Positions 1 through 64,000 of a stretch of DNA of 64,000 nucleotides are shown piece by piece (within the stretch, counting starts at the first letter, position 1; each line of letters begins with the position of its first letter). The stretch covers positions 19,699-83,698 of the forward strand of contig JAKLFP010000006.1 of the NCBI GenBank assembly GCA_022711115.1, written 5' to 3'. The notes beneath the pieces were generated by a model. The model was given only the letters and a program-made list of their open reading frames with translations. It did not search any database and was not told where the DNA came from. This stretch comes from Candidatus Omnitrophota bacterium (GTDB lineage: Bacteria > Omnitrophota > Omnitrophia > Omnitrophales > Aquincolibacteriaceae). The translations under genes were made by a program, and so were the position numbers.

Positions 1-2055
1 CAGGCTTGCGGGATGCCTTTTTTTGCCGGAGGCCAATCCGCAGTCCTTTTCCCGCTCGGCATACTGCTTTATATGTTCCCGGAAATATATGCCTGGGACA
101 TTTATATCCTAGTTCAGATTTTAATCGCAGGGATGTTGACTTTTGCTTTTATGCGCTTGCTGGGATATCCTCATGTCCCTTCCATCACAGCCGCAGTCGC
201 CTACATGTTCAGCGGGCCTATCATCACCTGGATGGTCAATGTAGGCATGAACACGTCCATGTTGCTGCCGCTTTTATTTATAACCGCGGAAATCCTTATC
301 CAAAAGCCCGGCTTAAAAACGATTATCTTCTCGGCTTTTGCGGTGGGATGGGTGGTGCTATCGGGACATCCTGAACATATCGCGTTCTCATTTTTGACTG
401 TCTCGCTTTATTTTATGCTGAGAATCATTTTTTTAAAAAATGAAAACGCCGCTCATCACAAATTTAAAACATTCCAAGCCACATTGCTTGCTTTATTGCT
501 CGGATTTTTACTGTCCGCTGTCTTCTTGTTGCCATTTATCGAATACGTCCAAAACAGCTGGACTTCCCATGATGCGTTGACTGGCGTGACGTATGAAGAT
601 GATATCACTCAAGCAATCACAATTTTAGTTCCGTACTTTTTTCAAAAAGAACTCCTCACTTACAGCTATCAAAAATTCTTATGGTACGGCGGCTATCTCG
701 GCATCATGATCTCTCTGATGGCCTGGGTGGGCATTTTAAAGAAAAATTCGAACAAGCATCCTGTGATTTTTGGATGCTTGGCATTTTTTGTGATATCGAA
801 ATGCTACGGAATTTGGCCTGTGAACCTTATCGGTTATTTACCGGTTCTGAACAAATTAAGGTTTGAACTGCATTATACGCAAGACTTCGCTTTTGCAATG
901 GCCGTACTTGCCGGCATCGGTTTGCAAAGATTGTCTGAATCGAAAACTCCCCTTAAGAACTTATTGGTGCCAGTCAGCATCATCGTGCTCATTCTGGTGT
1001 TTTATCTTTCGTATTTTACCCAACCTCAAATATTCCGATCTGTTTCTTATGTTTTCATTTTATTGGTGCTTGTTTTAGCGATCGCCTTTTTTGTACGTGT
1101 TCCCAAGATCCTGGCTTTAAGCATTTTGTTATTGCTCGTCGCTGAACTTTTTTTTCTCATGCCCTCGGCGCGTTCCTTCAAATATCCTGCTTTCCCCAAA
1201 ACGCCTTACATCGAATTCCTCAAAAAACAAACTCCTCGCGGAAGGGCCTTCGGTTTGGAACGGACATTTTTTCCCAATACGGCAACAGCCTTCGGCGTCG
1301 ATGATCTCGGCATCTATGAAGGGCTGATTCCTCAGCGGTTTGTGCGTTATGTCAATGAATTCATCAGCCCCGGCCGGTTTCGAACAGAGGAACTGCCCAC
1401 CTTGCGAATTTGGCTGGAAGATTTTGCCAATCCTTTTTTGGATTTGGCAAACCTGCGATTTTTAATTGCACCGGCAGAACCGATTGCCCCCAAAAAACTG
1501 GACCCCAAGGAGAAAAAGCTGATTTATTCTCACGAGGTGAATATTTACGAGCGCCTCACGGCTTTTCCGCGGGCGTTTATCGTTCCTAAAGCTTTATTTG
1601 CCACCGATCAAAATGAAACGATAAGTTTATTGAAGTCCCACCGCAGAAACTTGAGAGAGATTGCTATCATGGAAGGGCCCGAAGATCCTTTGATTCAAAA
1701 AGCCCTCACGCCGGTTTCGGGCAAGATCAACTCGTCTGCCGAAATCCAACAGTATGATGCGAACTACGTTAAAATCAGGGCAACGTCCGATCATCCCGGC
1801 TTTTTGATCCTTTCAGATACTTATTTCCCGGGATGGAAAGCGACGGTGGACGGAAAAAAAGCAAAAATTTATATTGCGGATTTGATGTTCCGTGGTGTTT
1901 TTATCGAAAAAGGAAGCCACATTATTGAATTTCACTATCGTCCCCTCAGCTTTATCGTCGGCGCCATCCTGAGCCTATTGACTTTTTTGGGGTTGGTCTT
2001 GACGTTCCTCAATTCCTGTAAAACTAAACGGTTAGTAACGGCTGGAGGCGGGTAA
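1..2055 (+). CDS. YfhO-family polytopic membrane protein (putative glycosyltransferase), 5'-truncated by window edge
   Basis: The ORF 13..2055 frame is open back to base 1. The protein has many hydrophobic helices. The C-terminal region FLILSDTYFPGWKATVDGKKAKIYIADLMFRGVFIEKGSHIIEFHYRP is characteristic of the YfhO family. Confidence 0.75.
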   Translation, partial: QACGMPFFAGGQSAVLFPLGILLYMFPEIYAWDIYILVQILIAGMLTFAFMRLLGYPHVPSITAAVAYMFSGPIITWMVNVGMNTSMLLPLLFITAEILIQKPGLKTIIFSAFAVGWVVLSGHPEHIAFSFLTVSLYFMLRIIFLKNENAAHHKFKTFQATLLALLLGFLLSAVFLLPFIEYVQNSWTSHDALTGVTYEDDITQAITILVPYFFQKELLTYSYQKFLWYGGYLGIMISLMAWVGILKKNSNKHPVIFGCLAFFVISKCYGIWPVNLIGYLPVLNKLRFELHYTQDFAFAMAVLAGIGLQRLSESKTPLKNLLVPVSIIVLILVFYLSYFTQPQIFRSVSYVFILLVLVLAIAFFVRVPKILALSILLLLVAELFFLMPSARSFKYPAFPKTPYIEFLKKQTPRGRAFGLERTFFPNTATAFGVDDLGIYEGLIPQRFVRYVNEFISPGRFRTEELPTLRIWLEDFANPFLDLANLRFLIAPAEPIAPKKLDPKEKKLIYSHEVNIYERLTAFPRAFIVPKALFATDQNETISLLKSHRRNLREIAIMEGPEDPLIQKALTPVSGKINSSAEIQQYDANYVKIRATSDHPGFLILSDTYFPGWKATVDGKKAKIYIADLMFRGVFIEKGSHIIEFHYRPLSFIVGAILSLLTFLGLVLTFLNSCKTKRLVTAGGG

Positions 2056-2195
2056 AAGAATGATTACCGATTTATTAAAAGAGGAGGAGATTCCGATTTA
2101 GATGGAACCTTTTGTCTGAGAACATCTAGAGGGAGGTTCTTTTGAAGCAAAGAGTTGTGTGCGGCCCTTCTGTTGAAGGGTGTGCCTCGTGGACC

Positions 2196-2393
2196 TTAAA
2201 AACCATGCACGACCTTCACGTTGGATCCCGTAAATTTAAACTGGGTGATATTCCCGGTGTCAGTATCCGTAGCCTTTGTCTCCTGAATAGTCTTGGCACA
2301 TCCTAAAAAAAGCATACCTGCTAACAGAAGCATCATAAAACAGCCTGTGATTTTTTCCATGGATGATTCTTTGGAGTCTCGTTTTTTCATCAA
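2196..2393 (-). CDS. small putative lipoprotein
   Basis: 65 aa with an N-terminal hydrophobic segment ending in a lipobox-like LFLGC. No homolog recognised. Confidence 0.35.
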   Translation of the reverse strand: MMKKRDSKESSMEKITGCFMMLLLAGMLFLGCAKTIQETKATDTDTGNITQFKFTGSNVKVVHGF

Positions 2394-2552
2394 AGTTCAA
2401 TTCGAAAAGTTTTGTTTTATTATACAGCGATGAGTCTCTGTGAAGTATTTAAAATGAATAGCATCGCCTTCTGATTCCTGCAACAACCGGAGAAATTTTA
2501 TAGACAGGATGGCGGGAGTAAATCAAGTTGTTTTGATTTTTTCGGAATTTTT

Positions 2553-4289
2553 TTACGAAAGAATCCGGCGGATTTCGTTTTCATGATCACGAACCTTGTT
2601 CATCTCTTTTTGATCGCGATAAATTTCGATTAATTGCTGGTGTGCCTTACCATCATCGGGATCAATCCGGATCGCTTTTGTGAATTCCTGGATGGCCTCA
2701 TCATCCCGCTTCAAAATCCGGTAAAGAATGCCCAAATTAAAATGAGCCACACCGATTTTTTCATTCAGGCTCACGGCCAGCTGATAGTGTTGTAACGCCT
2801 CTTCAAATTCGCCGCGTTGCATGAGGGCGTTCGCATAATTACAATGGGCATAAAAATTGATCGGATCCACGCGAAAAGCTTCCGCATAACTACGTAAGGC
2901 GTTTTCGCTGGCCCATCCTTCCTTTTCTGTGTAAGCCAACCCGAGATTGTTCCAGGCCTTGCCATTATCCGGCCGCTTCCGGACGGTATCGAGCCAGATC
3001 GACAGATTCGACTGATAATCTTGATTACGACTGAAAGTCAATCCCATGGATCCTAAAATCACGAGGGTTACAAAACCAATAAATATTTTTCTAAGCCTGG
3101 AGTCGGACCATGCCCGGCACCGGCCCGCCCACCCCAACAGCCAGTCCGCAACCAGGAATAAGAAGACCACTACAGCCAGAAGCGGCAGGTACATTCTCTT
3201 TTCCGCCACAACATCGCTGAGCAGCACCACAAAACTTGATGACGGAGACAAAATGATAAAAAACCACGCCCCTAAAAATCCGAGCAAGGGTCGTCGGATG
3301 AGCGCCCAAAGCGTCAGTACCACCAAAGAAAAAAGGATTAAAGCCTGAGGGAGAACTGATTTTAGGCTTAACGCAAACTTCCAACCCGTATAATCCAGCA
3401 CCAGCGGGTACGGCCACACGCTCAACCGAAGGTAATGACACACAACACCTATTTGAGTTTTAAAATAGAGCCAAGGCGTGTAAAAAGGAAAATGAATGTT
3501 TGCGGTCTGACTGCGCGGACCAGACCATTGAAGGAGAATGAGGATGCCCCACGTCAGCACCAATCCTGTGTAAAACCACGGCCGCTTCTTAAAAGGACGT
3601 ACGAAGGATTTTTCGACAAAGCAACGGTCATAGAGATAAATCATCACCGGGCATGTTACCATGACTTCTTTGCTGAGCATTCCCAGCGCACACAAAAAAA
3701 TGGCGATGGTTTGCCAAAGAACCTGCCGCTGGGAACCCAAACTCCGGAGGAACGCATAAAGGGTAGCAAAATAAAAAAACCCCGCCAGAAGCTCTGCGCG
3801 CTGAATAACATAGGTCACGGCATGCGTCTGGAGCGGATGAACAAGCCAAAACATAGCGGCCGTCAGCGAAAAAAGCCACGGACCTATTTTAGATTGCGGG
3901 ATAAATGTCAAACGTAAAAATGTCCGGCGGAGAATGACATACACCAGAAAAGCGGAGCCGATATGCAACATGAGATTCAAAACATGGTAGCTCCACGGAT
4001 TCAAGCCGCTGATCGCATAATTGATCGCAAGGCTAAGACTGGCCAACGGCCGGCCGGCAACGCTCGTATCGGCAGGCGCGGACAATGCACGGGAAAGCGG
4101 CCAGAGATGACGGATATAAATGTTGTTTAGGATGCCGGGCACATCGTCAAAGATAAAAGGACAGTGAAACGTATTGGAATAGGCCGCTAATGCTGCGATA
4201 GTGAGAACCAGTGAAGAGAAAAAATTTTTTCGTGATTGGTTTTTAAGATTCCCATCAAGCATGGGCGGCATCTGTGTTTTCTGTTGCAA
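2553..4289 (-). CDS. TPR-repeat membrane protein with PMT/DUF1736-like N-terminal transmembrane domain
   Basis: About 11 predicted TM helices in the N-terminal 400 aa. The C-terminus has clear TPR repeats (GKAWNNLGLAYTEKEG..., ALQHYQLAVSLNEK..., IQEFTKAIRIDPDDGKAH). Confidence 0.8.
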   Translation of the reverse strand: MQQKTQMPPMLDGNLKNQSRKNFFSSLVLTIAALAAYSNTFHCPFIFDDVPGILNNIYIRHLWPLSRALSAPADTSVAGRPLASLSLAINYAISGLNPWSYHVLNLMLHIGSAFLVYVILRRTFLRLTFIPQSKIGPWLFSLTAAMFWLVHPLQTHAVTYVIQRAELLAGFFYFATLYAFLRSLGSQRQVLWQTIAIFLCALGMLSKEVMVTCPVMIYLYDRCFVEKSFVRPFKKRPWFYTGLVLTWGILILLQWSGPRSQTANIHFPFYTPWLYFKTQIGVVCHYLRLSVWPYPLVLDYTGWKFALSLKSVLPQALILFSLVVLTLWALIRRPLLGFLGAWFFIILSPSSSFVVLLSDVVAEKRMYLPLLAVVVFLFLVADWLLGWAGRCRAWSDSRLRKIFIGFVTLVILGSMGLTFSRNQDYQSNLSIWLDTVRKRPDNGKAWNNLGLAYTEKEGWASENALRSYAEAFRVDPINFYAHCNYANALMQRGEFEEALQHYQLAVSLNEKIGVAHFNLGILYRILKRDDEAIQEFTKAIRIDPDDGKAHQQLIEIYRDQKEMNKVRDHENEIRRILS

Positions 4290-4307
4290 AAGAAAAGAGC
4301 ATTGTGG

Positions 4308-4823
4308 CTACTTGAGCTCTATTCCGCATCCCGGGCAGGATCTTGGAAGTATCAGTTGGTTTGAATAGACCAATCGATACCCGCAATTGGGGCATCGTTT
4401 TGAAAACACAGCAACCCCGACACAGAAAACACCCGAAATTCCCACTGTCATCCATAGATAATTCAAAGAAAACATACTCAGAATAAGCAAACTCCAGGAA
4501 AGCGCTAACAACAAAAGGTTTCTAGGCTGGTCTTTTTTTAAGTTCTTTTTTTCTTCCTCAGACAATACTGTTTTATTTTTAGATTCCAGGACGGGTTCTT
4601 TCGTCATAAGCAAATAAAGCCCCAACGCTCCCAAGAGAACCGCGATGACTGTCACAAACCAAAATCCGTTCCACCCGCCACGCATCACAAAATGAAATTG
4701 GGGCTTGTGAACATCCCCACTCTGAAGCCAAAGAATATTAGCGATCACATTGACTAATGAAACAAGCGCAAAAATACTCCCTAAGATTTTTCTTGCGAGA
4801 TTGGGCTCTTGCAGCTTATGCAT
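4308..4823 (-). CDS. hypothetical membrane protein with C-terminal zinc-ribbon (CPNCG...CPGCG)
   Basis: 171 aa with three hydrophobic helices and a C-terminal CxxC-x15-CxxC motif. Confidence 0.5.
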   Translation of the reverse strand: MHKLQEPNLARKILGSIFALVSLVNVIANILWLQSGDVHKPQFHFVMRGGWNGFWFVTVIAVLLGALGLYLLMTKEPVLESKNKTVLSEEEKKNLKKDQPRNLLLLALSWSLLILSMFSLNYLWMTVGISGVFCVGVAVFSKRCPNCGYRLVYSNQLILPRSCPGCGIELK

Positions 4824-4986
4824 GTTCGCCTCCTATGTTTCTGTTCCTGCGTTGATCGCGGTTCTTGAATGAATGGCGAATCAAAAACCTTTGACCATTA
4901 CGACCATTTTATGTGTCCGGGATGATCCACTCCAAGCATGAATCGGTCTGGAAAATGAATGAAACCCTGTTCTTTTTCCATTTTTT

Positions 4987-5685
4987 TCATCTTTTTAAGG
5001 CTTCCATAATCAAAAAAAGCGGGTACTTGTCTTCCCCCTTCCATTCGACGGTGCGGTTCTCGGCGAGCGGCCTGTGAGAGGCGACGGTGTGAAACCCAGC
5101 CTCCGTTAACATGGCTTGATAATCTTGTGCGGACCAAAAATAATTTTCCACTCTCAAGGGCGCCGATGATTTTAAAATAAGACCTACTTTTTGTCCTGAC
5201 ACCAGATTTTCGATGCGGTCGAATTTATAGGATATAAATTCCCTGCCATTGCAGTCTTCCCAGTTGGCGTTCAGGATGATCAACCGGCCGCTCGGTCTTA
5301 AAACGCGCTGGATGCTTTTCATAATCAACACCGCATCCTCACGCGAAACTATATTGCAGAATACAAACGCGGCAAACGCATGATCTATCGAAGCATCCTC
5401 GATAAAATGAATGCCCCCGCTGTCAATATGACGGTAATTGATCCCCACTGCATCGTCTCTTTGGGCGATATCCAGCATGGGCTGGGATATATCCACAGCG
5501 ATCACGCGTGCGCCTTGATCCCGAAGCCTCCTGGAGACCTTGCCCGTACCGCATCCATAATCGAGAATGGTTTTTCCTTTGAGCGGCTCCAAAATCTCCA
5601 GCGCCCTAGGATATCCGATCAGCCAATCGCTCGTGGCTTCTTTACTGTAAGAATCATACTCCGCCGAAACTTTGTTATAGTCCAT
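4987..5685 (-). CDS. class I SAM-dependent methyltransferase
   Basis: Motif I ILDYGCGTGKVS and post-I acidic motif VIAVDIS. Typical 232-aa size. Confidence 0.85.
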   Translation of the reverse strand: MDYNKVSAEYDSYSKEATSDWLIGYPRALEILEPLKGKTILDYGCGTGKVSRRLRDQGARVIAVDISQPMLDIAQRDDAVGINYRHIDSGGIHFIEDASIDHAFAAFVFCNIVSREDAVLIMKSIQRVLRPSGRLIILNANWEDCNGREFISYKFDRIENLVSGQKVGLILKSSAPLRVENYFWSAQDYQAMLTEAGFHTVASHRPLAENRTVEWKGEDKYPLFLIMEALKR

Positions 5686-5969
5686 AATGCCTCACCGTTC
5701 TTGGATACTCATTTATCGACAACCGCAACTTCTTTTGTAGCCCCTGTAAAGAGCAGCGCGTACACTGACAAAAATTCCTGAAAGCGACATCGACTTCCTC
5801 AATCGGCGCGACAACCATGCTTAAGCAACCGGCATAAGAGTTTGTCTGTCCTAAAAAGCATCAAAGCACCAGAGAGTTTAGAACTGACGATTGAAAAACA
5901 TGAATGAGAAAGTACGAGAGGAAGGTTTCAATACCAGATTCGTCAATACGATTTTTGAGTTGCCGCATC

Positions 5970-6932
5970 CTATAGATCTCCGACAGATTTGTGCCTTAAG
6001 GTCTTTTCAAGCATCAACGGAATGAAGGAGTTTTGGATCGCTGCCGCCATAACCTTATGCCCTTCAGAGTTCGGATGGCCGTCATGCGGGAATATTTCTG
6101 TTTTCAGACCTGTGAGATCAAGAAAAAGAATATGCTCTTTTCTAAAAGTTTCGTAGATGGCCTCCGGAGGCTTGCCGTAGAATAAAATAACGATAAAGGG
6201 GATATTCTTTTCACGACATAATCGATTCATTTCTCTAAGAAGCGCTTGGGTCAATTCTATTTTCTTTCTACTAAATCCTGGAAGATCGCCATCTTCGCCT
6301 TGCGGAAGAGTCACAATGCCCTGAAACTCCGGACGCCCATGCACCACTTCAAAATGCGGATGGCTTCTGCCATATTGAGCAAGAACATGAAGCCATTGTT
6401 TGGTGATGTAATTCCGGTCCACATGATCCCCAAGCATCTGATAGATCACCGCATCCGGGGGTGTCGCACTCTTGAATTCTTGTAATAGAAGCTGATAGGC
6501 ATGCACAGTCCCCCATCCCATAACCGCCTTATTCAAGACCCACCAATCTTGCCACTCTTTGGCCAAAATCGAAGGGTAGACTTCGTCATCTTGAACCCCA
6601 TGCCCAAACGTCCAAGAATCTCCTAAAAAAAGCAGGCGTCCTTTAGGATGTTCGGGTTTGGGGATAAATCGTTCGCCTTCCGGTCCGATATGGTATGTCA
6701 CGGAAAAATCCGAAGTTTGATGTACCCCTTGGGCATTCGGGATATGCGCGTAACCTAACAAAAGGTTATTTTCCCAAATTCCGATCGGATTCATTTTTTG
6801 AGCTGAGTGTGGATGAATAAAATAATAAAAGTACTTTTTGGGATTTTTTTTGATCATGCCATACAGCAAAAAGATTTCAATCACAATGCTGGTTGCAATG
6901 ACGGTCATCATGATAAAAAAAATCTTTTTCAT
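5970..6932 (-). CDS. membrane-anchored SGNH/GDSL hydrolase
   Basis: N-terminal TM helix. GDS block LLFLGDSWTFGHG. C-terminal DGHPN catalytic Asp-x-x-His block. Confidence 0.85.
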   Translation of the reverse strand: MKKIFFIMMTVIATSIVIEIFLLYGMIKKNPKKYFYYFIHPHSAQKMNPIGIWENNLLLGYAHIPNAQGVHQTSDFSVTYHIGPEGERFIPKPEHPKGRLLFLGDSWTFGHGVQDDEVYPSILAKEWQDWWVLNKAVMGWGTVHAYQLLLQEFKSATPPDAVIYQMLGDHVDRNYITKQWLHVLAQYGRSHPHFEVVHGRPEFQGIVTLPQGEDGDLPGFSRKKIELTQALLREMNRLCREKNIPFIVILFYGKPPEAIYETFRKEHILFLDLTGLKTEIFPHDGHPNSEGHKVMAAAIQNSFIPLMLEKTLRHKSVGDL

Positions 6933-7293
6933 TCACGGTCTCCGCATTTTCAATTGAAGGAAAATGCCATGTTAACGCTGGGTCTGAATAATTTGTTATC
7001 AAGCTTCGTTGAAACATGTTACGTCTGAAAAAGAAACGGGACAAATAAAAAAGCCCAGGAACTGAAAATCTTATACCGTTTTATTTTCTCTTTCCCTTTC
7101 AAAGAAATCAAAGACGAGGGCCGCATTGATCATCCTTAAGAAATTTTATCAAAAGTCAGGACAGCTTTCCTCAATCCTTCAGAAAATAAAATTTGAAACA
7201 GGGCCCTGGGCTAATGATTTCAGAAGAGGTAAAAACGATTAGGATTCTAAAGAGGGGCTGTTTCTTAAGCCGGCGTGATATTTAATGTGATTT

Positions 7294-7803
7294 TCAGTCT
7301 TCCGCGGCACGATCCAGCGCGCCAAAGACCAACGGATCAATTTGGGCTACTCGTGCTAAATTTTTTCCAATGAGCAAGGCCGTTTTCTTAAAACTCATCT
7401 GGAGAACATAGGCAAGCTCTCCGACAAGCCCTTTGACCGAATGCTCCAGTTGTTGCCGCTTCCTTTGGTCTCGAGTATTCACTTTATTTTTAGAAAAAGA
7501 AAGAATATTCCGTGCTAATGTCCATGTCTGATCGCTTTGTTCAACCTTATCCTTCCCGGTCCTCAAATAATCCAGGATTTTTTTGGCATCTTTAATAGAA
7601 ATCACCTTATGAAAACCCGACGTTTTCAGATCAGAAGCCGGAACCAAGAAACGGACCTTCATCTTACTCGTCGTTTTTGGGACCAAGGAATAACACAGCA
7701 TAGAATCTCTACGAGAGTTTTGCTTCGTGATCATGTCAACGCGGCATAGTCCGTGGACCGGATGGAACAGAAGATCGTGCCGGATCAGTTTTTTAGATGT
7801 CAT
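7294..7803 (-). CDS. CarD/CdnL-family RNA-polymerase-binding transcription factor
   Basis: 169 aa. The N-terminal block DLLFHPVHGLCRVDMI resembles the CarD_CdnL_TRCF RNAP-interaction domain. Size matches CdnL. Confidence 0.6.
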   Translation of the reverse strand: MTSKKLIRHDLLFHPVHGLCRVDMITKQNSRRDSMLCYSLVPKTTSKMKVRFLVPASDLKTSGFHKVISIKDAKKILDYLRTGKDKVEQSDQTWTLARNILSFSKNKVNTRDQRKRQQLEHSVKGLVGELAYVLQMSFKKTALLIGKNLARVAQIDPLVFGALDRAAED

Positions 7804-8222
7804 AGTATTTTTGTCTGAGGAATAGCCTGGGTTGCCGTTATGTTATCGGAAGAATCGGTGAACGCAGGCCCTTGCAATGTCGGCAGGGCGTGTTTCTGAA
7901 GACGTTTGTTTCTTTTTTCTTCCTGTTTTTTCTTCCTCGCTGCTTCTTTGCAGCGTTTGTTACCACGGAAGTTCTGTCGCATGACGGTCCTTAGCAAGGA
8001 GAGAATCATGTGCTGGTTGGTGATGGTTATGTGAAAAGTGAAGATTGGAAGGTCAAGCAATTGCGTTATTATATCACGCTCCGTCTAAGCCCCCTAGCCA
8101 TTAATTTGGCCCAAAATCTCCCTCGCATGGGGGACTTTCGCAACTGGTTAACGACTACGGGCGAAGTGGATATGCTCAAAACGGCTGTGATAGAGCTATC
8201 GAGGCTTCGAACCATTTATGCT

Positions 8223-9191
8223 TTATAACCAGCCAATATTTTGGGCGGTTAAATCGTCGATCCGCACTCCTTCGAGTGATTTGGCGCTCAGCATGATAGA
8301 CCCTTGAAGGAACTCCTTTCTATAATCTCCCAATTTCGTGTAGAACTCGATATAAAAGTCATCCGCTCCAAAAAGATGCAATATTTCATGCGCATAGGAA
8401 GCGGCTGAATAGAACGTCGAACAAACGCAGTATTCTATAAAATTAATGGGCCGTCCATCTCCAAGCCGCTTAGGAACGGCATAAGATCTGACAGCCTCAT
8501 TAACATGCGCCATTAACATTAAATTTTCGATATGATTTTCTTTGGCACGAGCAACAACCTCCTCCGCAGCGTCTGCCAATATCGCTTCAAATGCATTCCA
8601 TGATCGAAATCGATTTTTATGACAAGGAATTGCATTTAAAAATCTCAAAAAGGGCTCTTGAACAAGGAAGTTATCAAAGACAACTTCCATCTTATAATTT
8701 TGAGCTTGCCCTTCGATCCATTGGGTTGCTTGTTCAACCCTTTGCAAGACCGTGGCAATGCGCTTCTGATCCCATTCATCAGGGGTTCTCTGAATAAAAA
8801 CGTGTCCTAGTAATATCTTCCCTTTTAACAGCTTAGCGCTTCCAACATTAATATCGTCGATGCGAAACGGCTTTAAGAAAGCGACCGCCTTCATTTCTTT
8901 TTCCCATTGCAGCACCATTAGTGACAAAACAAACAACACTAAAAGAATAATGTCATAAGGGTTGAGCGAGGAATGCCATCTGAAGATTCTCAAAAAAAAC
9001 AATATAAGTATCATTCTAATAAAAAAAGAGAGGAGAAAATCCGCGCAAAGGATCAAATCGCGAATCGAATAAAACGGTTTTTTCCCGTGGCGTATAAGCT
9101 TAAAAATGAGTTTTAAGCTAACTTGACGTAAGAAGGGTGCGAGAAGGATGCGCCGAAAAAAACTTACGTTGGCAAGTATATAGGATTTCAT
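8223..9191 (-). CDS. hypothetical membrane protein with HExxH metallopeptidase-like motif
   Basis: Two N-terminal TM helices, then a soluble domain ending in HEILHLFGADDFY. No family assigned. Confidence 0.5.
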   Translation of the reverse strand: MKSYILANVSFFRRILLAPFLRQVSLKLIFKLIRHGKKPFYSIRDLILCADFLLSFFIRMILILFFLRIFRWHSSLNPYDIILLVLFVLSLMVLQWEKEMKAVAFLKPFRIDDINVGSAKLLKGKILLGHVFIQRTPDEWDQKRIATVLQRVEQATQWIEGQAQNYKMEVVFDNFLVQEPFLRFLNAIPCHKNRFRSWNAFEAILADAAEEVVARAKENHIENLMLMAHVNEAVRSYAVPKRLGDGRPINFIEYCVCSTFYSAASYAHEILHLFGADDFYIEFYTKLGDYRKEFLQGSIMLSAKSLEGVRIDDLTAQNIGWL

Positions 9192-9450
9192 AAAAAAAGC
9201 GTTACCCCTCCGTGATCTTCGAACATTTAATCATCGGAAAAGTAACGCCTATCTTTATTTATAAAAACTCCCCGAACTGGTCAGCCCCGGTCCTCATCAA
9301 ACTTAATTGAAGACCGGGACAGTCCTGATTTCCAATTATTTTTTAGATGAGAATCAGGGCAGAAACAAGAACTTTTAAATTGCGAGCCAAGATCAGTTAT
9401 CCATTATTGAAAAGTGTTGAGCCGAGATCAATGGCATACTGAGCTTTACA

Positions 9451-9471
9451 AATGGTATATTGAATAGTATA
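9451..9471 (+). repeat. 21-bp direct repeat copy 1 (AATGGTATATTGAATAGTATA) immediately upstream of fic
   Basis: 20/21 identical to 10559..10579. A degenerate third copy (aatggcatactgagc) lies at 9430..9444. Confidence 0.6.
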
Positions 9472-9513
9472 TTATTAATGACCGCCGGTTCCAACCTGCA
9501 GAGGAGGAAAATA

Positions 9514-10551
9514 ATGAACTCGTTCAAGAGTGACAACCCAGAGCTGCCTTTGAGCTCCGTGTGGCTGATGAATGCTATTTCCGAATACAAAGGCAAGCAG
9601 GAGCTTTATACCAAACAGGCTCCTCAAATCCTTAAAACCCTTACGGAAATGGCTCTGATCGAAAGCGCCGAATCCTCTAACCGGATTGAGGGAGTCACAG
9701 TTGACAAAGACCGCCTGAAACCCCTTGTCATAGGCCATAGCAAGCCCCGGGACCGCTCGGAGGAAGAAGTGGCAGGATATCGCAAAGCTCTTGATCTTAT
9801 TCACATAAAATACGATGGCCTCAAAATAAACGCGAAGATAATCAAGGAACTTCACCATCTGTGCAAAGGGGAATCATGGGATGCGGGAAAGTGGAAAGAA
9901 AAAGATAATGACATTATCCGCAAGCATCCCAGCGGAAGAGTGGAAGTGATTTTTAAACCTGTAAGCGCACAAAAGACACCCGCGGCCATCGATCAATTGT
10001 GCCTTACTTACGAACACAGCATTGACCAGTTAAAATTTCCGTCACTTTATGCCGTCGCCTGTCTTATCTTGGATTTTCTGTGTATCCATCCGTTCCGGGA
10101 CGGGAATGGAAGGGTTTCCCGGCTCCTGACGCTATTGGCCCTTTACCAGCACGGATTTTCTGTAGGCAAATATATCAGCTTTGAACGCATCGTGGAGCAA
10201 TCCAAAGAAACCTACTACGAAACATTGAACAAAAGCTCTCAAGAGTGGCATAAGGGGAAGCATGATATTTTGCCCTGGTTCAATTATTTTCTCGGGACTG
10301 TGGTCAAGGCCTATAAGGAATTTGAAGAAAGAGCGGAGCACACCAGTCCTTCCCGTGGGGCAAAAACAGCCCTTGTTCAAGCAGCTATTGAGCGGCAGTT
10401 CGGCAAGTTCAGTATTTCAGACATTGAAAAGGAATGCCTGAATGTGAGCCGCATCATGATTAAAAAGGTCTTATCCAAGATGCAGACTTCCCAAAAGATA
10501 AAATGTCTCGGCAAGGGGCAAGCCGCCCGTTGGAAGCGATTGGTATCCTAA
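9514..10551 (+). CDS. fic: Fic/DOC family protein (AMPylase-type)
   Basis: Canonical Fic motif HPFRDGNGRVSRLL. ATG at 9514 is preceded by GAGGAGG. The listed ORF start at 9460 is a TTG inside the upstream repeat. Confidence 0.9.
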   Translation: MNSFKSDNPELPLSSVWLMNAISEYKGKQELYTKQAPQILKTLTEMALIESAESSNRIEGVTVDKDRLKPLVIGHSKPRDRSEEEVAGYRKALDLIHIKYDGLKINAKIIKELHHLCKGESWDAGKWKEKDNDIIRKHPSGRVEVIFKPVSAQKTPAAIDQLCLTYEHSIDQLKFPSLYAVACLILDFLCIHPFRDGNGRVSRLLTLLALYQHGFSVGKYISFERIVEQSKETYYETLNKSSQEWHKGKHDILPWFNYFLGTVVKAYKEFEERAEHTSPSRGAKTALVQAAIERQFGKFSISDIEKECLNVSRIMIKKVLSKMQTSQKIKCLGKGQAARWKRLVS

Positions 10552-10558
10552 TTCTAGG

Positions 10559-10579
10559 AATGGTATATTGAATAGCATA
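10559..10579 (+). repeat. 21-bp direct repeat copy 2 (AATGGTATATTGAATAGCATA) immediately downstream of fic
   Basis: Direct repeat of 9451..9471. A partial copy, tggtatcctaattc, overlaps the fic stop codon. Confidence 0.6.
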
Positions 10580-10794
10580 CCTACATTTCTTATTTAAAAG
10601 CTCATAAAATCAAAAACGAGAACCCCATTTTCTGAAGTTCTCGTTTTTGCATAGAAGACTCCCCCGCCTGCCCTAAAAGCTATAAAACTTCTAATGAAAT
10701 TAGGACTGGCGTTGGAAAACCTTCTATAAAAAATGGCAGCAGGGACGGGGCCAACATTGAGCCCCGCCGCTGCAGTCATTTTTCACAGGAAAAA

Positions 10795-10870
10795 TGGCTC
10801 CCCCGCCTGGGATCGAACCAGGGACACTGCGGTTAACAGCCGCATGCTCTACCAGCTGAGCTACAGGGGA
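10795..10870 (-). tRNA. tRNA-Asn (anticodon GTT), CCA encoded
   Basis: The reverse complement reads TCCCCTGTAGCTCAGCTGGTAGAGCATGCGGCTGTTAACCGCAGTGTCCCTGGTTCGATCCCAGGCGGGGGAGCCA. It folds as a cloverleaf with GTT in the anticodon loop, a GTTCGATCC T-arm and a 7-bp acceptor stem. Confidence 0.9.
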
Positions 10871-11143
10871 TCGAATTTTTAAAGAGCGAAAATTTAACGT
10901 ATAACAATAAGTCGCTTCAATACTTGCGCCGATGCGCAAGTGCGACAGGGTCTGCTTTTAAAGTAACCGTCGTCACCGTTGGGGGATACTTGTCGTTAAA
11001 TACGCCAAGTACTGCCCGTAAGAATTTGGGAATTCTCTACGGGCTAGTAACTTTCAAAGAACGATAAAGCTGTTTTCGAGATGCATAATTATAGGGATTG
11101 TGGCCGCAGGGTCAATGAGTGTTTTATACAGCTTCCGCCACTA

Positions 11144-11956
11144 TTAACTGAGGCTTTCGACGCTATAGCGCGCCATCAAACCGGTCCGAACGGCATGTTG
11201 GTAGGTCCGCGTAAAACACCAGGATGCCAGAAGGATATAAGCGATGGCAAGACAACCGCTCCAGGCGAGAAGAGGCCAGGAGACAGTCCCTCCTGTCACG
11301 ATCGCACGCATGCCTTCAAACACATGCGATGGCGGCAACAGATGTGACACATGCTGCATCGATTGCGGAAGCGTTGAAATGGGATACAACACCCCGACAA
11401 ACGGCGAAAGGAACGCCGGAATCGGCCAGATAAACCACTCGGATGCCGGGCCGAGCCGGAGCACGATCGCGCACCCGAAAATACCGATCGCGATACCAAA
11501 CAAAAAGAGGATGAGAAGAAATGGAAAGATCATCATCCCGTAAACCATAAGCGATAAACCGAAACAAAGTGCCGCGATCAGGATCATCGCGGTCAACCCA
11601 ATCAGTGTCATGCCGATGCTGGAGACGACCAACCCAATAATATATTCGGCAATGGTGATCGGCGACGCAAACATATTCAGAAAATTGCGCGACCAGACAT
11701 CCTCAAAAAAGGCCATGGTCACGCCTTGCATCACACGGATGAAAAAATCCCAGAAAAGTACGGCGCCCAAAAGTATAAAAACAAAATTGATCCCTGACGA
11801 TGCGGAAACGTTCAGATAACGCGTCAAAAATCCCCACAAAACCATATCCACGGCCACCCAGGCGAAAAGAGGAACCACACGCGAAAAACTTCCCCGCATA
11901 AGATAAAACTGGCGAAGCATCACCGCAAAAATACGTTTTAGATTCATCGTCGTCAC
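11144..11956 (-). CDS. ABC-2 type transporter permease
   Basis: 270 aa with six TM helices. A 4-bp overlap (ATGA) with the upstream ATPase gene suggests translational coupling. Confidence 0.85.
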   Translation of the reverse strand: MTTMNLKRIFAVMLRQFYLMRGSFSRVVPLFAWVAVDMVLWGFLTRYLNVSASSGINFVFILLGAVLFWDFFIRVMQGVTMAFFEDVWSRNFLNMFASPITIAEYIIGLVVSSIGMTLIGLTAMILIAALCFGLSLMVYGMMIFPFLLILFLFGIAIGIFGCAIVLRLGPASEWFIWPIPAFLSPFVGVLYPISTLPQSMQHVSHLLPPSHVFEGMRAIVTGGTVSWPLLAWSGCLAIAYILLASWCFTRTYQHAVRTGLMARYSVESLS

Positions 11957-12699
11957 GTGTTTTCCAAAGAGAGAGGTTCGCGTGCAACGGTAATAAAAAG
12001 TTCTTCGAGTGTTTTTTTGCCGTATTCGCGCGGTAAAATTTTTGGGTCACCTTCCAGCAGAATCTTGCCGTGTGACAAAAAAAGGACCCGGTCGCAAATA
12101 GCCTCCACTTCATACATGTTATGCGAAGTCCATAGCACTCCGGCCGAGGTTTGGGTCACAAATTCGCGGATTTTGAGGCGAATATCCCGAGCTACCGCGG
12201 GATCCAGAGACGCGGTCGGTTCGTCCAATAAGAGAAGATGCGGTTGATTGAGCATGGCCTTGGCGAGGCCGACTCGTGTTTGCTCGCCCGAAGATAGAAG
12301 ACCGCATTTTATGTTTCGGAATGGTTTTAAATCGAACCGGTCTATCAAGACTTCGAGACCATGCCCCTGATCTTGAACGCCATAAAGCAGGCTGAAGACT
12401 TTCAAATTCTGATAAACCGTTAAATTCCCGGGAAGAGGCGCGTAAACAGCCGCAAAATTGGTACAGGCAAGTGCGGCAGAACGTTGTTTCGCGATGTCCA
12501 TGCCTTCGACATGGATCGAGCCCGAACTCGGCTCGAGAATGCTGAGGATCATATTGATGGTCGTGGTCTTTCCCGCCCCGTTGGGCCCCAAAAGCCCGAC
12601 GATTTCCCTGGCGTGCACCTCAAAGGAAATAGCGTCGACCGCAGTCATATCGCCGTATTGTTTGCTCAGATTCGTAACGCAAAGCACTTTTTCTGACAT
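11953..12699 (-). CDS. ABC transporter ATP-binding protein
   Basis: Walker A GPNGAGKTT, signature LSSGEQTRV, Walker B LLLLDEPT. Confidence 0.9.
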   Translation of the reverse strand: MSEKVLCVTNLSKQYGDMTAVDAISFEVHAREIVGLLGPNGAGKTTTINMILSILEPSSGSIHVEGMDIAKQRSAALACTNFAAVYAPLPGNLTVYQNLKVFSLLYGVQDQGHGLEVLIDRFDLKPFRNIKCGLLSSGEQTRVGLAKAMLNQPHLLLLDEPTASLDPAVARDIRLKIREFVTQTSAGVLWTSHNMYEVEAICDRVLFLSHGKILLEGDPKILPREYGKKTLEELFITVAREPLSLENT

Positions 12700-12918
12700 T
12701 CAAAATCCTCGTTTGTAATCACGGCATTATAATACGTCCCTGTCTTCTCTCAAAGCATGGCCCTTGGGACCCCAAATAGCAAAGGCTTTCACTTTTTTTA
12801 TTATCTCGCCATTTGAAAGGATTGCCCCTATACTGCCTTTATTAACCCCGTTAGATCTTCACAAAATGAGGCCCTTTCGGGATCATGCATCTTATAAAAA
12901 CTTTGCACCACAAGGAGA

Positions 12919-14178
12919 TTGAACGGGGTGAACACACCTAATTTAGCGCAGCCATCACCCGCCAGTTTTTACGGCTTAGGCATAGCGCCTCAACTTCTGG
13001 AAGTCTTGGGACGGATGAAATTCCATACGCCGACCCCGATCCAGCAAAAGGCCATCCCTTTAGCGGTTGAAGGACAAGATGTGATCGGGATCGCCCAGAC
13101 CGGTACCGGGAAGACCTTGGCTTTCGGCATTCCGATGATCCAGAGGCTTGCTTCCAAACAAGGCCGCGGCCTAATTCTGGTGCCGACCCGCGAGCTGGCA
13201 CTTCAAGTCCATCAAAGTCTTCATAAATTATCCCCGAACATCAAATTCGCGGTCCTGATCGGCGGCGCTTCCATGCACAACCAGATCCAGGAACTCAGGC
13301 GCCATCCGCGCGTCATCATCGCGACGCCAGGCCGTTTGATCGATCATATGGAACAGCGGTATGTTTTCCTGGATGACATGAGCATTCTTGTCCTGGATGA
13401 AGCCGACCGGATGCTCGATATGGGTTTTGCCCCGCAGATCCAGATCATCCTCCGGAAACTGCCGCGCGAACGGCAGACCATGCTTTTCTCGGCCACGATG
13501 CCGGACCAAATTATGAAAATCGCATCTTCCCAAATGAAACTGCCGGTGCATATTGAGATCGCGAAATCCGGGACTGTCGCGGAAAAGATCACCCAGGAAG
13601 TTTTCATCGTTAAAAAAGAATCCAAAAAACAATTGCTCGGCAAGATCCTCGCCCAGTATCACGGCACGGTCCTTGTTTTTTCGCGGACCAAGATCGGCGC
13701 GCGCAAGATCTCGCACGTAATCCGGGAAATGGGACACAAGGCGGCAGAGATTCATGCCGACCGCTCCCTCGCCCAAAGACGTGAAGCCCTGGATGGATTC
13801 AAGTCGGGAAGATACCGTGTCCTGGTCGCAACGGACATCGCGGCCCGCGGCATCGATGTCAAAGGCATTGAACTGGTGCTGAATTATGACCTTCCGGATG
13901 ATTCCGAAAACTATGTGCACCGGATCGGCCGCACCGGACGCATCGGCGACAAAGGCCATGCCATTTCGTTCGCGACACCCGATCAGGGCAAGGACATTAA
14001 AGATATCGAAAGGCTCATGCGGACAGCACTTCCCATCTCCGAGCATCCTGAAATGCCGATGGAAAACTTCATCGAACACAAACCCGTCAAGGTCGCTTCT
14101 TTCGGGGGTTCCCGCTTTTCAAGAGGCCGACGGTCCCGCGGCTACATCGCCCCCTCTTTCCGCCGAAGCCACCGCTGA
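12919..14178 (+). CDS. DEAD-box ATP-dependent RNA helicase
   Basis: Q-motif TPTPIQ, motif I AQTGTGKT, DEAD box VLDEADRM, SAT, motif VI HRIGRTGR. The listed start is TTG 12919. GTG 12928 has better spacing to AAGGAG. Confidence 0.9.
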   Translation: MNGVNTPNLAQPSPASFYGLGIAPQLLEVLGRMKFHTPTPIQQKAIPLAVEGQDVIGIAQTGTGKTLAFGIPMIQRLASKQGRGLILVPTRELALQVHQSLHKLSPNIKFAVLIGGASMHNQIQELRRHPRVIIATPGRLIDHMEQRYVFLDDMSILVLDEADRMLDMGFAPQIQIILRKLPRERQTMLFSATMPDQIMKIASSQMKLPVHIEIAKSGTVAEKITQEVFIVKKESKKQLLGKILAQYHGTVLVFSRTKIGARKISHVIREMGHKAAEIHADRSLAQRREALDGFKSGRYRVLVATDIAARGIDVKGIELVLNYDLPDDSENYVHRIGRTGRIGDKGHAISFATPDQGKDIKDIERLMRTALPISEHPEMPMENFIEHKPVKVASFGGSRFSRGRRSRGYIAPSFRRSHR

Positions 14179-14258
14179 TCTTTTCCTTTTACCTTTTTTT
14201 TTGACCCATAAAATGATATATTCCCCTCGTGATCAATCCAAAAAATGGAGGGGAAATC

Positions 14259-14606
14259 ATGTTAAAAAAAATCAGCTTCGTGATCGTGCTTTTATTCGCG
14301 TTAGGGATCTTTTCCCCTGTTCCTTTTTCTTATGGCGAAGATACTTTTAGGAACTTCCGGACCGTCGAAGGCTCCATCACAGGCATTAGCCTGGACCAGA
14401 ACAGAGTGACGGTCCGGTGGATGATGGATCCGATTAATTTCATTTATCAGAATGTGACGGTAGATGTTCTTCCGTCAACCATTGTCCTGAAAAATTCCGA
14501 GAAGATCGAATTCGACGATCTTGAAAACGGAGATCATGTGACGCTTAAATTCGACCCGAACACCGTGCCGCTGCCCCAGGCCATCAGTATCTTAGTCGTC
14601 GAATAA
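14259..14606 (+). CDS. small secreted hypothetical protein (signal peptide)
   Basis: ATG 14259 preceded by GGAGGGG. N-terminus MLKKISFVIVLLFALGIFSPVPFSYG resembles a signal peptide. Confidence 0.55.
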   Translation: MLKKISFVIVLLFALGIFSPVPFSYGEDTFRNFRTVEGSITGISLDQNRVTVRWMMDPINFIYQNVTVDVLPSTIVLKNSEKIEFDDLENGDHVTLKFDPNTVPLPQAISILVVE

Positions 14607-14655
14607 ATCGCATCGATCACGCTCGATTCAATGACCTCTAAAGGAGATAAATTTT

Positions 14656-15405
14656 ATGTATAAACTCGTTCTCATCCGTCATGGTGAAAGTGTTTGGAAC
14701 AAGGAAAACCGGTTCACGGGCTGGACGGACGTGGACCTTTCGGAAAAAGGCCTTGAAGAAGCGAAGGAAGGCGGCCGGGTCCTTAAAAAAGACGGCTATG
14801 TCTTTGATATCGCTTTCACGTCCGTTCTCAAGCGCGCGATCCGCACACTCTGGAATGTCATGGATCAAATGGACTTGATGTGGATCCCGGTGGTCCGCGA
14901 CTGGCGTTTGAATGAGCGCCACTACGGTTCTCTCCAGGGACTCAATAAATCGGAAATGGCCGCGAAGTACGGCGAAGAGCAGGTGAAGATCTGGCGTCGA
15001 AGCTATGATGTTCCGCCGCCGCCGCTGGAAGCCAATGATCCGCGAAGTCCGGCCTTTGACCCGCGCTATAAAAGTCTGAAAAAAAGCGAGGTCCCGCTGA
15101 CCGAATGCCTGAAAGACACAGTCGCCCGCGTGCTTCCCTTTTGGAATGAGATCGCGGCACCCGCGATCAAATCCGGTAAAAAAGTCCTGATCGCGGCGCA
15201 TGGCAACAGCCTCCGCGCTTTGGTCAAATATCTCGACCATATTCCCGAAGACGTGATCGTTAACCTGAACATCCCGACAGGCATCCCGCTGGTCTACGAA
15301 CTCGACAAGGACCTGAAACCGATCAAGCATGATTACTTGGGAGATCCGGAGAAGGTCAAAGCCGCGATGGAAGCTGTCGCGAGTCAGGGAAAGGCGAAGA
15401 AATAA
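14656..15405 (+). CDS. gpmA: 2,3-bisphosphoglycerate-dependent phosphoglycerate mutase
   Basis: N-terminus [32 protein letters not shown] is near-canonical GpmA, with the catalytic His in the RHGE block. 249 aa. Confidence 0.95.
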
Positions 15406-15539
15406 AGCATCGCGGCTGTAAGCCGCGACCCTTTGTGAACACCCGCCTTCGCCCTCTAAGCTTCTTCGTCACACTGCGTAGGCGGATAAAAAAGGCCGGG
15501 TTCTGATGAGGAAATCGGCCTGGAATTTTAAAATAAAAA

Positions 15540-16394
15540 TTATTTGGCAGTCAGAAATTTACCTTTGTCAGTCCCGCAGATCGGGCATTCCTGGAAATTA
15601 AGCTTTTCAACCACATGGCCGCAACCCGGACAAACATAGAAATCATTCCGGCCCGTTTTCCACGCCTTCAAATGATCGATCGCGCTCTTGTAAAGAGCTG
15701 CATGCACCGCTTCCGCTGCTTGGGCATCCTCAAACGCATCCACGGCATCTTCGTTGCCTTCTTTTTCCGCAAGGGCTAAAAATCCAGGATACATCACCGT
15801 GCTCTCATAGGTTTCGCCTTTGAAAGCACTTTCAAGATTCTCCGCCGTGGTTTTCACATTCGGCGGTTCCATCCTTGCGACCGGATGGGCGCCGAGCTTT
15901 TTGATGATTTTGGCATGCCGTTCCAAATGGACTCTTTCAGCCATGGCAGCAGCCCTGAAGAGGCTGGCTGCTTTTCCGTATCCCTCCGCATCCGCCTTTT
16001 GGGCAAACGCTAAATAACGGACATAAGCATTGCTCTCTCCGTTAAATGCTTCTTGGAGATTCGCCACGGTCGTTTTGGGCGCATTGGCCACAGCCGCTTC
16101 TCTCATCGCGGTCAACTCAGCCGCTGAAATAGCCCTTTTGACAACGACTCCTGATGCATAAGAAGGTGTGACTTTGACCGGAGACGCCGGCAGCGTGAAA
16201 GGTTTGAGCACAACAGGTTTGGGGATATTGGGAACCGGAGAAGTTTGCACTTTAGGAACTGCCGACATCTTCGAAGCATTGACGACGACCATTTCCGTAT
16301 TCTTGTTATCAACTTTTTCTGCAGCATAAACTGGCGTGAATCCGGGCAAAAGGACCATAATGAGAATGAGGATTTTTGCAAAGTGTTTCATGTG
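15540..16394 (-). CDS. rubrerythrin-family protein with N-terminal signal peptide and C-terminal rubredoxin-like CxxC..CxxC domain
   Basis: Start MKHF at 16394 follows AAGGAG. There is a signal-like N-terminus, a Pro/Val-rich linker of about 90 aa, two ferritin-like half-domains (EAFNGESNAYVRYL..., ESAFKGETYEST...) and a C-terminal CPGCGH...CPICG. Confidence 0.8.
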   Translation of the reverse strand, partial: HMKHFAKILILIMVLLPGFTPVYAAEKVDNKNTEMVVVNASKMSAVPKVQTSPVPNIPKPVVLKPFTLPASPVKVTPSYASGVVVKRAISAAELTAMREAAVANAPKTTVANLQEAFNGESNAYVRYLAFAQKADAEGYGKAASLFRAAAMAERVHLERHAKIIKKLGAHPVARMEPPNVKTTAENLESAFKGETYESTVMYPGFLALAEKEGNEDAVDAFEDAQAAEAVHAALYKSAIDHLKAWKTGRNDFYVCPGCGHVVEKLNFQECPICGTDKGKFLTAK

Positions 16395-16463
16395 CGGCTC
16401 CTTGTTTGAAGGTGAGCGATTTTCTCTCGTCACAGGGGCAATACTATACCATGGAAATCTTTT

Positions 16464-17618
16464 TTATGAAATTCCGTCTTTTTGAAGCAAAAACCCGAAA
16501 ACGCTTTCGGAAAGGAATTTCCCGCGATCGGTGAACCGGACTTTTCCGGTTTTTTCTTCCAAAAGTTCTTCATCGCACAACTCTTTGACCCGTTTCAGAA
16601 TGGACCCTGAAATCTTTGGAAATTCCGAAAGGGCAATGCCTTCCCGAAGCCGCAATCCTGTCATCAATGTCTCTGTTTCTTTCTCGGCATCTGAAAGGAC
16701 ATCTTGTTGATCGTTCCGCCAAACGGCGCCTTCGCATTTTTGAAGATAGCGATCCAAACCTTCGGCAAATTGATAACGCATGCCGTTGAGATAAGAAAAA
16801 GCGCCCGGCCCAAGTCCGAGATATTCCTGATTGCGCCAATAAATCAGGTTGTGACGCGACGCAAAACCCGCTTTGGAAAAATTGGAGATTTCATAATGTT
16901 CGTAACCTGCACCGGTCAACACTTTGATCGCATCCTGATACATGCCCGCGTGCTCCTCTTCTCCCGGAAGATGAAGCCGCCCTTGTCCTTGAAGCTTTCC
17001 AAACACGGTTTGCGGATGCACTTCGAGATCGTACAGTGAAACCTGAGAGGCCTGCAATGCCAGGCAAGTTTCAAGCGAATGGTGAAAGTCCTCGAATTTC
17101 TGGCCGGGGACCCTGAGCATCAGGTCAAGACTGATATTGGAAATTCCGGCTGTGCGGATCTTCTCAACCGATGAAAATATATCTTTGACGAGATAACGTC
17201 TGCCGAGCCGTTTTAAAATCGAATCTTGGAACGATTGAGCTCCGAGACTGATACGGTTGATCCCGAGCGCCGCCAAAGCGGCCAGCTTTTCCTCATCTCC
17301 ATCGCCGGGATTCCACTCGCAAGTCACTTCCGAGCCTTCTTTAACTTTAAAATGCGCGTGAACCGTTTCCCAAAGATCCGTCATCTCCGCGATGCTCAGG
17401 CAAGAAGGTGTCCCTCCGCCTAAATAAAGCGTGTCAAAACACAGTGACCCATACCGTCTTCGGGCTTCATGAATTTCATGTTTTAACGCGATAAAAAAGC
17501 GTTCCCGAAGCACCGGCGATAGTTCTGCTGTGGTGACAAAATGACAATAATGGCATCTTGTCCTACAGAATGGTATGTGAACGTACAGGCCTCGCAGCAT
17601 ATTCGAGTTATAATTCAT
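16464..17618 (-). CDS. hemW: radical SAM heme chaperone HemW / oxygen-independent coproporphyrinogen-III oxidase-like
   Basis: The HIPFCRTRCHYCHF motif (CxxxCxxC) near the N-terminus. 384-aa HemN-like architecture. Confidence 0.9.
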   Translation of the reverse strand: MNYNSNMLRGLYVHIPFCRTRCHYCHFVTTAELSPVLRERFFIALKHEIHEARRRYGSLCFDTLYLGGGTPSCLSIAEMTDLWETVHAHFKVKEGSEVTCEWNPGDGDEEKLAALAALGINRISLGAQSFQDSILKRLGRRYLVKDIFSSVEKIRTAGISNISLDLMLRVPGQKFEDFHHSLETCLALQASQVSLYDLEVHPQTVFGKLQGQGRLHLPGEEEHAGMYQDAIKVLTGAGYEHYEISNFSKAGFASRHNLIYWRNQEYLGLGPGAFSYLNGMRYQFAEGLDRYLQKCEGAVWRNDQQDVLSDAEKETETLMTGLRLREGIALSEFPKISGSILKRVKELCDEELLEEKTGKVRFTDRGKFLSESVFGFLLQKDGIS

Positions 17619-17768
17619 TCCTCATAACGTAACAAGTGTTTCGCATTGAACTTCGGAAGGTTATTTCTCGAAAAAAATATTAAGAACCGCCTAAATAAAA
17701 TCTGAAAAATGGAACGTTTAGATCGATGAATGGGTCTGCCCTCCCGGCAGAAAACACTCATCGCGCAA

Positions 17769-18218
17769 TTACGCTCTACAACCTCTTTTGGCATCGATGA
17801 GCGTATAGGGATTGAGGCCTTCGCAGCTATATTCACCTGCTTCACTTAAGTAAATGATAGCACCTATATGTTTTCCCGTTGTGAGTCGTTGGGCATAACA
17901 CCCATTAGGATATGCTGCACATCCACAACAATAGAGCCAATTCGGGTGAGCAGGTAAGGGCTGCAACCCAAGTGGATTCATAACGGCCGGATCCGACATC
18001 TGATCATTGTCTATGGTTGGCCATGCATCAAAACCACCTAAATCCATATGCTTGATAATCGCTGACCTCAAACTGCCAAGGAAAGATTGAGCTTCCGCTA
18101 TATACCCATTTTCAGATTGGTCTACGTACCTCGGTAAAATCATAGCCGCCAAAACAGCTATGATAACGACAATAATCAAAATTTCAACAAGAGTAAAACC
18201 TTCCTTTGTTTTTTTCAA
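17769..18218 (-). CDS. type IV pilin-like / pseudopilin (prepilin N-terminal cleavage-methylation domain)
   Basis: N-terminus KEGFTLVEILIIVVIIAVLAAMI is a class III leader with a G|F cleavage site. TTG start with AAGGAGG 7 nt upstream. Cys-rich C-terminus. Confidence 0.8.
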   Translation of the reverse strand: MKKTKEGFTLVEILIIVVIIAVLAAMILPRYVDQSENGYIAEAQSFLGSLRSAIIKHMDLGGFDAWPTIDNDQMSDPAVMNPLGLQPLPAHPNWLYCCGCAAYPNGCYAQRLTTGKHIGAIIYLSEAGEYSCEGLNPYTLIDAKRGCRA

Positions 18219-18345
18219 AAATATACCTCCTTTTAGGGTTAATAAAAATATAACTGGTTTTGGACTTTTCTACTAGTTTTTAATGTGAAATTTATCGAGC
18301 GTTTGAATTCTAAAGGTAGTTCCCAAAACAACCGTTTTAGTCGAT

Positions 18346-18381
18346 CTCGGAAGTTGGCACATCTTTTGCATTTTACTGTAT
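18346..18381 (+). promoter_or_regulatory. candidate sigma70-type promoter for 18405 gene (TTGGCA-N19-TATAAT)
   Basis: Perfect TATAAT about 25 nt upstream of the ATG. A TTGGCA/TTGCAT -35-like hexamer lies upstream at suboptimal spacing. Divergent intergenic region shared with the pilin gene. Confidence 0.3.
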
Positions 18382-18404
18382 AATTTCAATTCACTGAGGA
18401 ATTC

Positions 18405-18875
18405 ATGCCCAAAATCACTGAAAAGATCGAACAGCTTCTGGAAAAAAGAGAATTTGTTTCCGTTGCCACGGCGACCAGGAACGGCGTGCCAAACACAGCC
18501 CCCAAGTTCTTTTTTCGCGCGAAAGGTGATTACATTTATCTGATTGATTATGTCATCGGAAAAACCATCACCAATCTCAAGGAGAACTCTCTTGTTTCCG
18601 TCTCTTTTATGGATTACGAAAGTCTTGAGGCTTACCGTTTGAACGGTAAAACTCAACTCATTGAAAGAGGAAAGGTTTTTGACGCAATACTGAAAGAATG
18701 GGATAAAAAACTTTTAAAGTTCTCCACGGACCGTGTCATCGAAGCTGTGCGGACCGGGAAAAAAAGCCATCATTTCGAGTTGGAGATGACCGAGAGGTTC
18801 GTAGTTTTGAAGATCAAGATCACCGATGTCATCAAAATCGGCCGGCGCGGCGACATCTGGAAAGAATCCAACTGA
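18405..18875 (+). CDS. pyridoxamine 5'-phosphate oxidase-like FMN-binding family protein
   Basis: The N-terminal LLEKREFVSVATATRNGVPNTAPKFFF pattern is typical of the PNPOx-like split-barrel family. The overlapping antisense ORF 18273..18656 was judged spurious. Confidence 0.65.
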   Translation: MPKITEKIEQLLEKREFVSVATATRNGVPNTAPKFFFRAKGDYIYLIDYVIGKTITNLKENSLVSVSFMDYESLEAYRLNGKTQLIERGKVFDAILKEWDKKLLKFSTDRVIEAVRTGKKSHHFELEMTERFVVLKIKITDVIKIGRRGDIWKESN

Positions 18876-18984
18876 AAAGTTTTATAATTTTCCTTAAGCG
18901 CTTTGTCTTTTTTCTCCGCTTTCATTTCCTGCGAATTGACAAGCTCTTAACCTCCATGGCAAGATACTCGATAAACGAGGCTGG

Positions 18985-20574
18985 ATGACTTTGGACAAAC
19001 AAAAACTTTCCAATCAACTTTTCAAGATCAAAGACCTGAACATCATCCTTCAGGAATCCCATGACCCGGCCAAACAGCTGAAAAAAGCCCTTGGCCCCCT
19101 GGATTTGATCCTTTTAGGGATTGGCGCCATTATTGGTGCGGGTATTTTTACGGTCATCGGTACTGCCGCAGCCGGAGATCTGGTAAGACCCGGCGCAGGA
19201 CCTTCCATCATTTTGTCTTTTGGACTCACAGCCATCGCGTGTGGATTTGCCGCGCTTTGTTACTCCGAATTCGCGGCCATGGTTCCGATTTCAGGAAGCG
19301 CTTATACCTATTCTTATGCGACCTTCGGTGAGTTGATCGCGTGGATCATTGGCTGGGACCTCATGCTTGAATACACGGTCGCCAACATCGCGGTAGCTAT
19401 CAGCTGGTCAGGTTATTTCACGGAGTTTCTTCGCGGTTTTGGGATCCAGTTACCGCCCTGGGCCTCGATTGATTTCCGTTCCGCGTTCCAGGGATTTGAA
19501 AAAGCATCTATGCTCTTAAGTCAAGGCATGACTTTTGAACAGCTTAATCCAGGTCTCCAAAAAGCCTGGTTCGCGGTTCATAACGCGCCGCACCTTTTCG
19601 GAATGCCGCTCATCTTGAATATTCCGGCCTTCCTGATCGTTGCTATGATCACAACGCTTCTTGTGATCGGAATCAAGGAAAGCGCACGTTTCACCTCGGT
19701 CATGGTTGCCATCAAACTCCTCGTGCTCACTTTTTTTGTCGCGGTAGGACTTTTTTATGTCAAACCTGAAAACTGGTCCCCTTTCGCACCAAACGGATTC
19801 GCGGGGATCAAAACGGGTGCCGCGATTGTTTTTTTTGCTTATATCGGTTTTGATGCCGTGTCGACAGTAGCGGAAGAAACCAAAAATCCGAAGCGAGATC
19901 TCCCAATCGGGATTCTGGGGTCGCTTGCCATCTGCACGGTTATTTACATCATCGTTTCCGCGGTCTTTACAGGACTCGTTCCGTTTTCCATCCTCAAAGA
20001 CACGCTGGCGAGCCAAAAAGCCGAAGCCCTTTCTTTCGCCATGAAGCATATCAACCTCCATTGGGCAACCGGCATCGTCGCGGCCGGCGCGGTGGTGGCT
20101 CAAACCGCGGTACTTCTGGTCATGCAACTGGGACAATCCAGGATCTTTTTTTCCATGTCGCGCGACGGTCTTTTACCGCCTGTTTTTTCAAAAGTCCACC
20201 CGAAATTCAAAACACCTTATATCACCACCATCGCGACAGGCCTTTTTGTCGCTTTAACAGCCTCTTTTTCCAACATTGATGAGATGGTAGATCTGACGAA
20301 CATCGGAACGCTTTTTGCATTCGTCCTTGTTTGCTTTGGTGTCGTCATTCTTCGCGTCAAAGAACCGCATAGGCACCGGACCTTTAAAGTCCCGCTAAAT
20401 CCGGTCATTCCGTTGTTGGGTGTTTCGACTTGTATTTTTTTGATGACCGGCCTCCCCACGATTACCTGGATCCGGTTTGTGGTGTGGCTCTTGATAGGAT
20501 TTGTGGTTTATTTCTTCTACAGCATGAAACACAGCCTGCTCCGCAAAACCCAAAGCCTGCCGCATAAAACTTGA
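18985..20574 (+). CDS. APC-family amino acid permease
   Basis: 529 aa with about 12-14 TM helices. A GxG-rich first helix (LGIGAIIGAGIFTVIG) is typical of APC transporters. Confidence 0.9.
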   Translation: MTLDKQKLSNQLFKIKDLNIILQESHDPAKQLKKALGPLDLILLGIGAIIGAGIFTVIGTAAAGDLVRPGAGPSIILSFGLTAIACGFAALCYSEFAAMVPISGSAYTYSYATFGELIAWIIGWDLMLEYTVANIAVAISWSGYFTEFLRGFGIQLPPWASIDFRSAFQGFEKASMLLSQGMTFEQLNPGLQKAWFAVHNAPHLFGMPLILNIPAFLIVAMITTLLVIGIKESARFTSVMVAIKLLVLTFFVAVGLFYVKPENWSPFAPNGFAGIKTGAAIVFFAYIGFDAVSTVAEETKNPKRDLPIGILGSLAICTVIYIIVSAVFTGLVPFSILKDTLASQKAEALSFAMKHINLHWATGIVAAGAVVAQTAVLLVMQLGQSRIFFSMSRDGLLPPVFSKVHPKFKTPYITTIATGLFVALTASFSNIDEMVDLTNIGTLFAFVLVCFGVVILRVKEPHRHRTFKVPLNPVIPLLGVSTCIFLMTGLPTITWIRFVVWLLIGFVVYFFYSMKHSLLRKTQSLPHKT

Positions 20575-20613
20575 TTCGAGATATTATTTTTTAGTTTGGT
20601 TTTTTGGGTAGGA

Positions 20614-21507
20614 TTACTGTCTTTTTTCCAGAGCCAGGAAAATGCCATGGAGAATGGCTTCAGGCCGCGGCGGGCAGCCGGGCACATAAATATCCACAGG
20701 AACCGCACGATCCACGCCGCCCGCCACCGCGTAATTTCCGTCAAACATGCCGCCGCTAATCGCGCAGCTCCCGCAAGCCACCACAAGCTTCGGAGAAGGT
20801 GTTGCCTCGTAAGTTTTAACTAGCGCGAGTTCCATCTGCCGCGTCACAGGACCGGTCACAAGCAGCATGTCCGCGTGTCGCGGAGAAGCCACAAAATGGA
20901 CACCGAACCGTTCCGCGTCATAAATAGGATTGGAAAGATTCACGGCTTCGACTTCGCACCCATTGCACGAACCCGCGTCAACTTCGCGGATATGGAGAGA
21001 TCGGCCGAAAAGTTTTTGAATCTTTTGGCTTAATGACTCGCCGATTTCTTCCAGGGTCAGTTTGTCAGCAAAATCACCCTGCCGGAAGGCTGAGATTTCA
21101 TCCGGTTTTTTTTTGAAGTAAATTTTTTCCGTAGAAACAAAGGCTTTGTCTTTCCGGACATCAGACAAAGCGGAAGATAGTTCATGGCATAATTCTTTTT
21201 TAGTCCGGGCCGCAAGTTCGAATTTCCCTTTGAAGGAGATGGCCTGATACGGACAAGCTGGCTCGCAAAGCCCGCAGAAGATGCAGTCTCCGTAGGAAAT
21301 ATAAAAAGAACGCCTGGCTTCCTTTGCGTGGTCTGCGATCGTTAAGGCCTTGGTCGGGCATTGAAGCACACATTGCCCGCACCGCGTGCATTTGGCCGGA
21401 TCGATCTCAGGCGCGCCGAGAAATCCTTCGGTTGTTTTGGCAGCATGCGGCGCATACGGCAGCGTTGCTTTTCCAACGGCTAAGTTTTTCTTAAGAATCC
21501 TGAACAC
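20614..21507 (-). CDS. fused 2x[4Fe-4S] ferredoxin (HycF/HyfH-like) + NuoB/HycG-like small subunit of group-4 hydrogenase-related complex
   Basis: N-terminal CTRCGQCVLQCP and CIFCGLCEPACP. C-terminal GSCNGCEVE, FVASPRHADMLLVTGPVT, VVACGSCAISGG and YVPGCPPRPE match HycG/NuoB. Confidence 0.9.
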   Translation of the reverse strand: MFRILKKNLAVGKATLPYAPHAAKTTEGFLGAPEIDPAKCTRCGQCVLQCPTKALTIADHAKEARRSFYISYGDCIFCGLCEPACPYQAISFKGKFELAARTKKELCHELSSALSDVRKDKAFVSTEKIYFKKKPDEISAFRQGDFADKLTLEEIGESLSQKIQKLFGRSLHIREVDAGSCNGCEVEAVNLSNPIYDAERFGVHFVASPRHADMLLVTGPVTRQMELALVKTYEATPSPKLVVACGSCAISGGMFDGNYAVAGGVDRAVPVDIYVPGCPPRPEAILHGIFLALEKRQ

Positions 21508-21625
21508 TTAAAACTCCTTTTATTTTTTACCCGGAGGTTTCTGTCATTGCGAGGGTACGCAGTGCCCGAAGCAATCTCAGAGATCACTTCGTCGCTTCGC
21601 TCCTCGTGATGACGAGAAAGCCACC

Positions 21626-23203
21626 TTACCGGTCATTGCCGGCATAAGACAAATTGAAACTTTTATTGATCAAGGGAAAATCCGGTACGATATTTTCCAG
21701 GACCGCGTATTGGATCAAGGGCCAGTTCACAAAAGAGGGTGAATGGATTTTCCAGCGCGTGATTTTCCCTTCACGGTCTGTGGCAATCCAATGAAAACAT
21801 TCCCCGCGCGGAGACTCCACATAACCCAATGCGCTCTTCAGCGGCAAAATCGGCCTCGCCTCACTGCACAAAGGACCTTCGGGCATGGTGTGAAGGGCGT
21901 CATAAATCAGCTTGAACGATTCATAGACTTCTTGGATCTTTACTTTCATCCGACTCTCGACATCGCCTTCCTTGAACACAGGAACCATGAAAAAAAGCTC
22001 TTTATATGCGGCATAAGGATGATCGCGCCGAAGGTCCTGGTCGACGCCGGAAGCGCGCGCGACCGGGCCAACGCCGCCAAGTGTCTCAGCCACTTCCTTT
22101 TTGACTTGGCCTGTGCCTTCAATGCGGTCTACCAGGGAATCCACCTGCCAGAGGATTTGAATGATCGAATCAAAATCCGTTTTAATCTTCTGGATTTCTT
22201 CCAGAAACCTTTGTTTTTGGACTCCAGAAATGTCCTTTCGCACACCGCCCAAAGCGATGACGTTTCTCAGGAGGCGCGTGCCGGCCAGCCGTTCGTTGAT
22301 GCGTAAAAGAGATTCCTTGAGCCGCATAAGCTGGCTTGCGCCAAAACTGAACGCCGCGTCCAGGGAAATCCCGGCAATATCGCTCATGTGGTTGTGAAGG
22401 CGCTCCAGTTCAAGAAAAATAACGCGAAGGAATTGTGCCCGCTCGGGCACTTGAATATCGGCCAGAGTTTCCAGGGCCTGTGCACAGGCGGCGGCATGAG
22501 AAAAAGAATTGTCTCCGGAGATACGCTCCGCAAGGCAAAGGAGATGAGACGGTGATTTTCCTTCGCCTGCTTTTTCCGTGCCTTTGTGGGTGTAAAAGTG
22601 CCGGATCTCGAGCTTCACGATACTTTCGCCGGCCGAGGAAAAACGGAAATGACCGGGTTCGATGATGCCGGCATGAACCGGCCCGACCGGGATTTCGAAA
22701 ATACCTTCTCCTTCCACGCGTTCAAAAATGTATTGGCCGGAAACCCGCGGAATCTTTTGTTGAGATTGAAAATCTTTTTTAAACGGGAAATGGCCTCTGG
22801 GCCAGTCCTCGTGAAACACAAGCGATCTGGGATCCGGGAGGTTTCCCGCGACCAAGCCAAAAAGATCCTGAATCTCACGTTCCTGCCAATTGGCTTGCGG
22901 CAGAAAAGGAGTGACGGAAGGAAACACAGGATCGTTTTCCGGGATCCTGGCTTCAAGGATGATAAAAGAATCCTGCTGCGTATGGGAAAAAACATAAGAA
23001 AGCGTAAAGGCCTTGTTTTCCTTCCGTGTGTCCGAGGCAAAGAGAAAAACAAGGCGCATGGGAAGAAGTCCCGTGAGAAAGCCGACTGTTTTCAGAATCG
23101 CGTCTCGCGGGATAAGCACATGACATTGCTTTTCGGTCCCGCCTTCCAGTTCGCGGATCGTATTCCCGAATTTTTCTTTCAAAGCTTCGCAGACCATTTT
23201 CAT
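21626..23203 (-). CDS. fused NuoC-NuoD / HycE-like large subunit lacking the [NiFe]-binding cysteines (Ehr-type)
   Basis: The VGPVHAGIIEPGHFRF block is conserved. The N-terminal RxCGxCxxxH is replaced by RISGDNSFSH, and the C-terminal DPCxxCxxR by NLSYAGNDR. Confidence 0.9.
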   Translation of the reverse strand: MKMVCEALKEKFGNTIRELEGGTEKQCHVLIPRDAILKTVGFLTGLLPMRLVFLFASDTRKENKAFTLSYVFSHTQQDSFIILEARIPENDPVFPSVTPFLPQANWQEREIQDLFGLVAGNLPDPRSLVFHEDWPRGHFPFKKDFQSQQKIPRVSGQYIFERVEGEGIFEIPVGPVHAGIIEPGHFRFSSAGESIVKLEIRHFYTHKGTEKAGEGKSPSHLLCLAERISGDNSFSHAAACAQALETLADIQVPERAQFLRVIFLELERLHNHMSDIAGISLDAAFSFGASQLMRLKESLLRINERLAGTRLLRNVIALGGVRKDISGVQKQRFLEEIQKIKTDFDSIIQILWQVDSLVDRIEGTGQVKKEVAETLGGVGPVARASGVDQDLRRDHPYAAYKELFFMVPVFKEGDVESRMKVKIQEVYESFKLIYDALHTMPEGPLCSEARPILPLKSALGYVESPRGECFHWIATDREGKITRWKIHSPSFVNWPLIQYAVLENIVPDFPLINKSFNLSYAGNDR

Positions 23204-24672
23204 GAAACCACTCCTCCAGCCACGCGGCTCGCTTCCTGAAGCAGATGCTGCAACGGCCTTGGGATATAAAAACCCATCACCACGATCACGATCATGCCGA
23301 CCACAAGCACACTATCCATGAGAAAACTTTTTGCAGGCATTTCGGTTTTTTCGGTTTCGCCAAAAGTCATCCGGTTCGCTTGCCGGAGGAAACCGGTAAA
23401 GATAAGCGCCAATAAAACAAGCAGAATGGCGCACGGAATAAATTGTTTGGCCAAAAAGCCCGCGCTTAAAATACAGAATTCGCTGAAGAAGACGCTGAAA
23501 GGCGGCATGCCGGCGATGGCGAGAACTCCGAAAAAGAATATCGTTCCCAGAAAAGCGTTTTTGCGGAAAATCCCTTTCACCTTGCTGATCTCTTTGCTGT
23601 GAAAGAAATAGTACAAATGACCGGAAGTGAAAAAGAGCAGGGATTTCGTGAACGCGTGATTCACGATGTGGAGAATCGCGCCGTACAAGCCCAGCGTGCC
23701 GCCAAATCCAAGGCCCACGGCCGCGAGCCCCATATGCTCCACGCTTGAATACGCCAACAAACGTTTGTAATCCGCTTGCTCCATGATAAAAGGTACGGCA
23801 ATGGCCACCGAGAGTACGCCAAAGACAATCAATAGTGTGTCCGAAAATGCTGAATCCGTTGCGACTTTGGTCAGGATATGAAACCGCAAAATACCGAAAG
23901 TCGCGCAGCTCAAAAGCACGCCGGAAAGAAGCGCGCTCACAGGGGCGGGTGCTTGGCTGTGTGCATCCGGCAGCCAGGCATGGAACGGCGCAAGGCCGGC
24001 CTTGGTGCCATAGCCCACAAGAACAAAAATAAACGCAAGCCGGATGATCTGTGGATCCAGATATTTTGCTTTGGCGAGCAGAAAGCTCCAATTAAGTAAA
24101 AGCCCGGTTTCCCCGGATGCGACTTGTTCGACCGCAGAGTAATAGACCAAAATGACCCCAAAAAGCGCGAGTGCGATGCCCACGCTGCAAAGAATCAAGT
24201 ATTTCCACGCGGCCTCGATCGAACTTTTCTTGTCGTCCACATTCACTAAAAATGATGACGCGAGCGTGGTTCCTTCGATCGCTATCCACATCACCCCGAG
24301 ATTATTGGAAAGCACGGTCAGGAGCATGGTGAAAAGAAAGAGATGAAAAAAGAACGCGTAGCGGCGAAGTTTGGCCGGCGGGATGCCGGTCTCGCCTTCC
24401 TTGAAAAGATAACCGCCCGCATAGATCGCGGAAAGCAGTCCCACGCTCGGGATCAAAAGGACAAAAACGGCGGACAAGGCGTCCATCATAAGACTTTCTT
24501 TAAACGCGAATATGCGCGGGCCTGAAAAATTCCCGAAAACAAAAAACCAGGCCCCGATCGCGGACACGGCCGCACCGGCCATAAAGGTCAGACGCGTGGT
24601 CCTTTTGGGACAAGGGACCAGACACAGAAATGCAAAAGCAAGCGGTGTCCAAAGTATGTGATCGATCGTCAT
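23200..24672 (-). CDS. NuoN/NuoM/HyfF-like antiporter-type membrane subunit
   Basis: 490 aa polytopic protein. The GYGTKAGLAPFHAWLPDAHSQAPAPVSALLSG block is typical of the Mrp/NuoLMN antiporter family. Confidence 0.85.
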   Translation of the reverse strand: MTIDHILWTPLAFAFLCLVPCPKRTTRLTFMAGAAVSAIGAWFFVFGNFSGPRIFAFKESLMMDALSAVFVLLIPSVGLLSAIYAGGYLFKEGETGIPPAKLRRYAFFFHLFLFTMLLTVLSNNLGVMWIAIEGTTLASSFLVNVDDKKSSIEAAWKYLILCSVGIALALFGVILVYYSAVEQVASGETGLLLNWSFLLAKAKYLDPQIIRLAFIFVLVGYGTKAGLAPFHAWLPDAHSQAPAPVSALLSGVLLSCATFGILRFHILTKVATDSAFSDTLLIVFGVLSVAIAVPFIMEQADYKRLLAYSSVEHMGLAAVGLGFGGTLGLYGAILHIVNHAFTKSLLFFTSGHLYYFFHSKEISKVKGIFRKNAFLGTIFFFGVLAIAGMPPFSVFFSEFCILSAGFLAKQFIPCAILLVLLALIFTGFLRQANRMTFGETEKTEMPAKSFLMDSVLVVGMIVIVVMGFYIPRPLQHLLQEASRVAGGVVS

Positions 24673-24676
24673 GCCT

Positions 24677-25336
24677 TCATCCTTTCAAAACCGTCATATC
24701 GTCCGCGTCAATGCTTTCAAAAGCGCCGCGGATTTTAAAAACAAAAACACCCATAATCACCACACCCACCAGCGCATCGAAAAAGACCCCTATTTCCACA
24801 AGAAGAGGCATGCCAAACGTAATGGTCACACCCATAAGAAAAAGACCGTTTTCGATGAGGAGCAGTCCGAGGACCTGATTGATCGCCTTTTTGCGGGTCG
24901 TCATCATTAACATGCCGAAAAAAATCGTGGAGACTGCTAGCGGGATAAATTCGCCAAACGAAACCGATTTCAGGACCTTGCCTTCCCCTGTCACATAAAA
25001 GGAGACAAACACGAGCAGCACGGCCAGAAGCAGCGTGAACGGGATGTTGACATAACTTTCGATCTCTTTGCGGATCCCGAGCCGGCGGATAATCCTGAAA
25101 AAGACTTGCGGGATTAAGATGGTTTTCAGAGCCAGTGTCAAGAACGCGGGAATCAACAAGTGCTCTACATGATTTGTTAAAGCAATGAAAGCAGTAATTA
25201 GTGCGAGCAAAAAAGAATGGGTGGCATAAGCGCGAATGCTGGCCCCGATCTGCGGAGCGGCCAGCATCCAAAAGGAAACGATCAAAAGCATCATGCCGAA
25301 AAAGTGAATCAGCGAGGGCACGAATTCCGTGTTCAT
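24677..25336 (-). CDS. HyfE-like small membrane subunit (hydrogenase-4 component E family)
   Basis: 219 aa with about seven TM helices. Its position between the NuoH-like and NuoN-like genes matches the hyf order. Confidence 0.7.
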   Translation of the reverse strand: MNTEFVPSLIHFFGMMLLIVSFWMLAAPQIGASIRAYATHSFLLALITAFIALTNHVEHLLIPAFLTLALKTILIPQVFFRIIRRLGIRKEIESYVNIPFTLLLAVLLVFVSFYVTGEGKVLKSVSFGEFIPLAVSTIFFGMLMMTTRKKAINQVLGLLLIENGLFLMGVTITFGMPLLVEIGVFFDALVGVVIMGVFVFKIRGAFESIDADDMTVLKG

Positions 25337-26283
25337 ACGCCCCTCCCGATGATGAGTTGTCCCAGAAGAGACAAAACGGCCAGGACAAAAGCGACGGCCA
25401 AAAGGTCCGGAGCTCTAAAAAGCCGCAATTTCGCGGAATGAATCTCGATCCAGCCAATCACAAAAGCCAGGAAAAAGATTTTCAATAGATAAAGTCCGAT
25501 GCCCACGCCAAAAGCCGCGAACCCAGACATACCGGAAAAATTCCAAGGAAAGAAAAGATTGGCGAGCAGTGTCAGAAAAATAATCTGTTTGATCTGATGG
25601 CTCCATTCAATCAAAGCCAGATAACGGCCGGAATATTCCAGGATCATGGCTTCGTGAATCATGGTCAGTTCCAAATGTGTGGCTGGATTATCCATCGGAA
25701 TTCGTCCGCTCTCCGCGATGGTGACAATCAAAAGCGCGCCAAACGCCAAGCTCGTAAAAAATAAAATTTGAATGGGTGATTGCCAGGAAAAATACGAAAC
25801 AATCCCGTCAAGCGACAGGCTTTGGGTCCGGAAACTCAAAGAAAAAAACGAGAGAAGAAGTGCCGGCTCCGCAAGCGATGAAAGTGTCATCTCACGGCTC
25901 GACCCCATGCCTCCGAACGTGGTTCCGGTATCCAACGCGGCCAAAGTCAAAAAGAAACGTCCCAGGGCCAGGAGGTAAACAAAAACAATCACATCGCCTG
26001 TAAAACCAAAAAGAGAGACTGCTCCGGACACCGGCGTTAAAGAGGCTGCGCTAAGGACCGACGCAAAGAGCACGAAAGGCATCGCGTGAAAAATCCATGA
26101 TGCGGCTTCCGAGATCACCATATCTTTGTGGAAAAGCTTCCAAAGGTCCGTATAGACCTGCACCGGGCTAGGACCTACACGGTTTTGCGAGATAGCTTTC
26201 ATCTTTTTGATGAACCAGCTGAGTAACGGCGCGAGGGCCATCAGAAAAAGCACTTTGGCGCATGCAAAAAAAATGGAGATCAT
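25333..26283 (-). CDS. HycD/NuoH-like membrane subunit
   Basis: 316 aa with eight TM helices and a formate-hydrogenlyase subunit-4/NuoH-like profile. 4-bp overlaps with both flanking genes. Confidence 0.8.
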   Translation of the reverse strand: MISIFFACAKVLFLMALAPLLSWFIKKMKAISQNRVGPSPVQVYTDLWKLFHKDMVISEAASWIFHAMPFVLFASVLSAASLTPVSGAVSLFGFTGDVIVFVYLLALGRFFLTLAALDTGTTFGGMGSSREMTLSSLAEPALLLSFFSLSFRTQSLSLDGIVSYFSWQSPIQILFFTSLAFGALLIVTIAESGRIPMDNPATHLELTMIHEAMILEYSGRYLALIEWSHQIKQIIFLTLLANLFFPWNFSGMSGFAAFGVGIGLYLLKIFFLAFVIGWIEIHSAKLRLFRAPDLLAVAFVLAVLSLLGQLIIGRGV

Positions 26284-28478
26284 GAGGAATGCCCTCCCCA
26301 GAAAAGAAGAAGGAGAATCAACGTAATAAATATGTAACTGAGGTAGAGTTGAATATGGCCGGTCTGGATGTGTTTGGCTTTTTGTGAAAGACTGGAAATA
26401 AGATTGGCCAAGGGTTTATACACCCATTCATCCACAGGCTGCGTGATCTTTGTTTCAAAGCGTTGGGCAGTGCGAAGCAATTCATGCCCTTCATCTTCCA
26501 GCTCCACGTGCCGGGTCGGCTGATAAAGGAAAGAAAAAATCCTGCGTAACGGTTTGGAATAACCGGTCGCGGAATATTGCATGCGCGGCTCCAGCCGGGG
26601 CATACCGCAATCCCAGCTTGGCCCGATGCGGACCTTTTGTTTCCCCAGGAAGATCCGAAGCAATACCGCGGACCCAAATATGAATCCCAAAAGAATAAAG
26701 GCTAAAAGCAAAGGAGAAAATTGGCTCGCTTTTGATGGGGATATCAAAAAAAGTTTCTGAACAACACTTTCCATCGGAAGATTGACATTTGAAAAGGTAT
26801 TCGTGATTTTCCATAAAATTTTCACAACCCACGGAGCGGACAAGGCAAGCGCCAAACAACTCGTGGCCAGAATCCCCATGCCCAGTTTCATGGAACCGCT
26901 GATTTCATGCGCTCCGGTCGCATGCTTCGAACGCGGCATCCCTAAAAAGCTGATCCCGAAGGCCTTTACAAAACAAGTGGCAGCCAAAGCGCCGGCAAGT
27001 CCAAGCAGCGACGCCAGAACCGGCAAAAAGAAATGCATGCCCGTGCTTCCTGTCTCAATCCCAAGAAGAATCGCAACAAAAGTCATCCATTCACTGACAA
27101 ACCCGTTCAAGGGAGGCAGCGCGGAAATAGCGACTGCGCCTATCAGAAAATACGCGGCCGTCCAAGGCATTTTCTTGATCAAGCCTCCTAGTTGTTCCAT
27201 ATTCCGCGTGTGAGTTCCAGAAAGCACAGCCCCCGCACCAAGGAAAAGGAGACCTTTGAAAACAGCGTGATTCAAGATATGGAAAAGAGCCGCAACCAAC
27301 GCAAAGGCTGCATAAAGGGTTTGCCCCTGTGTTTTAAAAGCAAGACACATGCCGACTCCGAGAAGGATAATCCCGATATTTTCAATGCTGGAAAACGCCA
27401 GGAGCCTTTTTAAATCATGTTCCATTAATGCGTAGAGAATGCCCAGAAGCGTGGAAACAATCGCGATGGCAAGGATCAGATTCCCCCACCATCCGGGTGT
27501 GGCACCCAGAAAATCCAAAAGAAACCGCAAAAACGCATAGATGGCGGTCTTGATCATCACGCCAGACATAAGCGCTGACACATGGCTCGGCGCTTGAGGA
27601 TGCGCCTTGGGCAGCCAGATATGAAGCGGGATGATCCCGGCCTTAGTGCCGAATCCCAGAAGTGCCGAAAAGAAAATAATATTTTTAAAAACAGGCGAAA
27701 GAAAGCCCGCGCCGGCACGGAATGAGTCGAATGAAAAAGAGCCGGTATGAATATAAAGAAGCCAGAAGGCAGTCGAGATGAACACGGTCCCGATATGCGT
27801 CATGACCAGATAAAGAACCCCGGCTGATCGCGTCTCCGGTTTTTCATGTTCAAAAATCACAAGAAAATAGGAAGCCAGGGACATGAGTTCCCAAAAAAGG
27901 AGAAAATAAAAGGCGTTCCGGATCGTGACCACGAGAAGCATGGCCAGGATGAAAAGGTTATAGAAAAAACCCAAAAGGGCGATGTTTTTCTTGTCCTGGC
28001 ATCCATTTTCTTTTGACAAAAGGTTGCCAGGACTATCCTGACTTTTATTTTCTTTTTCTTTATGGTAGTCAGGATTGCCCCAATTTCCACACTGTGGAAA
28101 TTGATTGGTATTGGGACTAGTCCAATTAACCTTTGAATTTTTTGATGGAGAATTGGATTTGCCCTGATATTCACGGGTATAACCGATCGCAAAAAGAGAG
28201 GTGGCAAGCGAAAGGAAAGAAATCACAAAAAGAAAGAAGGCGGAAAAGAGATCCGCTTCCAACCGGAGAGGACCGACCGGAAGGCTTCCCGCAATTTCAA
28301 GCACCCAGGATTTCCCGGTCAAAAGGATATAAAGTGCAAAAACAACACCTGCCGTTCCTGCCAACGAGGCTAAAAGATGCGTCGAACGGTTCGCCTTTTC
28401 TCCGTGTTGTTCAAAAAGAAAGCCCGCGATTGCCCCTAAGATATGAAGAGAAATTTGCGCAAAAAAGAAAAATGCCAT
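26280..28478 (-). CDS. HyfB/HycC/NuoL-like membrane subunit with about 65-aa hydrophilic insertion
   Basis: The GFGTKAGIIPLHIWLPKAHPQAPSHVSALMSGVMIKTAIYAFLRF block matches the NuoL family. An unusual hydrophilic loop (YTREYQGKSNSPSKNSKVNW...) sits after helix 3. Confidence 0.9.
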   Translation of the reverse strand: MAFFFFAQISLHILGAIAGFLFEQHGEKANRSTHLLASLAGTAGVVFALYILLTGKSWVLEIAGSLPVGPLRLEADLFSAFFLFVISFLSLATSLFAIGYTREYQGKSNSPSKNSKVNWTSPNTNQFPQCGNWGNPDYHKEKENKSQDSPGNLLSKENGCQDKKNIALLGFFYNLFILAMLLVVTIRNAFYFLLFWELMSLASYFLVIFEHEKPETRSAGVLYLVMTHIGTVFISTAFWLLYIHTGSFSFDSFRAGAGFLSPVFKNIIFFSALLGFGTKAGIIPLHIWLPKAHPQAPSHVSALMSGVMIKTAIYAFLRFLLDFLGATPGWWGNLILAIAIVSTLLGILYALMEHDLKRLLAFSSIENIGIILLGVGMCLAFKTQGQTLYAAFALVAALFHILNHAVFKGLLFLGAGAVLSGTHTRNMEQLGGLIKKMPWTAAYFLIGAVAISALPPLNGFVSEWMTFVAILLGIETGSTGMHFFLPVLASLLGLAGALAATCFVKAFGISFLGMPRSKHATGAHEISGSMKLGMGILATSCLALALSAPWVVKILWKITNTFSNVNLPMESVVQKLFLISPSKASQFSPLLLAFILLGFIFGSAVLLRIFLGKQKVRIGPSWDCGMPRLEPRMQYSATGYSKPLRRIFSFLYQPTRHVELEDEGHELLRTAQRFETKITQPVDEWVYKPLANLISSLSQKAKHIQTGHIQLYLSYIFITLILLLLFWGGHSS

Positions 28479-28577
28479 TGCTTCTTAAAACCATCCTTCG
28501 ACTGCTCATGGTAATCATCTTGAGATTATTTCAGTCTTTTATTTATATGTCCGAATGTGTAGGAATAAAATTTTATG

Positions 28578-28603
28578 GGTATGTATTCATATATACCCAT
28601 CAA
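28578..28603. promoter_or_regulatory. inverted repeat ATGGGTAT-N10-ATACCCAT in the leader of the Ehr-like operon
   Basis: 8-bp perfect arms, about 100 bp upstream of the HyfB-like start, between the REC gene and the operon. Confidence 0.3.
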
Positions 28604-28696
28604 AAGGAGCTGTCAATAAAGTATTTCGGGAAGATCAACCCTGAAAAAATTTTTATCGCTTCTCCGGATTTTTAAAAACCGCCTCTGAAAACACGG

Positions 28697-29092
28697 CTAT
28701 GGGGTCGGTTTATTTTCTTGTTGCGGGATTTTGTGCAGATTCCTTTTGATGGCCTCGTAAATATCATTCATGTCTCCGGTCTTAACCACAAAATCCGTCA
28801 CACCTTCAAATTGGAACATGTCTCTCATCGGCTCATAACCGGTCATGACAACGATAGGAATCTTCCTGAGATCTTCAAATCTCCTGAGGCGGCGCATGAA
28901 GGTCAAACCATCCATGGTAGGCATTTTGATGTCCAGAAGAATCAAATCCGGAATTTCGTTTTCGGCTTTTTTGAGACCTTCTTCCCCGTTATTTGCCGTC
29001 CAAACCTGATATCCCCGCCTCTTAAGCTGCACTTGCAGGCAATCCAAAATATCTTGGTTATCATCAATGGCTAATATCTTTTCGCCCGGCAT
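28697..29092 (-). CDS. stand-alone response-regulator receiver (CheY-like REC) protein
   Basis: 131 aa with the phospho-acceptor Asp in LILLDIKMP and the conserved K in VVMTGY. Confidence 0.85.
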   Translation of the reverse strand: MPGEKILAIDDNQDILDCLQVQLKRRGYQVWTANNGEEGLKKAENEIPDLILLDIKMPTMDGLTFMRRLRRFEDLRKIPIVVMTGYEPMRDMFQFEGVTDFVVKTGDMNDIYEAIKRNLHKIPQQENKPTP

Positions 29093-29223
29093 TTTTCTTC
29101 CTTTCCTCCCTCAAACAACCGTCTAAAACAGCTATAACTTACCGCATCACGCGTCTGAAAGCCACTAAGTTTTATCGACCATCTCATCCTTTTTTGAACG
29201 GCTCTGAAGAAGTTTTGGCAAAA

Positions 29224-29931
29224 TTAATTTTTCTGAAAACCTAAAATGAGAAATTCAGGGTCCTGAACCGGAAAGGGAACAGGGTGTTTTTCAAGATATT
29301 CCTCGGTAAATGGCGGATAAGCTTCCAACAGTTTTTTATAACCACGCTCCACAAAAAAGTTGCTGTATTCTTCGGGCTCGCGGATAAAAACAGGTACAGA
29401 GTCGCTTTCCGCTAACGCCATCGTCCCGACACGGGGAAATTCCCTGGAGTCGAAATCCCTGAATGTCATCTTTTCTTTCAAAAGATTGGAAACAAACGGA
29501 GGGTTGAACGCGGAAAGCACAAAGAGCCCCGTAGGTTTGAGCAATCGGTCAAGCTGGCGGATCGTCACATCGATTTCCCGGATAAACTGAAAAACCAGAC
29601 TTGAAATGATCACATCAAATTTTTCTTTTTCAATCTTTTCGATCGGACCGGCAACAAGATTCACCCCGGAGGGCAACCCTTTCCCGGCTGTCCGAATCAT
29701 CTCCTCGGACGTATCCAATCCTGTGACCCGGCATCCCACGGCATGCAGCTTTTTACAAAGACGGCCGTTCCCGCAACCGAAATCCAATACCCGGACATGC
29801 TTCATGATCGGAAAAGATTTCTGGATCAGTTCGATCATGACCGGATAAGCAAGCAGGACATGGTCCGCAATCCCCTGAGGCATCTCCTCTTCCCTGCCGA
29901 ATATCCCGGCCAATTTGTCCCATAAGTTCAT
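29224..29931 (-). CDS. class I SAM-dependent methyltransferase
   Basis: Motif I VLDFGCGNGRL, followed by VTGLDTSEEM. Confidence 0.85.
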   Translation of the reverse strand: MNLWDKLAGIFGREEEMPQGIADHVLLAYPVMIELIQKSFPIMKHVRVLDFGCGNGRLCKKLHAVGCRVTGLDTSEEMIRTAGKGLPSGVNLVAGPIEKIEKEKFDVIISSLVFQFIREIDVTIRQLDRLLKPTGLFVLSAFNPPFVSNLLKEKMTFRDFDSREFPRVGTMALAESDSVPVFIREPEEYSNFFVERGYKKLLEAYPPFTEEYLEKHPVPFPVQDPEFLILGFQKN

Positions 29932-31163
29932 AATTCACTTCCTTTGCTGATCCATTTCGTTCCTCCCAAGATACGAGCAACGAGCATACTGCAAACATTG
30001 TCTCCCGCGGCATTGACCATGGTGGCCGGAGGGTCCACCAGCGTACCGACCATCGAAATCAGCGGAAGAGCCTCCATGGGAAACCCGTAAAGAGAGACGA
30101 TCAAAAGTTCTCCTAAAAAACCGCCGCCGGGAATACCGCTCATCACCATCCCGCTTAGAAGCGCGATCCCGATGGCAGTTGCGATCGTTCCTACGCCGGC
30201 AAATTCCATTCCGAAAAAACTGAAGAGAAGCGCGATTTTGAGAATCGCGGCAAGACAGGTGCCATCCATGTGGATCGTTGCACCGATCGGAATCACAATA
30301 CGGCTGATATCCTTCGGAACTCCGATCCGGTCCGCAGCTTCCAGATTCACGGGAACGGTCGCAAGACTGCTCCCGGTCCCCCATGCGGTCAGCGACGGTG
30401 TCAGGATATTTTCCCAAAAAGTTTTAAATCCTTTTTTGCCGGCCGCAAGAAACGCATAAATCGAAAAACCGATAAAAAAATAAAGAATGGCCAACGGATA
30501 ATAAAGAGCCACAACCCGTAAATACGAACCCAGAAGTTCCGGCCCCAAAGTTCCGACGAGATACGCAAAATAAGCACCCAAGCCGATCGGCGCATAGAAC
30601 ATGATAAGTTTGATGACGCGCATCATGATTTTATTGGCAGAGACCAAAAAATTCACGAACGGTTTTCCGTCCTCACGGGCAAGCGACGCGGCAAGCCCGA
30701 CCAGCATGGCGAACACAATAAGGGCCAGCATGTTTTGTTTGGAAAGAAGGTGGATAAAATCCGGCACGGTAAACGCCCTTACGATTTGAGACGCGTTTGC
30801 GGTTTGATGGACCGTTTCCGGGAGTTGGAGAAGCGGTTGCCCGCTCACGACGGGCGGATAGATCATCACACCAAAAACCATGAGGGAAGCTGAAATAATA
30901 CCGGTCGCGACAAAGATCAGGATCATCCAGCTCATGATATTGCCAAGACGGTGCAAATCGGACATTTCGGCGATCGCCGAAGCAATTGAAAAGAAAACAA
31001 GCGGCACCACGGCCGTAAAAAGAAGGTTCAGAAATATATCGCCAAAAGGTTTTAGAACCATAGCATTTTGCTTCAGCATGAACCCAAGACAGGCGCCGAT
31101 AAAAACAGAGCTGAGAAGAAGGACGGAAAAAGTGTAGTTCTTCAAAAATCGCGATTGATTCAC
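29928..31163 (-). CDS. dicarboxylate/amino acid:cation symporter (DAACS/GltP family)
   Basis: 411 aa polytopic protein with a sodium:dicarboxylate symporter profile. 4-bp overlap with the downstream methyltransferase. Confidence 0.85.
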   Translation of the reverse strand: MNQSRFLKNYTFSVLLLSSVFIGACLGFMLKQNAMVLKPFGDIFLNLLFTAVVPLVFFSIASAIAEMSDLHRLGNIMSWMILIFVATGIISASLMVFGVMIYPPVVSGQPLLQLPETVHQTANASQIVRAFTVPDFIHLLSKQNMLALIVFAMLVGLAASLAREDGKPFVNFLVSANKIMMRVIKLIMFYAPIGLGAYFAYLVGTLGPELLGSYLRVVALYYPLAILYFFIGFSIYAFLAAGKKGFKTFWENILTPSLTAWGTGSSLATVPVNLEAADRIGVPKDISRIVIPIGATIHMDGTCLAAILKIALLFSFFGMEFAGVGTIATAIGIALLSGMVMSGIPGGGFLGELLIVSLYGFPMEALPLISMVGTLVDPPATMVNAAGDNVCSMLVARILGGTKWISKGSEL

Positions 31164-31253
31164 AATGATTTTGCTCCCTGAATTTCGTAAGGCGTATGCA
31201 TTATGTGTTATATTCTATTTGATTTTCGGCAGAAAATCAGTAGGCTTTCTCCC

Positions 31254-32474
31254 ATGAATTACTCCAAGAAAAAAGCACTTCAGCTTATCTTATTGTTCGG
31301 ACTCGTAAGTCTTTTTGGCGACATTGTTTACGAAGGTGCACGCAGCGTTAACGGCCCTTATCTTAAACTGCTCGGCGCGAATGCCGTGATGGTCGGTATC
31401 ATCGCGGGCATCGGAGAATTTCTCGGCTACACAATCCGCCTTGTTTCCGGGTATGTTTCGGACAAAACCAAAAACTACTGGCTTTTTACCATCCTCGGTT
31501 ACGCGCTCATCATTGCGGTTCCCTTGCTCGCTTACACAAGCCTTTGGCACGTAGCGGCTCTGTTCATTGTTGTGGAACGTATCGGAAAAGCGCTGCGCAG
31601 CCCGGCCAAAGACACGCTCCTTTCGCAGGCTACCAAACAGGTCGGCACAGGATTCGGATTCGGGCTGAATGAGCTCATGGACCAGATCGGCGCGCTCGTA
31701 GGCCCGCTGATCTTCACATTCTTTTTTATGATCAAAGGTGCCGGGGAACGGACACTCGCCGATTACCAGCACGGCTACGGACTTTTATGGATCCCCTTTG
31801 CGCTCTTGATGCTTTGCGTGGTCGTTGCGTGGCGAAGCGTCCCTCATCCGGAGGCCCTTGAAACCGAGAAAAAGAACGAGCCGGAGAAGCTCCCGAAGGT
31901 GTTCTGGATTTATACGATTTTCAGTTTTCTTACGACGATGGGTTTTGTCAATTTCGTGTTGCTGGCCTTCCATTACAAGGCGCGTCACATCCTGACGGAT
32001 TTTGAGATCCCTCTTTATTACGCACTGGCTATGGGAATTGACGGCGTGGCGGCCCTGGTGATCGGAAAAGCTTACGATGTCCAGAAAGAAAAAAAAGGGA
32101 ACGACCTCGGCGGACTTTCAACGCTTATCATCATTCCTTTGTTTTCGATTTTGATTCCGTTGCTGGCTTTTTCGGAAAACCGCTGGGTAGTGATCCCAGG
32201 CATCCTGATATGGGGTATTGTCATGGCGTGTCATGAAACGATTATGAAATCCGCGATCGCGGATATCACGCCTCTTAAAAAACGCGGCACCGGCTACGGC
32301 ATCCTGAATACCGCCTACGGCCTTGCCGTACTCGCCGGAAGTACCTTGATGGGATTTTTCTACGACCGCTCGCTTGCGGGATTGATCTTTTTTGCGATCG
32401 CATTGGAACTTACCTCCCTTCCCTTTTTCTTTGCCATAAAAAAAGAAATGCTAAGTCATTCCGCCGCATCATAA
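31254..32474 (+). CDS. MFS transporter
   Basis: About 12 TM helices. An MFS-like GxLaDrxGrkxxl signature lies between TM2 and TM3 (GYTIRLVSGYVSDK). Confidence 0.75.
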   Translation: MNYSKKKALQLILLFGLVSLFGDIVYEGARSVNGPYLKLLGANAVMVGIIAGIGEFLGYTIRLVSGYVSDKTKNYWLFTILGYALIIAVPLLAYTSLWHVAALFIVVERIGKALRSPAKDTLLSQATKQVGTGFGFGLNELMDQIGALVGPLIFTFFFMIKGAGERTLADYQHGYGLLWIPFALLMLCVVVAWRSVPHPEALETEKKNEPEKLPKVFWIYTIFSFLTTMGFVNFVLLAFHYKARHILTDFEIPLYYALAMGIDGVAALVIGKAYDVQKEKKGNDLGGLSTLIIIPLFSILIPLLAFSENRWVVIPGILIWGIVMACHETIMKSAIADITPLKKRGTGYGILNTAYGLAVLAGSTLMGFFYDRSLAGLIFFAIALELTSLPFFFAIKKEMLSHSAAS

Positions 32475-32531
32475 TTTGCTTTTGCCCTAAGTACTCCCAT
32501 CGGCGATTCCTTTAAAGTGCTACAATAAAGT

Positions 32532-33608
32532 ATGAAAAAGAGATTTGGGGAATTAGGGATACTCCTGTTGTTTATTGGACTTTTTCTTTGTGGAACACAA
32601 GGGGGATTTTCTATGACTGAAAAATCGAAGAATGAACCAAAAAAGGGGCTGCCATGCAGCCTTCCGATGAGCGATGCTGAGCTCCGGAAGCTCTTGACAC
32701 CGGAGCAATACCGCATCATGCGCCAGAATGGGACGGAAACAGCTTTCCAGAACGCATTCTGGAACAATAAAAAGCCCGGCATTTATGTGGATGCCATTAG
32801 CGGGGAACCTCTCTTCAGTTCCACGGATAAATTCGATTCCGGTACAGGCTGGCCCAGCTTCTTCCAGCCGATCGAAAAAAATAATGCTATTGAAAAGCCC
32901 GATTCGAGCTATGGCATGGACCGAATGGAGGTCCGCTCCCAAAAAAGCAACTCTCATTTGGGGCATGTTTTTCCGGACGGTCCGAAACCGACCGGCCTCC
33001 GCTACTGCATCAATTCCGCTTCCTTGCAATTCATTCCTTCCGAAGATTTGGAGAAAAAAGGTTATGGCCAATATACCTATCTTTTCTCGAAAAAAGATCC
33101 GCCTAAAACAGATTCAAAAAAAATGACCCAGATCGCCGTGTTCGGTGCCGGATGTTTTTGGGGTGTCCAATCCACTTTTGAGAATTTGCCGGGCGTTCTG
33201 AAGACCACGGTTGGGTACACCGGCGGCACTGTCAAAAATCCAACTTATGAACAGGTTTGTACTCACACCACAGGTCACGCGGAAGCGGTTCAAATCGAAT
33301 TCGATCCTTCCAAAATCTCCTATGAAAAACTCCTCGATTTGTTCTGGAGCATTCACGATCCCACAACTCTTAACCGTCAAGGCCCTGACGTGGGAAACAA
33401 TTACCGCTCTGTGATTTTTTATCAAAATGCAGAACAGGAAAAAACCGCAAGGGTTTTGAAAGAAAAACTGCAGCGCTCCGGAAAATTCCATAATCCGGTC
33501 GTCACCGAAATCTCGCCGGCAAAAGAATTCTACAAGGCCGAAGAATATCATCAACAGTATTATCAGAAAAAAGGCCTGAAACCCATTTGCCGTTTGCCTA
33601 AAACATAA
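32532..33608 (+). CDS. msrAB: bifunctional peptide-methionine sulfoxide reductase MsrB-MsrA with signal peptide
   Basis: N-terminal hydrophobic signal. MsrB blocks ([26 protein letters not shown]) precede MsrA blocks ([13 protein letters not shown]). Confidence 0.9.
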
Positions 33609-33688
33609 AAAATCTTACTTTTTTCGATTATTTTATAACGCTATGTGCGGAATATTGGGTATAATCGCTTTTTATCAAAGGAGAATTT

Positions 33689-34390
33689 ATGCTTCGCAAA
33701 GAATGGTTTCGTCCGAAAAAACTCCGTGTCCTGCTTGCTTGGATCGCGATCCCTTTTTTGATCTATTACACCAATATCAATGATACCAGCTATCGATGGG
33801 GCGCCATTCTGATGGGGATTGGAGAACTTATACGTCTCTGGTCCTTGGGTTATGTCGAACGCAAAGGCAAACAACTCGCCATGAGCGGCCCTTACGCTTT
33901 TACGCGTAATCCTCTTTATATCGGTAATTTTTTTCTGGGACTCGGTGTTGCCGTCCTTGTTGCAAATTGGATCATCATGGGTATTTTTCTTATCGGGTTT
34001 GTGTGGATTTATAAAAGTACGGTTCAGCACGAGGAAAACGATCTTCGAAAAAAGTTCGGCGCCCCTTATGAGCTTTATTGTAAAAATGTTCCAAGGTTTT
34101 TTCCGCGTTTATCACCTTATCAGGCAGCCACTCGTGATTCTTTTGACCGGCAACGTATTATCAAACATCATGAATATGTAACTGTCTTGGGGATTATTTT
34201 GGTGCTTTGCGGCATCCACCTTTATGATGAGCTCGTTTTTGAAAAAGATTCTTTCGCTTCCCAGATCCCTTTAGTCATTCTCACCGCTATCATCGGCCTG
34301 ATCATTCTTTTTGAACGTTTTATTTTCAGCGGTTTCGGGCGCATGTTTGCGGAAGGGTTCCCGAATCTTTTTCTTAAAAAAAAGAAATAA
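33689..34390 (+). CDS. isoprenylcysteine carboxyl methyltransferase (ICMT)/PEMT-family membrane methyltransferase
   Basis: Five TM helices. The TRNPLYIGNFFLGLG block is typical of the ICMT/PEMT family. Confidence 0.7.
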   Translation: MLRKEWFRPKKLRVLLAWIAIPFLIYYTNINDTSYRWGAILMGIGELIRLWSLGYVERKGKQLAMSGPYAFTRNPLYIGNFFLGLGVAVLVANWIIMGIFLIGFVWIYKSTVQHEENDLRKKFGAPYELYCKNVPRFFPRLSPYQAATRDSFDRQRIIKHHEYVTVLGIILVLCGIHLYDELVFEKDSFASQIPLVILTAIIGLIILFERFIFSGFGRMFAEGFPNLFLKKKK

Positions 34391-34431
34391 GTCGTTGACC
34401 GAACCTAAAAAGAAAAAATATAATCCGTCCT

Positions 34432-35883
34432 ATGCTGGAATTTAAAAATAAAGTCCTGATGATCGGTTTTGGTTCTGTCGGCAAATGCACTCTGCCGATC
34501 CTCCTCAAACATATCCGGATCCCCTACAAAAACATCACGATCATCGATTTCGCGGACAAACGGAAAGAGCTCGCCCCGTGGATCAAAAAAGGGATCCGTT
34601 ATTCCCAGGAAAGGATCAGCCCCGTCAATGTCGCGAGAACGCTTTCTAAATATGTTTCGGCCGGCGGCCTGATCCTGGACCTCGCCTGGAACATCGATTC
34701 CCTGGATATGCTGAATTGGTGCCACGACAACAAAGTTCTTTATATGAACACGTCCGTCGAGGAGTGGGACCCTTATGCCAACATTGAAAAGAAAACGCCG
34801 TTGGAAAAATCGCTCTATTTCAAGCAAATGGAGATTCGCAAGTTAACGGCAAAATGGAATCATGATTCCGTGACGGCTGTCCTCGATCACGGTGCCAATC
34901 CAGGTCTTATTTCTCATTTCACCAAGCAAGGTCTTTTGGATATCGCAGAAAAGGTCATTCATGACAAGTCGACGCGTAAACAAGAGCGGCAGAACCTGGA
35001 ACACTTGCTGCACGAAGAAAAATTTCACCGTCTGGCGATGAAACTTGGCGTCAAAACGATCCACATCAGCGAACGGGACACCCAGATCACAGATCAGCCC
35101 AAAGAAGTCGATGAATTCGTCGGCACCTGGAGCATTGAAGGCTTACGCGAGGAAGCGATCTCTCCGGTCGAAATGGGTTGGGGAACCCATGAAAAAGAGC
35201 TCCCTCTCCTGGCTGCTGTCCCTGAATACGGTCCGCAGAACCAAATCTTTCTTTCCCAGATGGGCATGAACACCTGGGCGCGTTCCTGGGTGCCTAATTG
35301 TGAGATTGTTGGCATGATCATTCGCCACGGCGAGGCCTTCAGTATTTCTGAAAAATTGACGGTCTGGCGGCACGGCAAACCCATTTACCGTCCGACCGTT
35401 CATTACGTTTATATGCCGTGTAACGAGACCATCGCTTCCATTCACGAGCTTCGGTGCCGCAATTACGAACTGCAACCCAAATGCCGCATCATGAGCGATG
35501 AGATCATCAAGGGGTCGGATATCCTTGGGGCTCTGATCATGGGGCATAAATACAACTCCTGGTGGACAGGCAGCGTCCTGTCGATCGAAGAAGCAAGAAA
35601 TCTCGTACCGCACCAGAACGCCACTACGATCCAGGTGGCGATCGGTGTTATCTCGGCCGCTATGTGGATGGTCGAGCATCCCAACAAAGGCGTCTGCGTT
35701 CCCGATGATCTTCCCCACAAGGAGATCCTTGCCATCGCAAAACCCTATCTCGGTACTTTTGTTTCCGATGCATCAGACTGGACTCCTTTAAAAAATTATC
35801 AGGTTTTTTTCCAGGAAAATCAGAACGCGTTCCTTGATAAAAAAAATCCCTGGGCTTTTAAAAATTTTCTTTTTAAATCGTAG
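34432..35883 (+). CDS. hss: homospermidine synthase-like (saccharopine dehydrogenase superfamily)
   Basis: 483 aa. N-terminal Rossmann MIGFGSVGK. The blocks HISERDTQ, TWSIEG, MGWGTHE, YRPTVHYVYMPCN and QNATTIQVA match my recollection of bacterial Hss. Confidence 0.65.
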   Translation: MLEFKNKVLMIGFGSVGKCTLPILLKHIRIPYKNITIIDFADKRKELAPWIKKGIRYSQERISPVNVARTLSKYVSAGGLILDLAWNIDSLDMLNWCHDNKVLYMNTSVEEWDPYANIEKKTPLEKSLYFKQMEIRKLTAKWNHDSVTAVLDHGANPGLISHFTKQGLLDIAEKVIHDKSTRKQERQNLEHLLHEEKFHRLAMKLGVKTIHISERDTQITDQPKEVDEFVGTWSIEGLREEAISPVEMGWGTHEKELPLLAAVPEYGPQNQIFLSQMGMNTWARSWVPNCEIVGMIIRHGEAFSISEKLTVWRHGKPIYRPTVHYVYMPCNETIASIHELRCRNYELQPKCRIMSDEIIKGSDILGALIMGHKYNSWWTGSVLSIEEARNLVPHQNATTIQVAIGVISAAMWMVEHPNKGVCVPDDLPHKEILAIAKPYLGTFVSDASDWTPLKNYQVFFQENQNAFLDKKNPWAFKNFLFKS

Positions 35884-35915
35884 CCCTATTTTTTAACCCT
35901 TGAAGCCTCACCATC

Positions 35916-36263
35916 ATGATGAAGAAAAAAGCGGTACAGGAGATTGAAACCCGTCAGAATATGCGGGGAGGGACTGGTGAGGTTCAGATCCGTCATTACT
36001 TCAAGCCCGAAGAGATGACGGCCCGCACACGCCTTTGCTCCGAACTTGTTTTACCGCCCCATGCCAGTATCGGCGTTCACGATCACGTAAATGAAGATGA
36101 GATTTATATCATCCAGAAAGGCACGGGCATGATGACCGACGGAGACCAAGAGTTCCTTGTCGAAGCCGGCGATGCCATTTTGACAGGCAAAGGCGCTTCT
36201 CATTCGATCCGCAATGCCGGTCAGGAAGACCTCGTCGTTACCGCCATCATCATCAAGTACTGA
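35916..36263 (+). CDS. cupin-domain protein
   Basis: 115 aa. The G(x)5HxH-like segment IGVHDHVNEDEIYIIQKGTG and a second His in GASHSI are typical of a small-barrel cupin. Confidence 0.65.
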   Translation: MMKKKAVQEIETRQNMRGGTGEVQIRHYFKPEEMTARTRLCSELVLPPHASIGVHDHVNEDEIYIIQKGTGMMTDGDQEFLVEAGDAILTGKGASHSIRNAGQEDLVVTAIIIKY

Positions 36264-37375
36264 TGAATCCCCTTTTTCCTCAACAGATATTGATACCTCC
36301 AAAAGTTCTTTTTAAAAAAGGCGGCCTGATCGAACTGGCCAAGGAGACCGCAGAATTCGGCACTCATGGCATGATTGTTTACGGTGCTTCTCTAAACAAA
36401 ACAGGACGACTCGATACGGTCTTGGAAATATTCCAAAAAGAAAAGTTGAAGTCCGAACTTTTTTGTCGCGATCAAGGGGAACCCACTTTGGACGAGATCA
36501 GTGCTGTGATTCAAAAGGGACGTGCCTGCGGGGCACAGTGGATCGTCGGTATCGGCGGCGGAAGCGTGCTTGATCTTGCTAAAGCTGCTGCAGGACTTTT
36601 TCATGCCCGAGAAAAACCCGCTTATTATCAGGAGGGCGGCACACTGACCGAAAAAGGAATTCCGTTTATTGCAGTCCCGACGACAGCCGGAAGCGGTTCG
36701 GAAGCAACGCTCAATGCCGTCATCATTAATTCGGAAAAAAAAGTCAAACTTTCCATCCGCGATAAAAATTTTCTGGCACAAAAAGTAATCCTGGATCCGG
36801 ACTTGCTTCATGGATTACCTTTCTCCGTCATGTGCCATTCGGGCATGGATGCCTGGGTTCAGGCCTACGAATCGTTCATTTCAAAAAATGCCACCTGGTT
36901 CAGCGAGAGCTTCGCGTTGAAAGCCATTCAATTATTCAGCCACCATCTTGTCCCTGCCCTGACTTCAGGCCGAGATGAAGATCTGGCAGCCCTTTTGATC
37001 GGAAGCTTTTTTTCCGGACTGGCCTTTTCTCATTCAAGGCTCGGCGTAATCCACGGCATCGCTCATCCTCTCGGCGTCCTTTATAACCTCCCGCATGGAC
37101 TCATTTGCTCAATCTGTTTCACCCCTTCCATCAAGCTCAATCTTCCCGTCATCAGACAAAAATATGAGATCCTCAGCCAGGCGGTCGGTATGGATTTTCT
37201 CCAAAAAGTCACTCTTACTTGCAAGGAACTCGAAATCACTTCACCTTTTAGAGGAAAACCCATTTTGGAGAAGGAAAAAATCATCCTGGAAACCCTCCAA
37301 TCCGGCTCCACAGCCGCCAATCCCAAGGTTGTCACCCGCGAAGACGTTGAATTTTTCTTAAAAGAGATCTTTTAA
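36263..37375 (+). CDS. iron-containing alcohol dehydrogenase family protein
   Basis: Fe-ADH fingerprint GIGGGSVLDLAKAAA. Conserved His residues in HSGMDAW...H and HGIAHPLG. Confidence 0.8.
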   Translation: MNPLFPQQILIPPKVLFKKGGLIELAKETAEFGTHGMIVYGASLNKTGRLDTVLEIFQKEKLKSELFCRDQGEPTLDEISAVIQKGRACGAQWIVGIGGGSVLDLAKAAAGLFHAREKPAYYQEGGTLTEKGIPFIAVPTTAGSGSEATLNAVIINSEKKVKLSIRDKNFLAQKVILDPDLLHGLPFSVMCHSGMDAWVQAYESFISKNATWFSESFALKAIQLFSHHLVPALTSGRDEDLAALLIGSFFSGLAFSHSRLGVIHGIAHPLGVLYNLPHGLICSICFTPSIKLNLPVIRQKYEILSQAVGMDFLQKVTLTCKELEITSPFRGKPILEKEKIILETLQSGSTAANPKVVTREDVEFFLKEIF

Positions 37376-37446
37376 AAATTTTGGGCTATGCCGACAAAAG
37401 AATTTCCATCTGATTTTCCCTGTGCTAGGATGGGATCGAGGGTTTT

Positions 37447-38334
37447 TTGATGAACCATTTGCTTCAGTATTTTACCGTTTCCATTTTAACCGTACTTGCC
37501 AAGGTTCTTCCCATCCAGGTTTCGGATTGGATTGCACGCCGCATCGGCGATCTGACTTATCTTTTTCTCAGCAAGCGCCGGAGGATTGCCCTTGAGAATG
37601 TCTCGAAGGCATTCGAGGATTCTATTTCCGAGAAAAGGAAAAAACAGATCGTCCGTGCCGCATTTCAAAGCGCTTCTCTTTCCATGATGGAGCTTTTCAT
37701 CGTGGAAAAGATAAAAAAAGAAGCTCATAAACGCTTCAAGCTATATGGCAATGAATTCCTGGAAGAAGCCTTTATGAAGCATAACGGTGTCGTGCTGGTG
37801 ATCTCCCACCTTGGGTCCTGGGAATATCTTTCTTTTCTCCCTTATTTCACAAAAAGATCCTGGTCCGTGGTGGTCAAAGACATCAAAAATCCCTACATCG
37901 ATAAAGCCATCGACGCCATGCGGCGCGTGATGACCGTGATCCCGATCCCCAAAAATAGTTCCATCCGGACTGTCCTGAAAGAACTCAAAAGCGATCATGG
38001 CGTGGCGATCCTGATCGACCAATGGGCCGGCGATGAAGGACTCTGGATCGATTTTTTCGATACGGAAACCTCCACCACTTCCATCCCGGCACGGCTTGCT
38101 GAAAAAACCGGCTGCGCGCTTGTTCCGGCCTATTGTCTCCGAAGTTCCTCGGGATATTATGAGATCCATATCGAAAAGCCGATTGAAGCCGACATGAACC
38201 AGCCGGATTGGGAAAATCTCGTCACTAAAAAGCTCAATGAATCCCTTGAAAAGCAAATCCTTGCATATCCGGAGCAATGGCTCTGGGGACACCGGCGATG
38301 GAAAGACAAACCGGATACTATGAGGGCTGTTTAA
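37447..38334 (+). CDS. lysophospholipid/lipid A acyltransferase (LpxL/HtrB family)
   Basis: 295 aa with the HLGSWE acyltransferase HX4D-like motif, and lauroyl/myristoyl acyltransferase family organisation. Confidence 0.75.
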   Translation: MMNHLLQYFTVSILTVLAKVLPIQVSDWIARRIGDLTYLFLSKRRRIALENVSKAFEDSISEKRKKQIVRAAFQSASLSMMELFIVEKIKKEAHKRFKLYGNEFLEEAFMKHNGVVLVISHLGSWEYLSFLPYFTKRSWSVVVKDIKNPYIDKAIDAMRRVMTVIPIPKNSSIRTVLKELKSDHGVAILIDQWAGDEGLWIDFFDTETSTTSIPARLAEKTGCALVPAYCLRSSSGYYEIHIEKPIEADMNQPDWENLVTKKLNESLEKQILAYPEQWLWGHRRWKDKPDTMRAV

Positions 38335-39515
38335 TGGATATGGAAATTAAAATCGAAAAACTGGTATTCGGAGGCGACGGCCTCGGATTTGTAAACGGAA
38401 AGGCTTTTTTTGTAGAGGGCGCTCTCCCCGGCGAGAAAGTTTTGGTGCGCATCTTGATTGAAAAACCGAATTACGCCAAGGCCTCGCTCCTCAGAGTCCT
38501 AGAACCTTCCCCTCACCGCATCATCCCGGTATGCCCCTATGTCGAACGATGCGGCGGCTGCCAGTATCAGCACCTTCCCTATCCTGAGGAATTGAAATGG
38601 AAAGAAAAGCAGGTGCTTGAGAGTTTTCAACAATCGCTCCAGTTCGATCTGAAACTTCTTAGCCCGATCCAGTGCGGGAAAAAAGAATACGGCTATCGCA
38701 ACAGCATTTCGCTCCACCGGACCACCGAAAAAAACAACAAGCCGCAGCGGCTCAGCTTCATTGGGCGTGACAATTATTCCAAAGTCATGATCGATCATTG
38801 CATGCTCGCAGAGGATCACCTCAAAGAGATCTTTACCGCTGAGCATCAATTAGGTCGAAAGGAAGAAAGACGCAGTTTTAAATTGGACGAAAAAAACAGG
38901 ATTTTTACAAGCGATGAAGAACGGATCTACCGCATCCGTGCCGGGAACCAATCTTTGTGGACGAGTTCCATAGGATTTTTCCAAAACAACATTCCCGTCA
39001 CTGAACTCATCGGAAAACAACTGGCGGCATGGGTCAAGGCCGTCAAACCGACCCGCTTTATCGATCTTTATTCCGGCGTGGGAACTTTTTCTCTCTTATC
39101 CGCCGCAACGGTGCCTGAGATCTTTTGTTTTGAGGAAAGCGTTCACAGCATCGGTTGTGCCCGGCGTAATTTTAAGGAGGCGAATGTTCCGTTGACAGGT
39201 GTTTTCACAGGCAAGGTCGAGAAAACATTTCCACGTTTTATTTTATCGAATCAAAAACCAGGAACCATGATTTTTATGGACCCGCCGCGGCTCGGGATCG
39301 CTTCCTCGTTGGCAACACTTTTAAGCAAAGAAGCTGTCGCGGAAAATATTGTGTACTTATCCTGTGACCTTCAGATTCTTTTGAGGGATTTAAAACATAT
39401 TCTCACGAATAATCGCTATGAAATCCAAGCCGTGGTTCCCTTCGATATGTTTCCGCGGACCAAGCATATCGAAGTGCTGGCACACCTTCAAAAAAAAGGG
39501 GGCAGGCATTCATGA
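38334..39515 (+). CDS. rlmD: 23S rRNA (uracil-5)-methyltransferase RlmD/RumA family
   Basis: N-terminal TRAM domain, then Fe-S Cys cluster CPYVERCGGCQYQH, a class I methyltransferase domain and the catalytic DPPR motif in FMDPPRLG. The start was chosen at the ATG overlapping the upstream stop (TAATG). Confidence 0.8.
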   Translation: MDMEIKIEKLVFGGDGLGFVNGKAFFVEGALPGEKVLVRILIEKPNYAKASLLRVLEPSPHRIIPVCPYVERCGGCQYQHLPYPEELKWKEKQVLESFQQSLQFDLKLLSPIQCGKKEYGYRNSISLHRTTEKNNKPQRLSFIGRDNYSKVMIDHCMLAEDHLKEIFTAEHQLGRKEERRSFKLDEKNRIFTSDEERIYRIRAGNQSLWTSSIGFFQNNIPVTELIGKQLAAWVKAVKPTRFIDLYSGVGTFSLLSAATVPEIFCFEESVHSIGCARRNFKEANVPLTGVFTGKVEKTFPRFILSNQKPGTMIFMDPPRLGIASSLATLLSKEAVAENIVYLSCDLQILLRDLKHILTNNRYEIQAVVPFDMFPRTKHIEVLAHLQKKGGRHS

Positions 39516-39545
39516 ACTGCCTGTCCCCTTTGGATACGTTCTGAT

Positions 39546-40736
39546 TTAAATACTGTTGCCCGCCACAGCCCCGCTGGCCCAAGCCCACGCGAGATTGTAC
39601 CCACCGCGACGGCCCTGCACATCCAGGATCTCCCCGGCAAAAAAGAGACCTCTTTGGCGTTTGGATTCCAGTGTATCAGGTTTTACTTCAACCGCAGGAA
39701 TGCCGCCTGCCGTAAATTCCGCTTCATTCCACCCTCGAGTCCCTTGCAACTTAAATTCTTTATGTTTCAGCAAATGGGCAATCGTGGAAGCATCCGCTTT
39801 TTGAAGAATTTCTTTAAGAGGCAGGAAAAATCTGGAAGGCAGAAGCCCTTCCAAGAGATGGGAACGCGCGATACCTTTTTCAAACCGGCGGGATAGCTCC
39901 TCCACAAGCGCGACCTCGCCCATAAAAGGGATGAGATCCGTGATCACATAAATGTCCTGAAGATGTTCACGGTTTATTGCGATAGAAATCTCGTCGCTGA
40001 CATCGAGAATGGCCGTTCCGGATAGTCCATATTTTGTAAAAAGCAATTCTCCGGAAACCGTTCGGATATCCTTACCTTGGATCCGGCTCGTCACCGTCGC
40101 CCGAATTTTTTGACCCTGCAACAAATGGCACCAGGAGTTTTTTGCTGCAAGAGATACGGTGCCCGGCACAGGTTCTACGAGGGTGTGTCCGAATTGCTCG
40201 GCAAACGCGTAACAATTTCCATCTGAACCTAATGCCGGATAGGATTTCCCCCCGCCACACAACATTATGGATTTTGCGTGAAAGATCTGTCCTTTTTCTG
40301 TTTTTAAAGAAAAATGCATCCCTGTTTTTTCAATGTTCTTGATCGCACAGTTTAATGCCGAAGAAATTTCCAATCGCTCCAGTTCCATTTCCAATACGCG
40401 AAGCACGGAAGCTGCTTGATTGGTCACGGGAAACATTCTGCCTGTTTCATCCGAACAGACCGGAAGTCCTAATTCCGAAAAAAAATCGAGAATGGCTGTT
40501 TTACCGAATTGCTCAAAGATCCTGGCAACAAGTTCTCTGGCAGAAGCCCCGTAAAAGGAAGCATCCAGTTTTTCGTTCAGTAGATTGCAACGACCTGCCC
40601 CGCTGATCAAAAGTTTTTTCCCGAGTTTCGTCATTTTTTCACAGAGAAGCACGGAGGCACCGCGGCGTTTCGCGAAAATCGCCGCCGTCATGCCTGCCGC
40701 TCCGCCACCGACCACGATCACATCATAAGGTTTCAT
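39546..40736 (-). CDS. HI0933/BaiN-family FAD-dependent oxidoreductase
   Basis: N-terminal dinucleotide fold YDVIVVGGGAAGMTAA. C-terminal GEILDVQGRRGGYNLAWAWASG is typical of the HI0933-like family. Confidence 0.85.
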   Translation of the reverse strand: MKPYDVIVVGGGAAGMTAAIFAKRRGASVLLCEKMTKLGKKLLISGAGRCNLLNEKLDASFYGASARELVARIFEQFGKTAILDFFSELGLPVCSDETGRMFPVTNQAASVLRVLEMELERLEISSALNCAIKNIEKTGMHFSLKTEKGQIFHAKSIMLCGGGKSYPALGSDGNCYAFAEQFGHTLVEPVPGTVSLAAKNSWCHLLQGQKIRATVTSRIQGKDIRTVSGELLFTKYGLSGTAILDVSDEISIAINREHLQDIYVITDLIPFMGEVALVEELSRRFEKGIARSHLLEGLLPSRFFLPLKEILQKADASTIAHLLKHKEFKLQGTRGWNEAEFTAGGIPAVEVKPDTLESKRQRGLFFAGEILDVQGRRGGYNLAWAWASGAVAGNSI

Positions 40737-42538
40737 GAATGCCCCCGCTTCACAGGCTCACCTAAAAAAAGTTTTATGAGATCCATCCTATTCAGTTTTT
40801 TCAGAGTTTCAAGAATAAGTCCTCTGTTCTTGGGCTGTTTGTGCTGGATTAACGCCCGGTGCAACTGGCGATTTCTGTAATCCTTGATGACAGGAACCGG
40901 CTTCCCGTCAAAAGGATTTTTGCCTGTGTGATACATGCAAGACGAAACGGTCATCGGTAAAGGAATAAAGTCCTGGACCTGTTCCGGCTGCATATGCTTT
41001 TGGGCAAGGTATTTGGCCAGTTCCAACGTATCGTTAAGGGTGCAGCCTGGATGTGAGCTAATGAAGTAATTCACAAGATACTGGTCTTTGCCAATTTTCT
41101 GGTTGATCGTTTTAAAACGCGCGGCAAATTGCTCATAAACCTTAAAAGGCGGTTTGTTCATGGCTGCAAGCACCGCATCGGATCCATGTTCCGGCGCGAC
41201 CTTCAACTGACCGCTCACATGATTCTCGCAAAGCGCTTCGAGATATTCGTCGGATTCCTTGCTGATAAGCAAGTCATATCGCAAGCCGCTTTGGATAAAA
41301 AGATGCTTCACTTTCGGAATCGCCATGACTTCTTTCCAAAGCTCCATGGACTTGGAATAACCAAGCTTCAAGTTGTGGCATTTCGTAGGCATCATACATT
41401 GTTTGTTCTTGCATGCCCCTGACATTTCCCACTGTTCGCAATCCGCCCCATAGAGATTGGCCGTCGGCCCGCCGATATCCGTAATCGTTCCTTTGAATTC
41501 TTTCCTGCCAGCCAGCAATTTCACTTCATTTAAGATGGATTCCTTGCTCCGGCTCTGGATCATCCGCCCCTGATGCGCGAACAAGGAACAAAAACTGCAT
41601 TCGCCGGCGCATCCGCGGTGAGCAGTGATTGAAAAACGGACCGTTTCAAAACCCGGAACTCCTCCGGCCTTATCATAGATAGAATGCCATTCCCTCGTAA
41701 AAGGTAGTCCGTAAATATGATCGAGTTCTGAAGTGATAAGCGGCAGAGGCGGCGGCTGTTGAATCACAAACCGATCGCCATGTTTTTGGACTACCGGTTT
41801 TCCTCGAACAGGGTCCCCTTCTCCATAAGCTAATTTGAAAGCTTCGTTGAATTTATCCTTATCGGTCCGGACCTCTTCAAACGAAGGGATCTTTACCGCA
41901 TCTTCAAAACCTTTCAAATCGGACCGAAGAATCGTCGTCCCGCGGATTTGATTCAAAGATTTGACGTCTTCCCCATCACGTAAACGCCTGGCAATTTCGA
42001 GGATCTGTTTTTCACCCATACCATAGACGAGAATATCCGCTTTGGCATCCACTAAAAGCGACCGACGGACATCTTCTGCCCAATAATCATAATGAGCAAA
42101 ACGGCGAAGGCTCGCCTCGATCCCGCCCAGCACTACCGGCACTCCCGGAAAAATTTCTTTGACCTTATTCGTATACACAAGCGTCGCGCGGTTCGGCCGC
42201 AGATCCGGTTTTCCACCCGGCGAATAGTCATCGGTCCGGCGCGGTTTTTTACTCGCCGTGTAGTTGCTGACCATGGAATCAAGATTGCCGGCTGTGATCC
42301 CGAAAAAAAGCCGCGGCCGGCCAAGCTTGTGAAAATCCGCGTCACTTTTCCAATCTGGCTGGGCAATGATGCCGACTTTGTATCCCGCATCTTCCAAAAC
42401 CCTGCCAATGATCGCCGCGCCATAGGACGGATGGTCGACATACGCGTCGCCGGTGATGAGGATCACGTCACAGGCTTCCCATCCGCGTTCTTTCATATCT
42501 TGTCTGGAAACAGGAAAAAATTTTGAGTGATCTTTCAT
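40733..42538 (-). CDS. YgiQ-family radical SAM protein
   Basis: 601 aa. The N-terminal ILITGDAYVDHPSYG domain and the CAGECSFC radical-SAM cluster match the UPF0313/YgiQ family. Confidence 0.85.
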   Translation of the reverse strand: MKDHSKFFPVSRQDMKERGWEACDVILITGDAYVDHPSYGAAIIGRVLEDAGYKVGIIAQPDWKSDADFHKLGRPRLFFGITAGNLDSMVSNYTASKKPRRTDDYSPGGKPDLRPNRATLVYTNKVKEIFPGVPVVLGGIEASLRRFAHYDYWAEDVRRSLLVDAKADILVYGMGEKQILEIARRLRDGEDVKSLNQIRGTTILRSDLKGFEDAVKIPSFEEVRTDKDKFNEAFKLAYGEGDPVRGKPVVQKHGDRFVIQQPPPLPLITSELDHIYGLPFTREWHSIYDKAGGVPGFETVRFSITAHRGCAGECSFCSLFAHQGRMIQSRSKESILNEVKLLAGRKEFKGTITDIGGPTANLYGADCEQWEMSGACKNKQCMMPTKCHNLKLGYSKSMELWKEVMAIPKVKHLFIQSGLRYDLLISKESDEYLEALCENHVSGQLKVAPEHGSDAVLAAMNKPPFKVYEQFAARFKTINQKIGKDQYLVNYFISSHPGCTLNDTLELAKYLAQKHMQPEQVQDFIPLPMTVSSCMYHTGKNPFDGKPVPVIKDYRNRQLHRALIQHKQPKNRGLILETLKKLNRMDLIKLFLGEPVKRGHS

Positions 42539-42547
42539 GATGGGATT

Positions 42548-42612
42548 ATAACCTTCTTAAAGCTTATAGCCTATAGCCAATAGCTTTTAACTAGAGTCTA
42601 TAAGCTATGAGC
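42548..42612. terminator. inverted-repeat/short-repeat element between giant gene stop and ygiQ start (possible terminator or attenuator)
   Basis: AAGCTTATAG ... CTATAAGCT inverted arms, plus reiterated TATAGCC/AATAGCT/ATGAGCT heptamers. Confidence 0.25.
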
Positions 42613-42623
42613 TACAGTCTGTT

Positions 42624-45600
42624 TTATGCGGCTTGTTCGATGACTTTTCGAGTTTCAGCGGCAATGCTGATATTTTCAATGAATGCGAGAATGCCACTCA
42701 CAGGCTGGATGCCTTGCGGTATTTGTTTTCTTTCAAGGATCGTGTTTAGGGCACCAAGCAAGGCAAAGGCTTTTTGTCTTTCATCAACATCGTGATAAAC
42801 CAAAAGAGTACGGTCGGCATGTCCGGATTTAGAAACAACCGGTGCAAGACTCTCCAGATTGGCTGTCCCGCTTGAACTCATATCGTAAACAAGAGCGCGT
42901 TCTGTTGTTTTCTGAATAAATCCCGCGATCTCTGTTTTCTCAGATATGACGACAAGGTTCACCCCCCGACCCATCACCCCTTTTGCGTCACGCATTTTCA
43001 TGATCTTTTTGATCAATGCCTGTTGAAATCTCGTCAGCTCTGTTTGCGCGGCATGGGGCACCACGATCTGCACCGGTGCGAATTTATTCCTGGTCATGAA
43101 CTGCATCAACACCTGCAGTGACGGATCCTCAAGAGACGGAATATTCTTAAAAATGACCGCGATCCTGTCCGCACCGGTTTCCGCTTTTGCTTTATTGGAA
43201 AGCAACGCAAGATAATTCCGTTGCCGAGTCAAATGAGGGATCGCATAAGCGTTGGGTATCAGTTCAGCCAAAACCCTATTCAAGATCTCTTGCCCCATCG
43301 CCAACGCCGAACTCGTCCGAAAGACACCTTCTGCCGCTTTTGTTGCTACTTGTTTTTCAGATTCAGAAACCTGTGTAACGAGCGGCGCGGATACGGCGGC
43401 AGAAGTTTGAGGCTTCTGCACGCCGCTCCGCAACTGCGCTTCGTCGAGAATTTTGTGTGTTGTTCGTATTTCAGAACGTTGCGAGGGAGCGGTAGTGGAA
43501 GCATCTTGCTTCATACCACCAACTCCCTGCGCTTCGTCGAGAATTTGAAAATCCGATCTCTTTCCTATTTTTTTCCGGCCATTGAGCAGATCATGGAGAA
43601 AATGTTTTTCAAGGTTTGCAAGAAAAGCCGCGTGTTTGTCCTGAGAATGCTGCAAATCTTTGAATTTTTGTTCTGCTTCCTGATTTAAAACTTCGAGACG
43701 TTCTTGGGTCCATTCATTTTTGACTGAACCATCAGGATTTAGATAGGGTTTCAGAAATTCTTTTCTATAATCCGGAATGGAGATACCGTAACTCACATCA
43801 AAAACAACGCCGTTTTCTTCCAGGACATTTTGATCCGAAATAAAAAGGATATTCTTATCGCCATCGAGCACCACAGCGTCGCCTTCCTTTAATCGCTGCC
43901 CATTCTTGAAAATGATTCCTTGGTCTTTGCCTGTCAGGTCCCACCGAGAGACTTCGAGATTGATAAGTGATGGAATTCCAGAGAGGCGGGTCAAAACAGC
44001 CTCATGGGAAGAGCTATTTCCATAGCTGGTAATCAATCCTGAATCCGGATAATTGAAAAGAAGCGTCAGCGCTTGTTCCTGATTGCCCGGATGAGAAACA
44101 AAAACAACGGGTTTTTTCTGGGCTATAAGCTGTTCCATTCGATCCCGATTCCATGCGAGTTGCCCCTGCAAAGCGCCAGGGGTCGATGCCAAACCACGCG
44201 TCAGGGGTGTTGCGATAATAGGGTCTTTGACTTTATAAAGTTTTCTCGATCTTAACCGTTCTTGAACTTTTTCGATGCGCGGGATGGCGAGGCGCTCTGA
44301 AATTTTTCCTTTCGTTAATTGCTCACGAAGAAAAGCGATTTCTGCCTGGGGAGAGAAATTCATTTTGCGTGTTTGTGTAAAATACAATTTTCCGCCGCTC
44401 ACGACAAATTCGAATTCCTGAGGGCCGACTGCTTCCTCCAGTTTTTTCCTGGCCTCTAAAAGCTGCTGGAAAATGGCCGGGGCTTCCTGCTCAAGCTCCT
44501 TGATATCACGACCCGCTTCACCACCTGTCATCAACTCATCGCCGGCAGCATTTTCAAGATAACGTCCGAAAAGAATGTCCTGATTGGTATTCGGATCTCT
44601 TGTTGAAATAACGCCTGAAAAATAAAGAAGGAGCTTCCTCTCGTTGCGACGCGGCGAGTTGGGATCACGATGAGGATCTTGCCCACTGACCCACCGCTGA
44701 ATAATCAAAGGTAAATCAAATTTGTCCGGGATCCTTTCCCTCGCTCTGAATTTTTTAGCGGCTTCTGATTCCCATGCCTGGGCTGTTTCCTGGAGTGTCC
44801 CCTTAAAATCATAGCGGACGCGACGGCTGCTTAAGATGCCCGGCATCGACTGCTTGGGATTGCTTCGGATAATCAATGCCTCTTCGCGGGGATAGGACTC
44901 CCACCATTCGGGAAAATGAACCCGGATACCCGCGTGACGCAATTGCTGATCGATAAAAGGAAAATATTTTTTTGCTTCCTCGTTCGGAAGCCCGACCAGT
45001 CGGGCAACAAGATCTTCTGAAAGCACAATGCCCGGAGGATAAGGAAGCCCCAGTTTTTCAAAAACCAAAAAACCTGCTTCTTTGTTGCCCATACCAGGCT
45101 GATAGGGCCCTTTCCCCAGTTGCCTTGTCCCTGCTTTGACTCTTGCTTCGATATCGGAAAATTCGTTTAGGAGGATCCTTCGCATGAGAAGATCCCCTGC
45201 GCGGCAATAAAGCGACATGAGATCGCCGAATTCTTTAGGAACAACCCAATAATCTCTCGCGACTCCGTTCATGTAATGCCGGGTCGGTTCCCAGTTTTCA
45301 ATGCCTCGGTAATACAAGAAGTAAGCATTGGGAATGCCTAATTTTTCTTTAAAAAAGACAAGTCGAGAATCTTCTGTGATCTTCGTCGTTCCTTGTTGAA
45401 GAGTTCCCAGGAATCGCCTGTCATCTTCTAAATCATCCAACCGGGCATCCCATTCAGCAGTTAAAATTTTTACCATCGAGGGCTCTTCGGCTTGCGCCGG
45501 TCGAGGCAGATCCTGCTTTACATTTTGATACACTTCAGCCAGCAATTTTAGATCCAAATCCGGATTAATCTTGATGGCGGCCTGATAAACAGCACGGAAC

Positions 45601-48600
45601 TTTTCATCCGGAACTTCCAGGATGCCAAGAGCTTTTATTTGCTGTTCCAAAGTACCCTTGCGCTTTTCAACCTCTGAACGCATTTCGGATCTTTGTTGAG
45701 GCATTTCGATGCGGAGATCTCGAATTTTACGAAATAACGGCCCATATACAATTTTTTGTGCCACAAAAGCCAAAAACGCCAGCGCTATGCTTCCCTTAAG
45801 GGCAAAGATCCAAGGGTGATTGTCATTAAATAGAATTTTTGAAGCCAAAACAACGGCCAGTCCGGCCCATCCCCCGGCCCAACCGGCTCTTTTTAATATG
45901 TGACGTTTAAGCAATCCCAAAATTTCGTATCGAGCATCATTCAGATTGTCCAGATCCGGCTGAATCAAATCAGCGAAAACCCCTTGTCTTTCCGAGGATA
46001 ACTTGGCTAAGTAGATTTGAATTTGTTCCCAAGAAGTGACGGCTTCTTGAAATTGATCTATGATGGCGGAAAGGCTTGTGTCCTCATCTTCGAAAAAAAC
46101 AGAATCTCTGCCGTCGATTTTGGTTTTTAACGTTCGGACCATCGTTTGAAATTTTTGAAGTTCCCAACGGATTTCACCTTCAGGCATGTCTTCTTCGTCT
46201 AAGTGCCGACGATTCGGGCTTTTCGTCCGCATTTCCGAACGAGGCATAAAATTTATTTTAAATCCGTATGCATTCAAGCGCTCAATGATATTATCTTTCC
46301 CTTTCGCGCCTATGTCATAAAGGTGATTTACCTGTTCCTTGGATAATGCCCGGAGCTCACCGATGGTTCTAATACCATTCCGATGAAGAGCATTGGCATT
46401 GCGCACATCCAATCCGAGAAGCTCAATCTTGTCATTATCGGTCAGATGCTTTTCTCGTTCGCTAAGCCCAGGCAATCCATTGACCGCCAAACGGTTACGA
46501 ATATGCCGCAATGTTTTTGGCGCCGCTTTTCCTAAACGCGAAAGTTTGTCTATGGAAACCGCCAGCAACTCGCTGATCGGCGACATACTGCTTATTCCAA
46601 GCCGAAATAAAACTTTCATGGCCTTAGGATTTAACCGCAAATACCGGACCGGATGTTCCGGTGCGAGGGGCCTTCCGGCTTTATAGATCTCGTAATAGCG
46701 TTCCATTTTCCACAAAGCGTTTCGAAACCGGAACCAAGCGGTTTTTGCCCCGCTGATTCCTTCTTCGCGGGCAAATTGCGCAATGGATAAGGGCGTTTCA
46801 GCCAAAAAGAGCCTCCAGATCATATGTTTTTGCCTATCCGTTAAAATCTCCTGGGATCGCACGGCAAAATTTAAATAATCCAAGCTTCTCAAAAAAGGAT
46901 ATTCTTCTTGAAGGCGAGCTATAAAATTCGTTTCGCGATTTGACGACGATCCCGACCGCATCTCGGCACGGTTTTGTGGAATCTCCGAACCTCTTTGAAG
47001 GGATGAGGCAGAACGGGCTGGAGATGGAATACTTCTATTACCAATGCGCTGATCGCCTTGGTAATAAACCAATGTTTCGCCGGCAATCACCGCAGAAATC
47101 GGGCGGGGCGTGCCCCGGACGGTTGCGCCAACTTGACGTTTTAGCAATTCGTTGGCAGAAACAGAGGTCACAGGCTGCCAATCCCCCGCCTTAAAAATCC
47201 TTTGTTTTTGATTTCTTACTTTATCTTCAACAAAAACTTCCGAGGCAAAAAACTGCTGACAGAGATTCATCACCTCAGGTTCCAGAATGCCCCAAACCAC
47301 CATTGAAAACCGCTGCTCTGCAGCGCGCCGGCTAAGGGCATTCAAAATAGTTTTGGCAATCCCGCGACCGTAATATTGCTTGTAGGAATGATCCTCCTTA
47401 CTGCCTATGGGGTAAAAATTAATAACGGTCAGTCGCCTAAAAAAAGGAAGTGTCATTTCCTTAAAGGTGACTTTTCTTTCGGTGTGAGTCTGGCCTTCAA
47501 TAAAGACTTCCACCTCATAGTATTTTTCAAAAAAATCCACATTCTCTTTTCGCAAAACCAATGTCACATCTTCATGGCCGTAAAGATTTTTCAGTTCAAT
47601 CCTTTCAAATTCTCCCCTCCCGTCCCTGCCGTAAGTATGTCTTTCCCACGTCACTTCAGGATTTTTTCCATCATGTACTTCAACCAACCTTCCGAGCCGG
47701 TCAAAAACATAAATATTTCCCGAGGCTGGATTAAACGGATCCTGGACCTGCCATTTATTACGAGCAAGGCCTGAAATCTTTTTTAAAAGTGTTAAAACAG
47801 AAAAATTACGCAGTTCTGAACGAGCCCGCGGTATTTCCTTCCCGGAAAGAAGAGAGCCAAGTCCCGCCGTATGAATCACTCGTTGCAATTGTCTCGCTCT
47901 TTCTTCAGTTTGATCGGGCAGCCATTCCGCAGCATAAAAAAAGTAAAGCGTACTGACAACAGCGATTATGCTGCTGATGATCGTTCCGAGCACAAACGGC
48001 AGTATTCCGGAAACAACGAAGAACCCGCTCGACACAAAAAGCGGGATAGCAACCGCCATGAGATTCCTCTTTATTTTCTTTTCTGTCTTGATGGAAAGGT
48101 CATTCAATATGCGAACATAACGCTTCGCTAATTCAATGAAACTCGGCGCCCCTTCTCTTGTGTTCGCCATTTGACCCCACGCGAAGAGACCCTCTCCCAA
48201 TTGTTTCCATTTCTCTTCATTGTAATAGTCCCTCGGAAGACGGCGATGTATGTCATTCGCTGTTAAATGCACTCCCCCGCGTTCCTCAACCATACTCAAG
48301 ATTTTATCAATCACGCCCAAGGAGAATATTTCGGTTTTTTTATTTTTAAGCAACCACTGAAGCGCTTCAATGCCCTCTTCTGCAATGATAGCTTGATCTT
48401 GTTTTTGAACGTTTCGCATCTCAGAACGGACTGGTTGAGAGCGTGGGACAAGTCTTAGCTTAGGCCTTTCTTGAAGCTGTTTGTTCCAATCGGAAAATAC
48501 TTCGAAAATTTTGGTTTGGGCTGCTCCATAAAGTTCGCGACGTGCTTTGTTATTTCCGTCCTGCATTGCGCTCATTTGTTCACGATCAAGCGCAAGATCG

Positions 48601-51600
48601 CTGATAACATCCCCCAAAACCTCGGGAGTAAAATCAGTCCCCAATGTCAGAACCGCTCCATGATCCGCATAAGCTTTTACCGCCATGGCGCTGTCGGTTT
48701 CTCGCTTCCCGGAAAGATCATTATTTGTGAAAGCACCGGTAATGACCGGCGCGTAAGATTCGGCGAGATTGTGAGCGGGATTGGTTCCGTTCTGAAGAAG
48801 TGTATTACCGTAGACCGCCAACCTTGCGGCTTTTAAAAGATTGGTCAGTTCCCCTGTCGAATTTAAAACAAGGATCCAGGCATTTTGATTCTTTTGGCTT
48901 GTGGTTTTACGAAGGCGATATGGAATTCCGGCATTTTGCCAGGTTTCTTCGAATTTTTTCTCGTTAAGCAAACTCGGAGCCACAACAATGGGATATTCTT
49001 CGAGATCCAAAAGTTTGTTCTGATAAATGTGTTTGAGAGTCGCCACCACAAAAGGAAGTTCGTCGGCATGGATATTCGCAAAGACAATGGGTGGATTTTT
49101 CAACCCGAATTCTTTAAGGACGGCTTGCGTATCAACCGTCAATATGGCTTCCAGATATTTGGCGGGTTGGTGGGTATGAAGCGTGATCTTTGCAGGAGGA
49201 CTTCGGGAACGAAGGCGAATCCAGGGATGATCCGGAAGAGTATTATCAGCAGTTAAGTAAAACGTGAACGAATTGAGCGGATCATTTTTCTCCTCATCTG
49301 CATTAAAAAACACCACACCTTCTTTATCCTGAAATGCTTTTTTAATAGAAGTTGCATTTTCGTTTCCATGGATGATCTTTATTAAAACGCCAGGCCAATG
49401 CTCGCGAATTATTTCGGTTAACATGCCGGCGGTATTTGAAAATTTTTCCGTGTTCTTCGAAACCCAAATCGACACAAAATCCGGCGTTTTTCCACGCAGC
49501 TCAGAGCGTTTTTGGTCACCCGGCGAAGTCGTAACACGAACCGGCATCCCAAGTTGATCGTGCTGGTAAACAATGAGCGTGACCTTGGCGCCCTGTGTTA
49601 TGGGGCTTGTACCTATCAATTCAAAACCGCCGAAGCCGTCTGACTTCCAAGCTTTCCCTTTGGATTCAATAAGGCCATCTTGAGCCTCGGTGCCGAATAT
49701 CCTGAATCCGTTTCCGTGAATACTGATAATTTCTTTTTTATGTTGAAGCAAAAAAGGAATATCGGAAATACCAGGCCCCGAATCCTTTCCGACCAGTTCA
49801 ATACCGGTTAACCCATCTGAGGTGTTGACCTGACTGATCTCAATCGAACCACCTTGCCCGTGTTTATGGATATTCAAAGCAAGCTCATGGACAAGATTGC
49901 CAAGTCTGTTCTGTTCTGCCATAAAATAATCCCGCTCAGCCGCAATATGCCGAACCTCGGTTTCTATATCCGGCACTTGCAACCGGTCAGGAATATTTTT
50001 ATCGATGATAAATGTCCGGATTTTCTCGCGGGAAACAATTCTAAAAATACCCGTTGGCGCCCGCATTTCGGAACGAATGGACGGCAAAGAATCTTGATCC
50101 CCTGAGAATGGCTCCTGAAAAACGCCCGAAAATGTAGAAAGCGTGATCATTGTTTTACCCTGTTCGCGAATAGAATCCATTTGAACATGGACCGGAAAGT
50201 CTATTTCATAAAACTCCGGCTGAAAACTATCAAAACCTAAATTTTTAAATTGTTTTTTGACTGTTCCGAGCAAAGAAGAGCTCCCGAGATTCAAAACCAC
50301 GATCATGACGTTGGAACTGCCGTTATTTCTGACGCTTGCCTTGAAAACAAGGGCAAAATCATTCCCCGCCTCCAGCAATAGGGCCTTGGTCATGTCGATA
50401 TCAATTTTAGTATCCGCGTTCAACCCATTCACAAACCGGTTCAACGCCATTCTGTCCGGCACATCCAACAGATAACCTTTGTGGATTCCCGCAATAAGCG
50501 GCATTGTCGCCTGATACTCCAAAGTTATAGAGGTGCGCAGTTCCGAGCGGGTTTGTTGCGATTTTTGTTGCCGGTAATAGGTCTTGATCAACACGCGGTA
50601 AAACTGGCGGAAGGCTTCCGCTGTATTCTTATCCTCCGCAGGTCTTAATTTCAGCGTCTCTCTGAAAATGTTTTCGGTCGCATCAAGAGCATCTAAATGT
50701 CTTAAAAAGGACTGTCCGACGTAAGCGATATGAATCACCGTGAATTTGTCACGTAATGAAAGATCCCGAAGAGGGTATCCAGCATCAGCAAATAAGGTCA
50801 GAATCTGCTCAAAAATACGAAGACCATCATCCCCTGCCGCAGCAACAGCTGCCGCCGCGTTAAGAATCCGAATTTTATCTTTAAACTGCATGCCGCTGAG
50901 ACTGTTTTTGCTGATGGCTAATTTTTCTTCTAGAAGCCCCAGTAAGGCTTGGAAAAGAAGGTACCCGGCCTGTCCGTTAATCACGGCTGGATAAACAGCT
51001 CTTAGCAAACGGTTTTTTTCTGTGTCCGTTTTCAAGTCAGGAAATCTTAGCCCGAAAGTAACCGCCAATTCTTCAAGAATTCTCCGAAAAACCTCCAGAT
51101 TTTTCCCTTGATTACCTGCTATGTGATAAGCAGCTCTCAAGAATTGAATGGCCTGTTCTGCATCCGCGACGGGCTTTTCTTTAGACGATAGTGTGAAAAC
51201 TTTATTAATCCATCGGAGGATAATCCTGAAGGCATCGAATCCCGCATCCCCCTCCGAAGCTACTTGACTAGCCGCGGTCGTCATCTGAATCATTTGCGAG
51301 GGAGGCAGATTATGTCTTTCTTCCGAACCAAGATGAAAGTAATCTCCAATAAAGCGAAGCGCCTTCGCGTAACGCTCATATTCTTCTTTGCCATGTTGCG
51401 AAAGACTATGGATCGCGCTAATAAGATCGATTTTTTGAAAAGTTTCGAGCTTTTCCGCAATCCCGTTACCACGTCCCCAATAGTGGACTGTGAATGCTAA
51501 TATGTCTCGAAAAACAGTGAAACCTTCTTCTCTGCCTTGGGTTACTACAGAAGCTGCTATAATCAGTTTCATTTTCTGTTTTACTTCCATGCGACGAACA

Positions 51601-64000: not shown

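Follow-up and report, generated by a model that had tools for sequence, protein, structure and literature searches.

What does a six-gene operon with the architecture of a group-4 hydrogenase do once its large subunit has lost the ligands of the [NiFe] site? The question is raised by six consecutive minus-strand open reading frames, all intact, that form one operon at positions 20614-28478 of the 64-kb stretch of DNA analysed here (the window), from an uncultivated Candidatus Omnitrophota bacterium. Most likely they encode a ferredoxin-fed, ion-translocating oxidoreductase that is unable to handle H2 and belongs to the energy-converting-hydrogenase-related (Ehr) family. We give this overall explanation a probability of roughly 0.55, a figure that blends family identity and mechanism.

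Operon structure and subunit assignment

All genes lie on the minus strand. The first encodes a HyfB/NuoL-like antiporter-type subunit with an ND3-like C-terminal extension (26280..28478, 732 aa), and is followed by genes for a HycD/HyfC/NuoH-like membrane anchor subunit (25333..26283, 316 aa), a HyfE-like small membrane subunit whose C-terminal half is NuoK-like (24677..25336, 219 aa), a second, HyfF-like antiporter-type subunit (23200..24672, 490 aa), a large subunit without [NiFe] ligands, EhrL, in which NuoC-like and HycE/NuoD-like parts are fused (21626..23203, 525 aa), and EhrS, in which a HycF-like 2x[4Fe-4S] ferredoxin domain is followed, within one fused protein, by a HycG/NuoB-like small subunit (20614..21507, 297 aa). 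Pfam and NCBIfam models recover the same families in the order given by the first-pass annotation. Its statement that most junctions are 4-bp overlaps holds for three of the five, including the start of the NuoH-like gene, which overlaps the stop codon of the gene upstream; of the remaining two, one is a 4-bp gap and the other, between large and small subunit, a 118-bp gap.

The membrane subunits are readily assigned. The HyfB-like protein exceeds the cut-off of 667 set for NCBIfam NF005086, 'hydrogenase 4 subunit B', with a score of 749 bits, matches Pfam Proton_antipo_M, and has HycC (7Z0S_C) as its top PDB match, while the NuoH-like subunit matches Pfam NADHdh (1e-41). The HyfE-like subunit matches NCBIfam NF008556, 'hydrogenase 4 membrane subunit', over its full length (2.5e-29) and Pfam Oxidored_q2 weakly, and can be aligned with E. 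coli HyfE; the HyfF-like subunit reaches 483 bits with the NCBIfam 'hydrogenase 4 subunit F' models and also matches Proton_antipo_M. Each of the two antiporter-like subunits has its Glu/Lys/His/Glu pumping set: E197, K279, H400, H404, K408 and E463 of the HyfB-like protein correspond to NuoL E144, K229, H334, H338, K342 and K399, and the HyfF-like protein keeps E133, K224, H335, H339, K343 and E398. The WDCG motif is likewise kept in the ND3-like loop of the HyfB-like subunit.

The operon is syntenic in other Omnitrophota and is under purifying selection: comparison with a relative of 72% identity gives dN/dS of 0.07-0.14 for its genes, and comparison with one of 99% identity gives 0.03-0.18. 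To judge by its sequence, it is complete and functional.

Loss of the [NiFe] site

EhrL combines Complex1_30kDa, Complex1_49kDa and NiFeSe_Hases (Pfam) in one protein, and aligns over its full length with E. coli HycE (PDB 7Z0S, 7Z0S_E; E = 6e-92). RISGDNSFSH of EhrL pairs with RVCGICGFAH of HycE and NLSYAGNDR with DPCYSCTDR, so that HycE C241, C244, C531 and C534 match S229, N232, S519 and G522; both motifs from which replacement of all four [NiFe] cysteines had been proposed are thus present and were correctly paired. A NiFe(CN)2CO centre needs four thiolate ligands, which Ser, Asn and Gly are unable to provide, and with all four metal-binding cysteines replaced EhrL is unable to hold a Ni-Fe centre or to turn over H2. 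The protein ends at R525, the equivalent of HycE R537, the arginine of HycE cleavage, without a C-terminal extension to process.

The surroundings of the former site are largely retained. H177 and E182 in the beta1-beta2 loop are kept, as are R466, H272, E425 and R383 of the proton path, loop and path being defined from the formate hydrogenlyase (FHL) structure (PMC9474812). D231, D282 and N517 are specific to the family. The canopy acid (HycE D529), which is strictly conserved across hydrogenases and complex I, is Asn in EhrL, and proton delivery must therefore differ from that of either. An AlphaFold model of EhrL (pLDDT 82) has 7Z0S_E as its top fold match (TM-score 0.87), with low confidence in the monomer at residues 161-206, the beta1-beta2 region, and at the last seven residues.

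Pfam searches of the annotated ORFs found no Fdh, hyp or hycI gene in the 64 kb of the window, and E. coli HycI, HycH, HypA and HypB, used as phmmer queries against ORFs from all six frames, gave no match there, which extends to the whole window an earlier claim that no formate dehydrogenase, hyp or endopeptidase gene is adjacent. The six genes might still be what is left, decaying or silent, of an operon for formate hydrogenlyase or Hyf, or they might encode a genuine hydrogenase whose ligands are unconventional; the high homology of their products to Hyf and Hyc subunits overall is consistent with this, as is an odd, lineage-specific 56-aa low-complexity insert in the HyfB-like gene. We regard this as extremely improbable given six intact frames with dN/dS of 0.03-0.18, the missing processing extension, and hyp and hycI genes not found in the window, and a cryptic hydrogenase would in addition have to manage with Ser, Asn and Gly, which are not thiolate ligands.

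Membership of the Ehr family

The traits that led the first-pass annotation to propose an Ehr-type complex, namely group-4 architecture, a cysteine-less large subunit and no adjacent maturation or Fdh genes, are those by which the literature defines Ehr (PMC6349859, PMC10284858, PMC10432482), and the locus is very probably such a complex and not a hydrogenase. The SGD... and NLSYSGxD signatures have been published for 'hydrogenase-like' clusters of Acidithiobacillus (PMC6002666). Ehr is an already named, known and widespread family, to which the present locus adds an Omnitrophota operon; the Ehr literature holds no biochemically characterised complex, and the papers found give its function as unknown. 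One scan of species genomes returned at least 600 matches, those listed including Nitrospirota, Thaumarchaeota, Methanosarcinales, Bacillota and Patescibacteria. Among the closest 120 database proteins, the C-terminal cysteine pair is absent from all with a complete C-terminus, and nearly all carry ER[IV]SGDNSxxH and NKSxxLSYSGND[RM]. Conservation of the replacement residues was assessed over 71 cysteine-less loci from many phyla, and in the 77 cysteine-less large subunits compared Ser occupies the first cysteine position in 74, with D231 in 72, S519 in 77 and G522 in 76; such invariance across phyla is the opposite of decay, and counts further against a remnant.

Cysteine-less enzymes and their cysteine-bearing relatives form one clade apart from E. 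coli HycE/HyfG (99% bootstrap), and the six-gene order is also found in the cysteine-bearing sister enzymes. Systematic differences between EhrL and cysteine-bearing relatives are confined to residues 229-232 and 517-522, which are the two former NiFe-binding motifs, plus D282. The NuoB-like domain shows three differences, all conservative, and the NuoH-like subunit none; its TM5-6 loop, PMDNPATHLELTMIHEAMILEYSG, is a signature of the whole clade, common to cysteine-bearing relatives too. The ancestor was very probably a Hyf/'group 4f'-like six-subunit [NiFe] hydrogenase. Two features that had been thought to stand out, the subunit fusions and the missing HyfD, are indeed present but not unusual: the NuoC-NuoD fusion is found, and HyfD absent, in 80 of 80 related loci. 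The ferredoxin-NuoB fusion is shared with Omnitrophota relatives and recurs in further lineages, cysteine-bearing relatives included; in Methanoperedens the two are separate genes.

The iron-sulfur path and its variable entry

EhrS carries two Fer4 domains and Oxidored_q6 in one protein (Pfam). Residues 1-130 match the NCBIfam model of the FHL iron-sulfur subunit and residues 182-291 the NuoB models, and the top PDB matches are MbhJ, HycG and HycF. As had been read for the small subunit, the cluster-binding cysteines are retained: CNGC...GSC...GCPP and two CxxCxxCxxxCP motifs provide a complete set of 8 + 4. In the alignment EhrS has neither the Cys4 site of HycF nor the C-terminal extension of HycG. 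The Cys4 site is where HycB docks in FHL, and its absence, together with the failure to find HycB, HyfA or Fdh genes in the 64-kb window, is in keeping with a soluble donor that is used directly.

It is important to note that this entry module is not shared by the whole family. Of roughly 66 cysteine-less loci, about 50 encode as small subunit just a NuoB-like protein of ~170 aa and lack the HycF-like module, so a ferredoxin-fed mechanism cannot be general to the family, and electron throughput may not be its core function. An Mrp-like cation/proton antiporter would suit members left with a single cluster-binding subunit, in which through-electron transfer is hard to picture; the peripheral arm would have ceased to deliver electrons to an acceptor, and would either cap the complex structurally or gate transport as an iron-sulfur redox switch. 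The transport residues are fully conserved, the new pocket abounds in Asp, Asn and Ser, like sites that bind ions or protons, and no recurring partner oxidoreductase was found in the flanks of 82 loci, leaving donor or acceptor enzymes without genomic linkage. Even so, we think such a role rather improbable for the complex described here. Its lineage retains a complete two-cluster ferredoxin domain, even fused, in a gene with dN/dS of 0.03 and 0.14 against the 99%- and 72%-identical relatives, respectively; across the family, both the ligands of the proximal cluster and the proton path of the active site are conserved; and we know of no precedent for an iron-sulfur redox switch gating such an antiporter.

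Comparison with complex I and MBS

Complexes of this kind had been suggested to be intermediates between group-4 hydrogenases and complex I. The comparison speaks against this, and the complex is, on present alignments, a derived hydrogenase. All subunits tested resemble their FHL or MBH counterparts more than those of complex I, the beta1-beta2 loop of EhrL is of the hydrogenase type, and the proximal site of EhrS is a hydrogenase-type CxxC where NuoB has CC. The quinone ligands of complex I are also missing, Nqo4 Tyr87 and His38 being replaced by G230 and I181 in EhrL.

The same observations bear on whether the complex might work as a pared-down complex I, or an enzyme of the Fpo type, that oxidises ferredoxin, reduces menaquinone in the former NiFe pocket and pumps protons. 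The NuoH-like subunit, NuoB-like proximal cluster and NuoD-like fold are all in place, and many Ehr hosts are quinone-using respirers (Nitrospirota, Thaumarchaeota, Acidobacteria, Betaproteobacteria). Menaquinone or ubiquinone genes occur in some Omnitrophota orders, in which 'complex I' has been called from PF00346 alone (PMC10066038), a model that EhrL matches too. Nevertheless, loss of both head-group ligands, the CxxC small subunit and the higher scores of FHL or MBH make quinone reduction unlikely, and the NuoH-like subunit, which does not differ systematically from that of cysteine-bearing sister hydrogenases, offers no hint that a quinone tunnel has newly evolved. Ehr loci are present, moreover, in Patescibacteria, Acetobacterium and Dehalococcoidia, which are generally held to lack quinones.

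The acceptor could instead be polysulfide, sulfane sulfur or another small soluble compound, reduced directly at the proximal [4Fe-4S] cluster or close to it, as has been proposed for Pyrococcus MBS (Mbx). Among hydrogenase-derived complexes MBS is the one characterised example that abandoned H2 chemistry but kept ferredoxin input and ion pumping (PMC6349859, PMC9474812), and in the Omnitrophota complex the proximal cluster and an input domain of ferredoxin type are both retained. However, EhrL matches MbsL far more weakly than HycE (108 vs 312 bits), the six-gene cluster has none of the additional Mrp-type subunits found in MBS, and no sulfur-metabolism genes were found in the flanks within the 64-kb window; we consider sulfur reduction improbable.

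A possible mechanism

We tentatively hypothesize, at somewhat less than even odds, that the Omnitrophota complex is a ferredoxin-to-acceptor pump. The exposed HycF-like domain would dock reduced ferredoxin, which in Omnitrophota is made via PFOR (PMC10066038), or a similar soluble low-potential donor, and electrons would then travel by way of the domain's two [4Fe-4S] clusters to a third, the proximal [4Fe-4S] cluster in the NuoB-like part of the EhrS fusion. From there they would reach a putative acceptor in a remodelled polar pocket, predicted to be lined by S229, D231, N232, D282, N517, S519 and G522, with protons arriving via the retained path E182/R466/H272/E425/R383. Turnover may be coupled to translocation of H+ or Na+ by the two antiporter-like subunits, with three conserved loops (beta1-beta2, NuoH-type and ND3-type) as the link.

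Non-coding regions

Two non-coding regions accompany the operon on the minus strand. The upstream region (28479..28696) contains, as read from the sequence, promoter-like hexamers and an inverted repeat, GGGTATAT/ACATACCC; there is one promoter match, at 28553-28525, and these promoter-like elements are consensus matches only, not proof of function. The 118-nt spacer between the large and small subunit genes (21508..21625) folds as RNA into a long imperfect hairpin (-41.1 kcal/mol, z = -3.7 vs shuffles), followed by the ribosome-binding site of the small-subunit gene, AAAGGAG ahead of a GTG start. The spacer has no Rfam match, and its sequence occurs once within the window. The 118-bp gap recurs in an independent 99%-identical assembly (L090), and in the 72%-identical relative the same junction is a gap of only 20 bp.

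Organization of the operon

Six tandem genes occupy 20614-28478 on the minus strand, and profile matches confirmed the subunit families given in the first-pass annotation, which read the architecture as that of an energy-converting-hydrogenase-related (Ehr) complex. They encode, in order of transcription, a HyfB-like, NuoL-like subunit (hydrogenase-4 subunit B; 26280-28478; 749 bits, exceeding the NCBIfam equivalog cut-off), a NuoH/HycD-like subunit (25333-26283), a HyfE-like subunit (24677-25336), a HyfF-like subunit (23200-24672), a large subunit in which Pfam Complex1_30kDa, NiFeSe_Hases and Complex1_49kDa matches are combined in one protein (21626-23203), and a small subunit in which two 4Fe-4S ferredoxin domains precede a NuoB/HycG domain, also in one protein (20614-21507). 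Neighboring genes overlap by 4 bp at three of the five junctions and are separated by 4 bp and by 118 bp at the other two. A 72%-identical Omnitrophota relative (GCA_022709525.1) shares all six genes, the small-subunit fusion and most of the flanking genes, and an independent 99%-identical assembly matches the locus as well. Purifying selection acts on each of the six: dN/dS is 0.07-0.14 in the comparison with the 72%-identical relative, for which dS is saturated, and 0.03-0.18 for the two genes in which the 99%-identical relative differs.

The cluster combines NuoH-like and antiporter-like membrane subunits with a small subunit bearing the ligands of one proximal [4Fe-4S] cluster. As first annotated, the cluster-binding cysteines of the small subunit are retained: all four proximal-cluster cysteines and both CxxCxxCxxxCP motifs are in place, and the proximal motif is of the hydrogenase type (CNGC), not a tandem CC. 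The Cys4 docking quartet of HycF is missing from the fused protein. In each antiporter-like subunit the Glu of TM5, the Lys of TM7, the His/His/Lys of TM8 and the Glu of TM12 are preserved, and the HyfB-like subunit also keeps an ND3-like loop motif, WDCG.

Several smaller features of the operon deserve mention. The spacer between the large- and small-subunit genes (21508-21625, minus strand) contains a ~93-nt hairpin (-41 kcal/mol, z = -3.7) with no second copy in the window, and an Rfam scan of 20000-29500 gave no match at all; the spacer is of equal length in the 99%-identical assembly, which comes from another sample, and measures 20 bp in the 72%-identical relative. The hairpin may serve in processing or attenuation within the operon, or may be a small palindrome that was inserted. 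At 28577-28616 on the minus strand, upstream of the first gene, TTGACA and TATATG are separated by 17 nt, a promoter-like arrangement by consensus match only, and overlap an inverted repeat, GGGTATAT...ACATACCC, that is operator-like in appearance. The HyfB-like gene carries an in-frame, low-complexity insert of 56 codons (27993-28160, minus strand; KSNSPSKNSKVNW...ENGCQD) between the conserved EYQ and KKNIALLG, itself holding a 10-bp perfect inverted repeat (28081-28103). This insert is missing from all seven aligned homologs, that of the 72%-identical Omnitrophota relative included.

A large subunit without the NiFe site

The first-pass annotation held that all four [NiFe]-ligating cysteines of the large subunit had been replaced, and full-length alignment with Escherichia coli HycE (PDB 7Z0S chain E, E = 6e-92) bears this out. 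RISGDNSFSH stands opposite RVCGICGFAH, NLSYAGNDR stands opposite DPCYSCTDR, and the ligands map in a 92-sequence alignment as C241 to S229, C244 to N232, C531 to S519 and C534 to G522. The protein is homologous to group-4 [NiFe] hydrogenase large subunits and to NuoD (Pfam NiFeSe_Hases, Complex1_49kDa), with neither the Group 4a L1 motif (RxCGxCxxxH) nor L2 (DPCxxCxxR); it has instead the Ehr replacement signature, ERISGDNSFSH and NKSFNLSYAGNDR, in the same pattern as 71 cysteine-less loci elsewhere. Because Ser, Asn and Gly cannot supply four thiolate ligands, the complex is not a [NiFe] hydrogenase. The chain stops at R525, the equivalent of HycE R537, and so is without the C-terminal extension that HycE carries past that residue. 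In HycE this extension is cut off after R537 by the protease HycI.

A strict conservation screen of 11 cysteine-bearing against 77 cysteine-less large subunits returned five positions only (C229S, G282D, E517N, C519S and C522G), to which inspection of the ligand motifs adds position 231 (Ala/Val to Asp) and position 232, the second ligand (Cys to Asn/Thr/Ser/Glu). The same comparison yielded no such position in the NuoH-like subunit and three, all conservative, in the NuoB-like domain. Judged by this clade-wide comparison, the functional change maps to seven positions, all but one within the two motifs that once bound NiFe. Around them the beta1-beta2 loop is kept (PVGPVHAGIIEPGHFRF, including H177 and E182), as are R466, H272, E425 and R383, equivalents of HycE R478, H284, E437 and R395, which were assigned to a proton path from the formate hydrogenlyase (FHL) structure (PMC9474812). 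The canopy aspartate, HycE D529, is Asn here, and position 231 gains a nearly invariant Asp. An AlphaFold model of the large subunit (pLDDT 82) confirms the fold, with HycE as best match (TM-score 0.87, 33% identity) and E. coli NuoCD next (TM-score 0.83, 22% identity); its confidence is low precisely at the beta1-beta2 loop and the C-terminus.

A decaying or cryptic hydrogenase is effectively excluded. Conservation of the replacement residues extends over different phyla, the rest of the coupling machinery has not changed and all six genes are under strong selection, three points that speak against a relic.

Distribution and phylogeny of the family

Identity is 60-99% to the nearest proteins, which belong to Candidatus Omnitrophota wherever a name is given; a next tier at ~50% identity comes from Methanoperedens and ANME-2 archaea. 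A scan of species-representative genomes gave at least 600 matches, from which 80 loci were kept for comparison, spanning many phyla of Bacteria and Archaea. Every complete locus among these 80 has the gene order HyfB-HyfC-HyfE-HyfF-NuoCD-like, with the NuoB-like gene either last or first; some have an additional HyfB-like gene, and two have a second tandem Ehr cluster. Between HyfC-like and HyfE-like genes, where E. coli has hyfD, not one of the 80 loci carries a HyfD-like gene. This bears on three features that had been singled out as unusual, namely the NuoC-NuoD-like fusion, the ferredoxin-NuoB-like fusion and the missing HyfD-like subunit. All three are present, but the first and third are clade-wide, and the second recurs in Vicinamibacteria, Bacillota, Acetobacterium and a cysteine-bearing enzyme of Thermincola. 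Methanoperedens encodes the ferredoxin and NuoB-like parts separately, in two genes.

With one Omnitrophota and one Methanoperedens locus added, 71 of 82 loci are cysteine-less and 11 keep ERxCGxC..H and ELCYxCxDR. A neighbor-joining tree groups both kinds together to the exclusion of E. coli HycE/HyfG (99% bootstrap) and places the large subunit described here with Omnitrophota (70%). A sister relation to Methanoperedens, the source of the best non-Omnitrophota matches (~50% identity), was considered, but the tree does not support this grouping, and its deep nodes reach bootstrap values of 4-43%; we make no claim of inter-domain transfer.

The locus belongs to the already known Ehr family (PMC6349859, PMC10284858, PMC10432482), which was named for Geobacter sulfurreducens GSU0739-45, includes M. 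tuberculosis Rv0082-87 and 'HyfBCEFGI' of Nitrospira, and has been placed next to 'group 4f' hydrogenases. Cysteine-less clusters have been described from Geobacter, M. tuberculosis, ammonia oxidisers, Nitrospira, Acidithiobacillus, Margulisbacteria and CPR bacteria, with the motifs SGD[TS][TS][AV][GA]Y and NLSYSGHDL in Acidithiobacillus (PMC6002666). Architecture, cysteine loss and signature motifs all support the first-pass assignment, and we put the probability that this is an Ehr complex, and not a hydrogenase, at roughly 0.9.

Like other Ehr loci, this one is a stand-alone operon with the same six-subunit set, both CxxC motifs gone and SGD.../NLSYSGxD signatures. It uses the SGDNS variant of the first motif, common to Methanoperedens and Methanomassiliicoccales relatives, keeps the C-terminal Arg, and has the 56-residue HyfB-like insert that is private to its lineage. 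About three quarters of cysteine-less loci are without a HycF-like module, whereas this lineage keeps a two-cluster module, fused to the small subunit. Ehr therefore has two architectural forms, with and without a ferredoxin module, and their modes of working need not match.

Some loci in the comparison are of interest in their own right. Omnitrophota fen_1318 has a second, divergent Ehr type (L054, 10001-11569; 41% identity) with the motifs ERVCGDAAFSH and SYAANDL, and with Gly in place of the otherwise invariant Glu of the beta1-beta2 loop. Two Nitrospirota genomes (L041, L070) each hold two tandem six-gene Ehr clusters, of the SGTSS and SGDTT subtypes, and in Methanomassiliicoccus (L008) an Ehr cluster is directly followed by a smaller Ech/Mbh-like one.

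Relation to characterized complexes

The closest comparison is with the cysteine-bearing sisters (Thermincola, Ectobacillus, Desulfotomaculum, Chloroflexota), which probably are the 'group 4f' class of the literature, from which we take the assignment. Their gene order is identical (HyfB-HyfC-HyfE-HyfF-NuoCD-like-small subunit), their large subunits are 40-46% identical, their beta1-beta2 loop (PVGPxHAGxIEPGHFRF) and NuoH-type loop are the same, and some have the ferredoxin-NuoB fusion too. They keep ERxCGxC...H and ELCYxCxDR, whereas in the window's protein these positions are S, D, N, N, S and G, and D282 is a further difference. In this one well-supported clade, the systematic differences between hydrogenases and Ehr complexes lie almost entirely in the two former NiFe-binding motifs of the large subunit, where an equally conserved Ser/Asp/Ser/Gly set has taken the place of the cysteines; the coupling and pumping machinery is unchanged. 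That the changes are confined in this way argues for a conserved new function in that pocket and indicates which residues to mutate. The comparison of this clade sharpens the question of what reaction Ehr complexes catalyze, which the locus itself does not solve; nor does its uncultivated host make Ehr function easier to test.

Among complexes of solved structure, E. coli FHL (Hyd-3, HycBCDEFG with FdhF; 7Z0S) is the best relative for the large, small and HyfB-like subunits; it shares the NuoC-large-subunit fusion, the ND3-like antiporter extension and the proton-path residues. Compared with FHL and hydrogenase-4 (HyfABCDEFGHI), the window's complex is without the NiFe ligands, HycB/HyfA, FdhF, HyfD, the HycF Cys4 docking site and the HycG C-terminal extension, has no HycH/HycI or hyp genes nearby, and has Asn for the canopy Asp. 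Neither a HycB/HyfA connector nor an FdhF partner was found in the cluster or the 64-kb window.

Complex I shares the modular L-shaped ancestry and the conserved charged residues of the antiporters. Sequence identity is only 21-23%, the quinone head-group ligands Nqo4 Tyr87 and His38 correspond to G230 and I181, CNGC stands in place of the tandem-Cys N2 motif of NuoB, and complex I has three subunits of the antiporter-like kind against two here. The six-gene cluster holds no NuoE-, NuoF- or NuoG-like gene, and no NuoA or NuoJ. The initial proposal of an intermediate towards complex I gains no support from these comparisons; by every test made, this is a derived hydrogenase.

The MBH and MBS (Mbx) complexes of Pyrococcus furiosus likewise have ferredoxin-type input via a NuoI-like protein, MbhJ is the best PDB match of the NuoB-like domain, and MBS offers the precedent of a pump of hydrogenase descent that has given up H2 production. 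Their many extra Mrp-type subunits are without counterpart in the six-gene cluster: the thirteen-subunit set of MBS with its Mrp-type MbsA-G modules is not matched, and no more PF00361/Mrp genes are adjacent. Large-subunit scores fall from HycE (312 bits) to MbhL (169 bits) and MbsL (6U8Y_L, 108 bits).

Proposed function

With no HycF Cys4 site and no HycB/HyfA or Fdh gene, the distal cluster should face a soluble donor. Omnitrophota make reduced ferredoxin through PFOR (PMC10066038). As the picture with the best support, we tentatively propose, at somewhat less than even odds, a ferredoxin-to-acceptor pump, in which ferredoxin would feed an electron path leading to the proximal cluster, an acceptor would be reduced in a proton-coupled reaction in the polar pocket, and ions would move through the two antiporter-like subunits. 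We found no biochemical characterization of any Ehr complex in the literature.

Quinone as the acceptor is a weakened alternative: the Nqo4 Tyr87/His38 equivalents are missing, the cluster motif is that of hydrogenases, the NuoH-like subunit has not changed, and Ehr loci were found here in lineages generally held to lack quinones. Sulfur reduction as in MBS has no positive support beyond the analogy. An antiporter that is redox-gated or even independent of redox chemistry deserves attention, because the ferredoxin module has disappeared from about three quarters of the cysteine-less loci, but in this lineage the fused ferredoxin domain is conserved, which speaks against such a role here. A bolder version, which we think improbable, is that the Ehr pocket is not degenerate but a newly evolved proton- or cation-loading site, and that the Fe-S chain senses the ferredoxin pool as a redox switch gating an Mrp-like antiporter; the pocket could then be built from the invariant Ser/Asp/Ser/Gly set together with the retained Glu/Arg/His proton path, with no electrons passing to a substrate. 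If true, this would be a redox-regulated ion transporter built on a hydrogenase scaffold.

Whatever they do, Ehr complexes are spread very widely across bacteria and archaea, with nitrifiers, methane oxidisers and M. tuberculosis among their hosts, and they may be miscounted. The cysteine-less large subunit (21626-23203) matches PF00346 at 5e-48, the family by which 'respiratory complex I' was scored in Pluralincolimonadales and Zapsychrales (PMC10066038), so some of those calls may be Ehr complexes. More generally, 'complex I' or 'hydrogenase' calls made on PF00346 or PF00374 alone, for example in Omnitrophota surveys, may count Ehr complexes.

Genomic surroundings

On one side the operon is flanked by genes for an amino-acid permease, a PNPOx-like protein, a HemN-like radical SAM protein and rubrerythrin, and on the other by genes for a receiver-only response regulator, a methyltransferase, an SDF symporter and an MFS transporter. 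The initial observation that formate dehydrogenase, hyp and endopeptidase genes are not adjacent holds throughout the 64-kb window: no Fdh, Hyp protein or hydrogenase protease is among its annotated genes, and E. coli HycI, HycH, HypA and HypB probes had zero matches among its six-frame ORFs. These probes also had zero matches in any related locus, even beside cysteine-bearing relatives, where matches were expected, so that for maturation genes the negative result is only weakly informative. No partner oxidoreductase was found in the flanks of the 82 related loci, where the sole recurring genes encode generic response regulators, ArsR-like regulators and ABC ATPases; the survey thus gives no lead on donor or acceptor.

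Directly upstream of the operon is the response regulator gene (28697-29092); it and the adjacent methyltransferase gene are both missing from this position in an Omnitrophota relative (L002). Oxidative-stress-type genes lie on both flanks (15540-18875 and 32532-33608), encoding rubrerythrin, the PNPOx-like and HemN-like radical SAM proteins, and a fused MsrB-MsrA; the first three are syntenic with the operon in other Omnitrophota assemblies (L001, L002 and the 99%-identical L090). In Methanoperedens (L004) a universal stress protein (Usp) gene directly follows the small-subunit gene, and in a Methanosarcinales (L007) and a Methanomassiliicoccales locus (L009) the cluster is flanked by small homologous ORFs, on the opposite strand in the latter. 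Further along the window, 42624-63836 (minus strand) is a single ORF of 7070 aa, whose two halves taken together give one Pfam match, to an RNA polymerase alpha-CTD-like domain of ~60 residues; giant ORFs are a reported trait of Omnitrophota ('big ORF' column, PMC10066038).

Follow-up and report, generated by a model that had tools for sequence, protein, structure and literature searches.

We found that a giant gene on the chromosome of an Omnitrophota bacterium is divided into protein-sized modules by a strict pentapeptide, R-[SA]-E-[MVLI]-R, that the first-pass annotation of this DNA had missed. This junction peptide occurs 19 times in the giant frame within the window (the whole stretch of 64,000 nucleotides that was analysed) and 21 times in the full protein (0.1 expected from shuffles), whereas not a single copy turns up in the other 42.6 kb of the window, in whichever of the six frames they are read, and only one off-frame copy lies inside the giant gene itself. 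The marking of module boundaries by a pentapeptide is the actually new feature here; the mosaic itself is not new, since multi-enzyme giant ORFs have already been described in Omnitrophota, so that an earlier remark that no described family shows this combination of domains was too strong. On sequence grounds, we give about an even chance to the reading that the gene encodes a chromosomal polyprotein that would be cut at the junctions by a putative lineage-specific protease.

Giant ORFs characterise the Omnitrophota and have been reported across the classes of this phylum, with a function described as "poorly understood" (Seymour et al. 2023, PMC10066038). Whether these products work as a single chain or are cut has been described as unknown, and the lack of known cleavage points as an obstacle to predicting the structures of the pieces (West-Roberts et al. 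2023, bioRxiv 10.1101/2023.11.21.568195). A countable junction peptide provides objective module boundaries for annotating and folding giant proteins, and it offers a direct test of whether bacterial giant proteins are cut into smaller ones.

The giant gene is intact and sits among housekeeping genes

The giant ORF occupies positions 42624..64000 on the minus strand and runs past the right edge of the window. Its frame is free of stop codons over 7124 codons (42627..63998), the stop codon lying at 42624-42626; counted from the first in-window ATG, it encodes 7070 aa (42624..63836 in the ORF listing), as previously stated. No comparable frame competes with it: the longest open run in the remaining five frames across the region is at most 232 codons, slightly above the limit of about 220 aa given before for antisense ORFs. 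The complete product is NCBI HOW59847.1 (hereafter P0001), a protein of 7976 aa from a Candidatus Omnitrophota MAG, of which the JGI copy is identical and called 4 codons longer, giving a product length of 7976-7980 aa. The window holds the C-terminal 7124 of the 7976 codons, the N-terminal 852 codons being outside, and residue n of the window is residue n+852 of P0001. The P0001 N-terminus (MNRLEKQLG...) is hydrophilic and carries no signal peptide.

Such a long frame might be a chimeric assembly, a possibility already raised as one to be checked, or a decaying pseudogene still open by chance, and the lack of detectable homologues for most modules in a word-indexed search of 5.8 billion proteins could be taken to favour such an artefact or dead gene. 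However, the locus is present in NCBI, ENA, Logan and JGI assemblies, four independent data sources with contigs of up to 161,773 bp, and the P0001 sequence is identical in all four, so that it is not an artefact. Against a dead gene also speak the 7124 codons without a stop, the codon periodicity, which is uniform over the whole gene (GC1>GC3>GC2), and the existence, in other MAGs, of homologous giant ORFs that carry this junction motif as well. An artefact or dead gene is thus refuted in practice, with a negligible probability left to it.

The flanking genes are ordinary chromosomal or housekeeping genes, and no phage, transposon, integrase or transposase gene was found in the 42 kb flanking the giant gene, which bears out the first impression of one real giant mosaic ORF in a housekeeping context. 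The Omnitrophota lineage proposed for the genome agrees with the neighbouring YgiQ and TRAM/RlmD genes, named Candidatus Omnitrophota bacterium by NCBI, and with homologues of the first in-window module in Omnitrophota/Omnitrophica MAGs. A defence-system or phage origin was considered and rejected: PADLOC returned only two weak and local matches (PglW over 70 aa, E=1.2e-5; mad8, E=0.003) that gave no defence-system assignment, and no relatives were matched on IMG/VR viral contigs.

The pentapeptide delimits modules of the size of ordinary proteins

The full protein consists of 22 protein-sized modules, 20 of them in the window (M1-M20), and internal modules are about as long as ordinary proteins, with a median of 405 aa (IQR 272-640 aa). 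The pentapeptide is placed in hydrophilic linkers between these modules, and its flanks are poorer in hydrophobic residues (0.26 versus 0.34, p<0.0005). Besides enzymes and a dikinase-like module, the product contains a scaffold of repeats, a DNA/RNA-polymerase-binding module and two membrane hairpins. In Pfam scans, PRK, Acetyltransf_1 and RNA_pol_A_CTD scored above their cut-offs, Hydrolase_3, PEP-utilizers, Methyltransf_23 and HATPase_c_2 near or below theirs, and each family was found once. The word-indexed search returned no match for M1, M2-M8 and M12-M16, the database appearing to lack the family, and a PDB sequence search with phmmer gave none at E<=10 for M5, M8 and M13-M14. Single-sequence AlphaFold2 models were unusable (pLDDT 39 for M8 and 37 for M5).

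All modules are encoded on the minus strand. M1 (62712..63998), which is module N3 of P0001 cut by the window edge, belongs to no Pfam family. M2 (61746..62711; junction RSEMR at 62697-62711) is HAD-like, the HAD-IIB-like phosphatase proposed earlier being retained as a weak resemblance (Hydrolase_3, 20.3 bits against a cut-off of 20.9; S6PP, 17 bits). M3 (60951..61745; RSEVR at 61731-61745) is a P-loop kinase of the PRK/uridine-kinase family, as first read (PRK, 24.4 bits; cut-off 22). M4 (59649..60950; RSELR at 60936-60950) carries the SSHNTY motif that had been taken for a PI-PLC X-box; this assignment comes down to the short motif itself, with no Pfam match to it at E<=5, and the sole match of the module is a weak one to NAGPA (E=0.0056). 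M5 (57915..59648; RSEVR at 59634-59648) contains the motifs HxH, HLGD, RIGHG, ESTPxN and SDG in the same order as in adenosine deaminases; the adenosine-deaminase domain claimed for it found no backing beyond these motifs, neither in Pfam (none at E<=5) nor in the PDB search. It is followed by the mini-spacer M6 (57870..57914), RSEIR-SSLRTEDDSV, and then directly by the next junction, a double arrangement that is also found twice in the giant ORF of another MAG (L002); M6 RNA forms a local hairpin. M7 (57312..57869; RAELR at 57855-57869) is a GNAT acetyltransferase (25.1 bits; cut-off 20.7), again in agreement with the first reading. M8 (56244..57311; RSEIR at 57297-57311) has a candidate JAMM-like HSHP..PS..D string, previously called a JAB/MPN motif, for which neither Pfam at E<=5 nor the PDB search returned a match.

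M9 (54267..56243; RAEVR at 56229-56243; 659 aa) and M10 (53055..54266; RSEMR at 54252-54266; 404 aa) have no family match; by eye, the string IFYDDATASGT in M9 looks phosphoribosyltransferase-like. M11 (50550..53054; RSEVR at 53040-53054) is made of tandem helical repeats of about 47 aa, the 13 copies counted before being all strong and accompanied by a weak fourteenth. After M12 (50076..50549; RSELR at 50535-50549; 158 aa, no family match) comes M13 (49509..50075; RSEMR at 50061-50075), GHKL-like and of the anti-sigma-kinase type, for which the only Pfam match is HATPase_c_2 at E=0.18, so that the GHKL ATPase named earlier survives as a weak call. M14 (48429..49508; RSELR at 49494-49508; 360 aa) and M16 (46971..47822; RSELR at 47808-47822; 284 aa) have no family match. 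M15 (47823..48428; RSEMR at 48414-48428) and M18 (45693..46241; RSEMR at 46227-46241) each contain a hydrophobic hairpin called by Kyte-Doolittle (ORF residues ~5316-5355 and ~6040-6085), corresponding to the two hydrophobic transmembrane segments already noticed.

Between M16 and M18, M17 (46242..46970; RAEMR at 46956-46970) combines a possible HTH with an RNA_pol_A_CTD domain (48.6 bits); the RpoA alphaCTD-like domain of the first reading is thereby supported, and its sigma-70 r4 HTH is not, there being no Pfam match at E<=5 and a short motif as its sole basis. M19 (43479..45692; RSEMR at 45678-45692) is dikinase-like, with a PPDK_N-type ATP-grasp and a PEP-utilizers phosphohistidine domain: the module itself reaches 22.0 bits for PEP-utilizers (cut-off 23.1), and its homologues score 78-118 bits for PPDK_N, in line with the PEP-utilising dikinase first proposed. 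Its relatives (2464 in a library of 1.84 billion proteins) are found both as standalone proteins of ~700 aa and inside other giant proteins. The C-terminal M20 (42627..43478; RSEIR at 43464-43478; 284 aa) has no family match. Altogether, four of the thirteen labels first given (PI-PLC X-box, adenosine deaminase, JAB/MPN and sigma-70 r4) find no statistical support.

The junction is kept while modules are exchanged

Seven other giant proteins bear the pentapeptide, and their modules are otherwise mostly unrelated. It is found in giant ORFs of three other MAGs (10 copies in L002, 9 in L003 and 5 in L005) and in the proteins P0018 (11 copies), P0135 (10), P0055 (5) and P0004 (2). Of the 20 modules in the window, L002, L003 and L005 have just one in common with P0001, namely M1; it is also present in a 1363-aa ORF of L004, with identities of 40-45%. 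M3 has a homologue in P0018 (6272-6531) that likewise has junctions on both sides. Alignment ends between relatives coincide with junctions: homology between L002 and L003 begins or ends exactly at the motif, which is kept while the preceding linker is hypervariable. These comparisons identify the motif as the boundary of independently shuffled evolutionary modules.

Selection acts on the peptide

Junction DNAs (48 from 5 genomes) have fixed nonsynonymous positions, while the information is 0.13-0.48 bit at synonymous third positions and ~0 in the flanks, a pattern indicating that the pentapeptide is selected at the amino-acid level. The alternative is that the 15-nt junction matters as nucleic acid, being either a recombination site for in-frame cassette exchange or an RNA-processing site, with the peptide as a by-product. 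The module-swap breakpoints between L002 and L003 do lie at the motif, but selection for intact modules would also put breakpoints at linkers. Codon usage is biased, with CGY for the first Arg in 35 of 43 copies (window, L002, L003 and L005) and TCN in 35 of the 37 Ser codons, yet the low information at synonymous sites means that at most ~10 of the 15 junction bases are fixed, all of them nonsynonymous. Among the other recurring junction peptides described below, the DNA of SGARLA junctions is unusually GC-rich and conserved, as would suit a nucleic-acid element, whereas the invariant Ser of [GA]xSLG is written with both of its unconnected codon boxes, AGY and TCN, and its Leu and Gly with 4 codons each. 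Double junctions (RSE[VI]R-S[NS]LRT) fold into hairpins in which a change looks compensatory, but the local folding energy of junction RNA is no different from that of control positions (p=0.74), and RNA structure was rejected as a general junction feature. Since the motif is moreover confined to one strand and one frame, apart from its single off-frame copy inside the gene, we regard a nucleic-acid element as improbable.

Separate chains could also come from an event during translation, such as re-initiation within the ORF, programmed pausing or 2A-like skipping of a peptide bond, the gene then being a fused operon. Translation struggles to reach the end of very long ORFs and release on the way would presumably help the modules, and the position-4 codon of the junction is always NTN, often ATG, GTG or TTG. 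However, many position-4 codons (GTT, GTC, GTA, CTT) are not start codons, Shine-Dalgarno sequences with a start within 40 codons after junctions are not enriched (6/19 versus 20% in controls), and conservation does not extend upstream of the motif. The skipping and arrest peptides that are known require a longer nascent-chain context. We consider a translational event highly improbable.

Two observations count against the polyprotein reading: the mild nucleotide-level bias at junctions (CGY for the first Arg, TCN for Ser), for which peptide selection alone does not account, and the GC-rich, conserved DNA of SGARLA junctions.

Junctions as candidate cleavage sites of a polyprotein

In the polyprotein reading, R-[SA]-E-[MVLI]-R would be the recognition and cleavage site of a putative sequence-specific endopeptidase co-evolving with the motif, and cutting in the course of translation or afterwards would turn the long chain into ~20 separate proteins. 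Their hairpins would keep two of the products anchored in the membrane, and the others, given the absence of a signal peptide, would be soluble proteins of the cytoplasm. The cut may fall between R and S/A, or between R and the small residue after the motif, both being compatible with the junctions; in L003, Leu directly follows three junctions and would therefore be destabilising under the N-end rule if the cut came directly after the second Arg. Autoproteolysis through the Ser was rejected, as Ala stands at this position in every one of the 11 copies of P0018 and in 6 of the 43 from the window, L002, L003 and L005. The putative protease could be encoded elsewhere in the genome or be the candidate JAMM-like module M8, whose non-canonical string is the sole protease-like signature in the protein: HExxH, GDSGG and subtilisin motifs were not found in it, the 42 kb of neighbouring genes yielded no protease, and no protease module or neighbour is common to all junction-bearing giants. 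Cleavage of Omnitrophota giant proteins has been proposed independently, with cleavage points described as unknown (West-Roberts et al. 2023, bioRxiv 10.1101/2023.11.21.568195).

The same protein could instead work uncleaved, as a membrane-tethered scaffold of "beads on a string" that brings many activities together in one place, and in which the pentapeptide is a docking, modification or hinge motif recognised by a partner other than a protease. Such a scaffold would suit the two transmembrane hairpins, the absence of a signal peptide and the lack of an identified protease in the protein or its neighbours, and nearly half of a recent catalogue of giant proteins (46%, transmembrane-only without signal peptide) is read as inner-membrane-anchored with cytoplasmic enzyme domains (Nielsen & Lui 2026, bioRxiv 10.64898/2026.06.07.730766). 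A passive linker, however, needs no five invariant residues that persist between genomes at 40% identity amid hypervariable linker sequence, and an ordered assembly line is difficult to reconcile with relatives that differ in module order and content. Standalone module homologues end exactly at junction positions, and the replacement of Ser by Ala means that modification of this Ser is not essential. An uncleaved scaffold is, in our view, rather unlikely.

Cleavage, by comparison, makes a falsifiable metaproteomic prediction, namely neo-termini at junctions, and the junction type gives a handle for a protease search by phylogenetic profiling. If cleavage is true, viral polyprotein expression would have a counterpart on the bacterial chromosome, and the usefulness of ORFs too long for reliable end-to-end translation would be explained.

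Relation to known giant proteins and polyproteins

P0001 fits the "multi-enzyme metabolic cluster" class, in which methyltransferase, HATPase_c, GNAT and HAD are among the commonest Pfams (Nielsen & Lui 2026, bioRxiv 10.64898/2026.06.07.730766), save for the catalogue threshold of >=10,000 aa, which is operational rather than biological and above its 7976 aa. Like members of this class, it is a single huge ORF among ordinary genes in the same phylum, combines many unrelated enzyme and regulatory domains with none dominant by copy number, and has transmembrane helices without a signal peptide and a sequence poorly conserved between genomes. Neither this preprint nor Seymour et al. 2023 speaks of linkers, cleavage, polyproteins or a short peptide that recurs at junctions; the preprint text contains "cleav", "linker", "polyprotein" and "junction" 0 times each, and literature searches on the motif strings or on Omnitrophota together with polyprotein brought up nothing relevant. 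Giant genes of Omnitrophota also encode the archaeovorins and dockerin-type giants, which were proposed by their authors to be split into several products after translation; these proteins of >30,000 aa abound in transmembrane segments and in dockerin, C39/S8 peptidase and SecA-like domains, and they were interpreted as machinery that degrades cell walls outside the cell (bioRxiv 10.1101/2023.11.21.568195). Pfam scans of all modules of P0001 revealed no dockerin, TSP3, C39 or S8 peptidase or SecA-like domain, and no NRPS/PKS domain either (condensation/adenylation/thiolation, KS/AT/ACP); for these scans, the N-terminal 852 aa were covered as modules N1 and N2 only. The first-pass view that the protein is not an adhesin, RTX or Rhs protein also holds.

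With viral polyproteins (picornavirus 3C, potyvirus NIa and flavivirus NS3 sites), P0001 shares one long ORF made of protein-sized units, a short, strict and lineage-specific peptide in exposed linkers and small spacers between two sites; unlike them, it lies on a bacterial chromosome, has no viral-contig match and no recognisable cis-protease, and its module content is not conserved. In MARTX toxins of Vibrio, an internal cysteine protease domain (CPD) cuts after Leu in inter-effector linkers, freeing the effectors. Here too a large bacterial protein carries shuffled unrelated enzyme modules, and MARTX linkers are cut by a short sequence rule, but P0001 has no RTX repeats or CPD by Pfam scans of the same coverage, no secretion signal and no T1SS neighbours, and its repertoire looks metabolic and regulatory where that of MARTX is toxic. 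Polyvalent proteins, reportedly described by Iyer, Aravind and colleagues in 2017, are said to be very long, with many unrelated enzymatic domains for which proteolytic release was proposed. They sit on phages or conjugative elements with a characteristic set of MuF, ART, methylases and helicases, whereas P0001 has housekeeping neighbours and no mobile-element location.

Other junction types in other giant proteins

Other giant proteins contain other recurring peptides, namely SGAR[LM]A (6-7 copies), ASSAV (5 copies, as ASSAVG) and [GA]xSLG (12 copies), and, at lower copy number, [AT]SSPV and NAAVL (3 copies). We tentatively propose, as a possibility that falls somewhat short of an even chance, that Omnitrophota and possibly other lineages express a sizeable share of their enzymes and regulators as chromosomal polyproteins with lineage-specific junctions (RSExR, SGARLA, ASSAVG, xSLG, possibly SSPV and NAAVL), co-evolving site-specific proteases and in-frame cassette exchange. 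If true, this would be an undescribed mode of bacterial gene organisation and expression, alternative to the operon. The idea that the junction types have a core [SA]-x-[VLIM] in common was considered and dropped, as [GA]xSLG does not fit it, and a check by hand ruled out that the types are a single DNA motif read in other frames or strands.

An equivalent position at a module boundary was demonstrated for three of these types, ASSAV, NAAVL and [GA]xSLG, with the dikinase-like M19 family. A module of this type begins right after ASSAV in P0006, and it stops right before NAAVL in P0013 and right before AASLG in L007; in L009, where the homologue is a standalone protein, the stop codon falls at the same point as the module end in P0013 and L007.

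The giant gene is real and encodes a mosaic protein of 7976 residues

The minus-strand frame 42627-63998 runs through 7124 codons without a stop, terminates at 42624-42626 and is still open at the right edge of the window (7070 aa when counted from the first in-window ATG). Since the remaining frames of this region stay open for at most 232 codons and since GC1>GC3>GC2 holds uniformly in all seven 3-kb blocks of the ORF, the giant gene is coding throughout. An exhaustive HMMER search recovered its own product, P0001 (NCBI HOW59847.1, from a Candidatus Omnitrophota MAG and named at NCBI solely after its RNA-polymerase alpha C-terminal domain), which has 7976 aa, starts with MNRLEKQLG and carries 852 residues N-terminal of the window part, confirming the single ORF of at least 7070 aa proposed in the first-pass annotation. 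Misassembly, a concern raised at that stage, is excluded as the source of this ORF: the JGI copy is identical in sequence, its start being predicted four codons further upstream, and ENA and Logan assemblies contain the locus as well (contigs of up to 161,773 bp), leaving an artefactual explanation with practically no probability.

The other 42.6 kb of the window carry ordinary chromosomal genes, as first described. These are YfhO, a TPR protein, methyltransferases, a Fic protein adjoining tRNA-Asn, an ABC transporter, a DEAD-box helicase, rubrerythrin, a HemN-like enzyme, a group-4 [NiFe]-hydrogenase/Hyf-like cluster, MsrAB, Fe-ADH, RlmD, a flavoprotein and YgiQ; proteases, integrases, transposases and phage genes are absent. 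The minus-strand cluster at 20614-28478 is that of a membrane-bound group-4 [NiFe]-hydrogenase/Hyf-Mrp-like complex (Oxidored_q6 and Fer4, a fused 30-kDa/49-kDa large subunit, NADHdh and HyfB/HyfF-like antiporter subunits). The Fic/DOC-domain gene (9460-10551, plus strand) adjoins tRNA-Asn GTT (10795-10870, minus strand), the window having no other tRNA gene. Three ORFs just upstream of the Fic/DOC gene (4308-4823, 7294-7803 and 8223-9191) match no Pfam family. Two opposite-strand ORFs of ~230-250 aa overlap almost completely (14638-15330, minus; 14656-15405, plus), the minus-strand one again without a Pfam family.

Several of the features first read by eye in the giant protein are supported. 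Pfam recovered PRK/uridine kinase (24.4 bits, cut-off 22), GNAT (25.1 bits, cut-off 20.7) and RNA_pol_A_CTD (48.6 bits). The dikinase-like module M19, likewise supported, reaches 22.0 bits against 23.1 for PEP-utilizers in P0001 itself, and homologous modules reach 78-118 bits for PPDK_N. The two membrane segments correspond to two hydrophobic hairpins, and the ~47-aa repeats number 13 strong copies plus a weak one. HAD (20.3 versus 20.9 bits) and GHKL (HATPase_c_2, E=0.18) have weak matches. The adenosine deaminase (M5), JAB (M8), PI-PLC X-box (M4) and sigma r4 (M17) labels are putative, with no Pfam match at E<=5; phmmer searches of the PDB (E<=10) with M5 and M8 also returned nothing. Single-sequence AlphaFold models of M8 and M5 had pLDDT values of 39 and 37. 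The ADA-like motifs of M5 follow the canonical order, a lead towards adenosine deaminase rather than a test of it. Beyond the window, the N-terminal part of P0001 contributes two further modules, a coiled coil and a weak class-I methyltransferase.

Giant ORFs have been reported throughout Omnitrophota (PMC10066038), and a multi-enzyme giant class with methyltransferase/HATPase_c/GNAT/HAD content and TM-only topology has been described (bioRxiv 10.64898/2026.06.07.730766). The initial surprise at the domain mix was thus only partly justified: the ORF is real, but its mosaic is of a known kind.

An invariant pentapeptide separates the modules of P0001

On reading the translation, we spotted a strict pentapeptide between apparent modules, R-[SA]-E-[MVLI]-R (RSExR), which was absent from the first-pass annotation. 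It occurs 19 times in the frame within the window, where shuffles predict 0.1, and 21 times in full P0001, which it splits into 22 modules; the other 42.6 kb lack it in all six frames. In ten junction-bearing proteins, internal modules have the size of ordinary proteins (median 405 aa, IQR 272-640), and the 12 residues on each side of the junctions are poorer in hydrophobic residues (0.26 versus 0.34, p<0.0005).

Nonsynonymous positions are all fixed in the 48 junction DNAs compared across five genomes, while synonymous positions carry 0.13-0.48 bit and flanks ~0; RNA folding energy is equal at junctions and control positions (p=0.74). The signal therefore acts at the peptide level, and a recombination or RNA site is an improbable account of the junctions. 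One residual oddity beyond what peptide selection explains is the codon bias at 43 RSExR junctions (window and loci L002, L003 and L005 of other genomes): CGY encodes the first Arg in 35/43 (~40% expected) and TCN encodes Ser in 35/37, while all six codons are used for the last Arg. The second oddity is a double junction found in two genomes (window 57855-57914; L002:503-568 and 929-1021), where a short spacer separates the copies, RSE[VI]R-S[NS]LRTE...(APV)RAE[VL]R. The codons of RSE[VI]R are the reverse complement of those of S[NS]LRT and form an RNA hairpin with them, in which a G-to-A/C-to-T change between window and L002 is apparently compensatory. Motif-spacer-motif pairs of a similar kind are seen in the long proteins P0012 (SGARLA-ATRPSTASPAVREP-AGSRLA) and P0080.

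Homology between related giant proteins breaks at the motif

When GTDB species genomes were scanned with M1, the first window module, four loci matched at 40-45% identity; two of these bear Omnitrophota/Omnitrophica labels. The contig-limited giant ORFs of L002, L003 and L005 (3792, 5164 and 2311 codons) contain 10, 9 and 5 strict motif copies; they match none of the other 19 window modules and hold patatin, AAA_5, metallo-beta-lactamase, RidA, MarC and HTH modules instead. At the end of M1, the alignment shows a conserved domain end, 8-14 hypervariable residues, the kept pentapeptide and then unrelated sequence, and homology between L002 and L003 begins or ends exactly at the motif. The exhaustive search added P0018, P0135, P0055 and P0004 (11, 10, 5 and 2 copies). 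The kinase module is flanked by junctions on both sides in P0001 (1604-1868) and P0018 (6272-6531), and P0135 and P0055 are complete genes, likewise amid housekeeping genes.

One N-terminal module is common to P0018 (aa 1-553), P0135 (1-549), P0055 (1-508) and P0004 (1-434), at 36-54% identity. It has a signal/anchor helix and QDAH...E/GGFH motifs but no Pfam family, and by eye is reminiscent of the TraB/Tiki/ChaN superfamily. The P0055 gene is followed directly by an AbiEi/AbiEii toxin-antitoxin pair (L010:13841-15905) and, 4 kb beyond that, by a LemA/Peptidase_M48 pair.

Other giant proteins carry their own recurring peptides

Other long proteins with an M19-type module lack RSExR and have their own recurring peptide: SGAR[LM]A in P0012 (complete gene, 4015 aa; 6-7 copies), ASSAV in P0006 (5), [AT]SSPV in P0080 and P0041 (about 4 each), NAAVL in P0013 (3) and [GA]xSLG in the L007 ORF (5832 codons; 12). 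The M19-type module starts right after ASSAV in P0006 and stops right before NAAVL in P0013 and AASLG in L007, the very point at which a standalone 715-aa homologue (L009) has its stop codon; the three peptide positions are equivalent to a P0001 junction. SGARLA and SSPV are candidate junction types by recurrence and spacing, and NAAVL, with three copies, scored no higher in an unbiased scan than patterns in proteins without obvious junctions. In L007, the invariant Ser is encoded by AGC, AGT, TCG and TCC, which only amino-acid-level selection can explain. SGARLP immediately precedes the M1-like domain of the Omnitrophica locus L004. Junction peptides differ between proteins and probably between lineages.

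Directly downstream of the P0012 gene lies an exosortase (EpsH family) gene (L006:22117-23154), and the same genome has a second giant gene (L006:1-656; 3777 aa), with helicase, HATPase_c and epimerase domains, whose end lies 9 kb upstream. Many M19-type proteins (P0002, P0005, P0007, P0008, P0010, P0011, P0014, P0015, P0016, P0031, P0037, P0044, P0054, P0080 and L004 ORF 7439-11527), but not P0001, close with a conserved ~70-aa C-terminal element, GGIDL...(F)DP...GFTPVIINI.P...LG, possibly a signal for sorting or secretion.

The junctions may be processing sites of a polyprotein

Since the junction peptide is invariant, differs between proteins and lies in exposed linkers at the boundaries of protein-sized units that are shuffled independently, it needs a sequence-specific reader. 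The simplest would be an endopeptidase, of the kind that processes viral polyproteins and MARTX toxins; P0001 would then be a polyprotein cut at its junctions into about 20 products. We favour this reading, giving it about an even chance of being correct. That the chain stays uncleaved as a scaffold, with the pentapeptide as a docking motif, seems to us rather unlikely, and a translational event at the junctions is highly improbable, internal starts not being in excess. Cleavage, linkers and polyproteins are nowhere mentioned in the 2026 preprint (bioRxiv 10.64898/2026.06.07.730766), and nothing relevant on Omnitrophota and polyproteins, or on the motif strings, was found within the searchable literature; within these limits, the junction peptides appear unreported. 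They add to the value of the finding, as the processing of giant proteins becomes directly testable.

The analysis found no protease for these junctions: the sole protease-like sequence of P0001 itself is a JAMM-like, non-canonical string in M8, and no candidate is common to all junction-bearing giants examined. Membrane-type HExxH modules are absent from P0001 and P0055 and present in P0018 (aa 592-1033), P0135 (aa 1589-2018) and P0012 (aa ~984), as multi-pass modules whose HExxH lies within a hydrophobic helix (Peptidase_M50-like at no better than E=0.056); these may act as proteases in cis in some of the junction-bearing giants.

What the first reader, a model, noticed from the sequence alone, without database searches (positions are those of the whole stretch)
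43920..45400. PEP synthase/PPDK-like ATP-grasp plus phosphohistidine swivel module near the C-terminus of the giant protein
The GLPYPPGIVLS and GGKLYF-TQTRKM blocks, plus a catalytic-His loop GNSSSHEAVLTRLSGIP, reproduce the nucleotide-binding and swivelling phosphohistidine domains of PEP-utilising dikinases and rifampin-phosphotransferase-like enzymes. No TIM-barrel PEP/pyruvate domain follows.

This suggests an ATP-dependent phosphotransfer onto an unknown substrate. The substrate could be a small molecule, or another domain of the same giant protein.
Basis: partly seen in the sequence, partly recalled or inferred. Interest (0 to 1): 0.5.

Follow-up and report, generated by a model that had tools for sequence, protein, structure and literature searches.

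The report
Barrel-less PPDK-type phosphohistidine cassette in Omnitrophota giant protein
Near the end of a 7,976-residue Omnitrophota protein sits a self-contained enzyme unit derived from pyruvate phosphate dikinase that keeps the ATP-binding and phosphate-carrying histidine parts, has lost the pyruvate-binding part, and so probably passes phosphate from ATP to a still unknown acceptor.

Summary
The three motifs lie in-frame on the minus strand of a giant ORF that runs off the window. The full protein is NCBI HOW59847.1, 7,976 aa, from a Candidatus Omnitrophota MAG.

- **Homology to PPDK:** NCBIfam TIGR01828 E=6e-35, family profile vs PDB 1DIK E=5e-35, Foldseek vs 1KBL E=1e-24. Pfam itself nearly fails: there is no PPDK_N hit, and PEP-utilizers scores 22.0 bits against a 23.1 cut-off.
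- **No PEP/pyruvate barrel** is present anywhere in the ORF or the window.
- **Family:** the unit belongs to an almost exclusively Omnitrophota family of about 55 cluster representatives. All PPDK catalytic positions are conserved: K22, R92, G101, E323, Q335, R337 and the catalytic His (50/50).
- **Differences from PPDK:** it lacks the helical insertion. It adds a ~170-aa N-terminal domain with no significant match to a solved structure, present in 1–4 copies in relatives. It also adds an 80-aa helical tail with a near-invariant NLEKHxxH motif.
- **Portability:** no other segment of the giant protein travels with it.
- **Closest functional precedent:** M. tuberculosis VadK, a barrel-less PPDK that autophosphorylates its His.

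Verdict: a new variant of a known kind; the acceptor is unknown.

In passing: the giant protein consists of about 22 cassettes separated by a recurrent R-[SA]-E-[MVIL]-R pentapeptide, 19 copies in the window against 0.14 expected. This may be a processing site.

The parts
42624..64000 (-). Giant ORF; runs off the window's right edge. The complete protein is 7,976 aa (P0121 / HOW59847.1). The window holds its C-terminal ~7,124 codons.
45678..45692 (-). Upstream boundary pentapeptide RSEMR (ORF aa 6049-6053)
   Evidence: flanking residues are disordered in the model (module residues 1-8 have pLDDT<50)
45117..45626 (-). Family-specific N-terminal alpha/beta domain (ORF aa 6071-6240). It occurs in 1-4 tandem copies in relatives and has no significant match to a solved structure.
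44352..45116 (-). ATP-grasp nucleotide-binding domain (aa 6241-6495), lacking PPDK's helical insertion (PPDK residues ~108-199). Catalytic equivalents: K6252 (K22), R6324 (R92), G6333 (G101), E6474 (D321), E6476 (E323), Q6488 (Q335), R6490 (R337).
44238..44351 (-). Two-helix inter-domain linker (aa 6496-6533), equivalent to PPDK residues ~340-389
43815..44237 (-). Swivelling phosphohistidine domain (aa 6534-6674) with the loop YGNSSSHEAVLTRLSGIP
   Evidence: (2FM4 TMt 0.78)
44004..44006 (-). Codon of the predicted catalytic His, H6611 (= PPDK H455; P0121 H7517)
   Evidence: 50/50 conserved
43581..43814 (-). Family-specific helical tail (aa 6675-6752) in the place of the PEP/pyruvate barrel. 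It ends in NLEKHFLHDLL (N6741 90%, H6745 94%, H6748 98% conserved).
43479..43580 (-). Non-conserved, predicted-disordered spacer (aa 6753-6786)
   Evidence: (pLDDT<50)
43464..43478 (-). Downstream boundary pentapeptide RSEIR (aa 6787-6791)
42627..43463 (-). Last cassette of the giant protein (aa 6792-7070). It has no family hit and does not co-occur with the PPDK-like module in relatives, so it is not a barrel and not a fixed partner.

Best explanation
**What it is.** ORF aa 6054-6786 is a complete, portable enzyme cassette derived from pyruvate phosphate dikinase. Its layout is:
- a family-specific N-domain;
- an ATP-grasp domain without the helical insertion;
- a two-helix linker;
- a swivelling phosphohistidine domain (H6611);
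- a family-specific helical tail carrying an HxxH motif.

There is no PEP/pyruvate barrel.

**Proposed mechanism.**
1. Inferred from homology: MgATP binds in the ATP-grasp cleft (K6252, R6324, E6474, E6476, Q6488, R6490).
2. Inferred from homology, with experimental precedent in the barrel-less PPDK relative VadK: H6611 attacks the beta-phosphate, giving a pyrophosphoryl- and then phosphoryl-histidine.
3. Inferred from the fold: the His domain swivels on its helical linkers away from the nucleotide site.
4. Hypothesis: the phosphoryl group is delivered to an acceptor that cannot be pyruvate. The acceptor site would be formed either by the family-specific parts (the HxxH tail that replaces the barrel, and/or the repeatable N-domain) or by a separate partner protein.

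**Context.** In the window protein the cassette is one of about 22 unrelated cassettes of a membrane-anchored multi-enzyme giant protein with no signal peptide. It is bounded on both sides by the R-[SA]-E-[MVIL]-R linker peptide.
For: **Homology and fold:** (PPDK is the best match by sequence, profile and structure).

**Catalytic residues conserved across 53 diverged family sequences:** K22 39/39, R92 42/42, G101 43/43, E323 48/48, Q335 46/48, R337 47/48, D321 as Glu in 44/48, H455 50/50.

**No barrel in the ORF or the window:**

**Family-specific conserved elements:** tail with N6741/H6745/H6748 at 90-98%; N-domain in 1-4 tandem copies, confidently folded.

**Self-contained unit:** only this segment of the giant protein recurs in relatives. 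It occurs in proteins from about 700 to 7,976 aa. Its C-terminal edge is fixed at NLEKHFLHxLL, followed by a variable spacer and then either a linker peptide or a different C-terminal domain.

**Precedent:** M. tuberculosis VadK (ATP-binding plus His domain only) autophosphorylates His422 with ATP and Mg2+, and H422A abolishes this (PMC13400623).
Against: - No biochemistry exists for this family, and the acceptor is unknown.
- Pfam models barely or do not detect the domains.
- The helical subdomain is missing. From memory of the PPDK literature it carries R135, so the Pi/PPi half-reaction may differ.
- T453 is Ser here.
- The tail has no detectable relative, so its role is conjecture.
- About 45% of family members that start with Met have signal-peptide-like N-termini, often with no TM segment before the module. 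That would place an ATP-dependent enzyme where ATP is not expected.
Confidence: 0.78

Rival explanations
1. It is an ordinary pyruvate phosphate dikinase domain that interconverts pyruvate and PEP. This is how PPDK-type domains on Omnitrophota giant proteins were read by West-Roberts et al. 2023.
For: PPDK is the best hit by sequence and fold. [quoted passage not shown]
Against: - The PEP/pyruvate TIM barrel (PF02896) is absent from the cassette, from the other ~7,000 residues and from the window.
- The match to TIGR01828 stops at model position 509 of 865 and scores 120 bits against a cut-off of 843.
- The position of the barrel is taken by an 80-aa helical tail conserved in the family.
Confidence: 0.03
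2. It is a VadK-like regulatory phospho-histidine protein. It autophosphorylates with ATP and then regulates or phosphorylates partner proteins, without a small-molecule acceptor site of its own.
For: It has the same two-domain core as VadK and hits the VadK-type model NF004531 at E=3e-31. VadK autophosphorylates and binds methylcitrate-cycle enzymes. A repeatable N-domain and a helical tail fit protein-protein recognition.
Against: - It scores 108.6 bits against the 456-bit cut-off, so it is not a VadK orthologue.
- VadK-type proteins are reported from actinobacteria.
- No conserved partner domain or neighbouring gene was found.
- The tail shows no HPt/DHp similarity.
Confidence: 0.3
3. It is a small-molecule or polymer phosphotransferase, working like rifampin phosphotransferase, flavonoid/antibiotic phosphotransferases or glucan-water dikinase. 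The N-domain, repeatable like a binding module, would hold the acceptor.
For: - RPH is the second-best structural class (Foldseek E=4e-9).
- All known barrel-less relatives of this kind use a third domain for the acceptor.
- The N-domain is always directly upstream of the ATP-grasp and occurs in 1-4 copies.
- Omnitrophota giant proteins are rich in carbohydrate-active domains.
Against: - The domain order differs from RPH (ATP-grasp, substrate domain, His domain).
- A good part of the family lacks a detectable N-domain: profile matches start at about position 190.
Confidence: 0.25
4. It is a catalytically dead structural remnant that serves only as a scaffold in the giant protein.
For: Sequence is very diverged from PPDK (about 25% identity). 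Pfam models fail. The helical subdomain and the barrel are lost.
Against: Every catalytic position is conserved at 92-100% across members that are only 30-57% identical overall. That pattern is typical of purifying selection on activity.
Confidence: 0.05

Closest known systems
Pyruvate phosphate dikinase (EC 2.7.9.1; Clostridium symbiosum PPDK, PDB 1DIK/1KBL; NCBIfam TIGR01828)
   Same: - ATP-grasp nucleotide-binding domain with the same catalytic residues.
- Helical linkers.
- Swivelling phosphohistidine domain with the G-x-x-[ST]-S-H loop.
- Best hit by sequence, profile and fold.
   Different: - No PEP/pyruvate TIM barrel.
- No helical insertion (PPDK residues ~108-199).
- Extra N-terminal domain.
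- Extra HxxH helical tail.
- A 20-25-aa variable loop inserted before the strand equivalent to PPDK 250-258.
- About 25% identity, 120 bits against a cut-off of 843.
- Embedded as a cassette in multi-enzyme proteins.
VadK (Mycobacterium tuberculosis Rv1127c; NCBIfam NF004531), a barrel-less PPDK derivative (PMC13400623)
   Same: Consists of the ATP-binding and phosphohistidine domains without the barrel. VadK shows experimentally that such a truncated PPDK still autophosphorylates its catalytic His with ATP and Mg2+.
   Different: - Independent lineage: 108.6 bits against a cut-off of 456.
- VadK is a free-standing protein (apo mass about 50.5 kDa by MS) reported from actinobacteria.
- Whether VadK has an N-domain or an HxxH tail was not compared here, because the VadK sequence was not retrieved.
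- The VadK partners (methylcitrate-cycle enzymes) have no counterpart identified here.
'Short' PPDKs without the helical insertion (e.g. P0175, 762 aa)
   Same: The match also runs from about residue 100 straight to model position 199 of TIGR01828, so the helical insertion is missing.
   Different: P0175 keeps the barrel and passes the PPDK cut-off (964 bits). The Omnitrophota cassette does neither.
Rifampin phosphotransferase (RPH, PDB 5HV1/5FBS) and related ATP-grasp / swivel-His phosphotransferases (PigC/RedH, PEP synthase)
   Same: The same two catalytic domains are used to move the beta-phosphate of ATP via a His to a non-pyruvate acceptor.
   Different: - Much more distant: Foldseek E=4e-9; NCBIfam PigC and PEP-synthase hits score only about 15 bits (E about 0.003-0.005).
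- Different domain order.
- The acceptor-binding domains are unrelated.
PPDK_N-annotated regions of Omnitrophota 'Archaeovorin' / multi-enzyme giant proteins (West-Roberts et al. 2023, bioRxiv 10.1101/2023.11.21.568195; 10.64898/2026.06.07.730766)
   Same: Same phylum and the same kind of host protein. PPDK_N is listed among the 20 most frequent domains on those giants.
   Different: Those reports give only a Pfam label and read it as pyruvate/PEP interconversion. The barrel-less architecture, the added domains, the conserved catalytic set and the cassette boundaries are not described there.

Membership tests
Pyruvate phosphate dikinase (TIGR01828 equivalog) | ATP-grasp nucleotide-binding domain with K22, R92, G101 loop, D321/E323, Q335, R337 | tested here: met
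   All are present in the window protein and conserved at 92-100% in the family; D321 is Glu.
Pyruvate phosphate dikinase (TIGR01828 equivalog) | Central swivelling domain with catalytic His in a T-S-H loop | tested here: met
   H6611 aligns with H455. The loop is S-S-H. His is conserved 50/50.
Pyruvate phosphate dikinase (TIGR01828 equivalog) | C-terminal PEP/pyruvate-binding TIM barrel (PF02896) | tested here: not met
   There is no hit in the cassette, the ORF or the window. The model match ends at position 509 of 865.
Pyruvate phosphate dikinase (TIGR01828 equivalog) | Score at or above the curated cut-off (843.45 bits) | tested here: not met
   120.5 bits.
Pyruvate phosphate dikinase (TIGR01828 equivalog) | Helical insertion subdomain of the nucleotide-binding domain (residues ~108-199) | tested here: not met
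   The profile alignment runs contiguously from 1DIK residues 88-107 to 200-514. The insertion is also absent in some true PPDKs (P0175), so this feature alone is not decisive.
Pfam PPDK_N (PF01326) / PEP-utilizers (PF00391) | Score at or above the gathering threshold | tested here: not met
   PPDK_N gives no hit at E<=10. PEP-utilizers scores 22.0 bits against 23.1. Relatives carry only 'faint' precomputed PF01326 hits.
VadK-type barrel-less PPDK (NF004531) | ATP-binding plus phosphohistidine domains only, no barrel | tested here: met
VadK-type barrel-less PPDK (NF004531) | Score at or above the curated cut-off (456 bits), i.e. orthology | tested here: not met
   108.6 bits.
VadK-type barrel-less PPDK (NF004531) | ATP/Mg-dependent autophosphorylation of the catalytic His | not testable with these tools
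   Needs purified protein. The precedent is in PMC13400623.
Rifampin phosphotransferase family | Domain order ATP-grasp, substrate-binding domain, C-terminal His domain | tested here: not met
   The His domain follows the ATP-grasp directly, as in PPDK. RPH matches only at Foldseek E=4e-9.
Omnitrophota multi-enzyme giant proteins ('Archaeovorin-type') | Omnitrophota origin, a multi-kiloresidue polypeptide tiled with unrelated enzyme domains, TM anchors | tested here: met
   - NCBI label is Candidatus Omnitrophota.
- Uridine-kinase-like, GNAT, HAD-like, RNAP alpha-CTD-like and PPDK-like segments.
- TM candidates at P0121 aa 6164, 6183 and 6914 by a hydropathy scan.

The most novel reading that the evidence does not exclude
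The giant protein may be a polyprotein of effector cassettes that are released by cleavage at the R-[SA]-E-[MVIL]-R sites. The logic would resemble that of MARTX toxins.

In that reading, the barrel-less PPDK cassette is an exported or delivered effector. In about 45% of family members it sits behind a signal-peptide-like N-terminus. It would use the ATP of a prey or host cell to phosphorylate or pyrophosphorylate a target there, with its novel N-domain and HxxH tail providing target recognition.
Probability: 0.1. Interest if true: 0.85.

Novelty: new variant of a known kind. Interest (0 to 1): 0.5.

Why it matters
**It corrects a published reading.** PPDK-type domains on Omnitrophota giant proteins were read as pyruvate/PEP interconversion. 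Here the unit has no pyruvate site, so it must do something else with the ATP-derived phosphoryl group.

**It defines a new family.** The family is phylum-restricted and has about 55 representatives at 50% clustering. It is a barrel-less dikinase derivative with two new conserved elements. Together with VadK, this suggests that losing the barrel is a recurrent route from metabolic dikinase to kinase or phospho-carrier.

**The cassette boundaries matter for the giant proteins.** The boundaries found while delimiting the unit, the RSExR peptides, give a concrete and testable hypothesis for where these proteins might be cut or docked. West-Roberts et al. state explicitly that this information was missing.

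Tried and rejected
1. **Pfam as the decisive test.** It fails or is sub-threshold, so I relied on NCBIfam, PDB and fold searches instead.
2. **Tail as an HPt/DHp-like phospho-acceptor.** A profile of 31 tails finds nothing in PDB or Pfam (best E about 0.2, spurious). The idea has no support, though it is not excluded structurally.
3. **N-domain homologues via the word-indexed search.** None were found. A local jackhmmer search over the held sequences found them only inside family members.
5. **Another segment of the giant protein as a fixed partner or substrate.** Rejected: only the PPDK-like segment recurs in relatives.
6. **RSExR as a DNA-level repeat or recombination site.** Rejected: synonymous positions vary freely.
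7. **Selection on the linker from a close orthologue.** P0272 is 100% identical, so it is uninformative.
8. **A cis protease.** The 'HSHP...PS' JAMM-like motif (ORF aa 2383-2394) has no HMM support, and no peptidase family hits anywhere in the ORF.
9. **Anti-phage defence models (PADLOC).** No hit.
10. **The 876-aa gene plus P0001 in L001 as one broken gene.** They are in the same frame but separated by two stop codons and a strong hairpin, so they are probably separate genes.
Full report
**1. Observation**

- GLPYPPGIVLS at ORF aa 6263-6273 (window 45018-45050)
- GGKLYFTQTRKM at aa 6481-6492 (44361-44396)
- GNSSSHEAVLTRLSGIP at aa 6606-6622 (43971-44021)

They belong to a giant ORF ending at 42624. 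Its frame is still open at the right edge of the window. The full protein is in public collections as P0121 = NCBI HOW59847.1. It is 7,976 aa and 100% identical over the 7,070 aa that follow the first in-window ATG. It comes from a 'Candidatus Omnitrophota bacterium' MAG and is named only 'DNA-directed RNA polymerase subunit alpha C-terminal domain-containing protein'. Window-ORF residue n equals P0121 residue n+906.

**2. Is it a PPDK-type ATP-grasp plus swivel-His unit?**

PPDK_N gives no hit even at E<=10. PEP-utilizers scores 22.0 bits, below its gathering score of 23.1. Every other line of evidence is decisive:
- NCBIfam TIGR01828 (pyruvate, phosphate dikinase): E=5.8e-35, covering model positions 210-509 of 865. 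The barrel-less actinobacterial type NF004531 scores E=3.2e-31.
- phmmer against PDB finds only PPDKs at significant E-values: 2R82 E=6e-20, 1DIK E=3e-19. GNSSSH aligns with GGMTSH, so H6611 corresponds to the catalytic His455.
- A profile of the four closest sequences raises this to E=5.4e-35. It also shows that the family runs contiguously through 1DIK residues 88-107 (the R92/G101 loop) and then jumps to residue 200. PPDK's helical insertion subdomain is therefore missing.
- An AlphaFold2 model of aa 6051-6787 has mean pLDDT 80.1. It matches PPDK structures best (1KBL E=1.2e-24). Rifampin phosphotransferase is a distant second (E=3.7e-9). The isolated PPDK phosphoryl-carrier domain 2FM4 superposes with TMt 0.78.

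No PEP/pyruvate barrel (PF02896) is detected in the cassette, in the rest of the ORF or in any other gene of the window.

**3. Relatives and conservation**

The word-indexed search found only three close relatives, followed by canonical PPDKs at about 25% identity. The exhaustive profile search found many more.
- About 55-60 cluster representatives have a match that extends through the family-specific tail.
- They sit in proteins of about 700 to 7,976 aa, including P0137 (6,726 aa), P0149 (6,836), P0129 (4,015) and P0169 (3,462).
- Of the ten loci found in species-representative genomes, six are titled Omnitrophota/Omnitrophica, including Candidatus Aceula lacicola and Candidatus Zapsychrus exili.
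- The other four titles are 'uncultured bacterium' (three) and 'uncultured Planctomycetales bacterium' (one).
- P0003 carries a Taylorbacteria label.

In an alignment of 53 family sequences the PPDK catalytic positions are conserved as follows:

| PPDK residue | Window-ORF residue | Conservation |
|---|---|---|
| K22 | K6252 | 39/39 |
| R92 | R6324 | 42/42 |
| G101 | G6333 | 43/43 |
| D321 | E6474 | Glu in 44/48 |
| E323 | E6476 | 48/48 |
| Q335 | Q6488 | 46/48 |
| R337 | R6490 | 47/48 |
| H455 | H6611 | 50/50 |

T453 is Ser in 37/50. The conservation argues for an active enzyme rather than a remnant.

**4. What the unit contains beyond PPDK**

Column conservation reveals a tail after the swivel domain, at aa 6675-6752. 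It is modelled as helices and ends in 'aF-aNLeKHflH-L'. N6741 (90%), H6745 (94%) and H6748 (98%) are nearly invariant. The tail occupies the place of the barrel. It has no detectable relative in Pfam or PDB sequences.

Upstream of the ATP-grasp lies a ~170-aa alpha/beta domain at aa 6071-6240.
- It occurs in 1-4 tandem copies directly before the ATP-grasp in relatives: four in P0122 and L002, three in P0127 and P0003.
- Modelled alone it is confident (pLDDT 89.5, pTM 0.80).

The module's C-terminal edge is sharply defined. After NLEKHFLHxLL comes a non-conserved spacer of 9-38 residues. It is followed either by the linker peptide and an unrelated next cassette, or by a C-terminal 'GGIDL' domain.

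Only this segment of the giant protein recurs in the relatives (67 hits). The one exception beyond it is a uridine-kinase-like segment shared with L002 and P0137, plus one methyltransferase-like segment shared with L005. The unit is therefore portable and self-contained. That argues against another fixed domain of the same protein being its substrate.

**5. Mechanism**

*Shown here:* the fold, the domain order, the presence and conservation of all residues that bind MgATP and carry the phosphoryl group in PPDK, and the absence of the pyruvate site.

*Inferred from established PPDK chemistry:* ATP binds in the ATP-grasp cleft. The His attacks the beta-phosphate and ends as phospho-His. The His domain then swivels on its helical linkers to a second site. 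That a PPDK reduced to these two domains can still do the first half is shown experimentally for M. tuberculosis VadK. VadK gains +80 Da with ATP and Mg2+, and H422A abolishes this (PMC13400623).

*Hypothesis:* the acceptor is not pyruvate. It is recognised by the family-specific tail and/or N-domain, or it is a partner protein. I cannot discriminate between a protein acceptor (VadK-like), a small molecule or polymer (RPH- or glucan-water-dikinase-like logic), or water.

*An unresolved difficulty:* by an explicit hydropathy rule, 21 of 47 family members that start with Met have signal-peptide-like N-termini, against 0 of 116 canonical PPDKs. Often no TM segment lies between that N-terminus and the module. 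The window protein itself has no signal peptide. It has TM candidates before the cassette (P0121 aa 6164, 6183, 6914), which fits the 'TM-only, cytoplasmic-face' class described for Omnitrophota long proteins.

**6. Comparison with what is known**

PPDK_N is already listed among the most frequent domains of Omnitrophota giant proteins. There it was read as interconverting pyruvate and PEP. For this protein that reading is contradicted by the missing barrel.

The unit is not a member of the PPDK equivalog (120 bits against 843) nor of the VadK type (109 bits against 456). It is a more diverged offshoot. Loss of the helical insertion is not unique to it, because a true PPDK with a barrel (P0175, 964 bits) also lacks the insertion. 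I file the unit as a new variant of a known kind: a barrel-less PPDK derivative with two added conserved elements, almost exclusive to Omnitrophota, used as a cassette.

**7. Context noticed while delimiting the unit**

The giant ORF contains 19 copies in the window (21 in P0121) of the pentapeptide R-[SA]-E-[MVIL]-R. Shuffling predicts 0.14 copies, with a maximum of 3 in 2,000 shuffles. The copies are spaced 158-835 aa apart, with one pair only 15 aa apart. The PPDK-like cassette lies exactly between two of them, RSEMR at aa 6049 and RSEIR at aa 6787.

- **Protein-level constraint.** Codons vary at synonymous sites, so the constraint is on the protein. However, the first Arg is CGT in 13/19 and Ser is never AGY.
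- **Disordered flanks.** The residues around the two boundary peptides are predicted disordered.
- **Specificity.** The same peptide, mostly as RAE[LMVI]R, recurs in other Omnitrophota giant ORFs: L002 x9, P0137 x11, P0169 x5, and also P0124/L006 and L005. It is absent from others (L004, L008, L009, P0149) and from 105,623 residues of canonical PPDKs.
- **Cassette order differs.** In L005 the cassette after the linker is homologous to one that is N-terminal in the window protein.
- **No protease found.** No protease domain was detected in the ORF.
- **Apparently unreported.** Neither Omnitrophota giant-protein preprint mentions such a motif. One states that cleavage points are unknown. A literal text search found nothing relevant.

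A processing or docking site is the obvious hypothesis, but nothing here shows cleavage.

**8. Verdict**

- The finding is a new variant of a known kind.
- Interest is moderate.
- The linker peptide deserves its own follow-up.

Noticed in passing
window 43464-62711 (-): 19 sites, e.g. 62697-62711, 61731-61745, 60936-60950, 59634-59648, 57900-57914, 57855-57869, 57297-57311, 56229-56243, 54252-54266, 53040-53054, 50535-50549, 50061-50075, 49494-49508, 48414-48428, 47808-47822, 46956-46970, 46227-46241, 45678-45692, 43464-43478: A recurrent pentapeptide R-[SA]-E-[MVIL]-R separates domain-sized segments of the giant protein.
- 19 copies occur in the window against 0.14 expected; P0121 has 21.
- The constraint is at the protein level: synonymous codons vary.
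- The flanks of the two copies bounding the PPDK-like cassette are predicted disordered.
- It is shared as RAExR by some other Omnitrophota giant ORFs (L002, P0137, P0169, P0124, L005) and absent from others.
- It may be a processing or docking site of a polyprotein.
- It is not mentioned in the two Omnitrophota giant-protein preprints.
   Followed up: partly
window 63836-64000 (-): The giant ORF runs off the window. The real protein is 7,976 aa (HOW59847.1). NCBI names it only after its RNA polymerase alpha-CTD-like segment. Two ENA assemblies call it at 7,994-7,997 aa.
   Followed up: yes
family members P0122-P0169; not in the window protein: 21 of 47 complete members of the PPDK-like family start with a signal-peptide-like N-terminus, against 0 of 116 canonical PPDKs. 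Often no TM segment lies before the module. An ATP-dependent enzyme predicted to be exported is unexplained.
   Followed up: partly
L001 141-16909: In the Omnitrophota MAG MBPbin6 the relatives are separate large genes.
- The three genes with complete N-termini (1,088, 876 and 1,394 aa) share a signal peptide plus a conserved N-terminal domain ('...VNLSPYE...').
- Four genes (1,211, 1,088, 900 and 1,394 aa) end in a ~50-aa C-terminal 'GGIDL/F ... GL-PVI' domain; the 876-aa gene does not, and P0001 (900 aa) has no signal peptide or N-terminal domain.
- Different enzyme modules sit in between: uridine-kinase-like, PPDK-like, and a second divergent ATP-grasp plus 'GDSDMH' swivel unit.
- The flanking domains are uncharacterised.
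   Followed up: partly
L001 9935-9993: A perfect 27-bp hairpin (-39.8 kcal/mol, z=-10.6) straddles the stop codon of the 876-aa gene, immediately upstream of the P0001 start. The two genes are in the same frame, separated by TAA and TGA.
   Followed up: partly
window 46272-46448 (-): An RNA polymerase alpha-subunit C-terminal-domain-like (helix-hairpin-helix) segment lies inside the giant protein (Pfam RNA_pol_A_CTD E=3.4e-9). It is odd company for metabolic-enzyme cassettes.
   Followed up: no
window 61080-61643 (-): A uridine-kinase/PRK-like P-loop cassette (NCBIfam udk E=9e-13). Homologous cassettes are present in L002 and P0137 giants (30% identity, E about 4e-37); a similar P-loop motif is seen by eye in the first ORF of L001.
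   Followed up: partly
window 56655-56690 (-): 'HSHPQENPAPPS' resembles the JAMM/MPN+ metalloprotease motif, but the Asp is not in register. The segment has no Pfam hit at E<=1.
   Followed up: yes
window 50550-53039 (-): An ~830-aa segment (ORF aa 3600-4429) appears by eye to consist of ~48-aa helical repeats ('...RLITAAYEV...G..AF...'). It was not analysed with tools.
   Followed up: no
window 43464-62711 (-), first and second codons of the linker: Within the linker the first Arg uses CGT in 13/19 sites (gene-wide 20%). Ser is never AGY (gene-wide 32%). This is consistent with S/A interchange by single TCN/GCN changes; the CGT bias is unexplained.
   Followed up: no
P0129 (4,015 aa family member): It has no RSExR but carries a recurrent 'SGARLA' hexapeptide (5-6 copies). 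This may be a different lineage-specific linker.
   Followed up: no
window 20614-28478 (-) and 9460-10551 (+): There is an Ech/Mbh-type membrane-bound hydrogenase / complex-I-like operon (Oxidored_q6, Complex1_49kDa/30kDa, NADHdh, two Proton_antipo_M). A Fic-domain protein lies elsewhere in the window. This is ordinary chromosomal context with no evident link to the giant gene.
   Followed up: no
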